Virus record (IMG/VR): IMGVR_UViG_3300005831_000023
Direction: 5' to 3' (one strand)
Source of the DNA: a virus
DNA length: 64,000 nt
Part shown: piece after piece, positions 1 through 64,000 of the stretch
Layout: every line of letters starts with the position of its first letter
Position numbering within the stretch: the first letter of the stretch is position 1
Notes under the pieces: model-generated
Told to the model about the DNA's origin: nothing
What the model saw: only the letters and a program-made list of their open reading frames with translations
Database searches by the model: none
Program-made: the position numbers and the translations under genes

Positions 1-1448
1 CACAACAAGAGGTTATAACAGACTGGAGACAAATAGGTCTAGGAATATTTGGACTAGCTGATATGCTTATTAAAATGCAAATTAGATATGGTTCGGATGA
101 ATCAATTGATGTTTGTAGGAATATAGCTCATGCAATGGTTAATAAAGCTGTTGAGACTTCTGCTTTACTTGCTAAGGATCAGGGAACTTATAAAATGTAC
201 AATAAAGAAGCTATTTTAAAAAGTGAATTCTTAAAATATAATTGCTCAAATGAAACTATTGACTTAGTAAGACAATATGGACTTAGAAACTCTCAGTTAT
301 TAACTATAGCGCCAACAGGATCACTCTCAACTTTATTTGGAGTTAGTGGTGGTATTGAACCTATTTTTGAAACTCATTATACAAGGAAGACAGAATCATT
401 ACATGGTGAAGATGTATACTATGACGTGTTTACGCCAATTGTTGATAAGTATATGAAACTTAAAAATATAACAAAAGAAGAGTTGCCAGACTTTTTTGTA
501 ACTTCTATGAATTTAGATTACAAAGAGAGAATTAAAATGCAAGCTGTTTGGCAAAGATCAATTGATGCTAGTATTAGTTCTACTGTTAACTTAAACGAAG
601 ATGCAACAATAGAAGATGTTGAAGAGTTATATATGTTAGCATGGGAACATAGTTTAAAGGGTATTACAGTGTTTAGGAACAATTGTAAAAGATTAGGCAT
701 ACTAACTACTCCAATGAAGAAAGAACCTGTTGTAGAGCCTGCAAATGTTGTTGAGAGCGTAACATATGCAAACAATTCACAAGTTCATTATATAGATTCT
801 AATGGAAAATCTATTGAAATAAAAGTTGATACTAAACAACAAGAATTAGAAGTTCCAACAGGTTTACTATATACAAAATATAAGCTTAGAACAGGATGTG
901 GAAATCTCTATTTATTTGTTGGAGCGGACTACAAAAATAAGAAAATTTACGATATTTTCGTAAATACTGATGGAACTAGTGGCTGTATGGTTAATACTAT
1001 ATCAAATGCTAGGTTAATTTCGAAATTATTAAGATTAGGATGTCCTCTAGAAGATATTGTAAAACAATTAAATAGCTCTGGAACTTGTAATAGTTATACT
1101 AATTCTAGAACTAAACAACTTGCGTACAATGAAATGTTGAAAAAAGATATCAGTGATAATTTGAAGAAAGAATTGGAAAATAAAATAGGCGTTCCAATTT
1201 CAAAAGGTAAATCCTGCTCAAGTGCTATTGCCAACATTCTTATTGATATTAACAATAAGTTTATATCAAAAAATAATGAGGCTGCTGCTACTGATCCATT
1301 AGTAGTTAACCTACCTTATTTTCCAGTTACAAATAATGTAATTATTAAACCTTTAAGTTATGAAAATATTGAATGTAAACACGAAAACATGAGATTTCAA
1401 GAAGGTTGTAATGTCTGCCCAGATTGTGGATATTCAAAATGTGATTAA
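1..1448 (+). CDS. nrdJ: Ribonucleotide reductase, class II (B12-dependent, NrdJ-like), C-terminal part; 5' end lies outside the window
   Basis: The reading frame stays open upstream of the M at 63 back to the window start (..RQIGLGIFGLADML). Motifs TIAPTGSLS, SISSTVNL and GITVFR are present. There is a Cys-rich TSCPD-type insert (RTGCGNLY..DGTSGCMVN) and a C-terminal CxxC zinc ribbon (CNVCPDCGYSKC). Confidence 0.85.
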   Translation, partial: QQEVITDWRQIGLGIFGLADMLIKMQIRYGSDESIDVCRNIAHAMVNKAVETSALLAKDQGTYKMYNKEAILKSEFLKYNCSNETIDLVRQYGLRNSQLLTIAPTGSLSTLFGVSGGIEPIFETHYTRKTESLHGEDVYYDVFTPIVDKYMKLKNITKEELPDFFVTSMNLDYKERIKMQAVWQRSIDASISSTVNLNEDATIEDVEELYMLAWEHSLKGITVFRNNCKRLGILTTPMKKEPVVEPANVVESVTYANNSQVHYIDSNGKSIEIKVDTKQQELEVPTGLLYTKYKLRTGCGNLYLFVGADYKNKKIYDIFVNTDGTSGCMVNTISNARLISKLLRLGCPLEDIVKQLNSSGTCNSYTNSRTKQLAYNEMLKKDISDNLKKELENKIGVPISKGKSCSSAIANILIDINNKFISKNNEAAATDPLVVNLPYFPVTNNVIIKPLSYENIECKHENMRFQEGCNVCPDCGYSKCD

Positions 1449-1561
1449 AGATGAGTTTAATAATTAACATTAGTACTTATTTAGAAGTTGAAATGAGTAA
1501 AATAATTGACATTTATGCTTAATTTATATCAAAAAATAAGCACGAAAGTAAAGGAATTAAT

Positions 1562-2062
1562 ATGAATATTAAAGTTGAAATTTGTACTGAAGGAGTATCA
1601 CTTCCGTTTTATGCAAATGAAGGCGATGCAGGAATGGACATTAGAAGTGCTGTTGATATGATAATTGCACCACAACAAACTGTTGTTATACCAACAGGAT
1701 TAAAGATGGCAATACCTAAAGGGTATGAACTCCAAGTACGTGCTAGAAGTGGTTTAAGCCTTAATACACCACTTAGAATTTCAAATGGTATCGGTACTAT
1801 AGATAGTGGTTTTAGAGATGAAATTGGTATTATAGTGACTAATACGTCAATGAAAACTGATAATGACCAATATACTATACAAGAAGCATTCTACACTGAT
1901 TCTAAAGGAAATAACCATGGTTCTTATATAATTAGAAAAGGTGATAGAATTGCTCAAATTGTACTCAATCAAATTCCCACAATTGAATTTGAATTAGTTG
2001 AAGACGTTAAAAACTTTGGAATAGATAGAAATGGTGGATTGGGTAGTACTGGTACTAAATAA
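1562..2062 (+). CDS. dut: dUTP pyrophosphatase (trimeric dUTPase)
   Basis: Motifs GDAGMDIRS, RSGLS, GTIDSGFRDEIG, GDRIAQ and a C-terminal GGLGSTG. SD-like AAAGGA lies upstream of the ATG. Confidence 0.9.
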   Translation: MNIKVEICTEGVSLPFYANEGDAGMDIRSAVDMIIAPQQTVVIPTGLKMAIPKGYELQVRARSGLSLNTPLRISNGIGTIDSGFRDEIGIIVTNTSMKTDNDQYTIQEAFYTDSKGNNHGSYIIRKGDRIAQIVLNQIPTIEFELVEDVKNFGIDRNGGLGSTGTK

Positions 2063-2107
2063 GACTAGAGTGGATATTATTCCACTCTTTACAAAGGAGA
2101 GTTTATT

Positions 2108-2845
2108 ATGTTTCTAACTGAAAATAAAGTAAGTTTAATAAACGAAAATCTAATTAATGAACCTAATATATTAAAAACAATAGAAAAATGTACAAGACTT
2201 TGTTATGATTCTGGACATCTTACAACTCAAGATTCATATAAAAAAATAACTAAAAGTATTATAGATCACAATCATTTAGCAATGTTAGAGCATTATAGTT
2301 TATCATTCGAAATAACTTGTAGTCGTGGTTGTAGCATGGAGATTATAAGACATAGAATGGCAAGCTACGCTCAAAAATCCACAAGATACATTAATTCAAC
2401 TAAAAGAAATTTTAATATCATTAATCCATACTGGACAAAACTAGAACTCGGAGAATATATTTATATCCAAGCTCCAAACATGTTTCAAACAGATGAGATT
2501 GCTATTATTAAAAATGGCGAACAAAATATAGTTACTCATGCATTTAATGAGCTTGACTGGAATTTGCCACACAATCAATTTTTAAGAATGTGCTTAATGT
2601 CAGAGAAATTTTACTTTGAAACTATGACAATGAATAATTCACCTCAAGATTGTAAGTGCTTTATATTAGATTGTTTTGAAACTACTATAGTAATGACTGC
2701 TAATATCCGAGAATGGATTCATTTTATTAATTTAAGATATTATGAAACTACTGGAAAAGTATATCCAGAAATGAAAAAAGTAGCTGAAATGATATTAGAT
2801 ATTCTAAGCATAAAATTACCATTTGTATTTAAAAGAGGTGAATAA
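2108..2845 (+). CDS. thyX: Flavin-dependent thymidylate synthase ThyX
   Basis: ThyX signature RHRMASYAQKSTRY (RHRxxSxxxxSxR) and HLAMLEH. SD AAGGAGAG lies upstream. Confidence 0.9.
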   Translation: MFLTENKVSLINENLINEPNILKTIEKCTRLCYDSGHLTTQDSYKKITKSIIDHNHLAMLEHYSLSFEITCSRGCSMEIIRHRMASYAQKSTRYINSTKRNFNIINPYWTKLELGEYIYIQAPNMFQTDEIAIIKNGEQNIVTHAFNELDWNLPHNQFLRMCLMSEKFYFETMTMNNSPQDCKCFILDCFETTIVMTANIREWIHFINLRYYETTGKVYPEMKKVAEMILDILSIKLPFVFKRGE

Positions 2846-2847
2846 TT

Positions 2848-3384
2848 ATGAATTACTTATATTGTATAATTGGAAAGTCTGGAGTGGGTAAAACTACTGT
2901 TGCTACTGCATTACAACAAGAATATGGGTTGAAGTCAATTGATTCTTATACAACTAGACCTCGCAGATCAGAGAATGAAGTTGGTCATATATTTGTTAGC
3001 AATAAAGAATTCGAAGTTATAAATCAAGATTTAGTTGCATATACATTTTTTGATAATAATCATTATGGAGTTACCTTAGATCAAATAGAAGAATCGGATA
3101 TATATGTTGTTGATTGGGTTGGATATCAAGATTTACTCAAAAACTATGAGGGTAATAAAATTATAAAATCAGTGTATTTAGATGCAAAAGAATCAGTATT
3201 GTTAAGTAGAATGTTGAGACGAGAAAATGATTATCTTAAAGCTCAAACAAGAATTCATCATGATAAAATGAAATTCAACAAGATTAAAAAGAAGTGTGAT
3301 TATTGTATTGAGAATACTTTGTTAAATAAAACTATACAAGAATTCAAGCGCATTATGGACTACAACAATTCTTTGAAAGGCTAA
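2848..3384 (+). CDS. Guanylate-kinase-like nucleoside monophosphate kinase
   Basis: P-loop GKSGVGKTT followed by a guanylate-kinase-type SYTTRPRRxxExxGxxFVS segment. The gene is tightly coupled to thyX (2-nt gap). Confidence 0.7.
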   Translation: MNYLYCIIGKSGVGKTTVATALQQEYGLKSIDSYTTRPRRSENEVGHIFVSNKEFEVINQDLVAYTFFDNNHYGVTLDQIEESDIYVVDWVGYQDLLKNYEGNKIIKSVYLDAKESVLLSRMLRRENDYLKAQTRIHHDKMKFNKIKKKCDYCIENTLLNKTIQEFKRIMDYNNSLKG

Positions 3385-3388
3385 TGCT

Positions 3389-6300
3389 ATGAGATATAAT
3401 AACTACCATAAGCATACACACGAGTCAAATATTAAAACTTTAGATTGTGTAGTCAAACCAATTGACTATATTAAACATAGCCTTAATTTAGGTCATACAA
3501 GCTATTCTAGCGTTGAACATGGTTGGACTGGTAAATACATGTTAAATTATGATTTATGTGTAGAAAATGGATTAAAATTGATATATGGAGTAGAAGCATA
3601 CATTGTATTAGATAGATTCCAAAAAGATAAGTCTAATGCACATATAATTATTATAGCCTTAAATAGATTTGGATTTAAGCAATTAAATTTAATGCTGTCA
3701 GAAGCAAATAAGACTGGTCTATACTATAAAACTAGAATAGACTTGGAATTATTACTTAAACTTAATCCAGATGATTTTATAGTCACTACAGCTTGCTTGG
3801 GTGGAATAGCAAATGCTAAATATAATCTAGACTTTATTGATCCAATCCATAATCATTTCGGGAACCATTTCTATTTAGAGATTCAAAATCATATATCAAA
3901 TGAGCAAGCAGAATTAAATACTAGACTCCATAAGCTATCAATTGATAGGAATATAGAGCTAATACATGCAAATGATAGTCATTATATATTAGGATCAGAT
4001 AGTAAGTATAGAGATTTATTATTGAAAGGCAAAGGCATAAATTACGCTGTAGAAGATGGATTTAAGCTTGATTATCCAGATTATGATGTTATATTAGATA
4101 GATATAATAAACAAGGTGTATTAGCCTCTAAAACGGTAATTAAAGCTATACAAAATACATTGATATTTGATAACTGTGAAGATTTGAAATTTAATAAAGA
4201 AATTAAGATGCCAGCTTTCAAATGCAATGATACTACAAAAGAACTCAAAAAGATATTGAACAAAAAATATAAACAATCTGATGATAGAGATGTTTCTAGG
4301 AATAAAGAATATATAAAGTGTATTAAAGATGAACTTGATATAATAGTTAATACAAATATGCAAGATTATTTTTTGTATAACGAAAAGATAATTAGAGTTT
4401 CAAAAGAAGATTATAACTTAGTTCTAACTAGAACAGGAAGAGGGTCGTGCGTAAGTTTTTATTTAAATAAACTATTAGGATTCACAGAGATTGATAGACT
4501 TGTAAGCCCTATAACTCTATATCCTACAAGATTTATGTCAATTGAAAGAATATTATCTACTAAGAGTTTACCAGACATAGACTTTAATTGTGCCAATGTA
4601 GAACCAGTTGTAAAAGCTTCTAAACAAATTCTTGGCGAGAATGGTATTTATCAGATGATTGCTTTTGGTACTATGCAGAAGTCAGAAGCATTTCGAAACA
4701 TGTGTAGAGCATTAGATTTAGATATAGAATTATATAATGAAGTTGCAAAAGACTTAGATCAATATTCAGAACATCCAGATTGGAAAGATATAATTGAATC
4801 ATCAAAAGTATTTATTGGTACTATAGACAAGATATCTCCAGCGCCATGTTCTTATCTAATGATGGATAAGGATATATCAGAAGAGATTGGATTAATCAGA
4901 GTAAATAATCTTATTTGTTGTGCAATGGATGGAATGACCGCAGAAGTATTTAAATACCTCAAGAACGACTTCTTAGTAGTAAAAGTATGGGATATAATAT
5001 CTAAAACTTTTGAGGCTATAAACAAGCCTATACCCAATATCAAGCAACTAGAAGAATTACTTGATAATAAAGTTTGGGATTTATACGAAAATGGTCTTAC
5101 AGCTACACTAAACCAAGTTGAGACACAGTTATCAACAGGATTAGTCAAACAATATAAGCCTAAAAGTGTAGCAGAACTTTCAGCATTTGTTGCTTCTATT
5201 AGACCAGGATTCGCAAGTCTAGTGAATAAATTTATATCTAGAGAATACCATACAACAGGTATCAAAGAATTAGATGATTTATTAGAAGATAGTTACCATT
5301 ATATGTTATACCAAGAATCTATCATGAAATTTCTAATATGGTGTGGTATAAAGGAATCTGAGACATACGACATCATCAAAAAGATTGCTAAAAAGAAATT
5401 TAAAGAGCATGAATTAATAGAGCTTAAAACTAAACTAATAAATGGATTTAAGGCTAAAACAAATGAAGTTGATAAGTTTAATGAAGTTTGGCAAGTAGTA
5501 GAAGATGCAGCCAATTACAGCTTTAATGCTAGTCATAGTTTATCTGTAGCATATGACAGTTTATACCAAGCTTATCTTAAGGCTAATTATACTATAGAAT
5601 ATTTTACTGTTTGTTTAAATATTTTCAAAGAAGACTTAGAGAAGACCAACAGGATAATAGATGAATTAGATCATTTTAATATAAAATTATTCTCGGTTGA
5701 TTTTGAGCATTGCAATGATGATTATTCATTTGATAAAGAAACTCAGACTATTTATCGAAGTGTATTGTCTATTAAAGGTTTTGGAGAAAAGACTAATATT
5801 AGTTATATAATTAATAAGCTTAACAAGAATAAATTTGATGATTTCATAGACTTACTAAATGCATTGATAGAGAATGGGTTACAACAATCAAAGATCAATA
5901 TATTAATCAAACTTAACTTCTTTAAAAAGTTTGGAGATATTAATTACTTACTAGAAGTATCTAGAATATATAATCTATATAATACTACTAAGATACTATC
6001 AAAAGAGAAAATTGAGAAAGCTAATTTAAATATAGAAATTGTTAAAAAGCACTTTAAAAAAGAGACTGAAAAAAGCTATTCAGATATAGAATCCAATGTA
6101 AATTTTATTAAAGATATTTGTATAGATATAAAATATGAAAATTCCGATATAATAGATATTATACAATATGAAATGCTTTACTATGACATGATTACAAGTA
6201 CATTCAAGATTAGCAAATCAGTATATTATGTTCAAGATATTTTAGGAAAAAAGTCTAAAACTATTAAATGCTATAATCTTAAAACTGGTAAAACAATTAT

Positions 6301-6514
6301 GTTTAAATTAGATTATAGAGTAATATTTAATTCCAAAAAGAATATGTATAATTATAATAAAGTGTTAATAACTAAAAATACATTTATAAAAATTATAAAA
6401 TCTGAGTGGCAAGACAAGATGATGCTAGTTGATAGTAAATGGATACCAAGCGGTGAAAAAATATTAGCAATAAAAAGGTTCGATGGGTTAAATAATAAGC
6501 TTCAAACTATGTAA
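3389..6514 (+). CDS. dnaE: DNA polymerase III alpha subunit (DnaE-type, N-terminal PHP domain)
   Basis: 1041 aa. N-terminal PHP-like YHKHTHES..VEHG. DnaE-type motifs IRPG, YQESIM and SFNASHSLSVAY (FNKSH-like). Confidence 0.85.
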   Translation: MRYNNYHKHTHESNIKTLDCVVKPIDYIKHSLNLGHTSYSSVEHGWTGKYMLNYDLCVENGLKLIYGVEAYIVLDRFQKDKSNAHIIIIALNRFGFKQLNLMLSEANKTGLYYKTRIDLELLLKLNPDDFIVTTACLGGIANAKYNLDFIDPIHNHFGNHFYLEIQNHISNEQAELNTRLHKLSIDRNIELIHANDSHYILGSDSKYRDLLLKGKGINYAVEDGFKLDYPDYDVILDRYNKQGVLASKTVIKAIQNTLIFDNCEDLKFNKEIKMPAFKCNDTTKELKKILNKKYKQSDDRDVSRNKEYIKCIKDELDIIVNTNMQDYFLYNEKIIRVSKEDYNLVLTRTGRGSCVSFYLNKLLGFTEIDRLVSPITLYPTRFMSIERILSTKSLPDIDFNCANVEPVVKASKQILGENGIYQMIAFGTMQKSEAFRNMCRALDLDIELYNEVAKDLDQYSEHPDWKDIIESSKVFIGTIDKISPAPCSYLMMDKDISEEIGLIRVNNLICCAMDGMTAEVFKYLKNDFLVVKVWDIISKTFEAINKPIPNIKQLEELLDNKVWDLYENGLTATLNQVETQLSTGLVKQYKPKSVAELSAFVASIRPGFASLVNKFISREYHTTGIKELDDLLEDSYHYMLYQESIMKFLIWCGIKESETYDIIKKIAKKKFKEHELIELKTKLINGFKAKTNEVDKFNEVWQVVEDAANYSFNASHSLSVAYDSLYQAYLKANYTIEYFTVCLNIFKEDLEKTNRIIDELDHFNIKLFSVDFEHCNDDYSFDKETQTIYRSVLSIKGFGEKTNISYIINKLNKNKFDDFIDLLNALIENGLQQSKINILIKLNFFKKFGDINYLLEVSRIYNLYNTTKILSKEKIEKANLNIEIVKKHFKKETEKSYSDIESNVNFIKDICIDIKYENSDIIDIIQYEMLYYDMITSTFKISKSVYYVQDILGKKSKTIKCYNLKTGKTIMFKLDYRVIFNSKKNMYNYNKVLITKNTFIKIIKSEWQDKMMLVDSKWIPSGEKILAIKRFDGLNNKLQTM

Positions 6515-6530
6515 ATAGGATAATTATTAC

Positions 6531-6559
6531 TTGATATGTTTTATGCAACATGTTAAAAT
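6531..6559 (+). promoter_or_regulatory. Sigma-A-type promoter candidate upstream of the acidic protein gene
   Basis: TTGATA (6531-6536), 17-nt spacer, TAAAAT (6554-6559). Located about 40 nt upstream of the SD/ATG at 6597. Confidence 0.45.
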
Positions 6560-6596
6560 ATAAATTGAATACAATATTATTATTGGAGGATTTCAT

Positions 6597-6950
6597 ATGA
6601 AAATCAAATTAAATTTCTACATAGACATTGGCAATCAATTAAAGCCAACAGAAGTGTCTAGTCTAATGAGCGACTTAAATCGTCAAGTATTAAATAATCT
6701 AGTTTTAAACTCAAAAGTATTAGGAATTGAAGTATTATCAACTAATAAGGAATTTGAAGCATATATGCCAGAACTTACTAGTTGTAATGAGTGCAAAAAT
6801 AAATGTGAAGAATGTGAAGAAGATGTTGAGGAAACTGAAACTGAGAGCGATGTTGAATATATTGATATGTCAGATATTTCAACAGATGAATTATTAGAGG
6901 AGTTGCGTTCTAGAATTGAACAAGGCAATGAAGAAGAGGACGAAGAATAA
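6597..6950 (+). CDS. Small, highly acidic hypothetical protein (Cys cluster plus Glu/Asp-rich tail)
   Basis: SD GGAGGA lies 6 nt upstream of the ATG. The C-terminal half is dominated by E/D (EECEEDVEETETESDVEY..EEEDEE). Confidence 0.65.
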   Translation: MKIKLNFYIDIGNQLKPTEVSSLMSDLNRQVLNNLVLNSKVLGIEVLSTNKEFEAYMPELTSCNECKNKCEECEEDVEETETESDVEYIDMSDISTDELLEELRSRIEQGNEEEDEE

Positions 6951-6956
6951 TTCGCC

Positions 6957-7229
6957 CTATATATAACTACCAACTATATTCTTATCATCATTATGTTGTC
7001 TAGGCATAAATACTAGACCATGTGATTCGAAATAAGATTTACAAACATTTAAATCTTCGAATTTCTTAATTGTACTAGTAGTTTTTACACTTCCTTTACT
7101 TACTTCAAATAATCTTGATACTATGCTTTCTGGATAGTCTAAAGGTTGCTTATATATAGCATATATGTATATAGTATTATTTGTATTATTACATATTATT
7201 ATATCTTGTTTTTCAATGTCACCTTGCAA
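6957..7229 (-). CDS. Hypothetical protein (90 aa), convergent with the early operon
   Basis: Protein-like composition (..IYAIYKQPLDYPESIVSRLFEV..HGLVFMPRQHNDDKNIVGSYI). SD AGGAAGGTG lies upstream on the minus strand. Confidence 0.55.
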   Translation of the reverse strand: MQGDIEKQDIIICNNTNNTIYIYAIYKQPLDYPESIVSRLFEVSKGSVKTTSTIKKFEDLNVCKSYFESHGLVFMPRQHNDDKNIVGSYI

Positions 7230-7355
7230 ATTTTATTCACCTTCCTTTCTATTTCATATTACTACAACCAAAACTTTTTTTCAAATTAACTTTTTTGGTT
7301 AAATTGTTTTGGTATAAATTTAATAATTAATTTAATATGTTTATTGAAAGATATG

Positions 7356-7390
7356 AACCTATGAACTTATATATTAAATATTCATAGGTT
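7356..7390. promoter_or_regulatory. 10-bp perfect inverted repeat (operator or terminator candidate) in a divergent intergenic region
   Basis: AACCTATGAA (7356-7365) and TTCATAGGTT (7381-7390) separated by 15 nt. TTGACT at 7424-7429 follows, upstream of the recU-like gene. Confidence 0.35.
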
Positions 7391-7485
7391 TACATCTATT
7401 TTACAATAGTCTATTGACTAAGTGTATTAATTTAACATAAAGTCCATCGACTTTGCGTTAAAAAAATAAATTAGAGGTATTTTAT

Positions 7486-7983
7486 ATGAATGTTGGTAAA
7501 AACTTTGAGAATCAGTTTAGGAAATCAGTTCCAAAAGATGTACTATATTACAGAAATAAAGATACCGACCTATCTTGGTGTGGTGGTAATAGTAAGTTTA
7601 CTCCAAAAAGTGAATTTGATTGTTTATTATTTGATGGATATAATTTATTTATATTAGAACTTAAGTCTACTAAAGAATCAAGGATAAGTTTTGGAGATAA
7701 CGGAATGATTAAGACCCACCAGATCAGATCATTAAATTCTTATTCGCACTATAAAAATTGTATTTCTGGATTTATATTTAATTTCAGAGATAATTCAAAC
7801 TTTACTTGTTTTTTGAGCGTTCGAGATTTTGATATGATAACAACAGATACCGAGAAGAAATCAGTTAATATTAAAGAGATCGCCAAATATTGTATTCCAA
7901 TAGATAATAAACTACTTAGAATACAGTATTCATATGACATAGCAGGATTTTGTTTGAAATTTGCTGAAAATATTAATGTTTAA
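7486..7983 (+). CDS. recU: RecU-like Holliday junction resolvase (PD-(D/E)xK nuclease)
   Basis: N-terminal GKNFENQF. Catalytic-type segment FDCLLFDGYNLFILELKSTKE (D..D..ExK), then SF..HQI as in RecU. Confidence 0.65.
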   Translation: MNVGKNFENQFRKSVPKDVLYYRNKDTDLSWCGGNSKFTPKSEFDCLLFDGYNLFILELKSTKESRISFGDNGMIKTHQIRSLNSYSHYKNCISGFIFNFRDNSNFTCFLSVRDFDMITTDTEKKSVNIKEIAKYCIPIDNKLLRIQYSYDIAGFCLKFAENINV

Positions 7984-8122
7984 TAGGTTAGAATCTTTAA
8001 ATTGTCCAGAGAATTTTACATTTTTGTAGTATTTTTACAGATATGTACATAAAAAAAGCAATATCAAATATATATTACTTTTTTCAACTATGTACAAACT
8101 AATATGTTTACATTAGTTATCT

Positions 8123-8380
8123 GCTTTCAATATAGCAATTATTAGCTTCAATTCTAACAAATTAGTAAAGCTTAGTATCGTTTCAATGTACAATTGTTTA
8201 ATATTTTCAACTGTTTCAATAATAGCAATTGTTGTCAACTAACCGTCAAGTAACCGTCAAGTAACCGCATGTTTTCAGCTTTCAATATACAATTGTCGTT
8301 TATGTCTGCTTGCAACATAGCAATTATTAAATCTAAATTAATATCAGTTTCAATATACAATTGTTTAAATATTTTCAACT
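8123..8380. repeat. Decayed CRISPR-repeat-like units plus an 11-nt tandem repeat flanking the array
   Basis: Six units resemble the CRISPR repeat around a CAATTG core: 8123-8152, 8180-8212, 8213-8240, 8278-8307, 8308-8335 and 8347-8380. Units 8180-8212 and 8347-8380 are nearly identical to each other, and each abuts a repeat-like unit with no spacer. AACCGTCAAGT occurs as 2 full tandem copies plus a degenerate partial third copy (AACCGCATGT) at 8241-8273. Confidence 0.55.
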
Positions 8381-8671
8381 GTTTCAACATAACAATTGTT
8401 GTTTGCAAACTAATTAAGTTGAATTCAATTTAAATTAATGGTTTGCAGTTTCAACATAACAATTGTTGTTTGCAAACCACATACTAACAAAACAAAAGTT
8501 AAAACTCGAACGTTTCAACATAACAATTGTTGTTTGCAAACGCAGAAATAGTTGGTAATGGTAGTAAAAAAACAAGGTTTCAACATAACAATTGTTGTTT
8601 GCAAACACTGCATTTTTCGATTATTAACCATCCACCATAATGTTTCAACATAACAATTGTTGTTTGCAAAC
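8381..8671 (-). CRISPR. CRISPR array: 5 identical 30-nt repeats and 4 unique spacers
   Basis: Repeat GTTTCAACATAACAATTGTTGTTTGCAAAC at 8381-8410, 8448-8477, 8512-8541, 8577-8606 and 8642-8671. Spacers at 8411-8447 (37 nt), 8478-8511 (34), 8542-8576 (35) and 8607-8641 (35). The strand call is tentative. The minus strand matches the adjacent nuclease gene, places the decayed repeats at the distal end, and gives a repeat ending in GTTGAAAC. Confidence 0.9.
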
Positions 8672-8897
8672 GCTTTTCGAAACTAGCTTTCAAAAATTAC
8701 AAAACCTCTAACTAATCATTACAACTAGCTTTTAAGATTTTGTTCCAAGTACAATTGCATTTTGCTATCCAAGTGGATAGGGTGTCTATATAGTTCTTGG
8801 AAACTCAATAGACTTAACGAGCGGAAGCCAACTACCAAGTAGAATTACGACGAATACTCGCTTTTAGCCGCCAAATCGGCTTAAGTACTATTATATA
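8672..8897 (-). ncRNA. Candidate tracrRNA / omega-RNA-like scaffold (or array leader) between the nuclease stop codon and the array
   Basis: Non-coding and visibly richer in G/C than its surroundings. Hairpins CTATCC-AAGT-GGATAG (8765-8780) and GCCG-CCAAAT-CGGC (8867-8880). ACTTAA/TTAAGT long-range pairing (8812-8817 with 8880-8885). A repeat-like segment GTTCCAAGTACAATTGCATTTTGC at 8742-8765. No T-run terminator after the nuclease gene. Confidence 0.4.
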
Positions 8898-10169
8898 TTA
8901 CTTTTTATTTTTTTTCAACTTCTTTTTTATTATTTCTTGATTATCTGGGTTGGAAATATTTTTAGCAGCATTATAATCTGCATCAAGTTTTACTCCACAA
9001 TTAACACAAACAAATTCATCTCTTTTTACTCTATTGTCTTTATCTGTATGCCCACACCCACTACACTTTTGACTAGTGTATCTTGGGTTTATAAGTTTAA
9101 CTTCAATTCCAACTTCATCAGCTTTGTATTTAATCTTTTCTTGTAAATCGAAATAGCTCCAATCTTTAAGAAATAACTTATCTTTTTTAATATTTGATAA
9201 GTCTTCCATCTGTATTATTTTACAGTTATTCTTAACTGCTAATCCTACAATATATTTAGAATATTTATGGTTAATCAAATCTTTAAAATTAGCTATTTTC
9301 TTTCTCACAACTCTTACATATTTAGACCTATGTTTATATCCTCGACCTTTTATAGCATCGCTTTTTATGCTAGATTGCAAAGACTTTAATAAAGATTCTT
9401 GTTTCTTTCTAAAGCTGTCTATTTCGCCTCCTCTTATGTGATATCTTTTTAAATTATTATTAAATGCCATATAAGCAGCATTTACTATTCCCATGTCTAT
9501 ACCCATTATATTTTTATCACTTAAAAGTAACTCTTTCTTTTCCATACAATATGTTAAATTAATGAACCATTTATTCTTACTAAAAATTATCATTGAAGCT
9601 CCGATTTTATACTCTCCAGATAGCACGCTTTCAATTATTTTCTTTTGGTAATTACCATCAACTTTAATTTCTACGCAAACATGGCAACTACCTTCGTTTC
9701 TTGCAAATAACCTTAAGTCTACATAATACTTATTTTCATTTTCAATAACTTCTATGCTCTTAGAATGTAAATCTATAATACTATTTTTATAAGATGGAAT
9801 AGACATCTCACCTTTTAAAAACTTCTTCTTACTATCATTCCATTTCTTGCAACCTCTTTGAATAGAAGTTGAAATATTAGCTTTCGATAGCATTGGGTAT
9901 TCGGTTCTGATTACTTTATCACAATACCCACTAAAAGATTTGTATCCTAATATACTTAATATATCTGGTTTACACTCATGTTTGATATAATAATCCGAAC
10001 AATAATTATTCCATTCCCAATTTAATCTAATTGTTTTGTTCAATACTTTTTGTGTTTGGTCTTGAAACTCCACAAGTTGTTTCTTAAAATCTTTGAAATC
10101 TATACCCTCAGAATCGATTATCTGAAAGCGCATCACTTTATTTATTGTATCAATTTTTATTTCGTCCAT
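8898..10169 (-). CDS. cas12f: Miniature type V effector, Cas12f/TnpB-like RuvC nuclease (423 aa)
   Basis: Split RuvC motifs appear intact: GIDMG (D225, codon 9495-9497), IQMEDL (E322, codon 9204-9206) and DADYNAAKNI (D398, codon 8976-8978). Also RYTSQ plus a CxxC..CxxC zinc ribbon (C369/C372/C388/C391). Strong SD GGAGGA lies 6 nt upstream of the ATG. The gene sits directly next to the array. Confidence 0.85.
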   Translation of the reverse strand: MDEIKIDTINKVMRFQIIDSEGIDFKDFKKQLVEFQDQTQKVLNKTIRLNWEWNNYCSDYYIKHECKPDILSILGYKSFSGYCDKVIRTEYPMLSKANISTSIQRGCKKWNDSKKKFLKGEMSIPSYKNSIIDLHSKSIEVIENENKYYVDLRLFARNEGSCHVCVEIKVDGNYQKKIIESVLSGEYKIGASMIIFSKNKWFINLTYCMEKKELLLSDKNIMGIDMGIVNAAYMAFNNNLKRYHIRGGEIDSFRKKQESLLKSLQSSIKSDAIKGRGYKHRSKYVRVVRKKIANFKDLINHKYSKYIVGLAVKNNCKIIQMEDLSNIKKDKLFLKDWSYFDLQEKIKYKADEVGIEVKLINPRYTSQKCSGCGHTDKDNRVKRDEFVCVNCGVKLDADYNAAKNISNPDNQEIIKKKLKKNKK

Positions 10170-10170
10170 C

Positions 10171-10599
10171 TCATTCCTCCAGCATATTGTATATACAAAG
10201 TATGGACATATTAGCTACTTGACTTTTATTTACACCCCATTTTTTAGCAAGGTGTATTGTCAAATCATTAACGGAATTGAGCATATTGAATGATACATGT
10301 GTTGTATCTTTATTCTTCTTTATTCTATTATATGCAGTTCTAACATCATCAATATCTTTTATTTTAAATTTCAAATCTTCAAAACTTGTTTTTTTATCAA
10401 TTAATTTATTAATTTTCAATAAATCTTCTTGACTCAAGTTTTGTAAGTTTTCTATAATATTATCTATAGAAGTTTTAATTATAATCTTCTCTTTAATATT
10501 TTCTTGAGTTTTATTTTTTTTTGGATAATTAGCAGCTTGTTCTATATCTATATCTACGCCTTCATTTTTATTCTTCTTATTCATTTTCATACCTCTCAT
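10171..10599 (-). CDS. Putative centromere-binding partition protein (ParG-like, C-terminal ribbon-helix-helix)
   Basis: Follows parA with a 23-nt overlap. The C terminus THVSFNMLNSVNDLTIHLAKKWGVNKSQVANMSILCIYNML has a strand-helix-helix pattern. Alternative starts exist at M4 and M6. Confidence 0.5.
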   Translation of the reverse strand: MRGMKMNKKNKNEGVDIDIEQAANYPKKNKTQENIKEKIIIKTSIDNIIENLQNLSQEDLLKINKLIDKKTSFEDLKFKIKDIDDVRTAYNRIKKNKDTTHVSFNMLNSVNDLTIHLAKKWGVNKSQVANMSILCIYNMLEE

Positions 10600-11356
10600 T
10601 AATTTTTTTTATAACTTCATTTGTCAATTTTGCATATTGTCTGGATATTTCTAATTTATTATCAAATAATTCTATAGGAATACTTAGTTCTTGAGATCGT
10701 ATAATATTAACAGATTCAGATAATATTGTATTAAATATTTGGTTACTATCAAAATATTCGCTCATCTTTTCAAAACATTTTTTTGTTAAAGTTGTCCTTT
10801 TATTTGCTCTAGTTAATACAGTTCCCAATATTTCCAAATCGCTATTAGTATTATTTCTAATATCGTTAACTAAATTTATAATCCTGTTAATACCTTCAAA
10901 TGAAAATATTCCCACATCTATTGGTATTATTAAGTAATCGCATGCTGATAGAACATTTAAAGTTGCTATTCCCATTGTTGGTGAACAATCAAATAAAATA
11001 AATTTATAATCATCTTCTACCTCAGATATTCTTTTTTTGATTATCAATTCTCTAGCTAAATAATTTGAAAAGTCTAGATCGATGGAAGTAAGTTCCAAAT
11101 GACTTGGTATCAAATCCAGATTATCAAACTTAGTTTTTAGTATTGCATCTTTAATTCCTATTTCATTTTTAAGAACACTGTAAATATTTCTATCTTTGTG
11201 AGATTCTTTTTTAGTATAAATTCCTTGACTTAAATTTGCTTGGCTATCCATATCTACTAATAATGTTTTATACTTTTTAGATAAATTATATCCAATATTA
11301 ATAGTACTGGTAGTTTTAGCAGTGCCTCCCTTTTGGTTAAACATAGCTATTTTCAT
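10577..11356 (-). CDS. parA: ParA-family partition ATPase (deviant Walker A)
   Basis: MKIAMFNQKGGTAKTTST (KGGxxKT), DMDSQANLS and IIPIDVG. 259 aa with no N-terminal HTH, so it is type Ib-like. Confidence 0.9.
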   Translation of the reverse strand: MKIAMFNQKGGTAKTTSTINIGYNLSKKYKTLLVDMDSQANLSQGIYTKKESHKDRNIYSVLKNEIGIKDAILKTKFDNLDLIPSHLELTSIDLDFSNYLARELIIKKRISEVEDDYKFILFDCSPTMGIATLNVLSACDYLIIPIDVGIFSFEGINRIINLVNDIRNNTNSDLEILGTVLTRANKRTTLTKKCFEKMSEYFDSNQIFNTILSESVNIIRSQELSIPIELFDNKLEISRQYAKLTNEVIKKINERYENE

Positions 11357-11373
11357 ACTTCATCTCCCTTTTT

Positions 11374-11402
11374 TTAATATGTTTATAACTATAACATATC
11401 AA
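11374..11402 (-). promoter_or_regulatory. Candidate par operon promoter overlapping an inverted repeat (operator / parC-like)
   Basis: On the minus strand: TTGATA (11397-11402), 17 nt, TATTAA (11374-11379). Overlaps the inverted repeat ATATGTT..AACATAT (11376-11398). TAATATGT motifs recur at about 11420 and 11430. Confidence 0.3.
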
Positions 11403-11800
11403 AAATAAAAATACAATCATAATATGTTAATAATATGTATTTGTTATGTTTATTATAAAAATATATTAATAATAACTATATTTCGACAAAAAAAATAAGA
11501 CCGACCGAAGCCAATCTTATTCATCTTTAAGCTATCTGAAATAGCATCTTTTTTGAAAGTTATAGAATATTCGACAAAATAATTTAAATTAATCAAATAT
11601 TCCTCTTTTCTTTTGAAATAAAACCTGTTATTATTTTAGTTGTAAGTGACACCCTTATCAAAAAAACTTACATTCACATCAACCGAACTACCAATTCTGT
11701 TGATGTATATACAACTAAAAAATTCCAATTACGCCAATTTAATACAGCCATTGAAAAACAACCCGAAATTAAATATTGGTTATGTAATTGTAATACAAGA

Positions 11801-11847
11801 CCCACTAAGACCCACTAAGATACCACTAAGATACCACTAAGATACCC
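11801..11847. repeat. Iteron-like tandem repeats upstream of rep
   Basis: CCCACTAAGA x2 (11801-11820), then TACCACTAAGA x2 (11821-11842), then a partial TACCC. Confidence 0.7.
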
Positions 11848-12077
11848 TTATTAGGTGTTAAGCAAGTAATTAATTTGTTAGGACTATAGCGAACGAACCC
11901 CATAAGGAACGCCCCATGGATAAATTATAAAATAAAACCTACAATAAAGCAATACTTTTTTATACTTTTTTACATTAACAAAACTTATTAAAAAGTATTG
12001 GTAAAACAAAGTGTTTTTCGACAAATAATCACATGCTATTTATTGACGTTTTAAAGCATGTTTAAGACACTTAATTT

Positions 12078-12112
12078 TTAAAATGTATAAATAATCGTCT
12101 TATACATTTTAA
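12078..12112. promoter_or_regulatory. 13-bp perfect inverted repeat upstream of rep (operator or structural element)
   Basis: TTAAAATGTATAA (12078-12090) and TTATACATTTTAA (12100-12112) with a 9-nt loop. Confidence 0.35.
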
Positions 12113-12166
12113 ATCGTTCAGTATGCTTTTATTTGATAAACAAGATTATATTATAGATATGATGCT

Positions 12167-12304
12167 ATGAATTTTTTGTCTATAGGTTCTAAAAGTACTA
12201 TATCCAAAATATTTAAAAATTTACGAGATGTGGAATTAATTAATGAAATAAAAGTTGGATTTCAAAATACTAATAAAATTTATGTAAAAAATATAAATAT
12301 ATAA
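12167..12304 (+). pseudogene. 45-codon ORF resembling an isolated winged-helix segment of the downstream Rep (remnant or mini-gene)
   Basis: MNFLSIGSKSTISKIFKNLRDVELINEIKVGFQNTNKIYVKNINI parallels Rep residues ..MLNCSEHSSIKYAKELIKYKLIEEDRIGYNQSNRIYL. No clear SD. Confidence 0.25.
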
Positions 12305-12318
12305 AGGAGTTACCAAAA

Positions 12319-13491
12319 ATGATAAAAATTAAAAGATACAAAGCAGAAGATTTAATTAAAAATAAATTTTATGAAATGCCTAAATTTTTACTATATAATG
12401 AGTTTAAAGGTTTATCTTATGGTGCTAAGATATTATATGTGTTACTTAAGGATAGACATAAATTGAGTATGAAAAACAATTGGGTGGATAAATATGGATA
12501 TATATATCTAATTTATACACGAAAAGATATGGCTAAAATGTTAAATTGTTCCGAACATAGTTCTATAAAATATGCTAAAGAATTAATAAAATATAAACTT
12601 ATTGAAGAAGATAGAATTGGTTATAATCAATCAAATAGAATATATTTAACAGAAATTACCATAGATATATACTCCAAACACACTGATATCAAGGACATGA
12701 ACAAATTGCAGTATGGACATGAAGAAAGTTCATGTCCGGACATGAAGAAAGTTCAACCTAATAAGAATAACTTTAATAATAATAATTCTACTAAGAATAA
12801 ATCTGTCTGTTCTGAATCAAAAGATGAACAATCGTTCGAACAAAAAACAGAAACAGACAGACAGACAGATATTGACATAAAAAATGATTTATTGGAAAAG
12901 GTTAACATCAACCTAAAAAATGACAAAAAAAAGGATTCATCAGCAAATACTAATGAAAACCTAAAAAATGACAATAAAAATTGTTTGGGTAAAGATCTTA
13001 AAATCAACACATTAAGCTATCCAATCAATTTTATTAAACAACATTTTAAGTTTAATGAGCTGATAAGTCAACCACCAATACAAGATGAGATTTTTGCAGA
13101 GTTGCATAAAATATTAAATTATAAGTCTCAAACCATTAAGATTGGCGCCAAGATACAAGATGAAGACATTGAGATATTTAAACAAAAGCTTATGAAACTT
13201 ACACCAGAAGACATACAAAATGTGGTAAATAAGGTCTTAGAAGTTGCAAATAAAGAATATGTTCAACATCCAGACTTGCTAATAAGGACTAAGATATACT
13301 ACCAGTTTAAATCTAGCATTAAGGCACTATCTAAAAACAATGCAAAAAGGAAACCAAAAGAACCTATACCAACAGTCAATAACATACCACAAGTACCACA
13401 GGAACGTAATTATGAGCAAAGAGAATACACAAGTGAGTACCTTGAAAGCTTTTATGAAAATTATTGGGATAAACATACTAAACCAGAATAA
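12319..13491 (+). CDS. repA: Plasmid replication initiator, RepA_N family
   Basis: The N-terminus FYEMPKFLLYNEFKGLSYGAKILYVLLKDRHKLSMKNNWVDKYGYIYLIYTRKDMAKMLNCSEHSSIKYAKELIKYKLIEE..NRIYL matches the RepA_N pattern. SD AAAGGAG upstream. Low-complexity central region with DNA-level repeats. Confidence 0.85.
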   Translation: MIKIKRYKAEDLIKNKFYEMPKFLLYNEFKGLSYGAKILYVLLKDRHKLSMKNNWVDKYGYIYLIYTRKDMAKMLNCSEHSSIKYAKELIKYKLIEEDRIGYNQSNRIYLTEITIDIYSKHTDIKDMNKLQYGHEESSCPDMKKVQPNKNNFNNNNSTKNKSVCSESKDEQSFEQKTETDRQTDIDIKNDLLEKVNINLKNDKKKDSSANTNENLKNDNKNCLGKDLKINTLSYPINFIKQHFKFNELISQPPIQDEIFAELHKILNYKSQTIKIGAKIQDEDIEIFKQKLMKLTPEDIQNVVNKVLEVANKEYVQHPDLLIRTKIYYQFKSSIKALSKNNAKRKPKEPIPTVNNIPQVPQERNYEQREYTSEYLESFYENYWDKHTKPE

Positions 13492-13494
13492 TAA

Positions 13495-13977
13495 ACGATT
13501 TAGAGGCTAAATAAGACGTTTAAATATCTAGAGGTCCAATTATACCATTTTGTCATTTAAAGAGCTTTATGACCCATACAGACGTCAAATTAGACCATAT
13601 ATGATGTGGTATAAACATAATCGATTTATTGCTGCTGCTATTAACATAAAATATTAATGTTAATGACAAAAATAAGGACATAATAAAATTAAGCGATTTA
13701 AAGGCTATTTAAGACATTATAATTTCTAGACACAAATTTATATGATTTTAGCATTTAAACTCGAATATGGGCAAACAGACGTTAAATAACACTATTCTGG
13801 ATGGGGTAATAGCATTAAAAGATATTAAGACATATTAAACATTTTATTAAAATATATTGCGAAGCGTTACAAAGCGATTTAAGACAGTTTAACTTTTGAG
13901 AGGTCAAATTATATCACTATGCACTAAAAATATCGTGTATGGGCAAGGAAACGTTAAATAGACCTATTCTGAAATGA
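13495..13977 (+). repeat. Three imperfect ~105-118-nt direct repeats downstream of rep
   Basis: Units at about 13495-13612, 13691-13806 and 13871-13977. They share the blocks GCGATTTAA(A/G)GGCT / TAAGAC / TCTAGAGGTC-AAATTATA / CAGACGT(C/T)AAAT(T/A)A(G/A)AC..TAT. Confidence 0.75.
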
Positions 13978-13992
13978 GAAAGGATATAGACA

Positions 13993-14133
13993 ATGCCTAT
14001 CAAAACTTTAGAGGAAACATTTGACATAATTAATAAAAATAAAGAAATAGCATTAAATGGAAAATATGTTAATGGAAATGAATATGAATTAGAACTTGTT
14101 AATATATACAAGAATTGTATTTTAGAAGAATAA
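13993..14133 (+). CDS. Possible small ORF (46 aa)
   Basis: ATG preceded by AAAGGA at 8-nt spacing. MPIKTLEETFDIINKNKEIALNGKYVNGNEYELELVNIYKNCILEE. Too short for the supplied ORF track. Confidence 0.3.
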   Translation: MPIKTLEETFDIINKNKEIALNGKYVNGNEYELELVNIYKNCILEE

Positions 14134-14298
14134 TTAGAAAATAAGTCGCAATAACCATTTATTGTATGTAACTGCCATAACTATATACTTTTTTAAATAT
14201 AAACTTTATTGGCATTAATAGTAATGCTAGTATAAGTTTTTTAGTTATGTAATTTTATAAAACATTAATAAATATATTACATAATATCAAAAATCTGC

Positions 14299-14323
14299 AA
14301 AAAAAAAGTGATAATAATATCAC
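14299..14323 (-). terminator. Weak intrinsic terminator candidate
   Basis: GTGATA-ATAA-TATCAC hairpin (14308-14323) followed on the minus strand by a T9 run (plus-strand A-run 14299-14307). Confidence 0.35.
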
Positions 14324-14442
14324 ATAAAAAAAATCAATTCTCATGCTCCTAGTGCATCTTAAATAGTATACAAATATATACCTTTTGTCAATAAGTATAG
14401 TGTATAGTGATAATATGTATATTTTGTAAATAGTTTATAAAA

Positions 14443-14493
14443 CAAAAAAAATTAGCCTAACAATACAATATTTAACTATTATATCATTAGGCT
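14443..14493 (-). terminator. Intrinsic terminator candidate at the end of the late gene block
   Basis: AGCCTAA / TTAGGCT stem (14454-14460 with 14487-14493) just after the stop at 14499. Followed on the minus strand by AATTTTTTTT. Confidence 0.4.
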
Positions 14494-14498
14494 TTATA

Positions 14499-14837
14499 CT
14501 ACTTAGTTTTTGGTAATTTAAATACATTACTTTCGATTAAAGTTTTAATCAACTTATCAAATCCGTTTTTCTTACTTAAACCAAGTCTACTTGTCATTTC
14601 AAGAACTATATCAAATGCATTCTTGAATCTATCAATATTTTTATCATTCTTGTATAATTGTTCTGATAGGTTTACAGCATGTCCTACGATCGATTCTAGA
14701 GCCTTAATCTTATCCAAGGTCAAATTATACCTTGATTTATATAAGTCTTTTAAATACAAGAATAACGTGTATAGAACACATACTAACAAAACAAAAGTTA
14801 AAACTCGAACGGAATTATTCATTATTAACGCATACAT
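14499..14837 (-). CDS. Membrane-anchored hypothetical protein (single N-terminal TM), last gene of the lysis cluster
   Basis: 112 aa. N-terminal hydrophobic helix VLTFVLLVCVLYTLFLYL. Lies directly downstream of the endolysin gene. Contains the spacer 2 match. Confidence 0.7.
   Translation of the reverse strand: MYALIMNNSVRVLTFVLLVCVLYTLFLYLKDLYKSRYNLTLDKIKALESIVGHAVNLSEQLYKNDKNIDRFKNAFDIVLEMTSRLGLSKKNGFDKLIKTLIESNVFKLPKTK
14777..14810. other. Protospacer: perfect 34/34 match to CRISPR spacer 2 (8478-8511)
   Basis: CACATACTAACAAAACAAAAGTTAAAACTCGAAC is identical on the plus strand at both sites. The next base (G) also matches the first base of the following repeat. The match covers codons ~10-20 of the 112-aa gene. 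Confidence 0.95.
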
Positions 14838-14855
14838 ACAAAAATCTCTCCATTT

Positions 14856-15611
14856 CTATTTGCCAAACATTTTTAATACTTTACTTAACATTACAGCAAC
14901 TTCTTCTCTTGTTGCAGTATTCTTTGGATTAAAATTACCATTCTCATCTCCAACAATAATTTTGTTTCCGCATAAATGATTTACTGAATCTCTCGCCCAT
15001 TCTGCTATCTCGTCATGGTCATTAAATATTCTAGCTTCGACTTTTTCAATAACTGGATCAGTCAATGGAACATCTAAATAATATAATATTCCAACAGCAA
15101 CATTATTTGAAATTTCATTCATTTGATTTACTATAAAATTAGCATCATCTTTATTATCATGAAATGCAATTTCTACAAGGCTTGCAGGAGCATTAGTGGA
15201 TTCTAATTCATACATGCTTTTACCATCGCCATAAAAATTCTTACCAACCTTTACTCCTCTGTCTTTAGTAGGCGTTAGAGGTTCTAGTTGACCATAAATA
15301 GCACGAGATAACTTCTCACCTTCTCCACCAAACATATGACAAAAAACTTCACAACCACGATCATCACCAGTATTAGCATTTGAATGTATTGCGATATGCA
15401 CATCTACGTTTTTCGAGTTTGAATCTTTTACTATTTTAGATAGCGTCCAAGTATTCTCACTCCTATAAACTATCACTCCTCTAGATTGAAGTATCTTTTG
15501 TATGTTATCAGTTATCAAAGCCATGCGATAAGCTTCTGTGCCATACTCGCCAACTCCAACATTATCAAACTGATTTGATCCACTTAAATAAACACTTTTC
15601 ATAAAATTCAC
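14856..15611 (-). CDS. Endolysin: N-acetylmuramoyl-L-alanine amidase (Amidase_3-type) with a C-terminal SLH-like wall-binding module
   Basis: Motifs HIAIHSNA and SLVEIAFHDN. C terminus EWARDSVNHLCGNKIIVGDENGNFNPKNTATREEVAVMLSKVL is SLH-like. Confidence 0.9.
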   Translation of the reverse strand: MNFMKSVYLSGSNQFDNVGVGEYGTEAYRMALITDNIQKILQSRGVIVYRSENTWTLSKIVKDSNSKNVDVHIAIHSNANTGDDRGCEVFCHMFGGEGEKLSRAIYGQLEPLTPTKDRGVKVGKNFYGDGKSMYELESTNAPASLVEIAFHDNKDDANFIVNQMNEISNNVAVGILYYLDVPLTDPVIEKVEARIFNDHDEIAEWARDSVNHLCGNKIIVGDENGNFNPKNTATREEVAVMLSKVLKMFGK

Positions 15612-15612
15612 C

Positions 15613-16005
15613 TCACATTTTATTAGTTATTTGAAGCACTAAATATGTTAATCCTGCAATGATTATTGGTGGCATAGCTTTTTCAATTACCATTTTGAAT
15701 ATTTCTTGAAATGACATAGAATTATTCTTTAAATCGTTTATGTTTTGTTGGATTATTTTATTATCTAAGTTATCAATTTTATCATTTAACTTTTGTACAA
15801 GTTCTGTTTGCTGTGATACGTTTGCAGTAAGTTTAATCAACACTTGAGATTGTTTGTCCAGAATATCTTCATGTTTAGTATTTGATTTTGTCAACATCTC
15901 GACTATTGTCTTAAGTTCTGTAACTATATAAGTTAGAGAATTTAAGTTATCGATATCCTTTTGAATTGATTGAAATAAATCTTGTTTTATGCACTCGTGA
16001 GCCAT
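15613..16005 (-). CDS. Putative holin / membrane-anchored coiled-coil protein (C-terminal TM)
   Basis: 130 aa. Helical N-terminal part and a C-terminal hydrophobic helix PPIIIAGLTYLVLQI. Lies immediately upstream of the endolysin. Confidence 0.5.
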   Translation of the reverse strand: MAHECIKQDLFQSIQKDIDNLNSLTYIVTELKTIVEMLTKSNTKHEDILDKQSQVLIKLTANVSQQTELVQKLNDKIDNLDNKIIQQNINDLKNNSMSFQEIFKMVIEKAMPPIIIAGLTYLVLQITNKM

Positions 16006-16037
16006 TTTGATGACCTCTCTTCTATCTATTAAAATAT

Positions 16038-17405
16038 TTACATATTACTTAAATCAATGTTAAATGTAAAACTAAGCTTCATATTGTTTGATGAAGTTTT
16101 TGTTACTGGAGTTGGTAATAATACATGAGAACTAGGTTCTTTAAATAAATAATACTTATCACCATAATATGATTCTATCATTTTATGGTCATTATTATAA
16201 GTTAGCATTGCAACCAATGAGCCATGACTATTTGACCCGTAATCTGCAAGAATGTTCCCATGCTCATCTACTTCTATAATTGAGTATGAATAACTAGATA
16301 CATTAGTACCAGTTGATCCCACTAATATAATAAGAGTATTTCCATCTGTTATCATTCTATGTGTGTCATTTTTAGTTCCATAAGTGTTAAAATTACTATT
16401 TTCAGTATATAGATTATATGTTGCTTCAAGAGTTCCAGTTAAATTAAGTTTATATAAACTCAAATGTGTTGAGTCTACGTATTTTATAAAAAATAATTTA
16501 TTTTTGAAAAAACAAAATTGACAATAGGATGAAATGTAACTACTATCAATATTCCAAGAATCTATAACATTAAAATTCGCATCAAATTTAAACATTTTAC
16601 TAACAAGTGATCCATATGACCAAAAATAAGTACCATCAAATTGAATTCCTCTAAATTTAGGATCTATTTCTTTTAACATAGCCAATGTTATAGTATAATC
16701 TTTATAGTCTTGTACAGAATATTTATGAATTCTTTTGTAAAATGTACTTCTATTAACATAATATGTTTCATTATTTATAACGCACATTGAACCATAATAT
16801 CCAGCACTTGGACTATCATAAAATTCATTAGTGCTAGAACTATACTGTTCAATCGTACATATTTCTGGCTGGTATCGTTCACCAGCAGTAATCTCATATC
16901 CTGGCATCCAATAAATCGATTGAAAAGTTCCATTAGATGAATTTGATGGAAAATCAAATACAAACTTTACACTATTCTTACTCAAAACTTTACTTTCAGC
17001 AAAATTAATTGATCCTCTTTTTGGATCAGCACCGACATAACCAGAAAATCTGTTTGCCCAACCTATAGTAGAACCTTTAATATATTTCATGTTAGCATCT
17101 TCGGAATCAGAATTAGTTGTAAGTGCTATTGTTCCGAATAGATTTGCTAAAACTTTGTCAGAAGTTCTACTATATTTATTAAAGATTTGATTCAAACATA
17201 ACATTTGTACAAAATATCTATTAAAAACGTTACCGACTACATTTTCAGAAACGCATTCTTCAATTTTTTTATTATCTAAATTAAACAATTCTATTTTACA
17301 TTCATTAATCATATTTTGTTGTGGTTTAACTTTATCAAACTGTATTTCTTGACCAGTTTCGAAGTTTTTATAATAATTATTACTTGTAACCCTCATTATT
17401 TTCAC
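16038..17405 (-). CDS. Hypothetical tail-fibre-region structural protein (455 aa)
   Basis: Long ORF in the late operon with a 3-nt gap to the upstream gene. No recognisable motif. Confidence 0.7.
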   Translation of the reverse strand: MKIMRVTSNNYYKNFETGQEIQFDKVKPQQNMINECKIELFNLDNKKIEECVSENVVGNVFNRYFVQMLCLNQIFNKYSRTSDKVLANLFGTIALTTNSDSEDANMKYIKGSTIGWANRFSGYVGADPKRGSINFAESKVLSKNSVKFVFDFPSNSSNGTFQSIYWMPGYEITAGERYQPEICTIEQYSSSTNEFYDSPSAGYYGSMCVINNETYYVNRSTFYKRIHKYSVQDYKDYTITLAMLKEIDPKFRGIQFDGTYFWSYGSLVSKMFKFDANFNVIDSWNIDSSYISSYCQFCFFKNKLFFIKYVDSTHLSLYKLNLTGTLEATYNLYTENSNFNTYGTKNDTHRMITDGNTLIILVGSTGTNVSSYSYSIIEVDEHGNILADYGSNSHGSLVAMLTYNNDHKMIESYYGDKYYLFKEPSSHVLLPTPVTKTSSNNMKLSFTFNIDLSNM

Positions 17406-17408
17406 CTC

Positions 17409-19043
17409 CTAATATTCAGCTGTTGGTGGAGTAAAATTAGATGTCCATTTAGCGTTTCCATTTACAATTCTAAATTCATCCATAAATCCATCGAAATAAG
17501 ATGCAGGAGTATTGCCTAAACATCCAATTAATAAATCATAACTTGAATTTGAGTAAAATGAATTAGTTCCAATATCAGTAGTTGATTGGGAAGTACCGTT
17601 TATATATATACTTAAATCTGTAGAATTTCTAATGACTGATATATGATACCATTCATTTATATTAAATGAATAAGTCATATTTATAGTGTTAATAGCTGAT
17701 CCAGTATATGAATATAGATATTGTAATTTAATAGTTCCACCATCATTAAATATACTTAAACTATATGACAAAGATGCAGAAGAAGAACCTCTAAAACTTA
17801 ATAATCCATAAAATTTAGTGCTTGCTGGAAGCGATTTTAAGTTTATCCAAAAATCTATAGTAAAATTTTTATCTAAAAAATTGAAATCTGAACTCCAAGG
17901 TATTTGAAGATAAGAATAATTAGCTGGAATAAATTGACCAATGCCATTAAACTTAGTAGGTGTATTCCATACAGAAGCGCTATTTGGAGTAACAGCATGA
18001 CCAGTAGTACTAGAATCTATTGGAGTTGATTTGTGTGTTGTATCAAAATGCAATAATAACTTGGTTTCAGAATCATTATCAAATTGATTTGTAGAAGGAG
18101 TAAAATTCGAAGTATATCTTGCAATGTTTGAGTATCTTATTTCATCTAAATATCCATGGAAAAATAAACTTGTTCCTTGTGAACCTATATTTAGCGGAGA
18201 AGTACTATCGTATATTGTAGCAGTACCTATGTTATAACTACCACAACTTACTCCATTAGAATAAACTGTTAAAGAAGTTCCATTCCTAACAATAGCTATG
18301 TGATACCATTTATAAATCTCGTAATAAGGCAATGAAAATGTGGCAGTAGTACCTGATGTACCATTCGTAGAATAGTAAAAATATAAAGTATTTACTGACG
18401 TAATTTCATTAAAATAAATTTTATAACTATATTGAGATGAACTTGCCCATTTAAAAAATAACATACGTTCAGATGTTAGATTAGCAGTTGGCATTACCCA
18501 TAGTTCGATTGTAAAATCAGTATTTCTTAGGTCTAAATCAGAATGATCTGATAATGTTAAGTAAGAACCAGTTGAACCATCTAATCTTAAACTGCCATTT
18601 CCGAATTTTGATAAAGTATTATAAATATTACAAGCATAAGCCATATTAAATACAGTTTTATTGTAGCTAGAATCAGAAATAACTACAGAAAAGTTATCTC
18701 CATTAAAGTGAAGTAACAATGCTGTATTATCCAAAGGATCAATAGTATCAAAGTTATTTTCATCAGTTAAAACTAACCCACCCACCGCACCACTAGAAAC
18801 TACCTCCCAATCTGATGTTTCAGTTGAAGGATTTTTATTAATATTACTATTAGTTTTAGATTTATAAAATGAACCACTATGATAACAAGCTTCATTAATG
18901 CTATATGTTATAAGACTAGACCATACTTTAATTGTAGTATCTACAATCTGTTGAATTGCAGTTTGAGTATCAGTAGCAGTAAGATTTTTATATGGCATAA
19001 ATACCATTTCTTCCGCACTCGTATCATCTTTAAAGAATCCCAT
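17409..19043 (-). CDS. Tail fibre / receptor-binding protein with two LamG (concanavalin-like lectin) domains
   Basis: Two copies of the LamG-type signature: WYHIAIVRNGTSLTVYSNG..GYLDEIRYSNIARYTSNFTP and WYHISVIRNSTDLSIYINGT..GFMDEFRIVNGNAKWTSNFTP. Confidence 0.8.
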   Translation of the reverse strand: MGFFKDDTSAEEMVFMPYKNLTATDTQTAIQQIVDTTIKVWSSLITYSINEACYHSGSFYKSKTNSNINKNPSTETSDWEVVSSGAVGGLVLTDENNFDTIDPLDNTALLLHFNGDNFSVVISDSSYNKTVFNMAYACNIYNTLSKFGNGSLRLDGSTGSYLTLSDHSDLDLRNTDFTIELWVMPTANLTSERMLFFKWASSSQYSYKIYFNEITSVNTLYFYYSTNGTSGTTATFSLPYYEIYKWYHIAIVRNGTSLTVYSNGVSCGSYNIGTATIYDSTSPLNIGSQGTSLFFHGYLDEIRYSNIARYTSNFTPSTNQFDNDSETKLLLHFDTTHKSTPIDSSTTGHAVTPNSASVWNTPTKFNGIGQFIPANYSYLQIPWSSDFNFLDKNFTIDFWINLKSLPASTKFYGLLSFRGSSSASLSYSLSIFNDGGTIKLQYLYSYTGSAINTINMTYSFNINEWYHISVIRNSTDLSIYINGTSQSTTDIGTNSFYSNSSYDLLIGCLGNTPASYFDGFMDEFRIVNGNAKWTSNFTPPTAEY

Positions 19044-19055
19044 TAAATCACCGCC

Positions 19056-19334
19056 TTAATATGCACCTAAATAATTATATTCTACACTTGCAGTAACTAT
19101 TATAAAGCTTGAAATAGGAAAATCATAATAGTCACATGAAAAACCTTGATTAGCTTTTAAATATATAGCATCGCCATTATTAATTTTTATTTGACATGCT
19201 AAATTATTCATAAAACTTAGTTTATAAGCACTAAAATTAGTATAGCTAGATGGCTTATGTTGTTGGATTATTTCTACGTTTGCTGTAGATGTTTGAGTAG
19301 ATGAACATCCAAAATAACCAGAACCGATAATCAT
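19056..19334 (-). CDS. Hypothetical protein (92 aa)
   Basis: ORF in operon context. SD AAAGAGGTG upstream on the minus strand. Confidence 0.6.
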   Translation of the reverse strand: MIIGSGYFGCSSTQTSTANVEIIQQHKPSSYTNFSAYKLSFMNNLACQIKINNGDAIYLKANQGFSCDYYDFPISSFIIVTASVEYNYLGAY

Positions 19335-19373
19335 ATAAGATCACCTCTTTCGAATAGTTAGGTTTAGTTTATG

Positions 19374-19409
19374 GTTAAAAACAAAAAAAGAGTGTTGTTA
19401 GCACTCTTT
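19374..19409 (-). terminator. Rho-independent terminator after the 1231-aa fibre gene
   Basis: Stem AAAGAGTG / CACTCTTT (19387-19394 with 19402-19409), 7-nt loop, followed on the minus strand by TTTTTTTGTTTTT. Confidence 0.6.
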
Positions 19410-19500
19410 AATTATTTAAAAAAAATTGTTGACAGATTACTTAAAAATATGTTACTATTTCAAAGTAGAAATGAACTTCGAAAACTAAATATAAAGCTTA

Positions 19501-22500
19501 TTAAGTGTAGCTACCACCAGGATTTACACCATAATAAATTAATACTAATCCATTTGCACCATTAGCACCGTTATTAGTTCCTGTAGCTCCACCATATCCA
19601 CCTGCTCCGTAACCAGAGCCAGAATGATAATTAGAATCATATGGTGCAATTTGTATAGTACCATATCCGCCTGCTCCTTGACCTCCTCTATACACAGTAG
19701 CAGAACCACCTACACCACCATAACCACCACCACCAGCTCCACCACGACCATCTGGTGATCCATTACTTCCAGTTCCACCAGAACCAGAGCCAGAAAAGTC
19801 TGAAATTGTAGCTGTAGTATTAGTTCCTGCTCCACCATTACCAGATACAGTACCAGAAGCGTTTGATCCATTAGCTGTTTGTCCTGCTCCACCACCTCCA
19901 TATCCTGTTGAGTAACTACCACCTGTGTAACTAGCAGAATTACCACCATTAGAAGCGTGTCCGATGCCTTCTCCACCTCCACCTCCACCGCCTGCCATTC
20001 CACCATTTCCACCAATTCCAGCAATTCCTCCAGAAGAAACTCCTGCTCCTCCAGATCCTCCATTTGCGCTATATGTTGAACCTCCATATACAGCAATAGA
20101 ACTTACACCACCAGAATTTCCATTTCCACCATCACTTCCAGAAATTGTACCACCTGATCCAACGGTTATTGTCATCATTTTTAATGCTGTAACAGTGACT
20201 TGAGTCCTAAGCATATACCCAGATCCACCGCCACCACCACCATTTATGAGTCCAGTACGAGAATTTCCTCCTGCTCCACCTGCACCCACGATTATAAGAT
20301 TATAAGTACCTGTCACAGGTGGCATAAAATAATATGTTCCTGCTATATTATAAACCTCTGCGATAACTTGACTTCCAGTTCCTAACCCATCTAGTTTAGT
20401 CTTATCTGTAGCACTCATTAGACCATTAACACTAGTTGTAGCAACATCTGTACTAGCAATTGCCTTTTCTGAGCCTGCTAATCCAAATTTCCAAACATCA
20501 GCAGTTTCATCCCAAATGATTTGTGCATCAGTAGAAGTACCTCTTTCAGCAATAATATAAGCATTATTGCTTGGTGCTCCAGTAACACTAGAGTTTAAGG
20601 TCAATGCAGTTGAAGCAATACCTAAATTTTGATAAAATGTGCTACCAGATTTTCCAGTTTGAAAAGTTGTAATTGTTGTTACTTCGCTATCTGCTACGCC
20701 ACCGTTACCATAGTTGTAATACATATTTCCATCGTGAAATCTGATAAAACAAGCTTCATCATTAATCTTATATCTCCAAGTTTCAGAACTTGTCCAGACA
20801 TAAGCGTTGTGTATAAGAATTGTTTCTTTACTAGCTGACTCAGCATATTCAGACATTACAGCGCCTAGACCACCAATTTGAATGGCTTTGTAATTTGGAT
20901 GCCATGATTTAAGCGTAGTTGTACCAAATGCATTTCCAGATATACCTGTTTGGAATGATTTTGTCCAAGTGATTTCTGAATCTGCTGCACCTGTATCTGC
21001 GTATTGAAATAAATGGTTTCCATTTACTTGATACATTGCTTCAGCATATCCAGAAGCTATTCTTTTTTCATTTGCACCATTAAAATATGCGTTTCGAAAT
21101 AATCTTGTAACACCAGCAGAATTCATAAAAGATGTATTATTTACTTGCAATATATCAAAATCATCTGCCCATGGTTTAGCACTACCCCCAATTCTAACTT
21201 CTGTAGCTATACCATTTGGCGAAATAAACATAGAATCTATCGCAGTTCCATTTAACATTGTTTGAATTCTAAATTGTCCTGTATTATCTGCTCCGTATCT
21301 TAATGCGCATATATTGGCGATCGGACTTACTATTCCTACATTATCTCTAATAGCGAATTCTATTCCAGAACCAAACCCAGTACCCATATCAGTAGTATGA
21401 GTAGCTAAGAACCTAGCTGAAATCCAACCTGCATCAGATGTTTGATCCGAACGTTCAAATAAAGGACAAGTATCATAAGCAGTATTATTCACATGTAATA
21501 ATCCAATTGGAGAACTAGTTGCTATGCCTATTCTTCCATCAGCTTTGATTCTCATTCTCTCAACTGGATCAATATTAGTTGTTACCGATCTAGTACCAAA
21601 GATTAAATCACCTTTCGTATAATTAGCCACGTCCATTTCTTGATAACCAATAAAAGCAGGCATAATAGAACCACTTGTAGTATATCCGAATCCAATAGTT
21701 CTGTATGAATTAGCAAGATATTCAGCTCCACCAACTTGTAGATAGTTTGATGATATGGAAGTTGGAGCAGTAGATTTAATTAATTTTAAAGTGCCAGAAA
21801 TATTAACATTTGTAGTTCCTGTGGGTATAGTAATTACATCACTACCCAGTTTATTACATATATCAAGATCATAAGTTGTACCGCAACCATATATAACAGT
21901 TCCATTTGAGGAACTATTATAAAAATAAGACTCACTAGTTGTAGCTGTTCCTGGAAAAGATAAGCTTGACGTAGTTTTAAAAAATGGTGCATTAATTCCA
22001 TTACTAGTTGATAGACTACCTGCAAAATAAATCTGAACACTAGTATATCCACTTGGTATTGATCCTGCTGTTGGAGTAATAAATTCCCAACCAGTATTAT
22101 CTATAACGGATATCGAACCATTTGTTATTGGATTTTGTGAAGAGTAAACTTCTAAGTAAGCATAGTTGCCACTATAAGTAGTATGGTACACTATTCTAAC
22201 ATATGAAATTGGTGCTAATTGATAATAACTATGTGATAGTTGATTGAGTTGCATTTGTTGACCATATAAACCACTAGCAGTAAATTTAGTTTGTTGATGA
22301 TATCCAGACATAGCAGTAAATATTGAAAATAATCCATTCAGATGATCTTGTCCACTAGGACTAACTGCAACTCTCCACCATCCAGTCGAGTTTATAGCTG
22401 TTAGTGATTGTGATGATTTATATGGTATATTTGGTGCTGTTAAGTTTCCAGTTATGTTAACTGCTCCGTACAACCCTGTTAGCTTATCTGAGCCACGAAA

Positions 22501-23196
22501 CGATGCAACAGCATTACCTTTTCCATCTCCGATATATAAATCTCTAAATTGTGTTAATCCTGCTTGATAACCACTATAATTAATCCAAAAACTAGCTGGA
22601 CTATTAGCATTATAATTTCCAATAATTTGATTTTGATAAAGTGAAATTCCATCTCCGTTATAACATTTTAATATATCTCCATATAAAGTTGTAGATTTAT
22701 CTGAACCAATGAATTCAGCAATTAAATTATTTTTGCCATCGCCAATATATAAATTCCTAAACTGAGTTGTACCCCATAAATACCCTGTATAATTTAACCA
22801 CATGCTTCCATATCCATTTAATTCTGGTCTAGCGTTAATAGTATTCCCTTTAATTCCAATGGCTTCTCCTTGTGAACTAAATACTATAGCATCTGATTCT
22901 AATACTAATTTATTAGACCATAATGGATAAGATAATGCCGAGTTATAATGTGTAATAAAACTTTTATCAACTCCATTTTCTTGGAATTTAATTCTAGTAT
23001 AACTACCACTTGATGGAGCATTAAAGTATAATATTCCTGCATCTTTATTTATAGTCACATCTCCTGTTATAGTTCCTCCGCCACTACTAAATCCATCTGT
23101 AATGCCATAACCACTCAATGTTGTAGGTTTACTCGTTATGTTTGCCCACGAAGCTGTACCCAAAAAAACTGTATTTGAATCTCCTAATTTAGACAT
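19501..23196 (-). CDS. Tail fibre protein (1231 aa) with a Gly-rich C-terminal region
   Basis: N-terminal KPTTLSGYGITDG motif common in phage fibres. Repeated ..TQFR(D/N)LYIGDGK..GSDK..LYG modules. The C-terminal ~300 aa is dominated by GGxGG tracts. Confidence 0.85.
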   Translation of the reverse strand: MSKLGDSNTVFLGTASWANITSKPTTLSGYGITDGFSSGGGTITGDVTINKDAGILYFNAPSSGSYTRIKFQENGVDKSFITHYNSALSYPLWSNKLVLESDAIVFSSQGEAIGIKGNTINARPELNGYGSMWLNYTGYLWGTTQFRNLYIGDGKNNLIAEFIGSDKSTTLYGDILKCYNGDGISLYQNQIIGNYNANSPASFWINYSGYQAGLTQFRDLYIGDGKGNAVASFRGSDKLTGLYGAVNITGNLTAPNIPYKSSQSLTAINSTGWWRVAVSPSGQDHLNGLFSIFTAMSGYHQQTKFTASGLYGQQMQLNQLSHSYYQLAPISYVRIVYHTTYSGNYAYLEVYSSQNPITNGSISVIDNTGWEFITPTAGSIPSGYTSVQIYFAGSLSTSNGINAPFFKTTSSLSFPGTATTSESYFYNSSSNGTVIYGCGTTYDLDICNKLGSDVITIPTGTTNVNISGTLKLIKSTAPTSISSNYLQVGGAEYLANSYRTIGFGYTTSGSIMPAFIGYQEMDVANYTKGDLIFGTRSVTTNIDPVERMRIKADGRIGIATSSPIGLLHVNNTAYDTCPLFERSDQTSDAGWISARFLATHTTDMGTGFGSGIEFAIRDNVGIVSPIANICALRYGADNTGQFRIQTMLNGTAIDSMFISPNGIATEVRIGGSAKPWADDFDILQVNNTSFMNSAGVTRLFRNAYFNGANEKRIASGYAEAMYQVNGNHLFQYADTGAADSEITWTKSFQTGISGNAFGTTTLKSWHPNYKAIQIGGLGAVMSEYAESASKETILIHNAYVWTSSETWRYKINDEACFIRFHDGNMYYNYGNGGVADSEVTTITTFQTGKSGSTFYQNLGIASTALTLNSSVTGAPSNNAYIIAERGTSTDAQIIWDETADVWKFGLAGSEKAIASTDVATTSVNGLMSATDKTKLDGLGTGSQVIAEVYNIAGTYYFMPPVTGTYNLIIVGAGGAGGNSRTGLINGGGGGGSGYMLRTQVTVTALKMMTITVGSGGTISGSDGGNGNSGGVSSIAVYGGSTYSANGGSGGAGVSSGGIAGIGGNGGMAGGGGGGGEGIGHASNGGNSASYTGGSYSTGYGGGGAGQTANGSNASGTVSGNGGAGTNTTATISDFSGSGSGGTGSNGSPDGRGGAGGGGYGGVGGSATVYRGGQGAGGYGTIQIAPYDSNYHSGSGYGAGGYGGATGTNNGANGANGLVLIYYGVNPGGSYT

Positions 23197-23211
23197 TTAA
23201 ACAACTCCTTT

Positions 23212-26200
23212 CTATAGTAAAGCTAATGTAGTATTGATATGTCTAGCTGTAATAGTACCTCCAACACTGCAATCACCATTTGGAGGAGTTACAGTAATAG
23301 TTAATGTTCCACTTCCTGCCGTTGCTGTTACAACCAAATTATCTGATATAGTGCCACCCATATAATCCTTATAAATTTCATTTAATCTAAATGTTACAGC
23401 ACCTGTTTCTCTGTATATCATCAATAAACCTTTCCAAAAAGTAACACCATTTGGAGCAGTAGTATCTCTACCCATCAAATTGATGTCATATGAGCCATAT
23501 GCATAGTTTGAAATAGTTAGTGTTATAATATTAGTACCGCCAGATAAGACAGTCTTATCTAGACCGTAAATGAGGTTTCCATTGATATTAATAGCACCAT
23601 AAAATGTTGTTGACTTATCTGAACCTGCAAAGCTAACTATAGTAGAGTTCTTGCCATCGCACACATTAGTATTTCTAAATTGAGTTGTACTATTTAGATA
23701 TCCATTATAGTTTAAATTTAAAGTTGCAACTCCGTTATAATCTGGTCTAGATACTATTCCACCACCATCAATTAGCATCATTTCAGAACTACTTGTAAAT
23801 AGAATTTGTTTTGTTGCTGTAATAGCTAGACATTCTCTCTGATAAGTAGTATCCCATGCACTTCCTAATGATGATATTGAACTCTTATAAACACCATTTT
23901 CATCAAATCTAATTTGATTGTAACTAGAAGTTGTAAGGTGGTTAAAATATAATACGCCTGCATCTTTATTAATAGTCAAATCACCTGTTAATGTACCACC
24001 TGTTAAAGGCAAACATCCACTAGCAATACCAGTTAATGCACCAACAAAAGTAGTAGCTGTAACGACTCCATTTGATGTTACAGTAAACTTATCATCTCTA
24101 GATCCAATCAATTTAGTATTATTAGTATCACTTCTATAAGCATCTAGATATAAAACATTTCTGTTAACATCACCTGCTCCAACAATATTATTTAATGTTA
24201 AAGCATATCCACTTGTATTAGAGAAATTAAAAGTAGCTGTACCACTACCATTTATTACTGCTCTCTGAGTATTATTAGTTCCAAATATTAATGGAGCAGA
24301 GTTATAAGTTCCAATTACAAAATCATATACTCCAACACTTGTCAACTCGCACGCACCAACATTTGTTGAAAAGTTTCCTGCACTAGTTGATTTGCGTTTA
24401 ACTAATTGAACATAACTTGCATCTGACCTTACAGCAATTGTAGATGTTATTGATTGCAGAGTACTATTAATATCTAGTTCGCAAGTTGTACCATTTACAT
24501 TTACTTGTCCATTAAAAGTAGTAGACTTATCAGATCCAGTAAATGTAGCTATAGTTCCATATTTACCATCACATATATTTAAGTTTCTATTTCTAGAATC
24601 AGCACCATTGAATCCTCTATAGTTAATATAACCATCACAAGTTGCATCATAGCTATTTCCAAACCATATTTCATTATCATTACCAATTGAAATGCCATAA
24701 GTTGTTGGGCAAAATGTACCAGTACCACGACCATTCATTGTAAATACATTAGTTCCCCAATTTTCAATTGCAAGTAATTTCTCTGTATTAGCTAGAGTAG
24801 TATATCCAGTACCAGAAACATTTGATTTACCACCTGCAATTACAATTGGATAAGCACTAGTTGGAGTAGTACTGCCTGTCAAGCCTATTAATACTAATCC
24901 TCTGTGATCCGTATCACTTACACCCCAAATATCTAATCCACCATTAGTTGAACTATCTATTGTAAACTTACCAAATGTTGCTGTAGTTAATCCATTAGCG
25001 TTTATACCACTCATATCATCATCAATTAGATATAATGAGTTATTATTCATTGTCAAGTTTCCAGTACCATCAAATGCCGAATAATCTCCATTTGGAATAT
25101 CTCCAAACATGTATGGTATTTCATTGATCTTAACTAATATCCATCCATCTGTGCCATGTTCCTTTATAACCATTCCGATTGGGAATCTTCGATAACCATA
25201 TGTTGGAACAGTTGTGGTATAATCTCCGTTACTAGAAGCATATAAACGAGTTCCTTCTGCTATTCCAGTTGTATTCAATCCTCTTACAATACCACTTGTA
25301 CATACAAAACCATTTTCATTATTTAATATATCTTCTGTTGCCATTCCAAGAATACAATCTTGTGTTAAATCTGTCATGTCACTTAATTCAATTTTTGGTT
25401 TATTGCCTAAAGCACCAATAACATGAACTAGTTTACCATTTGCTATAGTAGTTCCTGTACTGTTAACTGCTTTTATTAACTGTTCTTGTCCAACTTGAAG
25501 CACTACATCATTTGATAAATTAATACTTACTGTGCTATATTTGTTATCCCAATACATATTTCCTAATCCAGTTGGTTCGGTTACTATTGCTGTATTGAAG
25601 TTAATATAATCTGGTGTGATACTCATCTTTTCAGAATCTAATTCATTAATTGCATTTTGAACAGTTGTTGAAGAGATATCACCATTTGGAGTGTTAACAA
25701 TCGCACTCGCAGGATGATCTAAATTAGTCAATCCACTTAATGTGCTATGGCTTGTAGCAACGTATGATCCAGTTGCAACCAAAGAAGCTGTTCTAAAATC
25801 AGTTGCTTCAACATATGGAGTAGCATCATTTTGAAGAATTACTCTATATAATAACTTGAACTCAACATATGGTAGATTGCCAAAGTTAATTGTTTCATAA
25901 GTATTATTAGTTCTTGCTTCTGCAATAGTATTATCTTGACGTTGTCCCATTAATGATATTATTGGACATTCTAAATCATTTGTAGCAAATATCCAGTATG
26001 CAACATATTTACTGTTACCTACTGCTGTGATTGTTCCTGCATTATCGTAATAAACATTTCCACCACTAGAATAGTAATATAAGCTTTGTAAAGCAGTCCA
26101 ATTAAAAGCTGTAGAATTTCTGTAGAATACTCTAAGTTGCGATTTAGTAACTATATCATGTCTAATATCTTCGTCAAAAAATACTCCTGCTGTTGTTGCA

Positions 26201-27432
26201 AATGTTGTATTATCAAATGTTCCTGCAAAACCACTTGAATATCTAGCACCAATTGTTTTATGCAAATATTCATGAGTTCTACCATCCATTATGCAACCAT
26301 GACGTTCGTCATATAATCTTGCTGTAGTTCCTGTCCAATAAACAGTAACTATTTGAGCAGTATTAACAATATCCCATGCAACCATAGATTTAGTTAATGT
26401 TCCAGATGAATTGTAATAAATATAATGTGTTCCAATAGTATTATCAAATATAATTGATTCACTAGTTTTAGTATATTTAACACCAGAAACATAATAATAA
26501 TAGTTACCACTTACAGCACTAATTGTTACTTCTCTTGTTGTATCATTAACGCTAATAGTACATTGTGTACGATCTATAAATCCACTTGGTTCAAAAGTAT
26601 CCGTATTTATAGCAATTAAATTGTTAACACTTGTAACACTTGCTTTAGAGTCGAGAGTTGTTTGTAACTCATCAACTTCTGAAATTGAATGATGATGGTT
26701 TGGAGTGCAAGCATCTGTTATGCCATATCCTGCAAGAGTTGTAGGTGTGTCTGTAATAGTACTAAAAGCTTGAGTATGTGAAGTATTCGCTTTACCAGTA
26801 AGCAGAGTATCAACCTCGGATTCAGTATAAGCATCAGTAATCCCATAACCAGTTAGAGTTGTTGGAGTGCTTGATAAATCAGAAAAAGCAACGCTTGTAT
26901 GTTCATATTTGGATGTAGTAGAATTATATTTTAAAAATAATCCATTAACTGCTGTATCAAGTTTTAATCCATGGACACCTAAAGCATCATAAACACTCTT
27001 ACTTTCATGCGTGGATACTGCTCCATAAGCTTCAAATGTATTAGCCTTAACTCTAAGTCTATTGTATACATCAACTACCAATGAATCTTGATCAAATTGC
27101 AATGATATTACTCCACTATTGTATGCAAGTGGTGTGGTAGCTGTTAGAGTAGCCATATTACGCTGTGTATACCAGTTAGTTCCATCAGATAAATATAATA
27201 CTGCTTCGGAGTTTAATAGTTGCAAATCTGGAGTACCAGATCCAGTAATATATATACTACAAGTTCCAGTTCCAATAAATATAATGCTATACCATAACCC
27301 AACAGCACCAGTCGCAACAGGTATTGTAATACTTGGATTAGCAGAGTTAGAAACTATATCTCCCATGTCTTGATAGCCTAGAACCGCTGTGTCTGTAAGA
27401 ACTAATACATTTTTTTGTCGAATCATTGACAT
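23212..27432 (-). CDS. Tail fibre protein (1406 aa)
   Basis: Two TPTTL(T/A)GYGITDA motifs. The C-terminal third is homologous to the N terminus of the next fibre (GGTLTGDLTINKDAGVLYFN..). Confidence 0.85.
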   Translation of the reverse strand: MSMIRQKNVLVLTDTAVLGYQDMGDIVSNSANPSITIPVATGAVGLWYSIIFIGTGTCSIYITGSGTPDLQLLNSEAVLYLSDGTNWYTQRNMATLTATTPLAYNSGVISLQFDQDSLVVDVYNRLRVKANTFEAYGAVSTHESKSVYDALGVHGLKLDTAVNGLFLKYNSTTSKYEHTSVAFSDLSSTPTTLTGYGITDAYTESEVDTLLTGKANTSHTQAFSTITDTPTTLAGYGITDACTPNHHHSISEVDELQTTLDSKASVTSVNNLIAINTDTFEPSGFIDRTQCTISVNDTTREVTISAVSGNYYYYVSGVKYTKTSESIIFDNTIGTHYIYYNSSGTLTKSMVAWDIVNTAQIVTVYWTGTTARLYDERHGCIMDGRTHEYLHKTIGARYSSGFAGTFDNTTFATTAGVFFDEDIRHDIVTKSQLRVFYRNSTAFNWTALQSLYYYSSGGNVYYDNAGTITAVGNSKYVAYWIFATNDLECPIISLMGQRQDNTIAEARTNNTYETINFGNLPYVEFKLLYRVILQNDATPYVEATDFRTASLVATGSYVATSHSTLSGLTNLDHPASAIVNTPNGDISSTTVQNAINELDSEKMSITPDYINFNTAIVTEPTGLGNMYWDNKYSTVSINLSNDVVLQVGQEQLIKAVNSTGTTIANGKLVHVIGALGNKPKIELSDMTDLTQDCILGMATEDILNNENGFVCTSGIVRGLNTTGIAEGTRLYASSNGDYTTTVPTYGYRRFPIGMVIKEHGTDGWILVKINEIPYMFGDIPNGDYSAFDGTGNLTMNNNSLYLIDDDMSGINANGLTTATFGKFTIDSSTNGGLDIWGVSDTDHRGLVLIGLTGSTTPTSAYPIVIAGGKSNVSGTGYTTLANTEKLLAIENWGTNVFTMNGRGTGTFCPTTYGISIGNDNEIWFGNSYDATCDGYINYRGFNGADSRNRNLNICDGKYGTIATFTGSDKSTTFNGQVNVNGTTCELDINSTLQSITSTIAVRSDASYVQLVKRKSTSAGNFSTNVGACELTSVGVYDFVIGTYNSAPLIFGTNNTQRAVINGSGTATFNFSNTSGYALTLNNIVGAGDVNRNVLYLDAYRSDTNNTKLIGSRDDKFTVTSNGVVTATTFVGALTGIASGCLPLTGGTLTGDLTINKDAGVLYFNHLTTSSYNQIRFDENGVYKSSISSLGSAWDTTYQRECLAITATKQILFTSSSEMMLIDGGGIVSRPDYNGVATLNLNYNGYLNSTTQFRNTNVCDGKNSTIVSFAGSDKSTTFYGAININGNLIYGLDKTVLSGGTNIITLTISNYAYGSYDINLMGRDTTAPNGVTFWKGLLMIYRETGAVTFRLNEIYKDYMGGTISDNLVVTATAGSGTLTITVTPPNGDCSVGGTITARHINTTLALL

Positions 27433-27477
27433 TGTATATCAATTCCTTTCAATCCTTAATTTTCCTTAAAAGTATGT

Positions 27478-27509
27478 AAAAAAAAGAAGCATTGTTTACA
27501 ACACTTCTT
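27478..27509 (-). terminator. Rho-independent terminator candidate upstream of the 1406-aa fibre gene
   Basis: Imperfect stem AAGAAGCATTG / CAACACTTCTT with loop TTTA, followed on the minus strand by T8 (plus-strand A-run 27478-27485). Confidence 0.5.
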
Positions 27510-27549
27510 TCTATTAGGTAGCCTTATTCAATTAAATTACTCAAAATAT

Positions 27550-28281
27550 TTAAGCTTCAATTGTAACTGGTGTCAATTTGATAGAAACTAATCTCATTGA
27601 AAAATAATAATCCGTTCCATCATAAATTACTTGATTGTTGTATAAACTTGCTCCACAGTATGCATTTGTCAAAACATAAGTTGTATAGTAAGTAGTTGAA
27701 ATATATTGATAGATTACTCCTATATCTAATATTTGTTTATTAGCAGTAGGATATGATCTACCATTAGCATCAAATCGTTCTAATGATTCAGCATATGCAG
27801 AAGCCGAAACAGTAATGTAATGACTAGAACTATCCATATATAAAGCATATACGGTATTACCAGTACTTAGTTGTAAACAATTAATACCTATTAAAACTGG
27901 TGTATATTGATTAACATCTGTTGTGGTATTAATCATCATTACAAATCCAGTTGTACATTTCATAAACCTAAACTTTAAGTATAACTTTGGATAGTCAAAA
28001 AATACATTAAAACTAGTTGAAAATGAGCCACCACTATATCTAAATACAACTATATTCATATGTCCAATTGTTGAACTATTCTGATATATTCTAATTAATA
28101 AACTATTCCATGTGCAAGCTGAATAGTTACTACTGCTACTAGCAACAGCTTCATTCGCTCTTGTAACTTCGACACAGCCACATTGAAGAATTAATTCATC
28201 CATTATTTTATTAGAAACTTCTGAATTTACATATGCTCCAAACACAAAAGTTCTATCATAATCGTCATAAAAACTAATCAT
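27550..28281 (-). CDS. Hypothetical tail-region protein (243 aa), member of a local paralogue family
   Basis: Shares motif order with 30355-31317 and with the C-terminal half of 28298-30340 (for example NYSACTWNSLLIRIYQ, LYLKFRF). Confidence 0.7.
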   Translation of the reverse strand: MISFYDDYDRTFVFGAYVNSEVSNKIMDELILQCGCVEVTRANEAVASSSSNYSACTWNSLLIRIYQNSSTIGHMNIVVFRYSGGSFSTSFNVFFDYPKLYLKFRFMKCTTGFVMMINTTTDVNQYTPVLIGINCLQLSTGNTVYALYMDSSSHYITVSASAYAESLERFDANGRSYPTANKQILDIGVIYQYISTTYYTTYVLTNAYCGASLYNNQVIYDGTDYYFSMRLVSIKLTPVTIEA

Positions 28282-28297
28282 TTATTCACCTCAAATC

Positions 28298-30340
28298 TCA
28301 TAATCTATATGCATGATAGTCATATCTTGCATAAGTTATACCATTGACAGAAAATATTTCATATGATGGATAAGAACTCGTTAGTTTACCATAATATATA
28401 TTGTCTGCAACATAAGTATATACTTTATCAGCAGGAGTATCTTGGCAGAAATATCTTTTACCCATCATTACAGCATTATAACCCATATAATAATACCCAT
28501 TTCCATATACGTCACTAACTAAACTTTGCTCAGTACTAGCTATTTTAGTAGCATCATTTATACATCCCTTAACAACAAAAACTTCTTGACCATCGTGAAT
28601 TCTAGTAGCACTAAAATCTCTATATAGCGGATAAGCACTATTAATATCTGAAAATGGTAACATATACTGACCATTTAATCCATCGATAACTTTAAACTTT
28701 ACAGTATAGTTACTATTGTCAATATAGAAGAATAATTCACCCATGTAAAAAGCTTGGATTGATTCATTACTTGGAAGTCTAACAGATACATCTATGATCT
28801 TTTGTACAGCAATAGAACGTGCCATTCGAATACTAATACCATTCTTAGTTAGACTAGCGTAGTTAGTTGTTAAATTACTTGCAAGTGCATCATCGCAATA
28901 AAAATTAATTGTCCAACCTAGCAAGTCTTGAAACATTGTAGCACAAGTATTTACAACTCTAGAATTAATACTTTTTCCTGCTTCGGATGTAGTAATTCTA
29001 GCTGTTGTAATGCCATAAGAATCTGTTCCTGCACTAGTACTTAAAACAGTTTTAACACCATAAACATAATCATCATTTTTCATGCTAGAAACTACATTGA
29101 AATTATATCTATTTGAACCAGTGCCAGTAAATACTTTAATGCTTCTAGCACGTTTGAAAGATGAATCATAGTAATATAATTTAGATTTTTCACCAAGACT
29201 TATAACAGGAGGAGTAAAATTAGGATATCCGTCATTATAAGCGTTAAGATACCAACACGTTGTAAAATCCCATCCAACAAATGTTGATTGAGTTTTCATT
29301 TCAGAAGTTGTTTTAGGAGTTGCATAAAGTTCTGGAAATATACAAGTATCTGAGTTATAATAACAAGATGTCATAACAATTGGTGGATCGCTTATAGCAC
29401 CAAGAAAAGCTCCAGGCTCTTCTTCCGTTAATTCGGTTTGATTTGTATAATTAAGTACACAATAGCTATTAATATAAGTGTTATCATAATAGGTAAATGG
29501 TACAAATCCTGCTACAAAGCGAGGATTGATTGTAACTATTAGATTACAAATAGAAAAACAGTTTATAACATAAATAGCATCAAGTTCAGAAGCAAAACCG
29601 CCAGTATATCCATATTGACAAGTAATTGTTGAAACAGAACTACATTTTTCGATTCTTAACCATCCACCATAATTTACAAATCCACCAAAAGAATCTATAC
29701 CACCAAAAGTTGCTGTTGAATGACAATTTTCTATATAGTTATATTCTTCAAAATTAGCACTCCATCCTTCGCAACCTCCAATAAATCCTCCGACATTATA
29801 AGGTAATTTTGAACCAGTATTGTTAATTATAAGACTTGTAGTACAATCTTTTATATAACTAAATGTATTACTTGGATAAAACTCACCAGACAAACCTCCA
29901 ATTGTACTAGGGAAATAAACATTACAATTTGAGTTTATAGTTAAACTTGTAGTTATGTTTTCAATTTTACCAGAATAAATACCACCCGCTAATGCACCTA
30001 ATTTCAAAACTGAATCAGTCCAAGTTGCATCATTTAAATTTATTATAGCATTTTCTATATTAATATTCTTTATAGTATAAGCTGTTGTAATATCACTAAA
30101 TAGCCCCCAATACCAAGTATCAAATGGATTCATAACTAGATTAGTGATTTTAAATCCACCGCCATCATATCCTCCTGTAAATTCTCCACCAATTGGCGAC
30201 CAACTTGGGTAATCACTTAAGTCAATATCAGCTGTCTGTAAGAAAAATGATGATAAATAATTTCTAACATAGTTTAATTGTATTGAATTGCTTACAAGGT
30301 ATGGATCAAACTCCGTACCAGTACCGCCATCAAAAGACAT
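28298..30340 (-). CDS. Tail-associated protein with a GLUG-motif beta-helix-like N-terminal half
   Basis: The N terminus GTGTEFDPYLVSNSIQLNYVRNYL..ADIDLS..WSPIG..FTGGYDGGGFKITNL is typical of GLUG-motif proteins. Repeated GG(L/F)xG motifs. Confidence 0.75.
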   Translation of the reverse strand: MSFDGGTGTEFDPYLVSNSIQLNYVRNYLSSFFLQTADIDLSDYPSWSPIGGEFTGGYDGGGFKITNLVMNPFDTWYWGLFSDITTAYTIKNINIENAIINLNDATWTDSVLKLGALAGGIYSGKIENITTSLTINSNCNVYFPSTIGGLSGEFYPSNTFSYIKDCTTSLIINNTGSKLPYNVGGFIGGCEGWSANFEEYNYIENCHSTATFGGIDSFGGFVNYGGWLRIEKCSSVSTITCQYGYTGGFASELDAIYVINCFSICNLIVTINPRFVAGFVPFTYYDNTYINSYCVLNYTNQTELTEEEPGAFLGAISDPPIVMTSCYYNSDTCIFPELYATPKTTSEMKTQSTFVGWDFTTCWYLNAYNDGYPNFTPPVISLGEKSKLYYYDSSFKRARSIKVFTGTGSNRYNFNVVSSMKNDDYVYGVKTVLSTSAGTDSYGITTARITTSEAGKSINSRVVNTCATMFQDLLGWTINFYCDDALASNLTTNYASLTKNGISIRMARSIAVQKIIDVSVRLPSNESIQAFYMGELFFYIDNSNYTVKFKVIDGLNGQYMLPFSDINSAYPLYRDFSATRIHDGQEVFVVKGCINDATKIASTEQSLVSDVYGNGYYYMGYNAVMMGKRYFCQDTPADKVYTYVADNIYYGKLTSSYPSYEIFSVNGITYARYDYHAYRL
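29639..29673. other. Near-protospacer: 33/35 match to CRISPR spacer 4 (8607-8641)
   Basis: Genome ACTACATTTTTCGATTCTTAACCATCCACCATAAT versus spacer ACTGCATTTTTCGATTATTAACCATCCACCATAAT. Same orientation as the spacer 2 match. Confidence 0.9.
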
Positions 30341-30354
30341 TCATATCACCTACT

Positions 30355-31317
30355 TTAATTTAATTCATATATTATTTGACCTTGTCTAACAAATTTTTGA
30401 GAATTAATTGTAAACAACTCGTATTGAGATGTGCTAACATACGCACCAGAATATACATCATTAATATAATATCTGTAATAGTCCCTATGTGCATCTAAAT
30501 AACTTTGCGTAACAAGATAAGAGTCCTCGCTCTTAAGAATAAGTTTTGACATAAAATAACCAGTTTGACTACTTGCAAAACAAGTATATTTAGTTAGAGG
30601 ATGTATCATTCCATGCAATTCTTCTGCTCTTTGTAAATAAGTCCAGATTTCCATATCATCTATTAAATAATATGAATAATATCTAATTCCATATTGAAGC
30701 GTTAGAGTTGGATTAATCATATTATAACAATTAAAATCGCAAAATATAAATAATCCTTGATTAGCAGTAAACATACTAATTACATAATTACCACCATTTT
30801 TAGTTGAAAAAAATTTAATATGAACTCTTGTATAATCTCCAACTAAATAGAACGCAAACTTATTACCTAAATATCCCATGCTAATAATTGGTAAAGTACT
30901 ACCAACATTTGAAATAGCTGTTCTGCACTCACTGGAAGAATAATAAATTGTAATCCATATGTTTCCTTTAGTAATTCTAGCATAATTTGTATCACTACAA
31001 GTATAATATATATTTGCATAGGAAACTAGTGTAAATCCACAATTATTACAGAGTAAATCAGCGATTGCATTGGCACAAAGAGAATTAAGATATTCGTATT
31101 GCTGAGCAAAACAATCTATATATGCAAATGAATAATAGCTTGTATTAGCAGTTTCACCAAGATTTGTTTCTATGACATTTTTAGTTCCATAAATATATTC
31201 ATCGCTCTTAAATATATCTACTTCATACGTATTCATGTCTTGAGCCTCATTCTCGATCATTCTAGCTTTGCATGCTCTTACCCAATCAGTACCATTATAA
31301 TAACTCATTCTAGGCAT
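30355..31317 (-). CDS. Hypothetical tail-region protein (320 aa), paralogue of the C-terminal half of the GLUG protein
   Basis: Collinear similarity by eye: SYYNGTDWVRACKARMI / YYYDSSFKRARSIKVF; DEYIYGTKNVI / DDYVYGVKTVL; NYARITKGNIWITIY / NYASLTKNGISIRMA. Confidence 0.7.
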   Translation of the reverse strand: MPRMSYYNGTDWVRACKARMIENEAQDMNTYEVDIFKSDEYIYGTKNVIETNLGETANTSYYSFAYIDCFAQQYEYLNSLCANAIADLLCNNCGFTLVSYANIYYTCSDTNYARITKGNIWITIYYSSSECRTAISNVGSTLPIISMGYLGNKFAFYLVGDYTRVHIKFFSTKNGGNYVISMFTANQGLFIFCDFNCYNMINPTLTLQYGIRYYSYYLIDDMEIWTYLQRAEELHGMIHPLTKYTCFASSQTGYFMSKLILKSEDSYLVTQSYLDAHRDYYRYYINDVYSGAYVSTSQYELFTINSQKFVRQGQIIYELN

Positions 31318-31326
31318 TTAACCACC

Positions 31327-34300
31327 TCAATTCAAAGACCATAAATTATTTACAGCAACTAGATTAATAGACTCTTTTGGATAGACTACCATATTTCCAT
31401 TTGCTAAATTAGTGCTTAGAAATACTAAATAATTACTAGCATTTACTATCTTTCTAATTGCACCATTTGAACCTGTACAGGATGGCATTGTGAGGGTAAT
31501 GTTGCCTGTATTTCCATAAACATTTATAATATCATATCCACTTATTAAAAGCGTCGTATTGGCTGTTACAGTCTGTATATCATACATTGTATAGTCGTTA
31601 GTATCAATCCAGCAATCTTTTGCAGTTGGAGCAGTAGGTGGATCATCTTGAACCGCTATGATCTGCATGGTTTCCACAACTTCTTCAACTTTTGTAACGA
31701 AATCTGGTAATCCATCAGCACTAATCGAATATTGACCATCTTTATATAATTGACTCCACTTGCCTGTAAAGTCTGGTGACATCTGTACGCCATCAACATA
31801 AGCTGTTTGAGTTGCATGAATATTTGTAATTACTAATATCATTCCAGTACATCCACTATGCCCTGCTTCGGAAGGATTAAAAGATGCTGAGCATCTAGAA
31901 TCTTGCCAACTAGTTGTGACAGGAAAATCAATAGCAGTACCAGTTAAGTCGTTCTCGCTATCAGTTAGGGTAAAGTAATTTGTATTAGTTACATCATAGA
32001 CTTGCAATCTGATCTGACCTTGGTTTCTAAATAAGCTTATTCTAGATGGTAGACTATTAAACCAGTTAGGATTAACTTTAGCGGTTTCGGATTGTGAAGT
32101 TGATATTCCTGCAAGTAACTTTAATGAATATGAACCATAGTAACTTGAGTTATTATCTGACGTACCATTCGACCAATAAAGTGGTATAAGCGTATCTGGA
32201 TCAAATACCTCAAAACTACTATTCCAAATCATATTTTTAAAGTAGTCTAAGAACCTCGGATCAATACCATATTGATCTATCATAGTAGTAGTATTTTCAC
32301 CTTTAATTGTAATTCCTTCTGGTGTAATAGTCACAATACCATTATCGTCCCCAATGTATGCATTTTTAATATATAAACTGCCACTTGTGTCTGCATAAAA
32401 CACAGGAGTAGTGCCTTTCTCGATTACAATTCCATCAGTTGTATTCAATTTAATAGTGCTATCTTTAGTATCTGAATTAATTATAAAGTCAACATTAGTT
32501 GCTATCAACTCATTATCATTAATTGTAACTGATCCATCTTTGTTAGTAAGTACCCATAAAGCATTGCAATATATACCATGACTTGTTATAGCAGTAGTAT
32601 AAGTTGCCCAGTTATCATCTGACATTACAATCTTATCTTCTAAAATACGCATAGAACCAGTTATTTCAGAATCCTCAATTGCTTGCATAAACATACCACG
32701 TCTATTTAGTACTATATCGCTTGTAACGGCTATTGGATTACTATCGGTTGTTATAACGCTATCTGTCGTTAGAATAGTATCTTTATCATCTGAATACTCT
32801 TCGTAAGTAGATTTATTCTTTTCAAGAACTACACTAGATTTCTTACTATTAGCGATGATAGCTGTAATATAGTCTACATCATCGTTGTAGTAAGGCTTCG
32901 TACTTACAGTTACAGATAAGCTATTACCACTAGGATTATGTTTGATCTCAGTTATTCTTGGCGTATAAGCTATTTCTAATGGACTATATTCAACATCAAT
33001 TTCAGCACCTAAAATAAGTTTATTCCATGTAAAATTCTCACTAGCATAGTTATACACATTTACCATATCAATTGAAAATTCTATTGGTGGACTAGCTTTA
33101 AGTGCAAGTACTTGAATACCAAATTGTAATAATTCTGTTTTATCAGAAGTATCACATTTTACAGTGTCTTCATTAATAAATTGAAGCAATTCTTGTAGCT
33201 GTATAGTTGTTAAGTTATTTTCGTAAGCTAATAGATCTGTAATATCGTCCATGTCTGCATTAATGTATTGAATATCTAGAACTTTACCATTAATAGCACC
33301 ATTATTACTTGCAATTTCAATACCTTTAAGATAAGATTCATTATGCCAATAAGTATAATCGTGTCCATCTATAAGGGTATCTCTCTTAATACAGCTATCT
33401 TCATTCTCTTGCAAATTCTCAAGCTCAGTATTTAAACCTTCATCTATAACATATAATGCATCTAACTCAGATTGAGCAGTAGACAAGTTCGATTGCAATG
33501 TTGCGTACTCTGTACCTTTAGAATCTTTTAATGCATCATGAGCCTCTAATGCATCAATTAGGCTTTGTGACATATAATCAGTAGTCATAAAATAAGTAAA
33601 ATCATCAATGTATGATTGACCAGTTATATTAACAGAGCTTATTGTAATTAAGTCTTTGCCCTCAACATAAAGCCTTGTTATTATCTCATCAACTTTAATA
33701 TCTTGGTTAAAAGACTTCATATAATTCTCAGCGCTAATTATCAATCCTGTGTTAGCTGGAAGTTCATCATAAGTCTTTACTTGAATAGTATAATTATAAT
33801 TATCAAAAAATACGATACAGTTATATAAATTTTCTATAGTTCGAATGACTTCTAAAACACTAGCTTCGGTTATCTCAAATACTCTATAAGAATTTTCAAT
33901 ACTAGCGCTAACATAAGACACCGTCCAAGTATTAATTAATAAGTTTTGAATAATATAATCTAGTATTCCACCTTGTGTTCCATCTGTTGGTACAAACGTT
34001 GTTCCAGTGTATATTCTTCTAGTATTAACAAGTCCAGTAGAGTTCTTGAATTCTTTGAGTTTAATTTTATTTAATGCATAATGTTTAGAATAACAACTTA
34101 TATTTTTTACATCTCTATCAACACCTTGTGTCTGTATCTTATAGATATACATATACTCTCGTCTTAAAAATGTATCATCCATATATACTTCTACCAATAA
34201 TATTTGACCAGTTTGAATATTATCAAAATGAGGATTATCTGTATTATCTATATCATTCCAACTCTTATATATTGTAAAGTCAAATTCATTCACAGTTTTA

Positions 34301-34446
34301 ATTTTTTGAGAATAGTTAGTTATCTCTATACAATTAGTAATACAATGTACTACTTCGTGAATTGGAGTAGATGTAATATTAGTAAATGGTTTGCATATAT
34401 ATACTTCATATCTATATTCTTGATAAGTAATATTATCATTAAGCAC
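31327..34446 (-). CDS. Tail-associated (Tal-like) minor structural protein / baseplate hub with a long C-terminal extension
   Basis: 1039 aa, directly downstream of Dit as in siphovirus tail-tip modules. Has a central coiled-coil segment. Confidence 0.7.
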   Translation of the reverse strand: MLNDNITYQEYRYEVYICKPFTNITSTPIHEVVHCITNCIEITNYSQKIKTVNEFDFTIYKSWNDIDNTDNPHFDNIQTGQILLVEVYMDDTFLRREYMYIYKIQTQGVDRDVKNISCYSKHYALNKIKLKEFKNSTGLVNTRRIYTGTTFVPTDGTQGGILDYIIQNLLINTWTVSYVSASIENSYRVFEITEASVLEVIRTIENLYNCIVFFDNYNYTIQVKTYDELPANTGLIISAENYMKSFNQDIKVDEIITRLYVEGKDLITISSVNITGQSYIDDFTYFMTTDYMSQSLIDALEAHDALKDSKGTEYATLQSNLSTAQSELDALYVIDEGLNTELENLQENEDSCIKRDTLIDGHDYTYWHNESYLKGIEIASNNGAINGKVLDIQYINADMDDITDLLAYENNLTTIQLQELLQFINEDTVKCDTSDKTELLQFGIQVLALKASPPIEFSIDMVNVYNYASENFTWNKLILGAEIDVEYSPLEIAYTPRITEIKHNPSGNSLSVTVSTKPYYNDDVDYITAIIANSKKSSVVLEKNKSTYEEYSDDKDTILTTDSVITTDSNPIAVTSDIVLNRRGMFMQAIEDSEITGSMRILEDKIVMSDDNWATYTTAITSHGIYCNALWVLTNKDGSVTINDNELIATNVDFIINSDTKDSTIKLNTTDGIVIEKGTTPVFYADTSGSLYIKNAYIGDDNGIVTITPEGITIKGENTTTMIDQYGIDPRFLDYFKNMIWNSSFEVFDPDTLIPLYWSNGTSDNNSSYYGSYSLKLLAGISTSQSETAKVNPNWFNSLPSRISLFRNQGQIRLQVYDVTNTNYFTLTDSENDLTGTAIDFPVTTSWQDSRCSASFNPSEAGHSGCTGMILVITNIHATQTAYVDGVQMSPDFTGKWSQLYKDGQYSISADGLPDFVTKVEEVVETMQIIAVQDDPPTAPTAKDCWIDTNDYTMYDIQTVTANTTLLISGYDIINVYGNTGNITLTMPSCTGSNGAIRKIVNASNYLVFLSTNLANGNMVVYPKESINLVAVNNLWSLN

Positions 34447-34460
34447 TTATATCACCACCT

Positions 34461-35228
34461 TTAAGAGTATATTGGAAACTGGAGTCTGAATTGTAATGTA
34501 CATTGAGATGAAACAACTAAGTTATTAGTTCCTTGTACAAGTCTAAACCAGTTCTTATTAAAGTTTAGATATTTACTTTGACCAGTGGAGCTAATTATTT
34601 GTTTCTTAGCATTATCTATATAAACTGTTTCTCCTATAGCTACAACATTCTGGACAGTACTTCTACCTCCATCACTGTTGTTTTGGATACTAAAAGAACT
34701 AGTTCCAGTTATAGTAAACTCGAATTGTGGATAGTAATAAGTAGCTACATTTGAGAGGTTATTTATTACAATAGATTGAGATCCACTTATTGTATAGGTT
34801 GGAGTACTAGCAGTTGTTAGAGCATATGGATATTTAGATTTGAATGCTACTTCGAAATAACCTTCATTCATTCCATTTGTTAGAAAATCGACTTGATTAG
34901 TTGCAAACAAGTAATATATCTTTTCTGGTTCATCTTCACTGTAAAACGGCTTATAAGTATCTTTAAATAGCCATGAAGCAATTGTCTTTAATTTAGCAGT
35001 AGTCATATCATTTGTTAGCGTAGAAAATGCTAATGTAAACTGATATTGTTGAGCTTTAGACCTACATGTATATGGAGCAGAAGCCATTGTTGGAAAATCT
35101 TCTATCATATCTCTAGCTGGTATGTATGGTACATTAATCATTCCGCTATTAGTTCTTATTAATGAAACTCCCATAGAATCACTAGAGATTCCATCATAGT
35201 AAAATTTAGTTCCAATCATTAAAATCAT
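34461..35228 (-). CDS. Distal tail protein (Dit-like)
   Basis: Lies between the tape measure and Tal. The start is probably the internal ATG at 35228 (MILMIGTKFYYDGISSDSMGV..), which is preceded by AAGGAA/GAAAGGA. The ORF track start at 35270 has no SD. Confidence 0.7.
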   Translation of the reverse strand: MILMIGTKFYYDGISSDSMGVSLIRTNSGMINVPYIPARDMIEDFPTMASAPYTCRSKAQQYQFTLAFSTLTNDMTTAKLKTIASWLFKDTYKPFYSEDEPEKIYYLFATNQVDFLTNGMNEGYFEVAFKSKYPYALTTASTPTYTISGSQSIVINNLSNVATYYYPQFEFTITGTSSFSIQNNSDGGRSTVQNVVAIGETVYIDNAKKQIISSTGQSKYLNFNKNWFRLVQGTNNLVVSSQCTLQFRLQFPIYS

Positions 35229-35388
35229 CCTTTCATTCCTTAAAATAAAAAAATCTGGTGCATTATACAAAAGAGGACTCCAAATATCTAAAATACCTTA
35301 ATAAAGAAATTAGAGATTATCTTTATTATAAATACTTGCATTAAAGATATTATAGAGTTTCTTTAATATAATACACCAGTTAAGTTAA

Positions 35389-38300
35389 TTATTTATAAAT
35401 ACCTACTTTATTTAGTTCTCTTCTCATATCGCTTATGACTTGAACGCTAGCACCCTTAATTTGGCTCACAACGTCATTTGTTGCATTTCCTTGTATATTA
35501 ATGCTTAAATTAATATCACCTAAATTAGTGCCTTTATTGCCCAATACAGAGGTCATGTTATTTGACATATTTCTTACAAGATTATACATTTGTGAATTAG
35601 TTAATACCCATTCTGGATCATTGCTAGAACCATGCAATAAGTAAGTTCCAGTTTTGTTAATCAACCCACCATTAATACCATTAGCATATGATCCACTAAT
35701 CTTATATTGTGCTGGTATAGTATTCTCATACAATCTTTTCCAGTTTTCATTAGAATATATTTTAGCAGCTCTTTTCTCCTGTATAGCTACAACCATAGGG
35801 TCGTTTTCAGTATAGCCTTGGTTATATGCATCTCTAAGCATTTGAGAATAATCTATACTAGAATCAAAGTACATTCTTTCATAATCTCTTTTAGTATACT
35901 TTGTTGGCTTTGGAGCGTTTATTTCTGCTTTATCCAGTTCAACATTTGCTTGATTTATACCTGTTGTAATCTTAGATTGTCTATACTTCTCTGGTATAAA
36001 TTGTTCATATAAAGCTGTTAACTTAGGATCAGAATAAATTTTAGCAGCTTGTTTCTTTCTAAGTTCAACAATTTCTGGCGAATCTTCTGTTAATCCCTGT
36101 GCCTTATATTCATTGATTTTAGCTGAATAATCAAAGTCTTTATTGAACTCAGCTTGAGAATAATCAATATTATTTATACCGCTCTCAATATCCCTTAATG
36201 CTTGTACAGCTCTAAGTAAATCTGGAAGAATTTCATCTTTAAACTTTTTAGCAAAATCACCAACAACATTACCAAACTTTAATTCATATGATTCAAATGT
36301 ACCAAAAAAGTCACTAGTAGCCACATCAAGTTCTTTAAACAATTCTGGGAACTTAAGTCTAATCTTATCAAAAGATTGGTCTATTAATATATCATGAGCA
36401 ATTAATCTTTTATTTGACTCACTAAATTCTTCATCCAGTGCATTAATAGCATTTTCCTTCTCTTTAGCCTTTGAATCCTTCTGATCTTCTAAACCTTGTT
36501 TAATCAAATCCCTATTTCTTTTAGTTTTCATATCATTTATTTTTTCATTTTGTTCATTTAACTTTTCTTCAAGTTCTATAGTTCTTTGATATCCTACAAG
36601 ACTAGTATCATACTTATAGCCATTAATCTTATCTTGAATTTCCTGTTTAATTTTAAGTTCTTTTTTAAGATCTTTTTCATAATCAGTAGCATCATTTTCT
36701 TTATCACGAGCTTTAATTTTTTCATCTATAAAGTCATTAAAATCATCAAGTTCTTTATCAAGAGCCTTCTTCCTAAGCTCTACACCTTTATCAATAATAG
36801 CAATGATTCTACTTTCAGCATCAGCAAGAGCAGTTTCATTAGCATCTATTTCTTGATTCTTAAGGTCATTTAAACTAGCTATCTCTTCTTTTATTTTGTC
36901 TACTAATTCTAACTTTTTCTTAATGAAAGTTGCATTTTTAGTTATGTTTTCATCAGTAATACTATTTAATTCATTTAATAAAGAAGTCTCTCTTTTAATT
37001 TCATTTTGATACAATTCTGATTTTTGAGCTAAAATTTCATATTGTTTAGTCTTATCTTTATTTGCTATTCTTAATTCATAATCTAAGTCTTTTAAAGCTT
37101 TTTCAAATACTAGTATCGATGATTCTACTCCATCAAATTTCTTAGCAACTTCAATATCTGTAATTTCTAATAGATTTTTATTGATACCAGAAACTATACC
37201 AGAAAAATCGATATCTGTTTGTGATATATCTTTGGCTAAATCAGTATATCTATTAAATAGATTTTTAACCTCAGTATAATCGTTGTTAGCTCTATTATAT
37301 TCTTCATCAGAAGCTCCAACTCTAGCATTTACATAATCAACATATTCCTGTAGTTTTTCAGTACCATTAGTAATTACACCCTCTTCATCAAATGCAAAAC
37401 CTTTATCAGATAGTTTATTTTTTAATTCACTTTGCTCAACTTTTTCCTCAGTTACAATATCGCTTAAAATAACTTTTTTACGCTCAAGAAGCTCGTTCTC
37501 TCTTTCTAATGACTCTATTTTCTTGTCATAGTCATTATCAGCTAATCCATCAAATAAAGCCTGTTCCTTAGCAAGTAGCTCATTTATGTTGTTTAGTTTA
37601 GATGTTAAATCTTGATATCTAGCATCTTCTAATATTTTGTTTGATAATGATTTGCTGTCTCTACTTCCATCATCATCCTTATTGCCTCTCAAGCCTTTAA
37701 CATACTTTGCTAAATCTTCCTTACCAATTGTGTCTAATTGAGATTTAAGTTGTTTAATTCTAAGCACATGATTGTAAATATCTGTAGTAGTTTTTGATAC
37801 TGCTAATTCTGCTTCTAAAGCATCACCGACCGCTCTAATAATTGGATTATCAGAAGCCTTATATTCTTTGGCTAAACGTTCATTGTCCTTAGTTGATTCT
37901 TTCCTCGCTGCTTCTAACTCTCCTAAAGATTCAATATCCATACCTCTTAAATCAAGAATTTTATATAAAGCATCTGTCTCAGCATTAACCTCTTGAAGTC
38001 TATGGCTTATTACTGCTAATGTCTTCTCTTTATCGGCTTTAAATACTTCATTTAAAGACTCTTTCTCAATTGTTAAGAACTCGCCTTGTTCTTTAATCTT
38101 ATCAGACAATTGTGGATATAATTCAACTAACTCAGAAATAGTTTGACCACTAAGATGACCAGTATCCTCGATTTCTTTATATGCATTAGCTAAGTCTTTC
38201 TCATTTTTTATAAAACTCTCTACTGATCTTTTTGCAATATCATTTTGCTCATTAAAATATTGCATACCCTCAGTAGCCTTCTTTGATCCAGACATAATTT

Positions 38301-41300
38301 CATTGAAAAAATTATTTACTAAATCAAAATATATTCCACCGTCTTTATTTGTATCTAATAAATTTAACCATTCATCCTTATAACTCATTAAATTAGCATA
38401 TTCAATCTTGAGTTCATATGGTTTCATGGTTTGCATTTTTTTAAGTCTTTGTTCTACAAAATCGAATTGAACTTTATATTTGTTTCTAAAAGCGTCTCCT
38501 TTTGATGATTCTAACAAATTTTTCAATGCCTTTTCATAATTTTTAACAACATCTATAATAGATTGGTATTCGCTTTTAAATTCAACTAGTTTAATAGATG
38601 AATCAGAAATTAATTGATTTAACCAGTCAAAACTTTCTTTTTGTTTTTTATCCATTGATCCATAAGCTTCGGTTAAAGCTTTTACAGTTGAAGTCAATGC
38701 TATCAACTGTTCTTCTTTATTTCCTTGAAAAGATATTCCAGAAATTTGATCTACTGTAACATTATCAATTTCTTTTAATATGTCCCTAACTTTCTCGATT
38801 TTAGATATAGAATCATAAAAACTATCTGTTTTTTTACCAGAATATTTTTGAACGTCTTTTGTTATACCAGAAATTATAGCATCCTCTATACTTGCATTAG
38901 GATCTTTATTAGTCAATACAGAACCTACACTTACAGCATCTTTTTTATTATAAGTCTCTTTAGCATCTGCTATATTTTTTCCAGCAGTTGCGAGAAAATC
39001 TTCTTCTTTAGCCTTTTTAACCTTTTCAATTAAATCAAGTTGTTCTTTTAATGATTTGTTCTGGAAATCTAAACTACCAGTAGTAATACCAAGTTGTTGT
39101 TGTAACTGCTTTTCAATATTAGTCATTTCCATTTTTGTAACAGCAGCATCTTGAATAACTAATTTGTTGTTATAGTAACTTTCTGTCAAGTCTTCTAAAG
39201 AACTAGTGTATGTTTTATAAGTATTTAAGCTCTGCTCCAATTCTGAATTTACTTCTTTAGACTTTTCTTTAAAAAATCCTAAAGCCTCTACAACTGCCCA
39301 AATCACAACAGCAACAGTGCCTATAATTCCAGCCTTAGAAGCAAATGTGCCAACAGCACTAGAACGATTCGCTGCAAGTTGACCGACTGCTACCGCTTCA
39401 CTTAAAGCAATTCTCTCTCTATCTGTAGCCATATCTACACGTTTTAATGCTGTAGTTCGAGCTAATACAGCTTGATATTCTACTTCTGTCAAGACTCCAT
39501 TTTGATACATTGCATTAACATATCTTTGAGCTTCTGCAACTCCAAACATAGCAGTTCTTTGTTTAAACATAGCAGAAGTAGCGAATTGAATATTAAATGC
39601 CATAGATGTAAATATATTGCCTAAAGTAGATATACCAAATGTTTTAAGTATTAAATTTAATCCTTGTAAAGCTAATCCTAATTCGATTGCATACATCAAC
39701 ACGGATTTTATTGGAGTAGGCAATGATCCCAACACATTTGCAACATTAGTCATAAGTTCTACAAATGTTTTTAACTGGTCTAATAATCCAGATTGACCAA
39801 TAGAGATAGCTAACTCAGAAAAAGCAACCTTTAATACTTCAACTTTTTTAGCGTATGTTTCCATTATCTTAGCATTTTCTATAACAGAATATGAAGTAGC
39901 TGGATCGAGTGAATTAGCTCCAATTTCTTTAGCTTCGGATCTAATTTTACCGAGTTGATCCCACGAATCGGCGAGCAAAGAAACCCAGTTCTTTCTCCAA
40001 GCGCCTCCTAATTTATCCAATATATCGTTACTTGCTTGAGATTCATCTCCAAACTCTTTAAGCTTAACAGATACTTGAGACATAATATCTTTGAAGCCAT
40101 AAAATTCAGTCTCATTCTTTTTAATTGTTATTCCATATTTCTCTAAAGCTTTGATAGTTTCTGGTCTATATGCATAAGATTCCAAAGTTTTCAAGGCATT
40201 TCCAATTTCATTCCCCGAAGTTGCGGTGCGCTCCCCTAATAATACAACGAGCGAGTTTATGTCTTCGAGGTCTAATCCCAGCTTTTTAGAGCTTGCACCA
40301 GCCTTGGATATAGCCTCAGCAAAGTCTTTTGAACTTACAGCATATCTATCAGCTAATCCATTCCATTCATCAATAATACGATTACTGTCACTAAACTGTA
40401 ACCCTAATTGTTTTACAGTTGAAACAAGATATTTAACCATTTCAGCGCTATCTTTGATTTCTGTAGTATTTACACCAAGTAAAACAGATTCAGTCATTTG
40501 TTTTAAAGTGCTTGGGTCATTAATACCAGCCTTAGCTAAATCAGCCATAGCCTTTTGAGTATCAGATATATTATTACCAAACTTTTTAGATAATTCAATA
40601 CTAGCTTGACCAATTTTAGGCATTTCAGATTGAGATAAATTATTCATAACTCTTGTTATGTTTATTAATCCACTTTCGTAATCTGAGTTTACTTTGATCA
40701 AATTAGTCATAGATTGTTGAACATAACCATAAGCAGCTCCAGAAATGGAATACACTAACGAGTTGCTAAACTTATCCATTAATGTAGCTCTTCTGTCTCC
40801 AGAACCCAATACTCCATTGGTTAATGCATTCATTTTTTGAGATATATCATATTGCCTTCTCATTTGTTCAAGCTCAGCATTAGCACTTATATTTGAATTT
40901 AATTGAGCATTTGAGTATCTACTTCTTTGAGTAATTAAATCAGATAACTGTCTACGTTCTATATCAGTAGCTTCATTGAGGTTTTCTTTCTGCTCTATAA
41001 TGCTAGTTAATATGTTGATTTGCTGTGAAAGCTCTCTGTTTAAAGCATCAACAGCAGAAGCATATTCAGAAGTTCCCTTGGTTGATGATTTAACTATATT
41101 AGTATATTCTTGAATGGAGCTTTTCAGCATATCAGACTCATATTTTTGTTTTTGAGATCTTTGCATAGAAATTTCTGAACTTTTCAACTGTCTTTGAAGT
41201 AATTCTTCATTATCATCTGTAAGTTTAAAATCGCTAGAATTACGATAAGAAGTAAGCTTTGAATAATATTCTTCTATGGCAACTTTACCTTTTTTAAAAT

Positions 41301-42714
41301 TGCTAATAAGCTCAGTGAATCCTCTATTATAATCATCTAGACCTTGTTTTGCAACAGTTGGTTTATTGAGTAAATTATCAAGAGTTTTAATCTTAGTTTG
41401 AACAGTTGTATATTCATTGGAAGTAAGTTCTAATGTATCTCTAAGTGTAGTTAAATCTCTAATAGTATCTTGTATATTTTTAGTGCTTTTTCTTTCAGAT
41501 GCATCAAGTGAATTATAAGTATTCATTATAGTATTAAGTTGAGTTGTAAAGTTTAATTTATTATATGAATCTATATAACCTTTTCTAGTCTTAACAAGAC
41601 TTCCAGTCTCTTTTTCTTCTAAAACTAGTCTATTTATAATATCATCATATACCTTTTTAATGCTTGTTAAAGCTTCTAGTCTAGATTTATCTGTATTTGC
41701 ATTATTAATTAAATCTTTAGCATTATTAACATTAATTATATCTTGTCTAGTCAATAATTCATTTTGTTTAGACAATTCTGAATTAGCAGCTTTTATAGCA
41801 TTATTAAATTCTTTTTGAAGAGAAACTTTTAAAACAATCTCTTTATCGGATGTTTTTGAAGCATCTATTTGTTTTTTAGAACTTTCGGCAAATGTTAAAA
41901 ACTCGTCAGCTGAGCTTAAACCAGCTTTATATTTAGTTACCATTGCTTTTATATTAGCGCCAAATGAATCCTCTGTAGTACTAGTTGTACCTCTTTTGGT
42001 AAGCTCTTTTTGAAGAGTTGCTATTTCTTTATTTATTGCAATAAACTCTTTAGATGCAGAAGGCAATGTATTACGAAGATCTATAAAATCTTGCATAAAC
42101 CCTTGTAAGGCTTCATCACCATCTTTGAATTCAAGCTTTGCGCTCTGGACACTACTTTTTATCTGGTTAAATGTAGTAGTAACTATTTTGGAGTTAAATT
42201 TTTCTGTCATACTATCTATCATTTTGATTTCTGGAGAATCTTTTGTAAATGCCGAAACACCTTCACTATCTGGTCTTAATGACTTTTCTTTTAAAATTTC
42301 AAATTCCTTTTTTTTGCTTTTGAGAAACTCTATGCTATTCCTATCTTTAGCAGAAGAACTTGCGTATGCATAATCCATTTCTTTAAGTATTTCTTTCAAT
42401 ACCCTTTTTGAATTAAATAGTTCTTGAGTTATTCCGGCAAACTTACCTTCTACATCTTTATCTAAGTCAAACTTCATAGTCTTAGTTGCTAACAATCCAG
42501 TTTTATCAATAAATTTACGATGTTCTATAAATCTACGCTTTTCTTCATCTAAGTATCTTCTAGTTATCATAAATGGTTTTTCAAGGTCTTTTTCATTAAT
42601 TTCTATGTCGACTGATGTTTGTAAGTTTTGAGATGCTAAATGCTTCTTTACAACTTTAATTTTATTTAAAAAATCATCTATGTCTAAACTCAGTTTATGT
42701 TCTAAATTAGCCAT
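35389..42714 (-). CDS. Tape measure protein (2441 aa)
   Basis: Very long, largely alpha-helical/coiled-coil protein with central hydrophobic segments (..IIGTVAVVIWAVVEALGFF..). Position is after the chaperone pair. Confidence 0.9.
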   Translation of the reverse strand: MANLEHKLSLDIDDFLNKIKVVKKHLASQNLQTSVDIEINEKDLEKPFMITRRYLDEEKRRFIEHRKFIDKTGLLATKTMKFDLDKDVEGKFAGITQELFNSKRVLKEILKEMDYAYASSSAKDRNSIEFLKSKKKEFEILKEKSLRPDSEGVSAFTKDSPEIKMIDSMTEKFNSKIVTTTFNQIKSSVQSAKLEFKDGDEALQGFMQDFIDLRNTLPSASKEFIAINKEIATLQKELTKRGTTSTTEDSFGANIKAMVTKYKAGLSSADEFLTFAESSKKQIDASKTSDKEIVLKVSLQKEFNNAIKAANSELSKQNELLTRQDIINVNNAKDLINNANTDKSRLEALTSIKKVYDDIINRLVLEEKETGSLVKTRKGYIDSYNKLNFTTQLNTIMNTYNSLDASERKSTKNIQDTIRDLTTLRDTLELTSNEYTTVQTKIKTLDNLLNKPTVAKQGLDDYNRGFTELISNFKKGKVAIEEYYSKLTSYRNSSDFKLTDDNEELLQRQLKSSEISMQRSQKQKYESDMLKSSIQEYTNIVKSSTKGTSEYASAVDALNRELSQQINILTSIIEQKENLNEATDIERRQLSDLITQRSRYSNAQLNSNISANAELEQMRRQYDISQKMNALTNGVLGSGDRRATLMDKFSNSLVYSISGAAYGYVQQSMTNLIKVNSDYESGLINITRVMNNLSQSEMPKIGQASIELSKKFGNNISDTQKAMADLAKAGINDPSTLKQMTESVLLGVNTTEIKDSAEMVKYLVSTVKQLGLQFSDSNRIIDEWNGLADRYAVSSKDFAEAISKAGASSKKLGLDLEDINSLVVLLGERTATSGNEIGNALKTLESYAYRPETIKALEKYGITIKKNETEFYGFKDIMSQVSVKLKEFGDESQASNDILDKLGGAWRKNWVSLLADSWDQLGKIRSEAKEIGANSLDPATSYSVIENAKIMETYAKKVEVLKVAFSELAISIGQSGLLDQLKTFVELMTNVANVLGSLPTPIKSVLMYAIELGLALQGLNLILKTFGISTLGNIFTSMAFNIQFATSAMFKQRTAMFGVAEAQRYVNAMYQNGVLTEVEYQAVLARTTALKRVDMATDRERIALSEAVAVGQLAANRSSAVGTFASKAGIIGTVAVVIWAVVEALGFFKEKSKEVNSELEQSLNTYKTYTSSLEDLTESYYNNKLVIQDAAVTKMEMTNIEKQLQQQLGITTGSLDFQNKSLKEQLDLIEKVKKAKEEDFLATAGKNIADAKETYNKKDAVSVGSVLTNKDPNASIEDAIISGITKDVQKYSGKKTDSFYDSISKIEKVRDILKEIDNVTVDQISGISFQGNKEEQLIALTSTVKALTEAYGSMDKKQKESFDWLNQLISDSSIKLVEFKSEYQSIIDVVKNYEKALKNLLESSKGDAFRNKYKVQFDFVEQRLKKMQTMKPYELKIEYANLMSYKDEWLNLLDTNKDGGIYFDLVNNFFNEIMSGSKKATEGMQYFNEQNDIAKRSVESFIKNEKDLANAYKEIEDTGHLSGQTISELVELYPQLSDKIKEQGEFLTIEKESLNEVFKADKEKTLAVISHRLQEVNAETDALYKILDLRGMDIESLGELEAARKESTKDNERLAKEYKASDNPIIRAVGDALEAELAVSKTTTDIYNHVLRIKQLKSQLDTIGKEDLAKYVKGLRGNKDDDGSRDSKSLSNKILEDARYQDLTSKLNNINELLAKEQALFDGLADNDYDKKIESLERENELLERKKVILSDIVTEEKVEQSELKNKLSDKGFAFDEEGVITNGTEKLQEYVDYVNARVGASDEEYNRANNDYTEVKNLFNRYTDLAKDISQTDIDFSGIVSGINKNLLEITDIEVAKKFDGVESSILVFEKALKDLDYELRIANKDKTKQYEILAQKSELYQNEIKRETSLLNELNSITDENITKNATFIKKKLELVDKIKEEIASLNDLKNQEIDANETALADAESRIIAIIDKGVELRKKALDKELDDFNDFIDEKIKARDKENDATDYEKDLKKELKIKQEIQDKINGYKYDTSLVGYQRTIELEEKLNEQNEKINDMKTKRNRDLIKQGLEDQKDSKAKEKENAINALDEEFSESNKRLIAHDILIDQSFDKIRLKFPELFKELDVATSDFFGTFESYELKFGNVVGDFAKKFKDEILPDLLRAVQALRDIESGINNIDYSQAEFNKDFDYSAKINEYKAQGLTEDSPEIVELRKKQAAKIYSDPKLTALYEQFIPEKYRQSKITTGINQANVELDKAEINAPKPTKYTKRDYERMYFDSSIDYSQMLRDAYNQGYTENDPMVVAIQEKRAAKIYSNENWKRLYENTIPAQYKISGSYANGINGGLINKTGTYLLHGSSNDPEWVLTNSQMYNLVRNMSNNMTSVLGNKGTNLGDINLSINIQGNATNDVVSQIKGASVQVISDMRRELNKVGIYK

Positions 42715-42743
42715 TAAATCATTCCTTTCTATCCTTATATGTA

Positions 42744-42772
42744 AATAAAAAAAGTGACCCTAAAAGCCACTT
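42744..42772 (-). terminator. Terminator-like hairpin about 30 nt upstream of the tape measure start
   Basis: Minus strand AAGTGGC-TTTTAGG-GTCACTT followed by TTTTTTTATTT. Lies in a 237-nt gap between the chaperone ORF and the tape measure gene. Confidence 0.35.
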
Positions 42773-42951
42773 AAAATTAAATAAAACAAATATATTAAAT
42801 TAAACATAACAAAAGTATTTATAATATAAATCAAGCATATTCTATATAAAATATCTTGACAATCTAATTGAAATTGAGAGTCTATAAATAAGTACGACAT
42901 AAAACAAGTTCCGTATATTATATTGAATATAATTCCAGTCATAATATCAAC

Positions 42952-43170
42952 TCATTCTTTATTATTTAGTATTCCAAAACCTCTAAGAGTATTCATTGTT
43001 ACTTTTTGAGGCTTAGGAGCTACTTCTTTAACAATCATAGGATTTTTAAGAGCTATACCTTTAACTCCTTCTTCATCGAGATAATCCCTGCTAAGTAATG
43101 CTATATTAAATTGCCAATCAAATTTATATGATATCTCTTTAATTAATGTTTTGTAGAATGGATAAGTCAT
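42952..43170 (-). CDS. Tail assembly chaperone, downstream (T-like) frame; probably expressed as a -1 frameshift extension of the upstream ORF
   Basis: This frame stays open upstream of its ATG and overlaps the end of 43230-43664 in the -1 frame. An A-run slip site lies at 43264-43271. Confidence 0.55.
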   Translation of the reverse strand: MTYPFYKTLIKEISYKFDWQFNIALLSRDYLDEEGVKGIALKNPMIVKEVAPKPQKVTMNTLRGFGILNNKE

Positions 43171-43229
43171 GTTATCTAATTGATATTCTGTATATCCAGT
43201 TTCTAAAGCAATAATACCTAACGACCTAT

Positions 43230-43664
43230 CTAAACTGAGTCCTTCTTCGCCTCCATTCGCTTCATTTTTTCTAAAAAATCTTCATCTTTTATACCATTCA
43301 TATTATTAGCAATAGTTATAATATCTAATAAATTTTGAGTGGTTAAATTATCTATAAAATCCTGCGTTGGTTCTTTATCAAATACAGCTGTCAAGTATTT
43401 ATTTAGTATACTATCTCCATCTTCATATCTCAATATTTCAGATACACCTATTGTTTTAATTATCATAAAACTATTATAGTCACCAGACTTGAAATATTTG
43501 ATCTTAGTAGCCTTAATAGTGATTATACCTATACCATCCACTTCAATTTGATTATTCTCTAATTTAGGCTTTTTAACGTTTGTAGAGGTATCTATATCTT
43601 CTTTCATTGTGTCAAAGCTTTCTGTAGCTTTTAATAACATTTCTCTTTCAACTTTATTGCTCAT
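43230..43664 (-). CDS. Tail assembly chaperone (G-like)
   Basis: 144-aa acidic protein upstream of the tape measure gene. Confidence 0.6.
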   Translation of the reverse strand: MSNKVEREMLLKATESFDTMKEDIDTSTNVKKPKLENNQIEVDGIGIITIKATKIKYFKSGDYNSFMIIKTIGVSEILRYEDGDSILNKYLTAVFDKEPTQDFIDNLTTQNLLDIITIANNMNGIKDEDFLEKMKRMEAKKDSV

Positions 43665-44544
43665 TAAAGTATCTCCTATCGTTTGTTAGTAAAGGCTCAT
43701 CACCTTTTTTAAGTTTAGGACATAGATGTAAGTTAGGCTTAACAACGTTATCTATATATTTATACTGATAAACTAAAATATTGCCATTTCTAATACATGG
43801 ATTTTGACAGCAATTATCAATACAATATTGTTGGTATTCACACATTATATGATCCTGGAATAAAGAAGTATCAACATACAATTTAAACCCATTCTCTTTG
43901 GCGCTTAAACAAAATGGTATATCTTCGCCAAATTCATGAAAATCATATCTGCATTTTGTATATGCATTCTTACTTATTAGGTACACTGCTCCAGTGTAAT
44001 CACATTCTACAATTGAGTTAAGTGGAAATTCATAAAAATGTGATATTGAGTTATATCTATTATTTATCAATACATTAGTTCTTATATGTGGATATTCTCT
44101 ATAAGGTTGGAGTATACTATCATTATTGATTAAGCAAGCAATTATATCTTTTTTACTTTTTAACAACTTTTTAAGTGTATTAGGAACTAAAATAATATCG
44201 CTATCAACGCTTAAAAAATAATCAGTATCTAAATTTTCTAAGATATGGTTTCTAAGAAGTGTTAATCTTCTATACGTTTCATTTCTATAAGTATCTAATC
44301 GCTTGTCTTTAAAAGCTGGAAGTTTATACTTCTCAAGTTTAATTTCTAGATATTCTTTATCATGAATTGATTTAAATCTTCTTAAAGTAGAATCAGTTCC
44401 ATCTTGACAGTTATTAATTAAGAAATATAGTTTAATTTTATCCTTGGGATAATCTAGATTATAGATAGCTTCTAAATATCTATCTATTAAATATTCTCTA
44501 TTAGATATTGGACATCCAATTGTTATAGTACGCAAATCAATCAC
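43654..44544 (-). CDS. Glycosyltransferase, family 2 (GT-A fold)
   Basis: N terminus ITIGCPISNREYLIDRYLEAIYNLDYPKDKIKLYFLINNCQDGT and a DSD motif (SVDSDIILV). Overlaps the chaperone gene start by 11 nt. Confidence 0.75.
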   Translation of the reverse strand: MIDLRTITIGCPISNREYLIDRYLEAIYNLDYPKDKIKLYFLINNCQDGTDSTLRRFKSIHDKEYLEIKLEKYKLPAFKDKRLDTYRNETYRRLTLLRNHILENLDTDYFLSVDSDIILVPNTLKKLLKSKKDIIACLINNDSILQPYREYPHIRTNVLINNRYNSISHFYEFPLNSIVECDYTGAVYLISKNAYTKCRYDFHEFGEDIPFCLSAKENGFKLYVDTSLFQDHIMCEYQQYCIDNCCQNPCIRNGNILVYQYKYIDNVVKPNLHLCPKLKKGDEPLLTNDRRYFNEQ

Positions 44545-44611
44545 CTCGTATTAGTGTCTAATTTGCTTTATATGGATTTGTTTAAAAAGACATGTAATTA
44601 TAGCTTAAAAC

Positions 44612-44660
44612 TAAATAAGAGGCTTATAAGGCATCTAGACGTCAAATAAGCCTATATATA
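44612..44660 (+). repeat. Short copy of the rep-proximal repeat family
   Basis: TAAATAAGAGGCTTATAAGGCATCTAGACGTCAAATAAGCCTATATATATC shares AGAGGCT, TAAG, ATCTAGA and GACGTCAAAT(A/T)AG(C/A)C..TATAT blocks, in the same order and orientation, with unit 13495-13612. Confidence 0.55.
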
Positions 44661-45284
44661 TCATTGTATAACGAATAATGCATTTCCCATTCCAAGATAG
44701 TTATATTCATTATCATCATGAATTAATGTAAATCCATTTTTCTCTAAGAATTTAGTATAGTCTTCAAATAGACATAGACCAGTGTAGCGCTCTTTTATAG
44801 AGTACTCAGTATATATAAGCTTAATTTGTTTTATAGCTATTCTAGATGCGCTAAGGACGTTATACTCATTGCCTTCCATATCAAACCAACAAACTATATC
44901 TCCAGTTATTTTGTTATTCTTAACAAACTTGTCTAAAGTAATAGTTTCAACAGTTTGTTTAGTTTTAAAATATACATCTGGATGAATAGTCAAATGTTCC
45001 TTTGGTTCTAACAAAGTATCTGATCCAGTTGTATTTCCAGAACTTACAAACATCTCAGAAGTACCATTCTTGTTGTGCAATGCAAGATTAAACAACTTAA
45101 CATTAGCTAGGTCTTTAGTTCTATCAGTTAACTCAGCAAAATGATGAGTAATAGGTTCTATTCCATACACAATTCCATTAGAAAATACATTGCTTAATTG
45201 AACTGTATCAAAACCTTTATTAGCTCCTGCATCAATTACTGTAGCATTATTTCCAACATACTTAAGAAAATCAAGTTTGTTCAT
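44661..45284 (-). CDS. FkbM-family SAM-dependent methyltransferase
   Basis: VIDAGANKGFDT (SAM-binding Gly-rich motif). LDKFV..I..DIVCWFDMEGNEYNVL is typical of FkbM-type methyltransferases. Confidence 0.7.
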   Translation of the reverse strand: MNKLDFLKYVGNNATVIDAGANKGFDTVQLSNVFSNGIVYGIEPITHHFAELTDRTKDLANVKLFNLALHNKNGTSEMFVSSGNTTGSDTLLEPKEHLTIHPDVYFKTKQTVETITLDKFVKNNKITGDIVCWFDMEGNEYNVLSASRIAIKQIKLIYTEYSIKERYTGLCLFEDYTKFLEKNGFTLIHDDNEYNYLGMGNALFVIQ

Positions 45285-45285
45285 A

Positions 45286-45984
45286 TCACAACTCCTTTAT
45301 TTTTATTCTTTCTAATACATTCAAGCTAAGTCTTTTAACAAAATTATCATGGTCATTTTCCCAGTTTATATGATAAGCTTCATCATTTGAATCTTTACTT
45401 CTTTTGCCAAGCACAAAATGTCTATGCTCAAATAATGTATTATCATTAATTCTATTATCTTTTAAGACACCTAAATCTCTAACATTAAAGTAAAGCTCGG
45501 TATCACTAAACATATGAGTATATGAAGGATGATAGATGGCTTTGTTTAATAACTTAAGACACTTAAAAGTCATTATTGGAATTGTAATAGATGGTCTATA
45601 TCCAAGATTATATGGATCTTGATACCCATCATTAACAAATAAACATCCAGCAAAGTCATTAAATTGGTCAAATAAATATAAATCCCAGTCAATTGGTGCG
45701 AAAAAATCGTCGGAACTCAATATTATAATATCATTATCATTAGCATCTAAATTAGAAGTTAAGTAATAAGTTGGATATACAACACCTCTAGTTCCATTGT
45801 CTGCAACGAATACTTCACAGTTAGATATATTATAACTATCTATTATTGATTTTTGAGAATCATTCGATACAGCTACTTTTAATATAATATTATCAATATT
45901 ACTACATTTAGATTTCCAGTCATTATATGTATCATAAAACATTTGTGGTCTTACAGTTGACCAAAGTAAATATATATTCATCAC
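45286..45984 (-). CDS. Hypothetical protein in the glycosylation cluster (possible glycosyltransferase)
   Basis: Operon context. IIILSSDDFFAP could be a DxD-like motif. No secure family assignment. Confidence 0.6.
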   Translation of the reverse strand: MMNIYLLWSTVRPQMFYDTYNDWKSKCSNIDNIILKVAVSNDSQKSIIDSYNISNCEVFVADNGTRGVVYPTYYLTSNLDANDNDIIILSSDDFFAPIDWDLYLFDQFNDFAGCLFVNDGYQDPYNLGYRPSITIPIMTFKCLKLLNKAIYHPSYTHMFSDTELYFNVRDLGVLKDNRINDNTLFEHRHFVLGKRSKDSNDEAYHINWENDHDNFVKRLSLNVLERIKIKEL

Positions 45985-46685
45985 TTACCCCAATTCCACT
46001 TTTCTCTAAAGTAACTTGCTCTATCATAGTAGTTTGTTTCAGATAATACATGAGTCTTATTCCATTTACTAGTTTGTTTAGCATGGTAGTAAGAACAGTC
46101 TAATTGGTACACATCCCATTTTAAAGCTTGCATTTGGAAAAACAAATCATCATCCTCAAACCCCCATCCTACTTTATAATTTTCATCAAACATGCATTTA
46201 TCAAATACTTCACTTTTAAACAATCCATATTGAGTTAATGCATATGAAGCAAATGAAACTTCATGTTTTAAAAGTTCATGTTCAATCGAAGGGAGTTGAG
46301 GAGTATAAGTTTTCAAGTCGTTTGTAAAATACTTAGGATTGAATCCAATGCATTTAGCATTAAAATTTAAATCATCAAATCTGTTTTTAAAGTAATTTAA
46401 ACTTCCGTTAATATATAATATATCAGAATCCATCATTAGTATAAAATCACCTTTAGCAACTCTAATCATTTGATTCCTACCAATTGCAGAGCCAACATTT
46501 TCACTATTCAAGATACTTATAAGGTCATTTTGATCTTTCAACCATTCTTGTGATCCATCTACTGAACCATTATCCAATATAATAATTTCTAAGTCTACAG
46601 TTTTACGCTCTTCACGTAAATTATCTATTGTAGGTTTTAATATTTCTAACCAATTCCAATTAATAATGCAAACACTAAATGTCAT
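45981..46685 (-). CDS. Glycosyltransferase, family 2
   Basis: FSVCIINWNWLEILKPTIDNL..IIILDNGSVDGSQEWL and MDSDILY (DxD). Confidence 0.8.
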   Translation of the reverse strand: MTFSVCIINWNWLEILKPTIDNLREERKTVDLEIIILDNGSVDGSQEWLKDQNDLISILNSENVGSAIGRNQMIRVAKGDFILMMDSDILYINGSLNYFKNRFDDLNFNAKCIGFNPKYFTNDLKTYTPQLPSIEHELLKHEVSFASYALTQYGLFKSEVFDKCMFDENYKVGWGFEDDDLFFQMQALKWDVYQLDCSYYHAKQTSKWNKTHVLSETNYYDRASYFREKWNWGK

Positions 46686-46690
46686 GGTGA

Positions 46691-47422
46691 TTACTCCTTA
46701 TTTAAATAATATCTACCATTATATTTTTGATAAATATCTAGTAAAGTATCCATTCCTTGACCATAATCAATACATACTTTACCACATTGTTTAGCCATTA
46801 TATTTGATATAATCTTTGCATTTACACCAGCCGAAACTAGACTCCAATCATGATCTACACTATTCATATACTCAATAGTCTTATCAATATCATTTGGATT
46901 AGTAATATCTGTGTAATATCCTTTAGCGACAACTCCTAATTCTTCTAATAAAAAATCAGCAAATAGTTTAGACAGTGAACCAATCAATAATGGAGGATTG
47001 AGTCTAATCAAGTTAACAAAATCTTTACTATAACATAATCCTACATTTACAAATGCATAACATAAATTTTTTGGTTTATAATCTAAAGCCGAAAACATTC
47101 TACTTGTAAAATCATCATCTGGAAATACACCAACAAAATCAGCTTCTTTAATTGCATTAATAAGCCTATCTCTTGTTTTGATATCTGGTGTTGATACTCC
47201 ACAATAAGCAGTTCCAGTTGACCATGCTACATCTTTGCGTATATAATCTTGGCTAAGCAATATTTCTTGAGACATAATTATTAATTCGCCATCACCAATT
47301 CTAGTTATATAAAATGGTTCTTTATTTTGTATTTTAGTATATATAATATTAATTAAATCTTCTTGAGATATTAAATCAGAGTGATTAAATTTAATATGAT
47401 TAGCATTTGTTAAATAACTCAT
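46691..47422 (-). CDS. Putative GT-D-type glycosyltransferase (DUF1792-like)
   Basis: The RIGDGE motif (ITRIGDGELIIM) recalls the GT-D/DUF1792 family. The assignment is tentative. Confidence 0.55.
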   Translation of the reverse strand: MSYLTNANHIKFNHSDLISQEDLINIIYTKIQNKEPFYITRIGDGELIIMSQEILLSQDYIRKDVAWSTGTAYCGVSTPDIKTRDRLINAIKEADFVGVFPDDDFTSRMFSALDYKPKNLCYAFVNVGLCYSKDFVNLIRLNPPLLIGSLSKLFADFLLEELGVVAKGYYTDITNPNDIDKTIEYMNSVDHDWSLVSAGVNAKIISNIMAKQCGKVCIDYGQGMDTLLDIYQKYNGRYYLNKE

Positions 47423-47910
47423 ATGCTATCCCTTTCGATATCATCTACATAACCAATAATTCTAGCAGGATTTCCAACAACTATAGCATAGTCTGGGACA
47501 TCCTTGGTAACTACTGATCCAGCTCCAACCATAGCGTATTTGCCAATTATTAAATCTGGTAATATAGTGCAATTAGCACCTATAGAAGCTCCTTTTTTAA
47601 CTAAAGTTTTCTCGATACTCCAATTATCTTTAAATGCTCTTGGAAACTTATCATTAGTAAATTGAGTGCCTTGACCAATATAAACTTGATTTCTTATGGT
47701 TACACCATTGTATATATTTACCGAGTTTTGTATCTTGCAATGATTGCCAATACTTACACTCTTATCTATATATGAATTAGCTCCAATACTAGTTCCAAAG
47801 CCTATTATTGCATGATCTCTAACTTGAACATTGTTCCAGATTTTAGCACCATTTTTTATAGTAGATTTATCACTTATTTCTGATATTTTGTGAATAAATG
47901 CTTCTGCCAT
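47419..47910 (-). CDS. Sugar N-/O-acetyltransferase with left-handed beta-helix hexapeptide repeats
   Basis: Repeated [LIV]-G-x-x-x-x hexapeptide pattern (IGFGTSIGANSYI, IGNHCKIQNSVNI, IGANCTI, VGAGSVV, VGNPARI). Confidence 0.8.
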   Translation of the reverse strand: MAEAFIHKISEISDKSTIKNGAKIWNNVQVRDHAIIGFGTSIGANSYIDKSVSIGNHCKIQNSVNIYNGVTIRNQVYIGQGTQFTNDKFPRAFKDNWSIEKTLVKKGASIGANCTILPDLIIGKYAMVGAGSVVTKDVPDYAIVVGNPARIIGYVDDIERDSI

Positions 47911-47912
47911 AA

Positions 47913-49034
47913 TTACACCTCGTTTAATATTTGTTTAATAGTATTACCAATATAATCTATTTCATTCTTTGTTAAACTAAAATGAACAGGAATAGATAAT
48001 ATTTCATCCTTTACTTTATCAGCGATTTCAAATACCTCTCTAGAAGCTATATGAGCTTGATGAGGCATTAAAATAGGATAGCATATATCAGAACCAATAT
48101 TATGTTTAAATAACTCATCCTTAAGCCTATTTCGACTTATAGAGCATATATCTTTAATACGTATAGAATATTGATTATAAACAGTAATTCCTTGAGAATA
48201 CTCTTCTTGGAACTTGATATATTTACAGTCTTTTAATAATATATAATAGTTTCTAGCATTCTCATGTCTAAACATATTCCGTTTAGTTATATGTTTAAGT
48301 TGGCATAAACCAATAGAAGCTGATATATTTGTCATCATATAATTATATCCAAGCATAGTAGAAACATATTTTTCAGCTTGACCATGATTCCTAATCATTT
48401 TGAGTTTCTTATATATATTAAAGTCGTTAGTGGTTACCATTCCACCTTCTCCAAGATACATATTATTAGTTGGGTAGAAACTAAAACAACCACAATCTCC
48501 AAAAGTACCTACATATTGAATGTCTTTATCATTTAATAATATCTCAGCAAAATGAGCTTGACAACAGTCTTCTATAACTCTTAAATTATACTTGTATGCA
48601 ATTTTATTAATAGTAATCATATCACATGGATTACCAAATAAATGAACTACTAATATTGCTTTAGTTTTATTAGTTATCTTATCTTCAATCTGATCAATGT
48701 TCATGTTTAAAGTCTTATCATCAATATCAACAAAAACTGGTTTAGCTCCACACATTAGAATACTATTAGCAGTAGATATAAATGAAAAACAAGTAGTAAT
48801 TACTTCATCGCCTTGACCAATACTATTGGATATTAAAGCCATATGCAAAGCGCTAGTGCCACTATTACAAGCTACTGCATAATCACAATTCATTTTTGTA
48901 GCAAACTCATATTCAAATTTTTCAACTACTTTTCCATATCCAAGTTGTTTGGAGTGCAATACTTCATTTACAGCATTTATTTCTTCGCCAGTTATTATAT
49001 TGTTTGTCATACTAATAAAATCCATTTTAATCAT
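47913..49034 (-). CDS. DegT/DnrJ/EryC1/StrS-family (PLP-fold) sugar aminotransferase-like protein; the Schiff-base lysine appears replaced by Asn
   Basis: Motifs NSGTSALHMAL, VIEDCCQAH and CFSFYPTNNMYLGEGGMV (the family consensus has K at the first N of NN; N190 is codon 48465-48467). Confidence 0.8.
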   Translation of the reverse strand: MIKMDFISMTNNIITGEEINAVNEVLHSKQLGYGKVVEKFEYEFATKMNCDYAVACNSGTSALHMALISNSIGQGDEVITTCFSFISTANSILMCGAKPVFVDIDDKTLNMNIDQIEDKITNKTKAILVVHLFGNPCDMITINKIAYKYNLRVIEDCCQAHFAEILLNDKDIQYVGTFGDCGCFSFYPTNNMYLGEGGMVTTNDFNIYKKLKMIRNHGQAEKYVSTMLGYNYMMTNISASIGLCQLKHITKRNMFRHENARNYYILLKDCKYIKFQEEYSQGITVYNQYSIRIKDICSISRNRLKDELFKHNIGSDICYPILMPHQAHIASREVFEIADKVKDEILSIPVHFSLTKNEIDYIGNTIKQILNEV

Positions 49035-49037
49035 CTC

Positions 49038-50018
49038 CTAACTATGAAGACCATTGTAGACATCTAATATTTGATAAGCTTTAAGTCTGTAATTATGATT
49101 TCTATAGACAAATTCTTGAGCATTGGTTGCAAATTCTTTTCTCATAGCATCAGTCATACCCAATATCTCTTTAGCCATATCTCTCATTTCTGGATAGTCT
49201 TTAGCGAGGTATACATGCTTATAAAAGCATATTTCTTGAGCTTTAGTATAATAACTAAGTAAGATACTGTGACCACATCCAAGTACCTCAAAATCCCTCA
49301 TGCTTTGTTGCGTAAAACTTCTATCACTACACTGAGAACCTAAAGCAATTGTAGCACTAGAATACATTGATGGTAATTCTTCATATGGTAATACGCCATG
49401 ATAACAATTCATATGATTAGCTAAGTTAACTGGTCTAGTAAAATCATCCCAACAAAGACCATATACATCAACTTTAAAATCATCTAACAATGGCATTATA
49501 AATTGTTTAGACTTATCAAATCTATTACTATAGTTACTAGCACATAATGCAATATCATGAGCATATTTTGGGTTAAAACCAACATTTTTATGATATTCTG
49601 GATTAACACCAAACATTAACAATGAAGCGCTTTTTCCATTCTTTCTATATCTAGGTAAGCATTCTAATGTAGTTGTAAATATATGATCTGAATGCTCTGA
49701 AAAATAATCTCCGATTTGAGTTGTAACAGGGTCTTCTATTGCCCATGCAAATATTGGTATACCTAATACATTAGTACATTTTCTTAATTGTATTAAAGGC
49801 AATCCGCCATAACCCTCTGTAAATATTAAATCTGGCTTGAAATTATGTATTTTAGTAAGTAATAATTTTAAATGTTCTTCAAATGGTTGCTCCCAAATCT
49901 TGTGATGTTCCGGATCGCTTAAATAATCAACTTCCATACCAATCTGTTGAAACCCACTCATTAATCCAAATTTAATTAATGGGACTTGTGATAAGAATAA
50001 TACTCTTATTTTTTTCAT
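49038..50018 (-). CDS. Glycosyltransferase-like protein (CgeB / GT1-related C-terminal domain)
   Basis: C-terminal RDFEVLGCGHSILLSY..AKEILGMTDAMRKEFATNAQEFV resembles the CgeB-type Glyco_trans_1 segment. Confidence 0.55.
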   Translation of the reverse strand: MKKIRVLFLSQVPLIKFGLMSGFQQIGMEVDYLSDPEHHKIWEQPFEEHLKLLLTKIHNFKPDLIFTEGYGGLPLIQLRKCTNVLGIPIFAWAIEDPVTTQIGDYFSEHSDHIFTTTLECLPRYRKNGKSASLLMFGVNPEYHKNVGFNPKYAHDIALCASNYSNRFDKSKQFIMPLLDDFKVDVYGLCWDDFTRPVNLANHMNCYHGVLPYEELPSMYSSATIALGSQCSDRSFTQQSMRDFEVLGCGHSILLSYYTKAQEICFYKHVYLAKDYPEMRDMAKEILGMTDAMRKEFATNAQEFVYRNHNYRLKAYQILDVYNGLHS

Positions 50019-51013
50019 ATGTTAATCACCTTTTCATAGTATTTTTCTATAGATTCTGAAATTAAATCAGCTCTTATTTTCCAAGAATTATTATTAGCAA
50101 CTTCTAAACATTTTGATTTTATAATCTCATCATTTTTAAGTCTTAATGCTTTTTCGATATTCATAATATAACCTTCTCTTGTAGAACTTGTTAAAACAAT
50201 ATCTTTATATTCTGGATCACATGCTTCTGGGATATCTGTAGATACTGTTATTTTTCCATGAGACATGCCTTCGTACATCTTGATTGGGTTACTATAGTCT
50301 GATATTTGACAGCGCTTAAATGGTAATAAATTGACGTCACAATGATGATAATAAGCTTGAAGTTCCTCATAACTTTTGTTACCAATGAATATACAGTTAC
50401 TTGGAATATCTTTTATCCCCCAAGTCAAACCAACTACAACAACATTATATCTGACTGACAAAGCTCCGATTAATTCTAAATCACACCAGAATGCTAATGC
50501 TCCACTAAATAATAATATAGGTCTACCATTCATTCGAATATTTTGATATTCAATTGGTATAGGATAATCTATTAATCCAAGCTCTGGAAAACATCCATTT
50601 CTACAAAGATGAATATTATTATGTTCAGATTCTCTAAGGTTATATAAAGTTTTAGATGTGGTAAATAAAATGTTAGATTTAGAAATCATACTGGTTTCAT
50701 GCATAGAATTAGCTTCGAAATTATCTAAGCTATCATATATTACTAAGTCGCTCCTTATGCTATCTAAGTCAATAAATCTGCTAGACCAGCTAGAAAAGTA
50801 GATATCCACTTTTGGAACTCTTTTTACAAATACATCCCAATTATAATGAATTTCTAAATTATTATTAATAATATCTTTAGCCTTATCTTTAACTTGAGTT
50901 TGATTAACCCAGTATACTTTATAGTTGTTAGAAAGTAACTTCATAAGATGATGAGGTCTTTGTTGCAATGCAAAATCAAAATCTATAGTATTGGCATATA
51001 ATAAAGTTTTCAT
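50015..51013 (-). CDS. Glycosyltransferase (GT-B-like)
   Basis: C-terminal NPIKMYEGMSHGKITVSTDIPE is a GT4-like motif. The start is probably M15 of the ORF-track protein (ATG at 51013, preceded by AAAGGAA). The track start at 51055 abuts a terminator T-run and has no SD. Confidence 0.6.
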   Translation of the reverse strand: MKTLLYANTIDFDFALQQRPHHLMKLLSNNYKVYWVNQTQVKDKAKDIINNNLEIHYNWDVFVKRVPKVDIYFSSWSSRFIDLDSIRSDLVIYDSLDNFEANSMHETSMISKSNILFTTSKTLYNLRESEHNNIHLCRNGCFPELGLIDYPIPIEYQNIRMNGRPILLFSGALAFWCDLELIGALSVRYNVVVVGLTWGIKDIPSNCIFIGNKSYEELQAYYHHCDVNLLPFKRCQISDYSNPIKMYEGMSHGKITVSTDIPEACDPEYKDIVLTSSTREGYIMNIEKALRLKNDEIIKSKCLEVANNNSWKIRADLISESIEKYYEKVINI

Positions 51014-51055
51014 TTTTTTTAATTCCTTTTGTTTATTTTTTCTAAAAATGGACAT

Positions 51056-51110
51056 AAAAAAAATCGGGTAATAAATTGTTTACTATTAAATAGTGTTCAA
51101 TCTATTACCC
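51056..51110 (-). terminator. Rho-independent terminator after the major tail protein gene
   Basis: Stem GGGTAATA / TATTACCC (51066-51073 with 51103-51110) with an inner ACTATT/AATAGT stem. Followed on the minus strand by T8 (plus-strand A-run 51056-51063). Confidence 0.65.
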
Positions 51111-51171
51111 ATAATTTTAATATAATATTTATATAAAGTCAATTAAAAGGAGAATTATATTAATTTCTAAT

Positions 51172-51939
51172 TTATACTGGTTTAACAATTAATTGGTACA
51201 TATTTCCATCAGATCTTCTTGGATCTAATCCAGTTAAGTCTAATTTAAATGTACTTGCTGATTTATAAGAACCACTAATTTCATAAGTAGGCATAATCTT
51301 ACATTTATAAATCATTAATTGCGCATATGCTTCAATGATACTATCTGTAGCATCTGCTGAACTATAAATTGGAAATTGAATAACACAACTAGCAGCAGCT
51401 GCAAAATCTGTGGTTTGTACAGTTAATATATCAGTAGTAGCAGCAGTCGCTACTCTATAAGCTGGATATACTTTATCTCCAATAGCAGTAGCTTCAAAAT
51501 GTATAACTGTATCAGAACCAGAAGTTGATACCCAAAATTGAGTTGCAGTTGGAGTTGTTCCAGATGATTCAGTAAATCCATTAATTTCTACTGATCCAGC
51601 AACAGCTACTACACCAGTTAATGTAATTACTGCATTAGCATCAATTGTATATGGATCACCAAAGTAGTAATACTCACTTGCGCCAGTAGTTCTAGCACCA
51701 CCAGAAGTTAACTTTAATGCATCTAAATCCCATTGTGCATCTGTAATACTTGCTGTTATTGTCTTTTTTGTGTCGATTTGGGCTAAATTGTAAAATGACC
51801 ACCCACCAGTAATTTCCAGGGAATCACCGCCTAGTGTGATTTGTCCTTGAGTAGCAGTAGCCAAATGTGAATTTCCATTAGCAGTTTTTACCAACACTTT
51901 AGGAGCGTCGATAATAAACCCTTTACCTGTAAAAGCCAT
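51172..51939 (-). CDS. Major tail (tube) protein
   Basis: 255 aa, Thr/Ser/Ala-rich. Position is after the neck genes. Strong SD AAGGAGG. Followed by a terminator, which is typical of an abundant structural protein. Confidence 0.65.
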   Translation of the reverse strand: MAFTGKGFIIDAPKVLVKTANGNSHLATATQGQITLGGDSLEITGGWSFYNLAQIDTKKTITASITDAQWDLDALKLTSGGARTTGASEYYYFGDPYTIDANAVITLTGVVAVAGSVEINGFTESSGTTPTATQFWVSTSGSDTVIHFEATAIGDKVYPAYRVATAATTDILTVQTTDFAAAASCVIQFPIYSSADATDSIIEAYAQLMIYKCKIMPTYEISGSYKSASTFKLDLTGLDPRRSDGNMYQLIVKPV

Positions 51940-51990
51940 AAAAATGACCTCCTTTATTTTAATTCAATTAAATTCATATATAAAAAAGGC

Positions 51991-52437
51991 TCAAACATAA
52001 ATCTTTTTATATTCAAACCTTATAGCATATCGTTTAAAGTAATTTGTTCCAGAAATAGATTCATAAGCTGTTGTATATATAAGCTTGACGTCATTGAAAC
52101 TTTGCCTATTTAAAAGAGCAATTAACCTATCAGATACTTGATTTATCCTTGTTTCAAAACCAGAGACTAAATCTTTATATGAAGGTATATAGACCTCTAT
52201 AATAACGCTGTCACGCTTTACATAGTCTGAATTAGTTTGTGATCCAAATCCTTTTCTAACTAATAGTCTGCATACTCCATCATCTGTGAACACATCAGAT
52301 ACAAATTGCTGTAAGAAGTATTTTGTTACCAATAAACCATAATCAGTTAACTCATTTGAAGGTATCAACATTAGTTGCTTTAAAGTCGTATCATTAACTA
52401 ATGTTTGCATTATAAGTCCGAACTCTTTAGCAATCAT
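51991..52437 (-). CDS. Tail completion / tail terminator-like protein (assigned by position)
   Basis: 148-aa ORF immediately upstream of the major tail gene. Confidence 0.5.
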   Translation of the reverse strand: MIAKEFGLIMQTLVNDTTLKQLMLIPSNELTDYGLLVTKYFLQQFVSDVFTDDGVCRLLVRKGFGSQTNSDYVKRDSVIIEVYIPSYKDLVSGFETRINQVSDRLIALLNRQSFNDVKLIYTTAYESISGTNYFKRYAIRFEYKKIYV

Positions 52438-52450
52438 AATATCACCACCT

Positions 52451-53065
52451 TTATTCTAGTGTTACATACTTGTCTAAATCTACAATCAGATGAAATTCTC
52501 TAACTATTCTTTCAAATTCGTCATCTAATTCAGCTAAAACGCTATCAAAGAAATATGAAGGACTTTGTCTAAAATATGGTATCTCATGACGAGTTCTAGC
52601 TGTACTTAATTTCCAGCCATAACTATCTGATTCATAATCATAAACTTCTTCGTTTGGTCTAGTATAAACATTATTTGAAACTCTTTTGTTATCATAATAA
52701 TTGCTATTCATATATTTCTTTAAAAATGGATTAGCAGAACTCATTAAATTTCCCATTCCGAAGTTTATAAGTAATGCTTGTTTAAGTAAATTATCATCAT
52801 CACTATAATGATAAAGTAACCCAGCTTTTGCAATTATAGTATGTGCATATACTTTAACATTATGACTCATATTATCAGCAACGTCTTGTCTCCATTCTAG
52901 CGCTCCAACAGCTGAATAAGAACCTCTATCTGGAATATCTTCTATATTACTAATCATTAAGTGTTTAAAGTGTTCAACAAGTTTATCCATCTCTCTTGTA
53001 AAATAATTAATTATTTCTTTTTTCATACCTTCATCGTCAAATTTAATTGTAAAATGATTTTTCAT
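52451..53065 (-). CDS. Neck / head-tail joining protein (assigned by position)
   Basis: 204-aa ORF in the head-to-tail gene series. Confidence 0.5.
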   Translation of the reverse strand: MKNHFTIKFDDEGMKKEIINYFTREMDKLVEHFKHLMISNIEDIPDRGSYSAVGALEWRQDVADNMSHNVKVYAHTIIAKAGLLYHYSDDDNLLKQALLINFGMGNLMSSANPFLKKYMNSNYYDNKRVSNNVYTRPNEEVYDYESDSYGWKLSTARTRHEIPYFRQSPSYFFDSVLAELDDEFERIVREFHLIVDLDKYVTLE

Positions 53066-53073
53066 AAAATCAC

Positions 53074-53727
53074 CTAATCTTTTCTACTCGTGACTAGAAT
53101 TTGAGCATAAATAACTAGCAATCCAGTATTTTCAGAAACATTAAGCTGTGAATAATCTATATCAGTAATAATATATCTATTATTACGTATACTAAATTCA
53201 TCAGTTATTCTAAGTTGATAAGTAGTATCATTACATTGCATACTCAAACCAATTCTTTGAGATGGTACAATACCAACATCACTCTCATTAGCATTAAATA
53301 CGGTCATACCATTTCTAAACTCAAATGACTTAATACTATCAGCAATTGTTAAATAACCAGCTGGAGTAGTACTATTTCCCATACTATCAAAGACGGTGTT
53401 GCTATATCTTTCAAATGTTATAGTTTGGGTACATAATTGTATTTTAGTATTATTGCAATTTATATCTGAAATAGGTTTCCATACAACTAAATAATCAGAA
53501 TTTTCTATATTTATTAAATCGCCTTTTCTTAAAGGAGTAGCAACATTTCTAGAATACTCGATTACAAATGTACCATCACCAATATTTCTTACATTAGATT
53601 TCAAATCTCCTATGTTAACATTTATAGTAATTGGAGTAGTTGAACCATTTACATAACATAACTTTCCATTCACACTTAATGAATCATCAAAATCTTGATT
53701 TAAGTAATCTGGGACATAAAAATACAT
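53074..53727 (-). CDS. Neck / head-closure protein (assigned by position)
   Basis: 217-aa ORF, tightly packed in the operon. Confidence 0.5.
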   Translation of the reverse strand: MYFYVPDYLNQDFDDSLSVNGKLCYVNGSTTPITINVNIGDLKSNVRNIGDGTFVIEYSRNVATPLRKGDLINIENSDYLVVWKPISDINCNNTKIQLCTQTITFERYSNTVFDSMGNSTTPAGYLTIADSIKSFEFRNGMTVFNANESDVGIVPSQRIGLSMQCNDTTYQLRITDEFSIRNNRYIITDIDYSQLNVSENTGLLVIYAQILVTSRKD

Positions 53728-53728
53728 G

Positions 53729-54016
53729 TTACCTCCTCTTCAAAAAGTCGAAGAAAGACTTATCTGGTTTCCTAAACTTAGACTCTTTAATGTCTACATC
53801 TATTATATTGTCTGGAATCCTCTGTATATTACCAGCTAAATTAAATATATACTTTTTAATATCTGAATAATCTAACTTTCCATTCTGTAAATCTTCTATT
53901 TGGTATAATAAACTTAATGTCTTTTGACTGAGTAAGTGGCAATATTCATCAAAAGTAAATGTATCTGAGCCTACAATCTCTAAATCTTTGTTTTTATAAG
54001 TTATCTCAATTTTCAT
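53729..54016 (-). CDS. Hypothetical small structural-module protein
   Basis: 95-aa ORF with a 1-nt gap to the next gene. Confidence 0.55.
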   Translation of the reverse strand: MKIEITYKNKDLEIVGSDTFTFDEYCHLLSQKTLSLLYQIEDLQNGKLDYSDIKKYIFNLAGNIQRIPDNIIDVDIKESKFRKPDKSFFDFLKRR

Positions 54017-54027
54017 AATATTATCTC

Positions 54028-54483
54028 CTAACTATCAAAGTTATAAGTTATAGCTTCAACGGACACAGCACTTATGCTTGATTGGTTAGAAACATCTGTC
54101 ATTCTGTGGAATATTTGAATTAGATGATTTTCATGTTCATTGATTTGTTTAGTTAAAAACTCGAATGGCTTAAATGCATTACTAATAGTTAAAGCGTTTG
54201 TTGTATAGCTTACTAGAGTATTCCATGCATTTCTGATATTCTTTAATACTTCTATCTCGGAACACTTTAAACCATATTCTAATTCTAATAAACTTAAATC
54301 TCTGCTCAAAGAGTCTGTTGAAAATTCATTTGCCCAATCATCTTCTTTACCAGTATCGTCATACAAGCGTTTAAAGCCAGTAATAACGAAGTTTAAGTAA
54401 TCAGCATCAGAATATGTTGTTGGAGTTCTTTGATTAGTAAAATTAGCCTTTAATTGCGTTACAATACTATTTAAATCTGTCAT
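54028..54483 (-). CDS. Head-tail connector-like protein (assigned by position)
   Basis: 151-aa ORF downstream of the capsid genes. Confidence 0.5.
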   Translation of the reverse strand: MTDLNSIVTQLKANFTNQRTPTTYSDADYLNFVITGFKRLYDDTGKEDDWANEFSTDSLSRDLSLLELEYGLKCSEIEVLKNIRNAWNTLVSYTTNALTISNAFKPFEFLTKQINEHENHLIQIFHRMTDVSNQSSISAVSVEAITYNFDS

Positions 54484-54495
54484 ATAATCACATCC

Positions 54496-54912
54496 TTATA
54501 TAGGACTAACTTCTCTGTTGCAAAATTGAGATATAAACTTTAATTTAGAACCATTCAAATCATCATAAATTTTAGTTGTAACTAAGTAAACTAAATCTTT
54601 AATATGTGGCTCAGTTATTTTACCTAAAGATGATTTCATTTTAAGAAAATTACCTTTTAAAATTTCTTCAATTTCTTTTTCAGTTTTAATACCTTCATTG
54701 TTTTCTATGTAGCCTAATTCTTCTTTAACTTCTTCGCTTTGAATAGTTAAATAACCTCTCTTAAATAAAGTGCAAATAGAGTCTAAATAATATATATCTT
54801 CACTATCTAACATTGTAAAGCTTCCAGCTCTTATATTCTGCTCTCTTGGAGGATTTATTAAACTAATTCCAACATCGAATTTATTAGTGTTTAAAACTTT
54901 TATTTTAGCCAT
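54496..54912 (-). CDS. Hypothetical head-module protein
   Basis: The start is probably the ATG at 54912 (MAKIKVLNTN..), preceded by AAGGAG at 8-nt spacing. The ORF-track start at 54963 has no SD. Confidence 0.6.
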   Translation of the reverse strand: MAKIKVLNTNKFDVGISLINPPREQNIRAGSFTMLDSEDIYYLDSICTLFKRGYLTIQSEEVKEELGYIENNEGIKTEKEIEEILKGNFLKMKSSLGKITEPHIKDLVYLVTTKIYDDLNGSKLKFISQFCNREVSPI

Positions 54913-54987
54913 ATACTTATCTCCTTTTAATCCTTTATAAACAAAAAAAACAGGGAGATTCAATTAAGAATCCCCCTATCACTACTT

Positions 54988-55977
54988 CTATAAACTAGTA
55001 TCTTCATAAACCATAATTTGTGGGAAATCTCCACTAATTACAGCACTTCCAAAATATTGTCTTAAACAAACTTCCATTGTATTATCATTCATATTTGTTT
55101 GTTCAGTAGATTCTACTCCACCCTCTAAAACAACTTTAAGAGGCATTTCTGCGCCTGTAGGAATAATATATAAACAATCTTGTCTTAATACTGTATCGCT
55201 CAAACTAGAAGCTATAAACGGATTGCTCAAAGAAATAACTCTAGCTCCCTTATAAGTACCAATAACTCCATTAGAGATGAATTCATTCATAACGCTTTCT
55301 GAATATTGAACAACACTAGTTGTGGTTACGAAACCAGTTGCACCAGCTAATTTATATACTACATTAATATCTCCAACAAGTGATACTCCATTACCAAATC
55401 TCATTGCTGATCTTATTTGAGGATCTAATGTACCTGTTACGATACCAGAACCAGAAGCATAAGATGGACTAGAATATCCTGAGAATGCAGCATATAAAGT
55501 AGCTTCAACATTTTGTACAAGCTTTTTAACCATTTCTTCGCTCGCAGAATTTATGATTTCATCGAATGAAACTTTTCCAGCAGCGAGTTCATATAAATTT
55601 ACATATGGTCTACTAGAAACTTCCATAGTATCAATACTTGTATAAGCATTCATGATTTTACTTCTTGCAGTTGTTCCATTCTTAGCTTGGATATATGCTT
55701 GAATACCATTCTTTTTAATTTTGAACATTGCTTTTTCGCCAATTGAAGTTGACTTAACATCAGCAATAGTTTCTAAGAAATTAGTTTTTTGGTTAATTAT
55801 ATTAGAAACTACATAAGCCATCAATTGAGCAATTTCATATCTATTTATAGGATTAGGATTAGAAGCCAATTCTTTAATTGCTGATCTTGCTTCTCTTACC
55901 TCAATCTCAGATTCTTTAATTTGACCTAAATTTAATGCTGAGAATATTTCTACAGCTTTATCACTTCTTAATGCCAT
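54988..55977 (-). CDS. Major capsid protein
   Basis: 329 aa. Position is after the scaffold and decoration-like genes. SD AAAGGGGTGAG upstream. Confidence 0.7.
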   Translation of the reverse strand: MALRSDKAVEIFSALNLGQIKESEIEVREARSAIKELASNPNPINRYEIAQLMAYVVSNIINQKTNFLETIADVKSTSIGEKAMFKIKKNGIQAYIQAKNGTTARSKIMNAYTSIDTMEVSSRPYVNLYELAAGKVSFDEIINSASEEMVKKLVQNVEATLYAAFSGYSSPSYASGSGIVTGTLDPQIRSAMRFGNGVSLVGDINVVYKLAGATGFVTTTSVVQYSESVMNEFISNGVIGTYKGARVISLSNPFIASSLSDTVLRQDCLYIIPTGAEMPLKVVLEGGVESTEQTNMNDNTMEVCLRQYFGSAVISGDFPQIMVYEDTSL

Positions 55978-55995
55978 TACACACTCACCCCTTTA

Positions 55996-56427
55996 TTAGT
56001 TTAATACAATACATTTATAAACAGTCTTGTTCCACATTGTAGGTTTCTCGATTACTTGGAATGTCTGTAATGGAGAGCCACTAGTTGCAGTTATTTTACC
56101 AGTTGTACTTATATCTACAATATCTCCAACAGCTGGAGTTCCAGTTACTTTATCAGTTACAAAAATCTCACCAGCTAATAGTCTTTTAACTCTAATATAG
56201 TTTCCAGCAGTAACAGAGAAATCTAAATCATTAATCATCTCTTCATCCACTGTATCAATAACATTTTCAACGAAATATGGAATAACAGTGTTAGCACTTG
56301 GAGTTGAAGCCATACCAGTAGACCAAGTAATAGCAACAAACATACCATTTTCGATAGCTGTTTCTCCTGTGTTCAATTTAACTGTTCCAATATACTCGTT
56401 ATTGCCTTTAGCAATAAAACCTGCCAT
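55996..56427 (-). CDS. Head decoration / DUF2190-like small capsid-associated protein
   Basis: 143-aa beta-rich protein between the scaffold and major capsid genes. SD GAGGAGG. Confidence 0.5.
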   Translation of the reverse strand: MAGFIAKGNNEYIGTVKLNTGETAIENGMFVAITWSTGMASTPSANTVIPYFVENVIDTVDEEMINDLDFSVTAGNYIRVKRLLAGEIFVTDKVTGTPAVGDIVDISTTGKITATSGSPLQTFQVIEKPTMWNKTVYKCIVLN

Positions 56428-56447
56428 AATTCACGACCTCCTCATAA

Positions 56448-57944
56448 CTATTGAATAGTTATATATTTATTAATAATATTTGTTGAATTTATAGATATAT
56501 CATCATTTATTTTTGATGATACATATTTGACTTGCTTAACTTCTGGTTTCTTGTTGCTAGCCTTTTCTAAAGCAATTCTAACAACTTCATTTTGAAGAAT
56601 AGACTCATTCAAGCTTTCAATAGCTTCTGCTACTTCTACCTTGTTTAATATCTCATCTCCAAGTATTTCACTATACTTATTTCTTAAAGAGATTTTCTTC
56701 TCAGATAACTCTTTTTCGAGTTTTACTTTATTAATTTCATCGAGTTGTAGTTTACACTCAGTTAACTCAGCAATCTCTTTATCCTTTGCAATCAAGCTTT
56801 CACTAAGTATTGCAAGTTTTTCTTTTAACTCAGATAACTCAGTATTAGAAGTTTCAAGTATTTCAGCATTCTCTTCACATTTTGCTTTTTCTTTCGAATC
56901 TTCAATTTGAGAAGTTTCATCTTCCATACCTTTCTTTTTACCGCAAGCAGAATCTTCAATTTCAGACTCTTCTTGAGCATCTTCCATTTCTGGTTCATCT
57001 TTTATTGGTTCTCCATCTTTTACTGGCTCAGCAGAGTTTTCAATTTCATTAATGTCTAAAGTTTCTGAATCTTCCATATCTGAATCTTGAACTCTTGTAT
57101 AAGATTTATTAACCTTATAACAATCAGAAACAGTAACACTATCACCAACAACTAAAAAGTCAACTTTACAAAGTTCGCCTTCATAATCAACTAATACCAT
57201 GTAATTAGTGCCTATCTCTAAACAATACATATCACAGCAATCTGGATAAGCTTCACAGCATTTTTCATAAACTAAAGATTGAACTCTTTGAATGTCTAAC
57301 TCGCTTATATCAATTACTTTAGTGTTCTCAAAAAACTTTTTAATATTCAATTTCTCACCACCCATGTCTATATTTAAAGCTTCGGCAATAAGCATATGTG
57401 CTTTGCTTCTTTCCTCGGCTGGTTTGGACACGATACAATCTCCAAATAATTCATTTCCTGCAATAACATCTATAGTTCTTGTGCCATCGTCATTATAGGT
57501 ATATTCAGCAACTAAACATTCAATACTAAAAAATAAAGAATCTTGTTCATATAAAGTTTGTATTGCATCACATACTAATGGAAATCTTTTAGATACTCTT
57601 GCAGTACCAAATAAAGATGTTACTCCGTTATCATCAGTTGACTTATAAAAGTCTACATATGAACCAATTTGATCTGTATGAAACTCTCCATTCTTATCTA
57701 AAGTATGACCTAAAAATCTAGATAATCTTTCAAGTTTTACTCTCTCAGCAACTAATGGTAAACCTATATAAAAATCTTTATTTTGGACAACATAATCAAT
57801 GAATTCATTTGAAAATATAGCTTTGTTTTGATTAACTTGATTAGTTAACAATAAGACTTGTAGTGTCATATAAATATCATTATTACCACTAGATATCTCA
57901 ATGACTCTAGCATTTAATTTTTCATGCAATTTATACACCTCCAC
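56448..57944 (-). CDS. Scaffolding protein (possibly a protease-scaffold fusion)
   Basis: 498 aa. The C-terminal half is acidic and coiled-coil (..EDSETLDINEIENSAEP..ELSELKEKLAILSESLIAKDKEIAELTECKLQLDEINK..). Position is after the portal gene. Confidence 0.6.
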   Translation of the reverse strand: MEVYKLHEKLNARVIEISSGNNDIYMTLQVLLLTNQVNQNKAIFSNEFIDYVVQNKDFYIGLPLVAERVKLERLSRFLGHTLDKNGEFHTDQIGSYVDFYKSTDDNGVTSLFGTARVSKRFPLVCDAIQTLYEQDSLFFSIECLVAEYTYNDDGTRTIDVIAGNELFGDCIVSKPAEERSKAHMLIAEALNIDMGGEKLNIKKFFENTKVIDISELDIQRVQSLVYEKCCEAYPDCCDMYCLEIGTNYMVLVDYEGELCKVDFLVVGDSVTVSDCYKVNKSYTRVQDSDMEDSETLDINEIENSAEPVKDGEPIKDEPEMEDAQEESEIEDSACGKKKGMEDETSQIEDSKEKAKCEENAEILETSNTELSELKEKLAILSESLIAKDKEIAELTECKLQLDEINKVKLEKELSEKKISLRNKYSEILGDEILNKVEVAEAIESLNESILQNEVVRIALEKASNKKPEVKQVKYVSSKINDDISINSTNIINKYITIQ

Positions 57945-59437
57945 TATGTATTAGAAGGTTTAGGCTGTGCCGATGTTTTACTATTATTCTTATCTTGTTT
58001 TAATTCATTTAATGGCTTCTCGGGTTTAGTATCTGTAGATGTAATATTACTAGAATGGAATGGACTAGTTGGAGGATAGAATATTAATTCATCACCAGAT
58101 GTAAATTCATTAGATTTACGTTCCTTTTCCTGTTCATAATCCATGCTATAGTAATCATTTAACAAGGTCTTTCTAGACACGCATCCTTGTTGCCATAATT
58201 GGAAAGCTTCTTCCCTCATCTTGCCTGTATTCATTAAATCAAGACGGTTAAACACAAACACAGGAATCTTAGTTTCTGAAATACGCCACAGCATAGCAAG
58301 TTTACGATTATACTTCTTCATCATTTCAGCAAAGTTATTTTGATTTTGGGTAATTCTCTGTGAAGCAATCTCTACAGACACATTAGCCTGAGCGAAAGAA
58401 CCACCATCAGACTCTCCAGTAACAACCAAAGGTGATATACCACCACTAGACATTATTTGTGCATTAACCTCTTTATACTTGCTATTATCAAACATTCCTT
58501 TAGTATCAATAGAAATAAATTTAGCATCTACAAAATGACTAGTAACAGCCAATGGAAATTTATTTAAAGCATCTTGAAATAATCTAGCTGTAACATCTAA
58601 TTGTCTTCCAGTTGGTTTAGGTAATAAAGCATCGTTTCCAAGTTTTACATGCAAGAATCCTTTAGCACCAATATTAAGTTGAACATCTTCGTAATAACTA
58701 ATTAATTCTTTTTTAGCAAGTGGTTTTAAACAAGTTGATATAAAGGGTATTGAGTATCTTTGCCACATAGGCTTAGACTCTTGTAATACAAATGTGTTTT
58801 CTGGATTTAATTGTATCCAACTTGAAGCAGAACCGCCTTTTAAAGATTGTGCTATTTCTGGTGGATAGCCTTGATATTTAATAGCCAATGCATCTAAAAA
58901 TCCCTCTTGACCACCATAGTTAAGCCTTCTATTTAACTCTACAACATTAAACTCAATAACAGGTTCGCCATTAATACAAACCTCAGATATTCTAACTCTA
59001 TGAGGTGGTAATGTAATTAAGCTACCATCTGGCATAAAGTAAATAAAACAATTACCAAATGTATATAATTCTATAAATATACTTCTAGCAATATCGCTAA
59101 ACCCTACCATGTCATAATAGTCATAATACCTCTGTTTAGCCTTCTCTCCTCCACCCTTTAGTTTATACCCACAACTCAAACTAAATGGCGTAAGCACCCT
59201 CTTAACGACTCCAGAAATGATATCATCAGCATCAACATAATAAGAAGCCAATTCATATAGTTTATATATATTTTTCTGCTTATCTTTTAATATTTGAGTA
59301 TAATCATAGTTCTTGAGTTCGCCTTTAAAGGTATACTCTTTATTTTCATAAGAAAACACTTGAGTAGATTGATTCTTTAAATCAGCTCCAACAAGTATTT
59401 CTTCTGCAATATCCAAAATATCTTCCAAAAACTTCAC
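57944..59437 (-). CDS. Portal protein
   Basis: 497 aa, directly downstream of the large terminase gene. The size and position are typical of a portal. Confidence 0.7.
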   Translation of the reverse strand: MKFLEDILDIAEEILVGADLKNQSTQVFSYENKEYTFKGELKNYDYTQILKDKQKNIYKLYELASYYVDADDIISGVVKRVLTPFSLSCGYKLKGGGEKAKQRYYDYYDMVGFSDIARSIFIELYTFGNCFIYFMPDGSLITLPPHRVRISEVCINGEPVIEFNVVELNRRLNYGGQEGFLDALAIKYQGYPPEIAQSLKGGSASSWIQLNPENTFVLQESKPMWQRYSIPFISTCLKPLAKKELISYYEDVQLNIGAKGFLHVKLGNDALLPKPTGRQLDVTARLFQDALNKFPLAVTSHFVDAKFISIDTKGMFDNSKYKEVNAQIMSSGGISPLVVTGESDGGSFAQANVSVEIASQRITQNQNNFAEMMKKYNRKLAMLWRISETKIPVFVFNRLDLMNTGKMREEAFQLWQQGCVSRKTLLNDYYSMDYEQEKERKSNEFTSGDELIFYPPTSPFHSSNITSTDTKPEKPLNELKQDKNNSKTSAQPKPSNT

Positions 59438-59443
59438 TCCTTT

Positions 59444-61108
59444 CTACTCATCAAATTTATAAGAACAACCAATAAGGAACTCGTCAAATCCGACTTCTCC
59501 CTTAAATTCCTGTTCTAATGTGTATATATATTCAAGACCCATAGCAAGGCTTGAATACCTATCCTTATGTAGTCTAGGGGATGATGTTTCATAAATAACA
59601 TTACCAGACGTAGTTATCTTAGGTATTATATTTCCAAGTTCATATTGCAAAGCATCAGTTTCAATAAATACAGATAACTTTTCTAAAACTAATTCTTTAT
59701 CCTTTTCAGACTGCTCAATATCATATCTGATTAACGTGCTTGTAACTGGTATTTGTAAGCTCATATTCTCAAAATACATTCTAGTTGCAGTAGCTATTCT
59801 ATTATTATATTGATTGTTGGCTTTAATACCTCTAATAATAGGAATGCAATTATCCATTGTAACTTTAGAATCATCTAATATTAAAGGTAGATGTTCCTTA
59901 TCATTATCATCAACAAAAGGTGATCCCAATAAAGAAACTATTCCTTCACCAATACCATTAATATCTATTATTATCTTTTCAGTGTTTGGAAAACGTATAG
60001 ACAGTTTTCTGATCTCTTTAGCGAGCTTATCAAGAGAATAGCCATTATATGATTTGATATAAACTAATTGCTTTAAAAAGGTCTTAGGAGCGTTGGGAAA
60101 GGATGATTGTTGTTCAGAAAATTTAAGAACGATCAATACTGCATTGTCAGAATTTTTACCAGCACTTGTTGCAATATCGCAACTTATTATATATCTAGAC
60201 TTAGAACCTTTAGGCATTAATAATTCAATCTTTTCAAGTACTCTACAAGGTTCAGTAATTTCATAACTAAAATAACTCATCTCAGAGTTGCCAATAAAAC
60301 GTGCGTTCCATTCCATTTCCCACGATGAAATAGGCATTTGACGCTTCTGTTGGAATACAAAATCATCATCGATAATGCCATATCTTACACCAGTTTTATA
60401 ATTAATAGCGCATGAAAAAAATGAAGTAGATTTATCATTCATAAACTTTAAAGACATCTTAAATCTATCATAAAACTCACAAGACTTAAGATAAGCAGAA
60501 CTTGTTTGAATTATTTTTGAGTTATAATCAATAAATCCAGACTCAGCATACTTCCAATAAATATCTCTCTTGTATTGTATAATTGGTCTAATAACAGAGT
60601 TTATAACATCAGATTTAACCCATGCAGATTCATCTATATATAGTATCTTAGCACGATTACCACGAAGATTTGATCCATCGCTAGACAATGCACCAGACTC
60701 AATTCTAGATCCATTTTTAAATATACAAACAGCTGATTCTCGTGATACCTTTATAGAGGCTATTTCTTTGGCAACGTTGGGGTTAGTTTGAGAAATAGTA
60801 TCTATATACTTTATAACGAACATAGCTTGTCTAAGGGTCTTAGAAACGACTATAATAGGTGATGAAGGATATAGTATTGCAATACCCATTAATGCATAAG
60901 CCATTTTCCATGTTTTGCCCAATGATCTAGACTCTACATCGATTATATCATCATGGTTACCTACAGCTCTTATTATAGCCTTTTGAAATGGCATGAACTT
61001 AATTGGCTTATTTGGATGAGATAATACTTGTTCAATGAATACATCTAAATGAGTTCTCCAATACCATATCTGCTTACTCCAAGCCTCGATGTTATTAGTT
61101 TCCATCAA
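59444..61108 (-). CDS. terL: Terminase large subunit
   Basis: Walker A-like SRSLGKTW and Walker B ILYIDESAW. C-terminal nuclease-like region with conserved acidic residues. 554 aa. Confidence 0.85.
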   Translation of the reverse strand: MMETNNIEAWSKQIWYWRTHLDVFIEQVLSHPNKPIKFMPFQKAIIRAVGNHDDIIDVESRSLGKTWKMAYALMGIAILYPSSPIIVVSKTLRQAMFVIKYIDTISQTNPNVAKEIASIKVSRESAVCIFKNGSRIESGALSSDGSNLRGNRAKILYIDESAWVKSDVINSVIRPIIQYKRDIYWKYAESGFIDYNSKIIQTSSAYLKSCEFYDRFKMSLKFMNDKSTSFFSCAINYKTGVRYGIIDDDFVFQQKRQMPISSWEMEWNARFIGNSEMSYFSYEITEPCRVLEKIELLMPKGSKSRYIISCDIATSAGKNSDNAVLIVLKFSEQQSSFPNAPKTFLKQLVYIKSYNGYSLDKLAKEIRKLSIRFPNTEKIIIDINGIGEGIVSLLGSPFVDDNDKEHLPLILDDSKVTMDNCIPIIRGIKANNQYNNRIATATRMYFENMSLQIPVTSTLIRYDIEQSEKDKELVLEKLSVFIETDALQYELGNIIPKITTSGNVIYETSSPRLHKDRYSSLAMGLEYIYTLEQEFKGEVGFDEFLIGCSYKFDE

Positions 61109-61998
61109 ATATCACCATCCCCAAGAGACATAAGTGTCCATTTAAAATCATCTATTACCTTATCAATATCATCCTTTTCAAACTTATAAGGATTATTATT
61201 CAAGAACCCATCATTCTCGATTCTTCTTATTAAGTCTCCTAAATTATCAGTGCTATTTTGCTCAGTTTCATTTCTTGTTTTCTCAGCAAATTTAGCAGAC
61301 TGTGATAACTGGTCAAATATATCCTTTAAATCCTTAAACTTCTTTTCAGCACCTATCTTACCATCGCACATATCACTGAATGCTTTATCCATTGCAAGAC
61401 TAGCTTTACATACCTTTTTAGCATAATCAATATGTGAAACCCTATCTATCTTATAGTCATTAAGCAGACCGTTGAAATACTCTTTTAAATAAGCCAACTC
61501 ACTATCTGTATAAAATCCAGACCACTCTTTATTAAATGTTTTCTTAACAAGAGAATGAGTATATTCAAATGCATCAACTTCATCACTATCTTCTTTAAGC
61601 TCTATATCATTACCATTAGGATCTTTGAACACAACCTTTTTAGTATCATAATATTGTCTCATGTTCATTCTTGAAAAATATATCTTAATAGATTTCTTGT
61701 CAATAAAATCGGTTTGAGATACTTCGTCTTTAGATAAACTAGTATACTCTTTAGCCTCTTTATATTTATTCAAGCAATATTCTGTTGCTATAGACCACAA
61801 ATAAGGATGAAACAGTCTTTGGTTAAAATCACAATATTGAATAAGTGACTCTCTATCAGTTACATGTATAGCGATGCAATCTTTACACCAACTATCTCTC
61901 ATCATCTCTTGTTCCCATTTCCTATTCATGAAGAACCTTGAGAACACTTTGACTTGACCACATTTATTACATTTCTTCTTAGACTCTTTAAGTGCCAT
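61105..61998 (-). CDS. Putative terminase small subunit / DNA-binding packaging protein with an N-terminal zinc ribbon
   Basis: CNKCGQ..CKDC motif. Overlaps the terL start by 4 nt. Confidence 0.4.
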   Translation of the reverse strand: MALKESKKKCNKCGQVKVFSRFFMNRKWEQEMMRDSWCKDCIAIHVTDRESLIQYCDFNQRLFHPYLWSIATEYCLNKYKEAKEYTSLSKDEVSQTDFIDKKSIKIYFSRMNMRQYYDTKKVVFKDPNGNDIELKEDSDEVDAFEYTHSLVKKTFNKEWSGFYTDSELAYLKEYFNGLLNDYKIDRVSHIDYAKKVCKASLAMDKAFSDMCDGKIGAEKKFKDLKDIFDQLSQSAKFAEKTRNETEQNSTDNLGDLIRRIENDGFLNNNPYKFEKDDIDKVIDDFKWTLMSLGDGDI

Positions 61999-62030
61999 TA
62001 AACCACCTCTTATTTTGAAATAAAAAAAGA

Positions 62031-62348
62031 CTATTTTAAATAGTCCTTGAATTCTTTTACAGCTTTATTTTTTAATGAATTAATTAGAATTTTATTTTCA
62101 GATATTGTTTTATTATAAGAGTTTGATAAGTCAATTTGACCATCATAATACCCAATATTATAAGCATTATCCATAGATTTATTGACGATATCTCTATCTT
62201 CTTTTTTATTTGAATTATCAGAACTATAAAGATTAATTAATGTATAATAAACTTCTTTTGTAACTATAGAATCATTAACGAAATAATTAATATCATAATC
62301 GCATCCGTTAACAGACACCTCTAATTTAAAACTTAACTTTACTTTCAT
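62031..62348 (-). CDS. Hypothetical protein (105 aa)
   Basis: ORF in the late gene block. Confidence 0.55.
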   Translation of the reverse strand: MKVKLSFKLEVSVNGCDYDINYFVNDSIVTKEVYYTLINLYSSDNSNKKEDRDIVNKSMDNAYNIGYYDGQIDLSNSYNKTISENKILINSLKNKAVKEFKDYLK

Positions 62349-62526
62349 ATAATCACCATTAAATATATATTAAACATACTCAAAACTTTTAAACTTGTAT
62401 GTTGTAGTTTTAAAGACTAGGCACATGTATATTAAATAAATCAAACACATTTAGGAGGAAAGCTAAAATGTAATCAATAAAATTAATTGCTATTATCTTG
62501 GGTTCTGCTGTATGTGCCTAAATATA

Positions 62527-62724
62527 CTATTCTGCGAACGTTTCAGAATTTGAGAATGAAAAATTAACTTCTTTATCTAAAAAAGAATCTAAGTCACTTA
62601 AGTTAAATGCCATTAATCCATTCTTAGAATCTTCAACTAATAACTCATTAGTATTTGGATTGAAACCTTTGAAAGTTCCTTTTAAACTTATATTATATTT
62701 ATTCGATCTTACAACACTAATCAT
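62527..62724 (-). CDS. Hypothetical protein (65 aa)
   Basis: ORF with SD GGGAG upstream, downstream of the regulator gene. Confidence 0.5.
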   Translation of the reverse strand: MISVVRSNKYNISLKGTFKGFNPNTNELLVEDSKNGLMAFNLSDLDSFLDKEVNFSFSNSETFAE

Positions 62725-62744
62725 AATAATACTCCCATCTAAAC

Positions 62745-63737
62745 TTATATTTTAATATAATCTTTAAACATATTATCAATTTCTTTTAATACAGGAAGGA
62801 TTGTACAAGATGAGTCTATGCTTTGTAAATAAGCGACTCCAACTTTACAAGATATTCTATATATAGCTTTAGACACTTTTTGTTGTTTACAATTTATAAA
62901 AGCTCTTATAGACTCTTGTCTCATAAACTTATATCTATATAAGTATAAAACAAGCTTTTCGAATTTATTTAAGGTGCATTTAGATAAATAATACTCCAGA
63001 TCTAGATTTAATATATAAATATCACTAAGATTATTAATATATTTAGTTGATAGCAATTCTTTAACATGCTTATACTTAGTAAAGTCAAACTTGTCAAAGT
63101 CTATATCAGTACTATCTCTCAGGGTATCTTTAAAATAAATAGTTCCATTAATACTATCCTTGCAATAAAGCATATCTGCTTTGATATCCTTCATAAGCTG
63201 GACATATCTTCTTTGTAGCTTTATATTCTCTTTATTTAATCTAAGATGACGAAGTCTAGTAAAGAATAATTGTTTTAAATCTTCATATTCTTTTATAACA
63301 CCAACTAAGTCTTTTTTAGTTATTTTCTGCATAATATCTTTTTTGAAATTCTTTTTATTATTTATTAGAATATTAACTTGAAATTCATTAGACACTTCAA
63401 AACTTTTTTGAAGCATTTCATCAAGACTTGAATTTTTTCCAAACTTACTTCTAAGTTGGTCAATTGTATAATAATTATATTCTTGCTTTCGTACTTTAGT
63501 TATATCTGGAGAATTAAGTATATAATTAGCCATATACTCTAGAGTACTGCATTTACCAACATTAGAGCTTAAATAATCATCTTTTTTAAGAATAAATTGA
63601 TTTGGATTGTCTAGTAAATCATATAATTTATTATCCTCAATTATATTGTTTACAAGTTTAATCCTGTCAGAAAGATTATAAGAAAAGTCAAGTTTACCTA
63701 TTAGACTAGTATTTCTATAATTTCTTGTTTTAGTCAT
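62745..63737 (-). CDS. Putative late-transcription regulator with a sigma-70 region-4-like C-terminal HTH
   Basis: C terminus LNKFEKLVLYLYRYKFMRQESIRAFINCKQQKVSKAIYRISCKV has the region 4.2 pattern. It is the first gene of the ~49-kb minus-strand block and is preceded by a consensus promoter. Confidence 0.35.
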   Translation of the reverse strand: MTKTRNYRNTSLIGKLDFSYNLSDRIKLVNNIIEDNKLYDLLDNPNQFILKKDDYLSSNVGKCSTLEYMANYILNSPDITKVRKQEYNYYTIDQLRSKFGKNSSLDEMLQKSFEVSNEFQVNILINNKKNFKKDIMQKITKKDLVGVIKEYEDLKQLFFTRLRHLRLNKENIKLQRRYVQLMKDIKADMLYCKDSINGTIYFKDTLRDSTDIDFDKFDFTKYKHVKELLSTKYINNLSDIYILNLDLEYYLSKCTLNKFEKLVLYLYRYKFMRQESIRAFINCKQQKVSKAIYRISCKVGVAYLQSIDSSCTILPVLKEIDNMFKDYIKI

Positions 63738-63772
63738 ATTTAGAAATACCTCTATTTACTTTGAATAAGTAT

Positions 63773-63801
63773 ATTATAATATTAAAAATATAACTTGTCA
63801 A
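63773..63801 (-). promoter_or_regulatory. Consensus sigma-A promoter driving the regulator / late block
   Basis: On the minus strand: TTGACA (63796-63801), exactly 17 nt, TATAAT (63773-63778). About 35 nt upstream of the ATG at 63737. Confidence 0.7.
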
Positions 63802-63844
63802 CAATATAATTTGAAACTAACTATGTATATTGATTAAATTTTTA

Positions 63845-63873
63845 TTGACAATTGGTTGTATGCAATATATAAT
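63845..63873 (+). promoter_or_regulatory. Consensus sigma-A promoter pointing rightward out of the window
   Basis: TTGACA (63845-63850), exactly 17 nt, TATAAT (63868-63873). Divergent from the promoter at 63773-63801. Confidence 0.65.
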
Positions 63874-64000
63874 ATTATTAAGATTTCAATTTGCTTTAAA
63901 TATGGTTTTTGTTATTGGTTTTTCATTTGTTTTCTAATCTTTCTTTGCAAAGGCTTCTGTAGCCTTTGTTTCTTTTTGTACAAATTTACAATATGCTAAT

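Follow-up and report, generated by a model that had tools for sequence, protein, structure and literature searches.

Two of the four spacers in a minimal CRISPR-Cas12f locus match the tail-tip and holin genes of the element that carries it

The closest described counterparts of the locus reported here are the Cas12f systems of As and Sp – AsCas12f1 (from Sulfoacidibacillus thermotolerans, or "Acidibacillus sulfuroxidans"), which uses a 20-nt heteroduplex, and SpCas12f1. Plasmid interference in E. coli has been shown for the minimal cas12f-tracrRNA-array loci of As and Sp (PMC7229846), and subtype V-F is enriched on plasmids (PMC11656645). The portogloboviruses SPV1 and SPV2 carry mini-arrays that target close relatives, and the corresponding locus of the carrier itself is mutated (Medvedeva et al. 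2019, PMC6858448). The mobilome of Clostridium novyi sensu lato includes V-U "Cas14a-like" loci, and spacers coexist there with their targets, which has been read as a block to superinfection (PMC8473940).

The present locus was found in a window of 64,000 nucleotides (the whole stretch of DNA analysed, IMG/VR virus record IMGVR_UViG_3300005831_000023), which belongs to a source contig of 118 kb. It resembles the As and Sp loci in the size and fold family of the effector, in the order of cas12f, tracrRNA and a probably co-directional array, in having no cas1, cas2 or cas4, and in its spacers of 34-37 nt. As in the As and Sp repeats, its repeat opens with GTTTGC and closes with TGAAAC. Unlike the AsCas12f1 system, it is located beside parA on what looks like a phage-plasmid, and two of its four spacers match the carrier – one nearly, in a tail gene, and one exactly, in a holin gene. 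This kind of system is already known; the self-matches are the unusual part.

Like SPV1 and SPV2, the element has a short virus-borne array with spacers that resemble genes of its close relatives, and its own tail site carries two substitutions. Unlike those viruses, whose arrays have no cas genes and use the system of the host, it brings its own effector and tracrRNA. The SPV1 and SPV2 arrays also hit a sequenced, co-occurring relative exactly and reciprocally, whereas no exact target is known for this array and one of its spacers is perfect to the carrier. Superinfection exclusion would be marked by a spacer that matches a related virus exactly or nearly, and the best relative here fell short of this, at 30/35 with guide positions 1 and 2 mismatched. 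Protection of the carrier's site would be marked by changes in it; the tail site has two substitutions and a GTAA flank, and the holin site has zero differences.

CRISPR systems on mobile elements, with spacers against mobile elements, are also found as type IV, V-M and V-F systems on plasmids, as Cas12r in the Lalka phage and as the type I-F system of ICP1. The targets of those systems are different elements (plasmids, integrative elements, PLE), not the late genes of the carrier. The low-GC Clostridia setting and the large phage-plasmids (c-st/p1) of C. novyi sensu lato are similar to what is seen here, but in that case chromosomal type I-B spacers match the resident BoNT phage, while the window has spacer and target on one replicon together with a V-F1 effector.

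The Cas12f locus and its carrier

The locus and its surroundings contain the following features, in window coordinates.

8120-8380, minus strand: decayed repeat-like units (identity 20/30) at the array end distant from cas12f
8381-8671, minus strand: CRISPR array of five identical 30-nt repeats and four spacers; the repeat is GTTTGCAAACAACAATTGTTATGTTGAAAC on the minus strand
8411-8447, minus strand: unmatched spacer, with nothing in the window at up to 9 mismatches, in the fetched loci or in the phage and plasmid collections
8478-8511, minus strand: spacer with an exact match (34/34) to the holin gene
8542-8576, minus strand: spacer with no match in the window, the fetched loci or the phage and plasmid collections
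8607-8641, minus strand: spacer with a match to the tail gene ("spacer 4" of the preliminary description), leader-proximal and first in the transcript; guide ATTATGGTGGATGGTTAATAATCGAAAAATGCAGT
8672-8734, minus strand: leader-like region between the tracrRNA and the first repeat, in the same position as in the natural AsCas12f locus and 41 homologous loci
8735-8882, minus strand: putative tracrRNA with approximate ends, aligned with the published AsCas12f1 sgRNA scaffold and with a relative from the same sample (L002)
8890-8918, minus strand: promoter-like site TTGAAA-17-TATAAT (11/12) leading into the tracrRNA region, a pattern match from a consensus scan
8898-10169, minus strand: cas12f, 423 aa, type V-F1 (V-U3) effector, assigned by PF07282 and AsCas12f1 homology
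10171-11356, minus strand: parA (10577-11356) and the gene for its 142-aa partner (10171-10599), directly upstream of cas12f

The effector matches Pfam family PF07282 (Cas12f1-like_TNB) with an E-value of 3.9e-23 and the AsCas12f1 structures 8J1J, 8J12, 7WJU and 8DZJ with an E-value of 1e-95 across residues 10-419, at an identity to AsCas12f1 of about 42%. It is a close homologue of nucleases with demonstrated DNA cleavage. The RuvC residues D225, E322 and D398 are conserved, as are R380 and the zinc-finger cysteines C369, C372, C388 and C391. With all the catalytic residues intact, a dead nuclease is ruled out as far as the sequence can tell. A TnpB or IS element in place of a CRISPR system is also ruled out – TnpB structures gave E-values of only about 1e-6 to 1e-7, a tracrRNA and an array are present, and tnpA is absent. 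Judged by its parts, this is a complete minimal type V-F1 (V-U3) CRISPR-Cas12f locus.

Three of the four residues that read the PAM in AsCas12f1 are replaced (H72, Y76 and K96 by S80, D84 and Q104), and only S92 is kept, as S100. The aspartate D84 takes the place of the tyrosine that gives AsCas12f1 its T-rich PAM specificity. Because of these differences the PAM of AsCas12f1 may not be transferable to the window Cas12f, which may have a new one.

The homology of the putative tracrRNA to the AsCas12f1 scaffold starts at ATTCGTCG (8855-8848), and GCTCG-TAAG is also common to both. It contains GCTCGTTAAG (8822-8813), a hairpin CTATCCA-CT-TGGATAG (8780-8765) that is kept with differing sequence in the window, L002 and As, and an anti-repeat at 8738-8765. 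Pfam and PHROG scans of nearly all ORFs of at least 80 aa in the window found no cas1, cas2 or cas4. No Rfam families were found in the window, and there is no terminator-like site between 7900 and 9000.

The repeats of the array start at 8381, 8448, 8512, 8577 and 8642. On the minus strand the order is cas12f, tracrRNA, array, and the array starts 227 nt past the cas12f stop codon. The same downstream position is seen in the validated loci of As and Sp and in 41 of the 84 homologous loci. The decayed units at the distal end are consistent with a leader on the tracrRNA side; this decayed part gave no significant extra matches. Synteny, L002 and the decayed distal end all point to an array that is co-directional with cas12f, with guides read on the minus strand. 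We regard this orientation as quite probable and short of certain, because the anti-repeat is predicted to pair better with the antisense repeat (-20.3 kcal/mol) than with the co-directional one (-12.5 kcal/mol). The repeat is nearly palindromic, and the thermodynamics of pairing favour the opposite strand.

The carrier looks like a large siphovirus-type phage-plasmid, because it encodes ParA, a DnaD-like replication protein and a PolIII-alpha protein together with a late-gene block from terminase to lysis. Its nearest TerL relative is that of phage c-st, at 34%.

Spacers matching late genes of the carrier

The two self-matching spacers lead to the following sites.

14499-14837, minus strand: holin gene, 112 aa (Phage_holin_6_1, PF09682, 31 bits, above the curated cutoff; phrog_608 holin)
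14777-14810, minus strand: resident holin protospacer, roughly codons 10-21, with the 5' flank AATTCC on the minus strand
14856-15611: amidase endolysin gene (assigned by phrog_435), with the holin gene directly downstream
28298-30340, minus strand: tail-tip gene, 680 aa, with GLUG-like repeats, downstream of the genes for Dit and a minor tail protein
29639-29673, minus strand: resident protospacer-like site in the tail-tip gene (33/35), with mismatches at guide positions 19 and 32
29674-29677, minus strand: PAM-side flank GTAA of that site, in which position -2 is the wobble base of Val222 (GTA)

On the plus strand, spacer 8607-8641 is ACTGCATTTTTCGATTATTAACCATCCACCATAAT and the resident site is ACTACATTTTTCGATTCTTAACCATCCACCATAAT. 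The ungapped alignment bears out the two differences reported in the preliminary description (33/35), at plus-strand positions 4 (G/A) and 17 (A/C). Matches of at least 33/35 are expected by chance about 4e-10 times, given four spacers, both strands and the window composition of 29.6% GC, so a chance origin is ruled out. In the frame of the tail gene (minus strand) the spacer reads (N)YGGWLIIEKCS and the resident gene (N)YGGWLRIEKCS. As previously described, one of the changes is synonymous (TGC in the spacer, TGT in the gene, Cys) and the other is missense (ATA Ile in the spacer, AGA Arg in the gene). The two positions had been numbered 4 and 17 of the guide; with the guide oriented as in the validated AsCas12f locus, they are 19 and 32.

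The earlier label "GLUG-type" fits the family of the tail-tip protein better than the protein itself. The resident protein had no Pfam match, PF07581 included, at E<=10, while many of its homologues (down to E 3e-49) carry PF07581. In an alignment of the homologues the protospacer falls inside one GG[LF][VI]G...C repeat unit. At 90% identity the protein stands alone, as a singleton, in a set of about 15 billion.

Spacer 8478-8511 is identical to 14777-14810 at 34/34, or at 35/35 if the final repeat base is counted. The holin site begins 27 nt after the start codon, and its flank TTCC is similar to PAMs of the TTC type. Relative to the array the two self-matches are oriented alike, with the guide equal to the sense strand, and both targets are late genes, one structural (tail tip) and one for lysis (holin); on these points the first description stands.

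Relatives of the element and searches for the protospacer

Only one close relative of the tail gene (L001, 81% amino acid identity) was found. At the missense site it has ATA (Ile), as the spacer does, and the Arg in that column is unique to the resident among the tail homologues. Because L001 carries this codon, the Ile state of the spacer is, from the alignment, an allele that exists in nature; the Arg of the resident is probably derived. This agrees with the earlier proposal that the spacer is a fragment of a relative's homologous tail gene, but two differences cannot separate that origin from divergence after acquisition. L001 itself matches the spacer at only 30/35, with mismatches at guide positions 1, 2, 21, 23 and 32. 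It is probably a worse target than the resident tail copy and likely to escape, because the PAM-adjacent positions 1 and 2 are mismatched. At the flank it has the Val codon GTT, giving GTTG, which fits the AsCas12f1 PAM NTTR.

The preliminary description held that the array is aimed at relatives and not at the resident copy. The holin spacer contradicts this – it is 34/34 in the resident and has 6-15 mismatches in each of the five known relatives – and so the array would seem directed at the lineage of the element itself; that it is aimed at "others" is not clear.

A relative in the same sample, L002, keeps the order of parA, partner gene and cas12f. Its Cas12f is 53% identical to that of the window, as against 71% for ParA and 81% for the tail protein. 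It has a different repeat, and an AcrVA2-like gene is inserted beside its cas12f; the contig ends at the first repeat. No AcrVA2-like gene is present within the window. The L002 pattern is what would be expected from conflict between kin. Self-targeting spacers together with an intact nuclease are a classic signpost for anti-CRISPR proteins, and we know of no described inhibitor of Cas12f. The AcrVA2-like gene beside the L002 cas12f is relevant to a possible inhibitor of this kind.

An exact 35/35 protospacer, the search proposed with the first description, was found in none of the collections searched, in which this lineage is very thinly sampled. No exact protospacer was found with the tail gene against phages and plasmids by megablast, and a protein-guided scan of IMG/VR found neither an exact protospacer nor a related array. 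Spacer and repeat patterns had no match elsewhere in IMG/VR, a codon-degenerate YGGWLxxEKC pattern had none in JGI metagenome contigs and IMG/VR, and a degenerate repeat pattern had none in metagenome contigs. All four spacers against the phage and plasmid collections gave nothing. Related arrays were also used as a source for the PAM; the 305 spacers of 42 loci had no usable protospacer in any of the loci fetched. In the Clostridium subgroup, 33 spacers gave a single match. A precedent for targeting between such elements comes from Clostridium, in which a V-U3 spacer is 33/35 to a phage-plasmid of C. botulinum. The Cas12f-like mini-arrays of phages MMB025 and Mgbh1 showed no self-matches.

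Explanations for the self-matching spacers

The explanation we favour, tentatively and at a strength a little short of probable, is competition between kin, in which a spacer from the element's own lineage lets Cas12f exclude close relatives. Spacer 8607-8641 would be a piece of the GLUG-like tail-tip gene of that lineage, and its likeliest source would be a very close relative with an allele that has the ancestral Ile codon and TGC for Cys. If the locus is expressed, the Cas12f-tracrRNA-crRNA complex would recognise incoming kin DNA that has this allele beside a 5' PAM. The kin DNA would be cut, and closely related phage-plasmids would be excluded or out-competed in the same host. This fits known CRISPR warfare between related mobile elements.

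The resident tail copy is unlikely to be protected by the mismatches at positions 19 and 32, because the AsCas12f heteroduplex is 20 nt long – position 32 is outside it and position 19 is at its far end. If the PAM were T-rich like that of AsCas12f1 (NTTR), the resident tail site would also be without a PAM, its flank being GTAA because Val222 is encoded by GTA. Tolerance of the holin self-match would need an additional factor, such as a site without a PAM, an anti-CRISPR or controlled expression; competition between kin leaves this perfect self-match without explanation.

If competition between kin is correct, this would be a clear case of a phage-plasmid that turns its own miniature Cas12f on close relatives. 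Self and non-self would differ by a few substitutions, perhaps by one synonymous PAM change in a receptor-binding-type tail gene, and CRISPR conflict between elements would be tied directly to the diversification of tail genes. In practice the perfect holin self-match matters more.

It is possible, though on balance unlikely, that the element itself was the source of the spacers, its DNA being more abundant than any other that replicates in the cell, with an adaptation machinery perhaps supplied in trans. Only spacers that do not cut, for example those without a resident PAM, would survive, and they would have no present function. The target and the spacer would then each have gained one of the two tail differences after acquisition; one change in each lineage relative to the outgroup is as expected here as under kin targeting. 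The resident lineage is also indicated as the source by the holin spacer, perfect in the resident and with 6-15 mismatches in every known relative, and the exact tail protospacer is in no known relative. Adaptation genes are absent from the window, and the array end distant from cas12f is decaying. However, five identical repeats and an intact Cas12f suggest a system that is maintained, and the more diverged spacer is the leader-proximal one. That this spacer has two differences and the older one none, with all five repeats identical, argues against simple drift of the array. A change in the spacer lineage that is synonymous in the tail-gene frame has an estimated probability of about 1 in 4 for an unconstrained spacer; the likelihood ratio that it gives for a relative's allele is, by a rough estimate, only about 3. 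Self-matches are also not a general feature, being absent from the two sequenced phages with Cas12f-like mini-arrays.

The window could instead come from a contig in which co-occurring strains of closely related phage-plasmids are mixed, with the array from one strain and the late genes from another. The self-matches would then really be between strains, which in biological terms would amount to kin targeting. The source is a 118-kb metagenome contig, and the perfect holin match implies targeting at the level of strains. This is improbable, since the tail protein, the holin and Cas12f are each identical on the same two contigs, the array is only 6 kb from the holin gene, and the synteny of parA and cas12f is seen independently in L002.

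It is just as improbable, in our estimate, that a nuclease-competent Cas12f is deliberately guided at the element's own holin and tail operon, as a brake or kill-switch on the lytic programme, or that an anti-Cas12f factor makes self tolerated while kin are excluded. If true, guides against own genes would become a recurrent V-U3 feature, since another V-U3 locus (L021) has a spacer with a 39/40 match to the gene that immediately precedes its own cas12f, over that gene's start codon and ribosome-binding site. The flank of that site is TTTG.

The L021 match would also suit self-regulation, in which the Cas12f-crRNA complex binds the element's late operon and acts as a brake on the tail and lysis genes during plasmid carriage. 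It would bind the holin gene at its 5' end and the tail gene midway along, and both guides would pair with the template strand. The shared orientation, with the guide as the sense strand, and the position of the holin site 27 nt past the start codon are in keeping with this, as are precedents for RNA-guided repression in the family. Like this Cas12f under such a role, Cas12m and TldR are small, TnpB-like and directed by RNA to genes in or close to their own element. Their RuvC is inactivated, unlike that of the window Cas12f, and with D225, E322 and D398 in place, cleavage and not just binding would be expected of a full-length match beside a PAM. There are only two sites, for which a shared orientation has a chance of 1 in 2, and the tail-gene site is not near a promoter. 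We consider regulation of this kind improbable as well.

Very improbable, finally, is a Cas12f-independent antisense RNA made by read-through of the array from the early genes on the plus strand (63-7983). Each of the two spacers reads, on that strand, antisense to its target mRNA (holin or tail), and no terminator-like site intervenes between 7900 and 9000, but the transcript is a candidate only, and it would leave the conserved Cas12f, the tracrRNA and the identical repeats unexplained.

Whichever explanation applies, the 423-aa Cas12f ortholog may be of interest as a compact editor, possibly with a new PAM.

Self-matching spacers and their target genes

Two spacers of the CRISPR array match genes of the window itself.

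8381-8671, plus-strand coordinates: array of five identical 30-nt repeats and four spacers (37, 34, 35 and 35 nt)
8607-8641: spacer matching the tail gene (ORF 28298-30340, minus strand) at 29639-29673
8478-8511: spacer matching the holin gene at 14777-14810

Spacer 8607-8641 aligns with the tail site ungapped and differs from it in two places (positions 4 and 17, plus-strand numbering); about 4e-10 matches of at least 33/35 would be expected by chance (four spacers, both strands, window composition of 29.6% GC). Translation in the tail-gene frame yields YGGWLIIEKCS for the spacer and YGGWLRIEKCS for the resident gene. One codon difference is synonymous (TGC/TGT), and the other (ATA/AGA) exchanges Ile for Arg. 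Alignment and frame translation thus agree in all details with the preliminary description of this spacer, its 33/35 match and its coding changes. The second self-matching spacer reported there, in the same relative orientation, was also found: 8478-8511 is identical to the holin site (34/34, or 35/35 counting the last repeat base).

On the cas12f-distal side, the array is extended by decayed repeat-like units with 20/30 identity (8120-8380), including an 11-nt tandem repeat, GTCAAGTAACC, present three times at 8234-8267. The decayed "spacers" have no significant match elsewhere in the window. There is a promoter-like site on the minus strand at 8620-8648, with TTGAAA at the end of the first repeat and AATAAT inside spacer 8607-8641. 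The latter, -10-like hexamer contains the T not shared with the resident gene, which is probably a coincidence.

Gene content points to a large, siphovirus-type phage-plasmid of a low-GC Firmicute. The plus strand encodes nucleotide metabolism genes and PolIII-alpha. Other genes of the window are parA, its partner, and a DnaD-like rep accompanied by iteron-like repeats. Two sets of short tandem repeats look like the iterons or parS of a plasmid-type replication/partition module:

11802-11846: CCACTAAGATA, four copies, between parA and the DnaD-like rep
12693-12755: 23-nt unit, 2.8 copies, inside rep

A long minus-strand late block encodes terminase, portal, a capsid-like protein, a 2441-aa tape measure, Dit, a minor tail protein, several large tail-tip proteins, endolysin and holin. 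The most similar terminase among GenBank phages (34% identity) comes from Clostridium phage c-st, which is a phage-plasmid of C. botulinum. The targeted tail gene encodes a tail-tip protein with no direct Pfam match, though its homologues bear the GLUG motif, and the protospacer falls within one GG[LF][VI]G...C repeat unit. For the companion spacer, the target gene encodes a Phage_holin_6_1 family holin, with the protospacer beginning 27 nt past the start codon. Within the structural genes, a sugar-modification cluster (43654-51055) separates the tape-measure region from the head genes. Among its genes are about six of glycosyltransferase type (GT2, GT-D-like, GT1-like), a DegT/DnrJ aminotransferase, a hexapeptide acyltransferase and an FkbM methyltransferase; virion glycosylation or host-surface modification are possible roles.

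The Cas12f locus and its guide strand

8898-10169, minus strand: cas12f, 423 aa, adjoining the array
8738-8765: anti-repeat

The 423-aa protein contains a Cas12f1-like TNB domain and matches the AsCas12f1 structures 8J1J, 8J12, 7WJU and 8DZJ over nearly its full length (E 1e-95). A TnpB identity was rejected, with TnpB structures matching at only ~1e-6 to 1e-7. Cleavage by AsCas12f1 requires D225, E324, R383 and D401; the equivalents (D225, E322, R380, D398) are conserved, as are four zinc-finger cysteines. The 227 nt between cas12f and the array can be aligned both to the published AsCas12f1 sgRNA scaffold and to the corresponding region of L002, the closest relative. Blocks common to them include ATTCGTCG and GCTCG-TAAG. 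The window, L002 and As all retain a hairpin of differing sequence, and the anti-repeat comes after it. A strong promoter-like sequence (TTGAAA-17-TATAAT) at the end of cas12f is directed into this putative tracrRNA region. Scans of the window's ORFs turned up no cas1, cas2 or cas4. This architecture of cas12f, tracrRNA and array without adaptation genes is that of type V-U3, now V-F1, which is found chiefly in Clostridia and Bacilli and for which plasmid interference in E. coli was shown with the As and Sp loci (PMC7229846).

The guide strand is quite likely the minus strand. The scaffold and repeat used in AsCas12f experiments lie, in the natural locus, downstream of cas12f and on its strand, and the array is 200-350 nt downstream of cas12f in 41 of the 84 homologous loci, SpCas12f1 included. 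The position of the decayed repeat units, distal to cas12f, also speaks for this strand. The minus-strand repeat, GTTTGCAAACAACAATTGTTATGTTGAAAC, starts with GTTTGC like the As repeat and ends with TTGAAAC like the Sp repeat, and the L002 anti-repeat pairs better with the co-directional repeat. The window's anti-repeat has the opposite preference to the validated As locus and L002: its predicted duplex is -20.3 kcal/mol with the reverse-complement repeat vs. -12.5 kcal/mol with the co-directional one (-43.3 vs. -37.4 when co-folded). Across the family this measure is noisy, with co-directional pairing better in just 28 of 42 loci. The repeat itself is almost a palindrome, and both AACAATTGTT and GTTTGCAAAC are palindromes.

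On the minus strand, spacer 8607-8641 is the first, leader-proximal spacer, its guide is ATTATGGTGGATGGTTAATAATCGAAAAATGCAGT, and the flank on the PAM side is the 5' one of that strand (GTAA at the tail site, TTCC at the holin site). The mismatch positions of 4 and 17 in the preliminary description hold for plus-strand numbering, but on the favored minus guide the resident tail mismatches are at 19 and 32. The AsCas12f1 heteroduplex is 20 nt long, with the non-target strand nicked at +16 and the target strand cut at +23, so position 32 would be irrelevant and 19 at the far end. By analogy, these mismatches probably give the resident tail copy no protection. With the plus strand as guide, the PAM-near mismatch at position 4 could be protective.

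Sources and targets of the two spacers

Among 5.8 billion protein clusters searched, only P0002 is closely related to the tail protein (81% identity); it lies on a 2.7-kb contig of run SRR21620677. Its homologous site, GATATGGTGGATGGTTAATATTTGAAAAATGTAGT, shares ATA (Ile) with the spacer and TGT with the resident gene. Judged against this one outgroup, itself rather distant, the Ile codon seems to be ancestral, the resident Arg to be derived, and TGC to have arisen on the spacer lineage. Arg at this column is found in the resident alone among 12 homologues, most others being hydrophobic or small. The proposal that the spacer came from a relative's tail allele gains from the shared ATA, but the relative matches the spacer at only 30/35, and the codon pattern fits a spacer from a sister allele or from the resident's ancestor, with one change on each side, equally well. 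The only discriminator is the synonymous nature of the spacer-lineage change, which by a rough estimate modestly favors a coding source.

The PAM-side flank is GTTG in the relative vs. GTAA in the resident, with the -2 difference at the wobble base of Val222. GTTG fits the AsCas12f1 PAM, NTTR, and the contrast is suggestive of a PAM difference, though this ortholog's PAM may differ from that of As. AsCas12f1 reads bases with H72, Y76, S92 and K96, of which the Tyr confers T-rich specificity. The equivalents are S80, D84, S100 and Q104 in the window, with Asp in place of that Tyr, again S, D, S and Q in L002, and G/A/S, E, A and Q in a Clostridium subgroup; judged from these residues, the PAM may not be NTTR. 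The relative's site is mismatched at guide positions 1 and 2, which would make it less suitable as a target than the resident gene.

Five relatives of the holin gene were recovered from five different runs (70-83% aa identity). Compared with spacer 8478-8511, each has 6-15 mismatches in 34 positions, with substitutions at guide positions 4-7 in the four closest, and only the resident holin matches perfectly. This contradicts the suggestion that the array is aimed at relatives rather than this copy. Since the holin spacer matches the resident alone, the array points to the element's own lineage, down to the strain, and at least one resident site may be a true self-target. The holin-site 5' flank, ATTCC, includes TTC, which is the SpCas12f1 PAM. 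Spacer 3 of a chromosomal V-U3 array in Clostridium brassicae (L060) matches the p1 phage-plasmid of C. botulinum BKT2873 at 33/35, the one protospacer found for a Clostridium V-U3 array:

NZ_CP063966.1 59615-59649 (L093 3001-3035): L060 spacer 3 protospacer, 5' flank TTTTCA, which includes TTC

This match is direct evidence that the V-U3 subtype targets large clostridial phage-plasmids.

L002, from the same run as P0002, has the order parA, partner gene, AcrVA2-like gene, cas12f, tracrRNA and repeat. Its ParA is 71% identical to that of the window and its Cas12f 53%; the tracrRNA is homologous and the repeat related yet different. The CRISPR module has diverged much faster than the neighboring genes. 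A 296-aa gene with an AcrVA2-like domain (PF26125; L002 1774-2664) is inserted between the parA partner gene and cas12f, and no such gene is found in the 64-kb window. Fast CRISPR divergence beside an anti-CRISPR-like gene is the pattern that an arms race between related elements would produce.

Explanations of the self-matches

The best-supported explanation, at a little under even chances, is a working V-F1 system on a phage-plasmid, used against very close relatives; spacer 8607-8641 would then represent a sister allele of the tail gene. The same kin-targeting logic applies to virus-borne mini-arrays (PMC6858448) and to plasmid-borne CRISPR systems, V-F being enriched on plasmids (PMC11656645). 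System type, mobile-element CRISPR aimed at kin and mutated self-sites are already known; what is unusual here is a full effector and tracrRNA on a phage-plasmid, and self-matches of which one is perfect.

Self-derived passenger spacers are an unlikely but serious alternative. A contig mixing co-occurring strains is considerably less probable, and would biologically amount to kin targeting. Self-regulation of the late operon is slightly less probable again, and antisense RNA hardly credible. None of these alone accounts for a perfect holin match tolerated with an intact nuclease, a combination that is also a lead for an anti-Cas12f factor. Deliberate self-directed guides or such a hidden factor are improbable, but of high interest if true.

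One other self-match may be autoregulatory. In L021, a V-U3 locus from a MAG of Candidatus Fermentithermobacillaceae, a spacer matches its own locus at 39/40 (4488-4527 and 2307-2345), spanning the ribosome-binding site and start codon of a small gene just upstream of cas12f, with a TTTG flank and its sole mismatch at guide position 1. Self-matching is not general for such arrays, because the Cas12f-like mini-arrays of the sequenced phages MMB025 and Mgbh1 have none; their spacers also have no match in other GenBank phages. The "transposase" annotations in these two phages are Cas12f-like genes, each with a tracrRNA-like region and mini-arrays of 1-2 spacers upstream:

L086 2440-2935: Alicyclobacillus phage MMB025
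L085 2800-2905: Bacillus phage Mgbh1

Follow-up and report, generated by a model that had tools for sequence, protein, structure and literature searches.

A glycosyltransferase-rich gene island in the tail module of an uncultured SPbeta-like siphophage and its possible role in virion glycosylation

Gene content of the island

The window analysed here, a 64,000-nucleotide stretch of viral DNA (IMG/VR record IMGVR_UViG_3300005831_000023), belongs to an uncultured SPbeta-like siphophage. According to the list of open reading frames (ORFs), nine genes on the minus strand (43654-51055; all features given below lie on this strand) are located between the gene encoding the tail tube protein and the gene encoding a frameshifting tail assembly chaperone. 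The junctions between the genes consist of 4-nt overlaps or gaps of 1-5 nt, except for a spacer of 116 nt that precedes the last gene, and the GC content of the island (0.27-0.32) is the same as that of its flanks. The encoded proteins comprise six glycosyltransferases, a sugar aminotransferase, an N-acetyltransferase and an FkbM methyltransferase; the ORFs and the Pfam matches agree with the content and order of nine packed sugar-modification genes that had been described in the initial annotation.

The first gene, the anchor gene of the island (GTB1; 50015-51055), encodes a GT-B fold glycosyltransferase with weak matches to the Pfam families Glyco_trans_1_4 and Glycos_transf_1 and a weak match to TuaH; translation probably starts at the ATG at 51013, where the homologues align. 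It is followed by the genes for: a CgeB-like GT-B glycosyltransferase (49038-50018; Glyco_trans_1_2, PF13524, 3.8e-14), whose homologues also match PF12996 (YkvP_N) and which is a candidate priming protein O-glycosyltransferase; a PLP-dependent nucleotide-sugar aminotransferase of the DegT family (47913-49034; PF01041, 1e-103), which stays below the cut-off of every NCBIfam equivalog and has 7b0d, the perosamine synthetase 3bn1 and QdtB (3frk) as nearest solved relatives; and a left-handed beta-helix sugar N-acetyltransferase (47419-47910; Hexapep, 3e-20). The nearest solved relatives of the latter, the WxcM-like protein 4mzu, the LPS-biosynthesis acetyltransferase 3mqg, the N-acetyltransferase 7s43 and QdtC (3fs8), we take to be aminosugar N-acetyltransferases of the FdtD/WlbB type. 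Further downstream are encoded a GT-D fold glycosyltransferase (46691-47422; PF22882, 8e-45; NCBIfam GT-D_rel, 128 bits against a cut-off of 75), a GT2 glycosyltransferase of the GT-A fold (45981-46685; PF00535, 9.5e-19), an orphan protein (45286-45984), an FkbM-family methyltransferase (44661-45284; PF05050, 1e-18; TIGR01444, 81 bits against a cut-off of 37.7) that presumably O-methylates a sugar and, at the 3' end, an Anp1-like GT2 glycosyltransferase (43654-44544; PF03452, 1e-11, and PF00535), which probably starts at the TTG at 44535, after the motif AGGTGA.

The orphan had been left unassigned, and it is indeed without a match in Pfam, PHROG and NCBIfam. Its family comprises 13 clusters, in which the motifs SDD and FEH are invariant. 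The AlphaFold model (pLDDT 90.7) was connected by Foldseek to chondroitin synthase, WrtF, TarS, TarP, RmlT and SpsA (E 2e-7 to 5e-5, TM 0.55-0.67), and by this model the protein is a glycosyltransferase of the GT-A fold, which brings the number of glycosyltransferases to six. None of the nine proteins has a convincing membrane segment, so that all of them look soluble, and a flippase, a polymerase and a priming transferase are absent from the set.

This enzyme content bears directly on one alternative function: the glycosylation of phage DNA, in which a hypermodified hydroxymethylated base would confer resistance to restriction. DNA is often the target of phage glycosyltransferases (10.1101/2023.12.21.572611), and RNR, dUTPase, ThyX and a dNMP kinase are encoded in the window. 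We nevertheless consider this function scarcely credible: six glycosyltransferases with amino-sugar and methyl tailoring go far beyond the known DNA glycans, the GT-D and CgeB families are not known as DNA glycosyltransferases, neither a base hydroxymethylase nor a dioxygenase was seen in the window, and the island resides in the tail operon, some 40 kb away from the replication genes.

Junctions with the flanking tail genes

The product of the upstream neighbour (51172-51939; 255 aa) is a YomU/SPR-type tail tube protein with a central beta-sandwich domain (approximately residues 85-170). It matches PHROG 2729, the domain PF27173 (YomU_Tube) was found on homologues that are 45-95% identical, and its AlphaFold model resembles the tail tube structures of Bacillus phage SPR (8ygm, 8xkn and 9jgh; E 7e-8, TM 0.54-0.57). 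The tube gene is followed by a sigma-70-like promoter element (TTGACT-17-TAAAAT; 51114-51142) and, directly downstream, by an intrinsic-terminator-like hairpin with a T-run (51056-51110; hairpin 51110-51066, T8 at 51063-51056). The strength that had been attributed to this terminator is real (dG -19.3 kcal/mol, z -5.2; as good in 0 of 200 shuffles). Its connection to the island did not hold, as a hairpin with T-run stands behind the tube gene in nearly every relative, also in Sundance and L039, which lack glycosyltransferase genes; the hairpin is a clade-wide feature. The sigma-70-like element, too, is found at the same place in L021, L002, L003, L018, L001, L024, L027 and L030 as well as in the island-free L039, and we infer that this predicted promoter drives the downstream tail genes.

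At the other end, the last island gene overlaps the start of the chaperone ORF (43230-43664; 144 aa, G-like) by 11 nt, as had been reported. This ORF contains an in-frame canonical -1 slippery heptamer (T_TTT_TTA, 43278-43272), from which the -1 frame is open for 108 codons up to the stop at 42952 (42952-43278; the T-like part), and L021 keeps the same arrangement of ORFs (142, 73 and 60 aa). The position between the major tail gene and the chaperones is thereby confirmed at both flanks. The tape measure gene (35389-42714; 2441 aa; PF10145 PhageMin_Tail, 5e-26) closes the tube-chaperone-tape measure unit that received the island. Neither the interior nor the 3' end of the island has a convincing terminator, which, together with the overlap, upholds the proposed integration into the tail operon. 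The 116-nt spacer (44545-44660) contains a conserved TATAAT and a hairpin over the ribosome-binding site of the next gene, and its upstream hairpin (z -1.6, without a proper T-run) is not a convincing terminator either; the spacer and both of its hairpins are conserved in L021.

The island in related phages

Glycosylation genes were found after the tube gene in all 11 relatives with a tube identity of at least 64%, four of which had been picked by tube homology alone, and they lie between the tube and tape measure genes wherever the far end is visible. In relatives at 42-59% tube identity the tube gene is followed by the chaperone gene, without glycosyltransferase genes within 10 kb; the chaperone homologue comes directly after the tube gene in the island-free L036-L038 and L042. 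The expectation that the chaperone normally follows the tail gene is borne out by these relatives, and the comparison of gene orders indicates that the island is an insertion: a cassette acquired by one subclade among the uncultured SPbeta-like siphophages that infect low-GC Firmicutes.

The full set of nine genes is present in only one relative, L021 (69-81% identity). The other islands share GTB1 and the CgeB-like gene at the 5' side and the Anp1-like GT2 gene at the 3' side, and the middle genes are exchanged for: i) GDP-mannose dehydratase and epimerases; ii) UDP-glucose dehydrogenase, a radical SAM enzyme and a GT4; iii) CDP-ribitol-like and TagF-like enzymes; or iv) a GT8. The Anp1-like gene is the last of the island in L021, L028 and L030 and adjoins GTB1 in L020, L022, L024 and the Paenibacillus prophages. 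GTB1 has 78 homologues (38-76% identity), no close one among the GenBank phage records, and was located downstream of a YomU-type tube gene in the 16 contexts examined. In the Paenibacillus prophages a recombination boundary separates the tube gene from the cassette, GTB1 being about 94% identical and the tube proteins 21%, which implies that the enzymes are not adapted to a single tube sequence. When lineages are compared, the identities of GTB1 (42-58%) do not follow those of the tube protein (17-87%).

The position behind the tube gene also holds unrelated genes: a C3 exoenzyme, an amidase, IS elements and the toxin of a toxin-antitoxin system in Clostridium phage c-st, and LRR proteins, an amidase, NUDIX and Acb2 in L019, L023 and L029. 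This slot is a general cargo site in SPbeta-like phages, and the adjacency of the tube gene is therefore weak evidence for the tube as target. A slot of this kind could also house genes for a diffusible product, a glycosylated peptide or small molecule that would owe its place in the tail module to the tolerance for cargo. SPbeta itself encodes a glycopeptide bacteriocin, the S-glycosylated sublancin, and radical SAM/SPASM genes occur in the islands of some relatives. A precursor peptide, an exporter, an immunity gene and a gene for scaffold biosynthesis are all missing from the island, however, and it is universal in the subclade with the same end genes always beside tail genes, which makes such a product very improbable.

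Proposed virion glycosylation and host-directed alternatives

We favour, at about an even chance, a late cytoplasmic O-glycosylation of virion surface proteins; here we infer when the genes are expressed, which sugar chemistry is involved and, most of all, what the acceptor is. The promoter behind the tube gene would drive transcription of the island along with that of the genes for the chaperone and the tape measure protein, yielding nine soluble cytoplasmic enzymes. The aminotransferase and the N-acetyltransferase would convert a host-made keto-sugar nucleotide to an acetamido-deoxy sugar; GTB1, the CgeB-like, GT-D and GT2 enzymes, the new GT-A protein and the Anp1-like GT2 would assemble an oligosaccharide, to be methylated by the FkbM enzyme. 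The glycan would most likely be attached to Ser/Thr of virion proteins that are exposed, either ahead of tail assembly or while it proceeds. Candidate acceptors are the tube subunit, in its outer domain, and the fibres, and the outcome would be a glycan coat on the particle. The soluble enzyme set without export machinery argues for this reading, and so do the GT-D and CgeB families, which are known from cytoplasmic protein O-glycosylation: GT-D/DUF1792 is involved in that of Fap1 (PMC5063993) and the Bacillus subtilis CgeB glycosylates Thr112 of the hexameric crust protein CgeA (PMC13577073).

The tube and the fibres are Ser/Thr-rich (21.6% and 21-25%), as had been pointed out, but the tubes of island-positive phages (19.5-25.2%) exceed those of island-negative ones (17.6-19.8%) only slightly, a difference that is confounded by phylogeny and not discriminating. 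In the reading of the initial annotation the gene content, operon wiring, insertion and soluble enzymes have stood, terminator specificity has fallen, and tube adjacency and Ser/Thr richness are weakened as evidence. Virion glycosylation is further opposed by the tolerance of the slot for cargo, the indifference of the cassette to the tube allele, the absence of a Ser/Thr-rich low-complexity tag from every virion protein and the teichoic-acid-type enzymes (TagF-like and CDP-ribitol-like) of some relatives. Soluble prophage enzymes, such as TarP, modify host wall polymers.

The main rival is a remodelling of the host envelope, in which the soluble enzymes would modify lipid-linked precursors (of wall teichoic acid, of a secondary cell wall polymer or of S-layer glycans) at the inner membrane face, for export by a host transporter; the altered surface might cause superinfection exclusion, prevent re-adsorption of progeny to debris or benefit the lysogen. 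The element looks temperate and plasmid-like (ParA and RepA_N are encoded), and its endolysin bears an SLH domain, which makes it probable that the host is covered by an S-layer and possesses a secondary cell wall polymer; sugars of the Qui3NAc/Fuc3NAc type are present in S-layer glycans of Firmicutes. Also consistent with this rival are the sigma-70-like promoter ahead of the island, the TagF-like, IspD/NTP-transferase and SDR genes in the islands of relatives (typical of ribitol-phosphate polymers), the fold similarity of the new GT-A protein to TarS, TarP and RmlT, the weak TuaH match of GTB1, the host-directed cargo of the slot in phage c-st (e.g. the C3 exoenzyme) and, again, the indifference to the tube allele. 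However, the promoter-hairpin junction of the island-free L039 implies that this junction serves the tail genes and not the island, and with no 3' terminator a lysogen could not express the island without expressing the genes for the chaperone and the tape measure protein as well. All 16 contexts in which the GTB1 subfamily (at least 40% identity) was found were phage tail modules and none was a bacterial polysaccharide locus, although the hosts range from Paenibacillus to low-GC anaerobes; membrane-associated components are wholly absent, and six glycosyltransferases are many for the decoration of an existing polymer. We therefore regard envelope remodelling as rather unlikely, though a serious contender.

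A special case of virion glycosylation with a different selective driver would be immune evasion, in which cytoplasmic glycosylation of tube subunits soon after their synthesis, or of other structural proteins, would hide them from defence sensors such as DSR2. This sensor responds to the tube protein of an SPbeta-like phage in its monomeric form, and the tube protein described here shares its fold with the SPR tube protein, an activator of DSR2 (PMC10981675, PMC11263360); an anti-defence gene of the Acb2/Tad1 type and NUDIX genes lie in or beside the islands of L023 and L029, and the hypervariability would fit an arms race. Yet the part of the tube protein to which DSR2 binds is the conserved ring-forming D1 domain, which becomes buried as the tube assembles (PMC10981675), and glycans on D1 would probably block tube polymerisation. 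A tube sensor in the host is an assumption, and we consider this driver entirely speculative and highly improbable.

A precedent for virion glycosylation is provided by the mycobacteriophages, in which phage-encoded enzymes are reported to glycosylate the subunits of the capsid and of the tail tube (Freeman 2023, as summarised in PMC12619734). A C-terminal Ser/Thr-rich extension is used there, whereas the tube and capsid proteins of the present phage are devoid of one. If our reading is true, the fixed end genes and the exchangeable middle of the island would provide each relative with a different glycan, in the manner of surface-antigen loci.

Enzymes encoded by the island

The nine genes that the initial annotation placed between tail tube and tail chaperone are borne out by nine ORFs, on the minus strand like all genes of the region, that fill positions 43654-51055. 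Neighbouring ORFs overlap by 4 nt or are separated by 1-5 nt, the one exception being a 116-nt spacer before gene 9, and the last ORF overlaps the next one by the 11 nt that had been reported. The GC content of the island is no different from that of its flanks. In transcription order the genes encode: a GT-B glycosyltransferase referred to here as GTB1 (gene 1, 50015-51055; weak match to Glyco_trans_1_4), whose true start is probably the ATG at 51013, where its homologues align; a CgeB-like GT-B enzyme (gene 2, 49038-50018; PF13524 at 3.8e-14, 53 bits against a cut-off of 25); a DegT aminotransferase (gene 3, 47913-49034; 1e-103); a hexapeptide acetyltransferase (gene 4, 47419-47910; 3e-20); a GT-D-like protein (gene 5, 46691-47422; 8e-45); a GT2 enzyme (gene 6, 45981-46685; 1e-18); a protein without family match (gene 7, 45286-45984); an FkbM methyltransferase (gene 8, 44661-45284; 1e-18); and an Anp1-like GT2 enzyme (gene 9, 43654-44544; 1e-11). 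The total is six glycosyltransferases next to the FkbM methyltransferase.

Gene 5 is assigned by profile matches to the GT-D fold glycosyltransferases related to DUF1792 (PF22882, 153 bits with a cut-off of 27; NCBIfam NF040628, 128 bits with a cut-off of 75). PDB sequence searches with this protein and with the GTB1 profile gave no match to any solved structure. The YkvP_N (DUF3880) domain is recorded only in the gene 2 homologues of the related loci L018, L021 (weakly) and L024. The family of gene 7 comprises 13 clusters, none of them annotated, and has no Pfam, PHROG or NCBIfam match; its alignment contains an invariant S-D-D (residues 90-92) following a hydrophobic strand, and an F-E-H that is invariant as well. 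The AlphaFold model of the protein (pLDDT 90.7) has 183 PDB matches at E ≤ 0.001, and the matches listed are predominantly GT-A enzymes, with chondroitin synthase, WrtF, TarS, TarP, RmlT and SpsA at E-values between 2e-7 and 5e-5. Judged by the model, gene 7 is the sixth glycosyltransferase, of GT-A fold and with a DxD-type motif; its catalytic activity is predicted only. At the start of gene 9 a hairpin pairs the region 5' of the gene with its Shine-Dalgarno/start region (GCAAATTAGACAC...GGTGATTGATTTGC; 44530-44575, minus strand). It is retained despite base changes in L021 (about 16445-16485), a metagenome contig with the same island, and may serve translational control of this last island gene. 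A second candidate signal, a terminator after the FkbM gene that would turn genes 1-8 into a self-contained moron, was discarded (hairpin z -1.6, no T-run).

The island proteins are all predicted to be soluble: no credible transmembrane segment was found in any of the nine with 19-residue hydropathy windows, and the highest score, 1.68, belongs to a Rossmann strand with Asp and Glu residues. The nine genes include no flippase, polymerase, ligase or lipid-carrier priming transferase, and the GtrA flippase and a polytopic GtrC are likewise absent from the island; matches of its proteins to the PHROG of GtrB are marginal (1.5e-4 to 5e-4). The nearest relatives of the acetyltransferase are 4mzu, 3mqg, 7s43 and QdtC, which we take to represent the FdtD/WlbB/QdtC group of aminosugar N-acetyltransferases, and those of the aminotransferase are perosamine synthetase and QdtB. 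We compared both genes with equivalog cut-offs for the pathways PseC/PseH, PglE/PglD, QdtB/QdtC, FdtB/FdtC and WlbC/WlbB, and they remained below every one of them (best: PseC, 271 bits against 423, and the NeuD family, 91 against 161). A 4,6-dehydratase, an isomerase or a nucleotidyltransferase was not found among the window ORFs scanned, so that either the host or the remaining 54 kb of the contig must supply the precursor. The product of the tailoring enzymes is likely an acetamido-deoxy sugar.

The island itself is a solid observation; its function we infer. The most likely one, in our estimate about as probable as all other readings combined, is that exposed virion proteins are O-glycosylated late and in the cytoplasm, the glycan being a methylated oligosaccharide that contains acetamido sugars. 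Two of its enzyme types are found in cellular protein glycosylation: a GT-D/DUF1792 enzyme works in the glycosylation of streptococcal Fap1 (PMC5063993), and CgeB is reported to add a sugar to Thr112 in CgeA, a hexameric protein of the spore crust (PMC13577073). That the island would instead glycosylate phage DNA or make a diffusible product we consider unlikely.

Position within the tail operon

The gene 5' of the island (51172-51939), which had been annotated as the major tail protein, is a tail tube gene according to both its homologues and its fold. The protein matches a PHROG of virion structural proteins, the domain PF27173 (YomU_Tube) is present in 38 of its 39 homologues of 45-95% identity, and its AlphaFold model (pLDDT 69 overall, >90 in the central domain) resembles the tail tube of Bacillus phage SPR (Foldseek, E 7e-8, TM about 0.55). 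The gene downstream of the island (43230-43664) had been called a tail chaperone, and this holds on the basis of a slippery heptamer and of the position of its homologue in island-free relatives; the protein itself has no Pfam or PHROG match. The canonical -1 heptamer T_TTT_TTA lies in frame at 43278-43272, and from it the -1 frame runs uninterrupted over 108 codons to position 42952, just 5' of the gene for the tape measure protein (2441 aa, PF10145), a predicted programmed -1 frameshift of the lambda G/GT type.

A very hydrophobic ORF of 60 aa (42760-42942, minus strand) separates the chaperone extension from the tape measure gene, followed on its 3' side by a terminator-like hairpin (42772-42752, minus strand) directly before the tape measure start; L021 has an ORF of equal length at the corresponding place. 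In several SPbeta-like lineages a tyrosine recombinase of the phage integrase family recurs between chaperones and tape measure (L008 13101-14147; L020 15057-16052; L022 13635-14651; L024 19185-20201; Brevibacillus phage Sundance, L025, 10900-11901); the window is without it.

The terminator that the initial annotation counted as part of the island (51110-51056) is indeed strong (dG -19.3 kcal/mol, z -5.2, with T8), but it does not belong to the island: a hairpin with T-run is found 3' of the tube gene in most relatives examined, with or without island (present in Sundance, absent from Clostridium phage c-st). A near-consensus promoter-like element, TTGAC(A/T)-17-TAnnnT, is located 3-8 nt upstream of this tube-end hairpin. 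The window holds both at 51056-51142 (minus strand), as do L002 (10793-10870) and L003 (10779-10848), and the element also occurs in L018, L021, L024, L027, L030 and the island-free L039. The promoter-hairpin junction thus appears to be ancestral and not specific for the island. At this spacing a transcript starting from the element would begin inside or at the hairpin, which might end the tube mRNA and at the same time stabilise, or else attenuate, the transcript of the tail genes further downstream. Since the island is situated downstream of the ancestral junction and upstream of the chaperone gene, it should share its expression with the chaperone and tape measure genes.

This wiring into the tail operon speaks against the main alternative to virion glycosylation, in which the island would modify wall polymers or S-layer glycans of the host by means of the host's carrier lipid and exporters. 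So does the subfamily of GTB1, whose 16 examined contexts are all phage tail modules. We regard a role in host glycan modification as the less likely of the two readings; the observations that favour it come from the relatives described in the next section.

The module into which the island is built is, as judged by homologous genes, an SPbeta-like siphophage structural module with a YomU-type tube. In the relatives with 64-87% identical tube and capsid, PF27364, PF27197 and PF27256 are found in the same order, and the neighbours of the homologous genes match the SPbeta structural families YonB, YomX, YomW and YomU. Related tubes in GenBank belong to Sundance, the Lactococcus 949 group, Tsamsa-like Bacillus phages, Geobacillus E3 and c-st, and no near match was found in GenBank phages (megablast of 43000-52000 and tblastn of the tube; 50,697 records). 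The window further encodes DNA polymerase III alpha, RNR, ThyX and dUTPase, as well as adjoining genes for a TnpB/IS605 OrfB-like protein (8898-10169), a ParA ATPase (10577-11356) and a RepA_N initiator (12319-13491) that is closest to a Clostridium botulinum plasmid; ParA and RepA_N together may indicate a plasmid-like prophage, as is c-st. The endolysin (14856-15611, minus strand) combines Amidase_3 with a C-terminal SLH domain, has the endolysin of Moorella phage MTATph1 as its closest GenBank match, and suggests that the host possesses both an S-layer and a secondary cell wall polymer. This host is probably, though on weak support, an S-layer-bearing low-GC Firmicute.

Island variation among relatives

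The closest relative, L021 (32.5 kb, 87% tube identity), matches the window gene for gene: all nine island genes are present in unchanged order (69-81% identity), and the chaperone ORFs and the tape measure gene come next, as in the window. Ten further relatives (64-73% tube identity), four of which were picked by tube homology alone, all have glycosylation genes 3' of the tube. The 5' end of these islands is formed by GTB1 and the CgeB-like gene, with the exceptions of L030 (no GTB1) and L028 (no CgeB-like gene), and with a GTB1 of only 31-34% identity in L027 and L028. Wherever the far end is visible (L021, L028, L030) the last gene encodes the Anp1-like GT2. The middle is variable and includes: i) a GDP-mannose dehydratase, epimerases, an HMGL-like enzyme and transketolase subunits (L003, L018, L027); ii) a methyltransferase, a GT4, a B12-radical SAM enzyme and a UDP-glucose dehydrogenase (L019, L023); iii) a SPASM protein and a GT-D (L028); or iv) a GT8, a TagF-like enzyme, an SDR and a nucleotidyltransferase (L030). 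In the more distant L036-L042 (42-59% tube identity) the chaperone homologue follows the tube directly or after a single zinc-finger ORF, and there is neither an island nor a glycosyltransferase within 10 kb. Tube and chaperone genes being contiguous in these relatives, we interpret the island as an insertion into that junction in one subclade.

Mobile sequences were encountered within some islands. The GDP-mannose dehydratase gene of L018 (13967-16141) is interrupted by an intein with a LAGLIDADG domain, and between the GT-D and GT2 genes of L027 there is an AP2-domain gene (13729-14256), presumed to encode a homing endonuclease.

GTB1 and the Anp1-like GT2 were also found 3' of the tube in three other SPbeta-like lineages (L020; L022 and L024; the Paenibacillus prophages L005-L011) with tubes and capsids only 17-25% identical to those of the window. 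The observation extends to more than 20 elements, and there are natural island-free controls as well as culturable prophage carriers, such as Paenibacillus sp. PvR008 (contig JBEUOG010000011.1, L011), with a homologue in P. odorifer (P0034). The Paenibacillus cassette consists of three glycosyltransferases without sugar-synthesis genes; its third gene was considered as CgeB-like and dismissed (hhalign probability 2%), as it encodes a GT4. A tblastn search with GTB1 against the 50,697 GenBank phage records returned no close homologue, the single match (23%) being on a short fecal contig. A phage-exclusive GTB1 family had to be abandoned: the apparent identity cliff (from 38% to 27%) is an artefact, and the full HMMER search shows a cellular continuum, in which 67 representatives fall below 1e-30 and 2108 below 1e-10 and in which many are multi-domain synthases. 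In view of this continuum the association with tail modules is limited to the subfamily at ≥ 40% identity. Among the remote relatives of GTB1 there are proteins of 700-2300 aa that combine a GTB1-like domain with additional GT-B and GT2 domains (P0133, P0136, P0145); in P0133 (45% identical) the partner is a second GT-B domain.

Three features of the relatives favour the reading that host glycans are modified. Firstly, teichoic-acid-type enzymes are present in some islands, namely a TagF-like glycerol/ribitol-phosphotransferase, an IspD/NTP-transferase and a short-chain dehydrogenase (L020 10174-11106; L024 12033-14239; L030 15163-18073); the latter two resemble CDP-ribitol synthesis, and the set hints at polyol-phosphate decorations. 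Secondly, the slot downstream of the tube also receives unrelated cargo. In c-st (L026, NC_007581; 9662-18642) it contains an amidase, regulators, the C3 exoenzyme (an ADP-ribosyltransferase), IS elements and a MazF toxin, so that the junction is a cargo hotspot across SPbeta-like phages; L019, L023 and L029 carry LRR proteins, an amidase, NUDIX and an Acb2/Tad1-type gene between tube and island or within the island. The last is located directly after the CgeB-like gene, with NUDIX nearby (L023 11959-12183; L029 19348-19584). This small gene has the Acb2/Tad1 hairpin domain, which marks an anti-CBASS/Thoeris sponge family, and putative anti-defence cargo shares the island region in these two loci.

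Thirdly, the cassette is indifferent to the tube allele. GTB1 is 42-58% identical across the lineages whose tubes are only 17-25% identical, and two Paenibacillus prophages have 94% identical GTB1 proteins and 21% identical tubes; the exchange boundary lies between tube and cassette, and from the cassette through the chaperones to the start of the tape measure the nucleotide identity is 85%. Conservation of GTB1 across such divergent tubes implies that the enzymes are not tuned to one tube sequence, and no co-evolution of GTB1 and tube was found (Spearman 0.18, p 0.07). Between L005 and L008 (about 7640-9230) the tube and the preceding gene are replaced as a pair (alleles 20-23% identical) amid flanking genes of 85-98% identity, a clean modular tube exchange in near-identical prophages. 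Both the general cargo in the slot and the lack of tracking of the tube weaken the earlier argument that adjacency to the tube points to the tube as target.

Function and comparison with known systems

Under the preferred reading, virion glycosylation, candidate acceptors are the fibres and, on the tube, its exposed central domain. The tube (21.6% Ser/Thr) and the fibres (21-25%), first described as Ser/Thr-rich, are the richest proteins of the window in these residues, but this composition carries little weight as evidence, since the tubes of island-free relatives reach 17.6-19.8%. No Ser/Thr-rich tag or C-terminal extension was found in the virion proteins of the window. Four alignment columns contain Ser/Thr only in island-positive tubes (S64, S88, T129 and T218 in window numbering), a pattern that is only a lead because the island-positive set is a single clade. 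The loop (S/T)TP(T/S)A(T/S) was rejected as a shared acceptor motif; it occurs in many tubes and is missing from those of Paenibacillus.

The tube fold raises another possibility. DSR2 is an immune sensor that is triggered by the monomeric tube of an SPbeta-like phage (PMC10981675), and since the window tube shares the fold of this SPR tube, glycosylation might mask structural proteins from intracellular sensors. We consider such masking very improbable, because DSR2 binds the ring-forming tube domain, which is buried on assembly (PMC10981675). Equally improbable is the more specific form of the idea, in which the tube, and perhaps other structural proteins, would be glycosylated within the cell and an arms race with immune sensors would drive the hypervariable cassette. 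If true, the glycan would be a shield against intracellular immunity and not against external agents alone, and some relatives would carry teichoic-acid-like ribitol-phosphate decorations on their own particles.

The window phage shares with the SPbeta-like siphophages (SPbeta, SPR, Sundance, c-st, Lactococcus 949 and Tsamsa-like phages) the YonB capsid, YomX, YomW, the YomU tube, the chaperones and a very long tape measure, and we found no description in the literature of glycosylation genes in their tail modules. In Sundance two small ORFs are located directly 3' of the tube. Prophages are known to modify surface glycans, as in O-antigen conversion by GtrABC and in the action of the Staphylococcus aureus prophage enzyme TarP on wall teichoic acid. 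TarP is, like the newly recognised GT-A protein (gene 7) that resembles it in fold, a soluble GT-A enzyme, and in both cases a temperate element carries glycosyltransferases; unlike in GtrABC, there is no GtrA or polytopic GtrC, and the nine genes reside in the tail operon instead of one to three near the lysogeny module.

Giant viruses decorate their particles independently of host glycosylation, using their own nucleotide-sugar synthesis or tailoring and several soluble glycosyltransferases. Examples are the capsid glycans of chlorovirus PBCV-1 and the viosamine/bacillosamine clusters for the Mimivirus fibrils (PMC9614988). A DegT-type aminotransferase, an N-acetyltransferase and a methyltransferase are shared with the island, to which the relatives add GDP-mannose dehydratase and UDP-glucose dehydrogenase; giant viruses infect eukaryotes and have unrelated virion proteins, and the parallel drawn here is a functional one. 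In streptococcal Fap1 glycosylation the GT-D enzyme dGT1, one of a series of soluble glycosyltransferases, extends an O-linked protein glycan in the cytoplasm (PMC5063993, PMC5207161). The island likewise has a GT-D enzyme among soluble glycosyltransferases, but the phage has neither a serine-rich repeat protein nor an accessory Sec system. With the spore crust of B. subtilis the island shares a GT-B enzyme of CgeB-like type, predicted to be cytoplasmic (PF13524; YkvP_N in homologues); there, CgeB starts the glycan at a Thr that lies in an exposed loop of a ring-forming structural protein, and other glycosyltransferases lengthen the chain (PMC13577073). That system is cellular and the present one viral, the homology is at the level of the Pfam family only, and no CgeA-like acceptor was identified in the phage.

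In the literature found, phage-encoded glycosylation of tailed-phage particles has been shown experimentally only for actinobacteriophages, and the closest demonstrated system is the virion glycosylation of mycobacteriophages (Che8, Corndog, Myrna and others; Freeman 2023, as cited in PMC12619734, PMC13313380 and PMC12894461). These phages likewise use glycosyltransferases and a methyltransferase of their own, as cytoplasmic enzymes, and their targets, like those proposed here, are abundant virion surface proteins including the tube. Their glycans sit on C-terminal regions of capsid and tail tube subunits (PMC12619734), whereas the tube and capsid of the window end in ...NMYQLIVKPV and ...MVYEDTSL, neither with a Ser/Thr-rich C-terminal extension in its sequence. 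The host phylum differs (low-GC Firmicutes, not Actinobacteria), the enzyme families, as predicted from the genes, are others, and the island, which has six glycosyltransferases plus a module for nucleotide-sugar tailoring, far exceeds theirs in size; GTB1, the one query used, showed no homology to the Che8/Corndog glycosyltransferases (tblastn, GenBank phages including actinobacteriophages).

A variable virion glycan could alter particle stability, adsorption to cells or debris, and recognition by host defences or antibodies, and the comparative set makes the question testable, with the anchor enzymes available in culturable Paenibacillus prophages and the island-free relatives as controls. 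If virion glycosylation is indeed the function, phage-encoded glycosylation of the particle extends to Firmicute phages, in a new layout that, unlike that of the mycobacteriophages, occupies a fixed slot of the tail operon between tube and chaperone, keeps its end genes and exchanges the sugar-pathway genes in the middle; related phages would then differ in their surface glycans, as bacteria do through O-antigen or flagellin-glycan loci.
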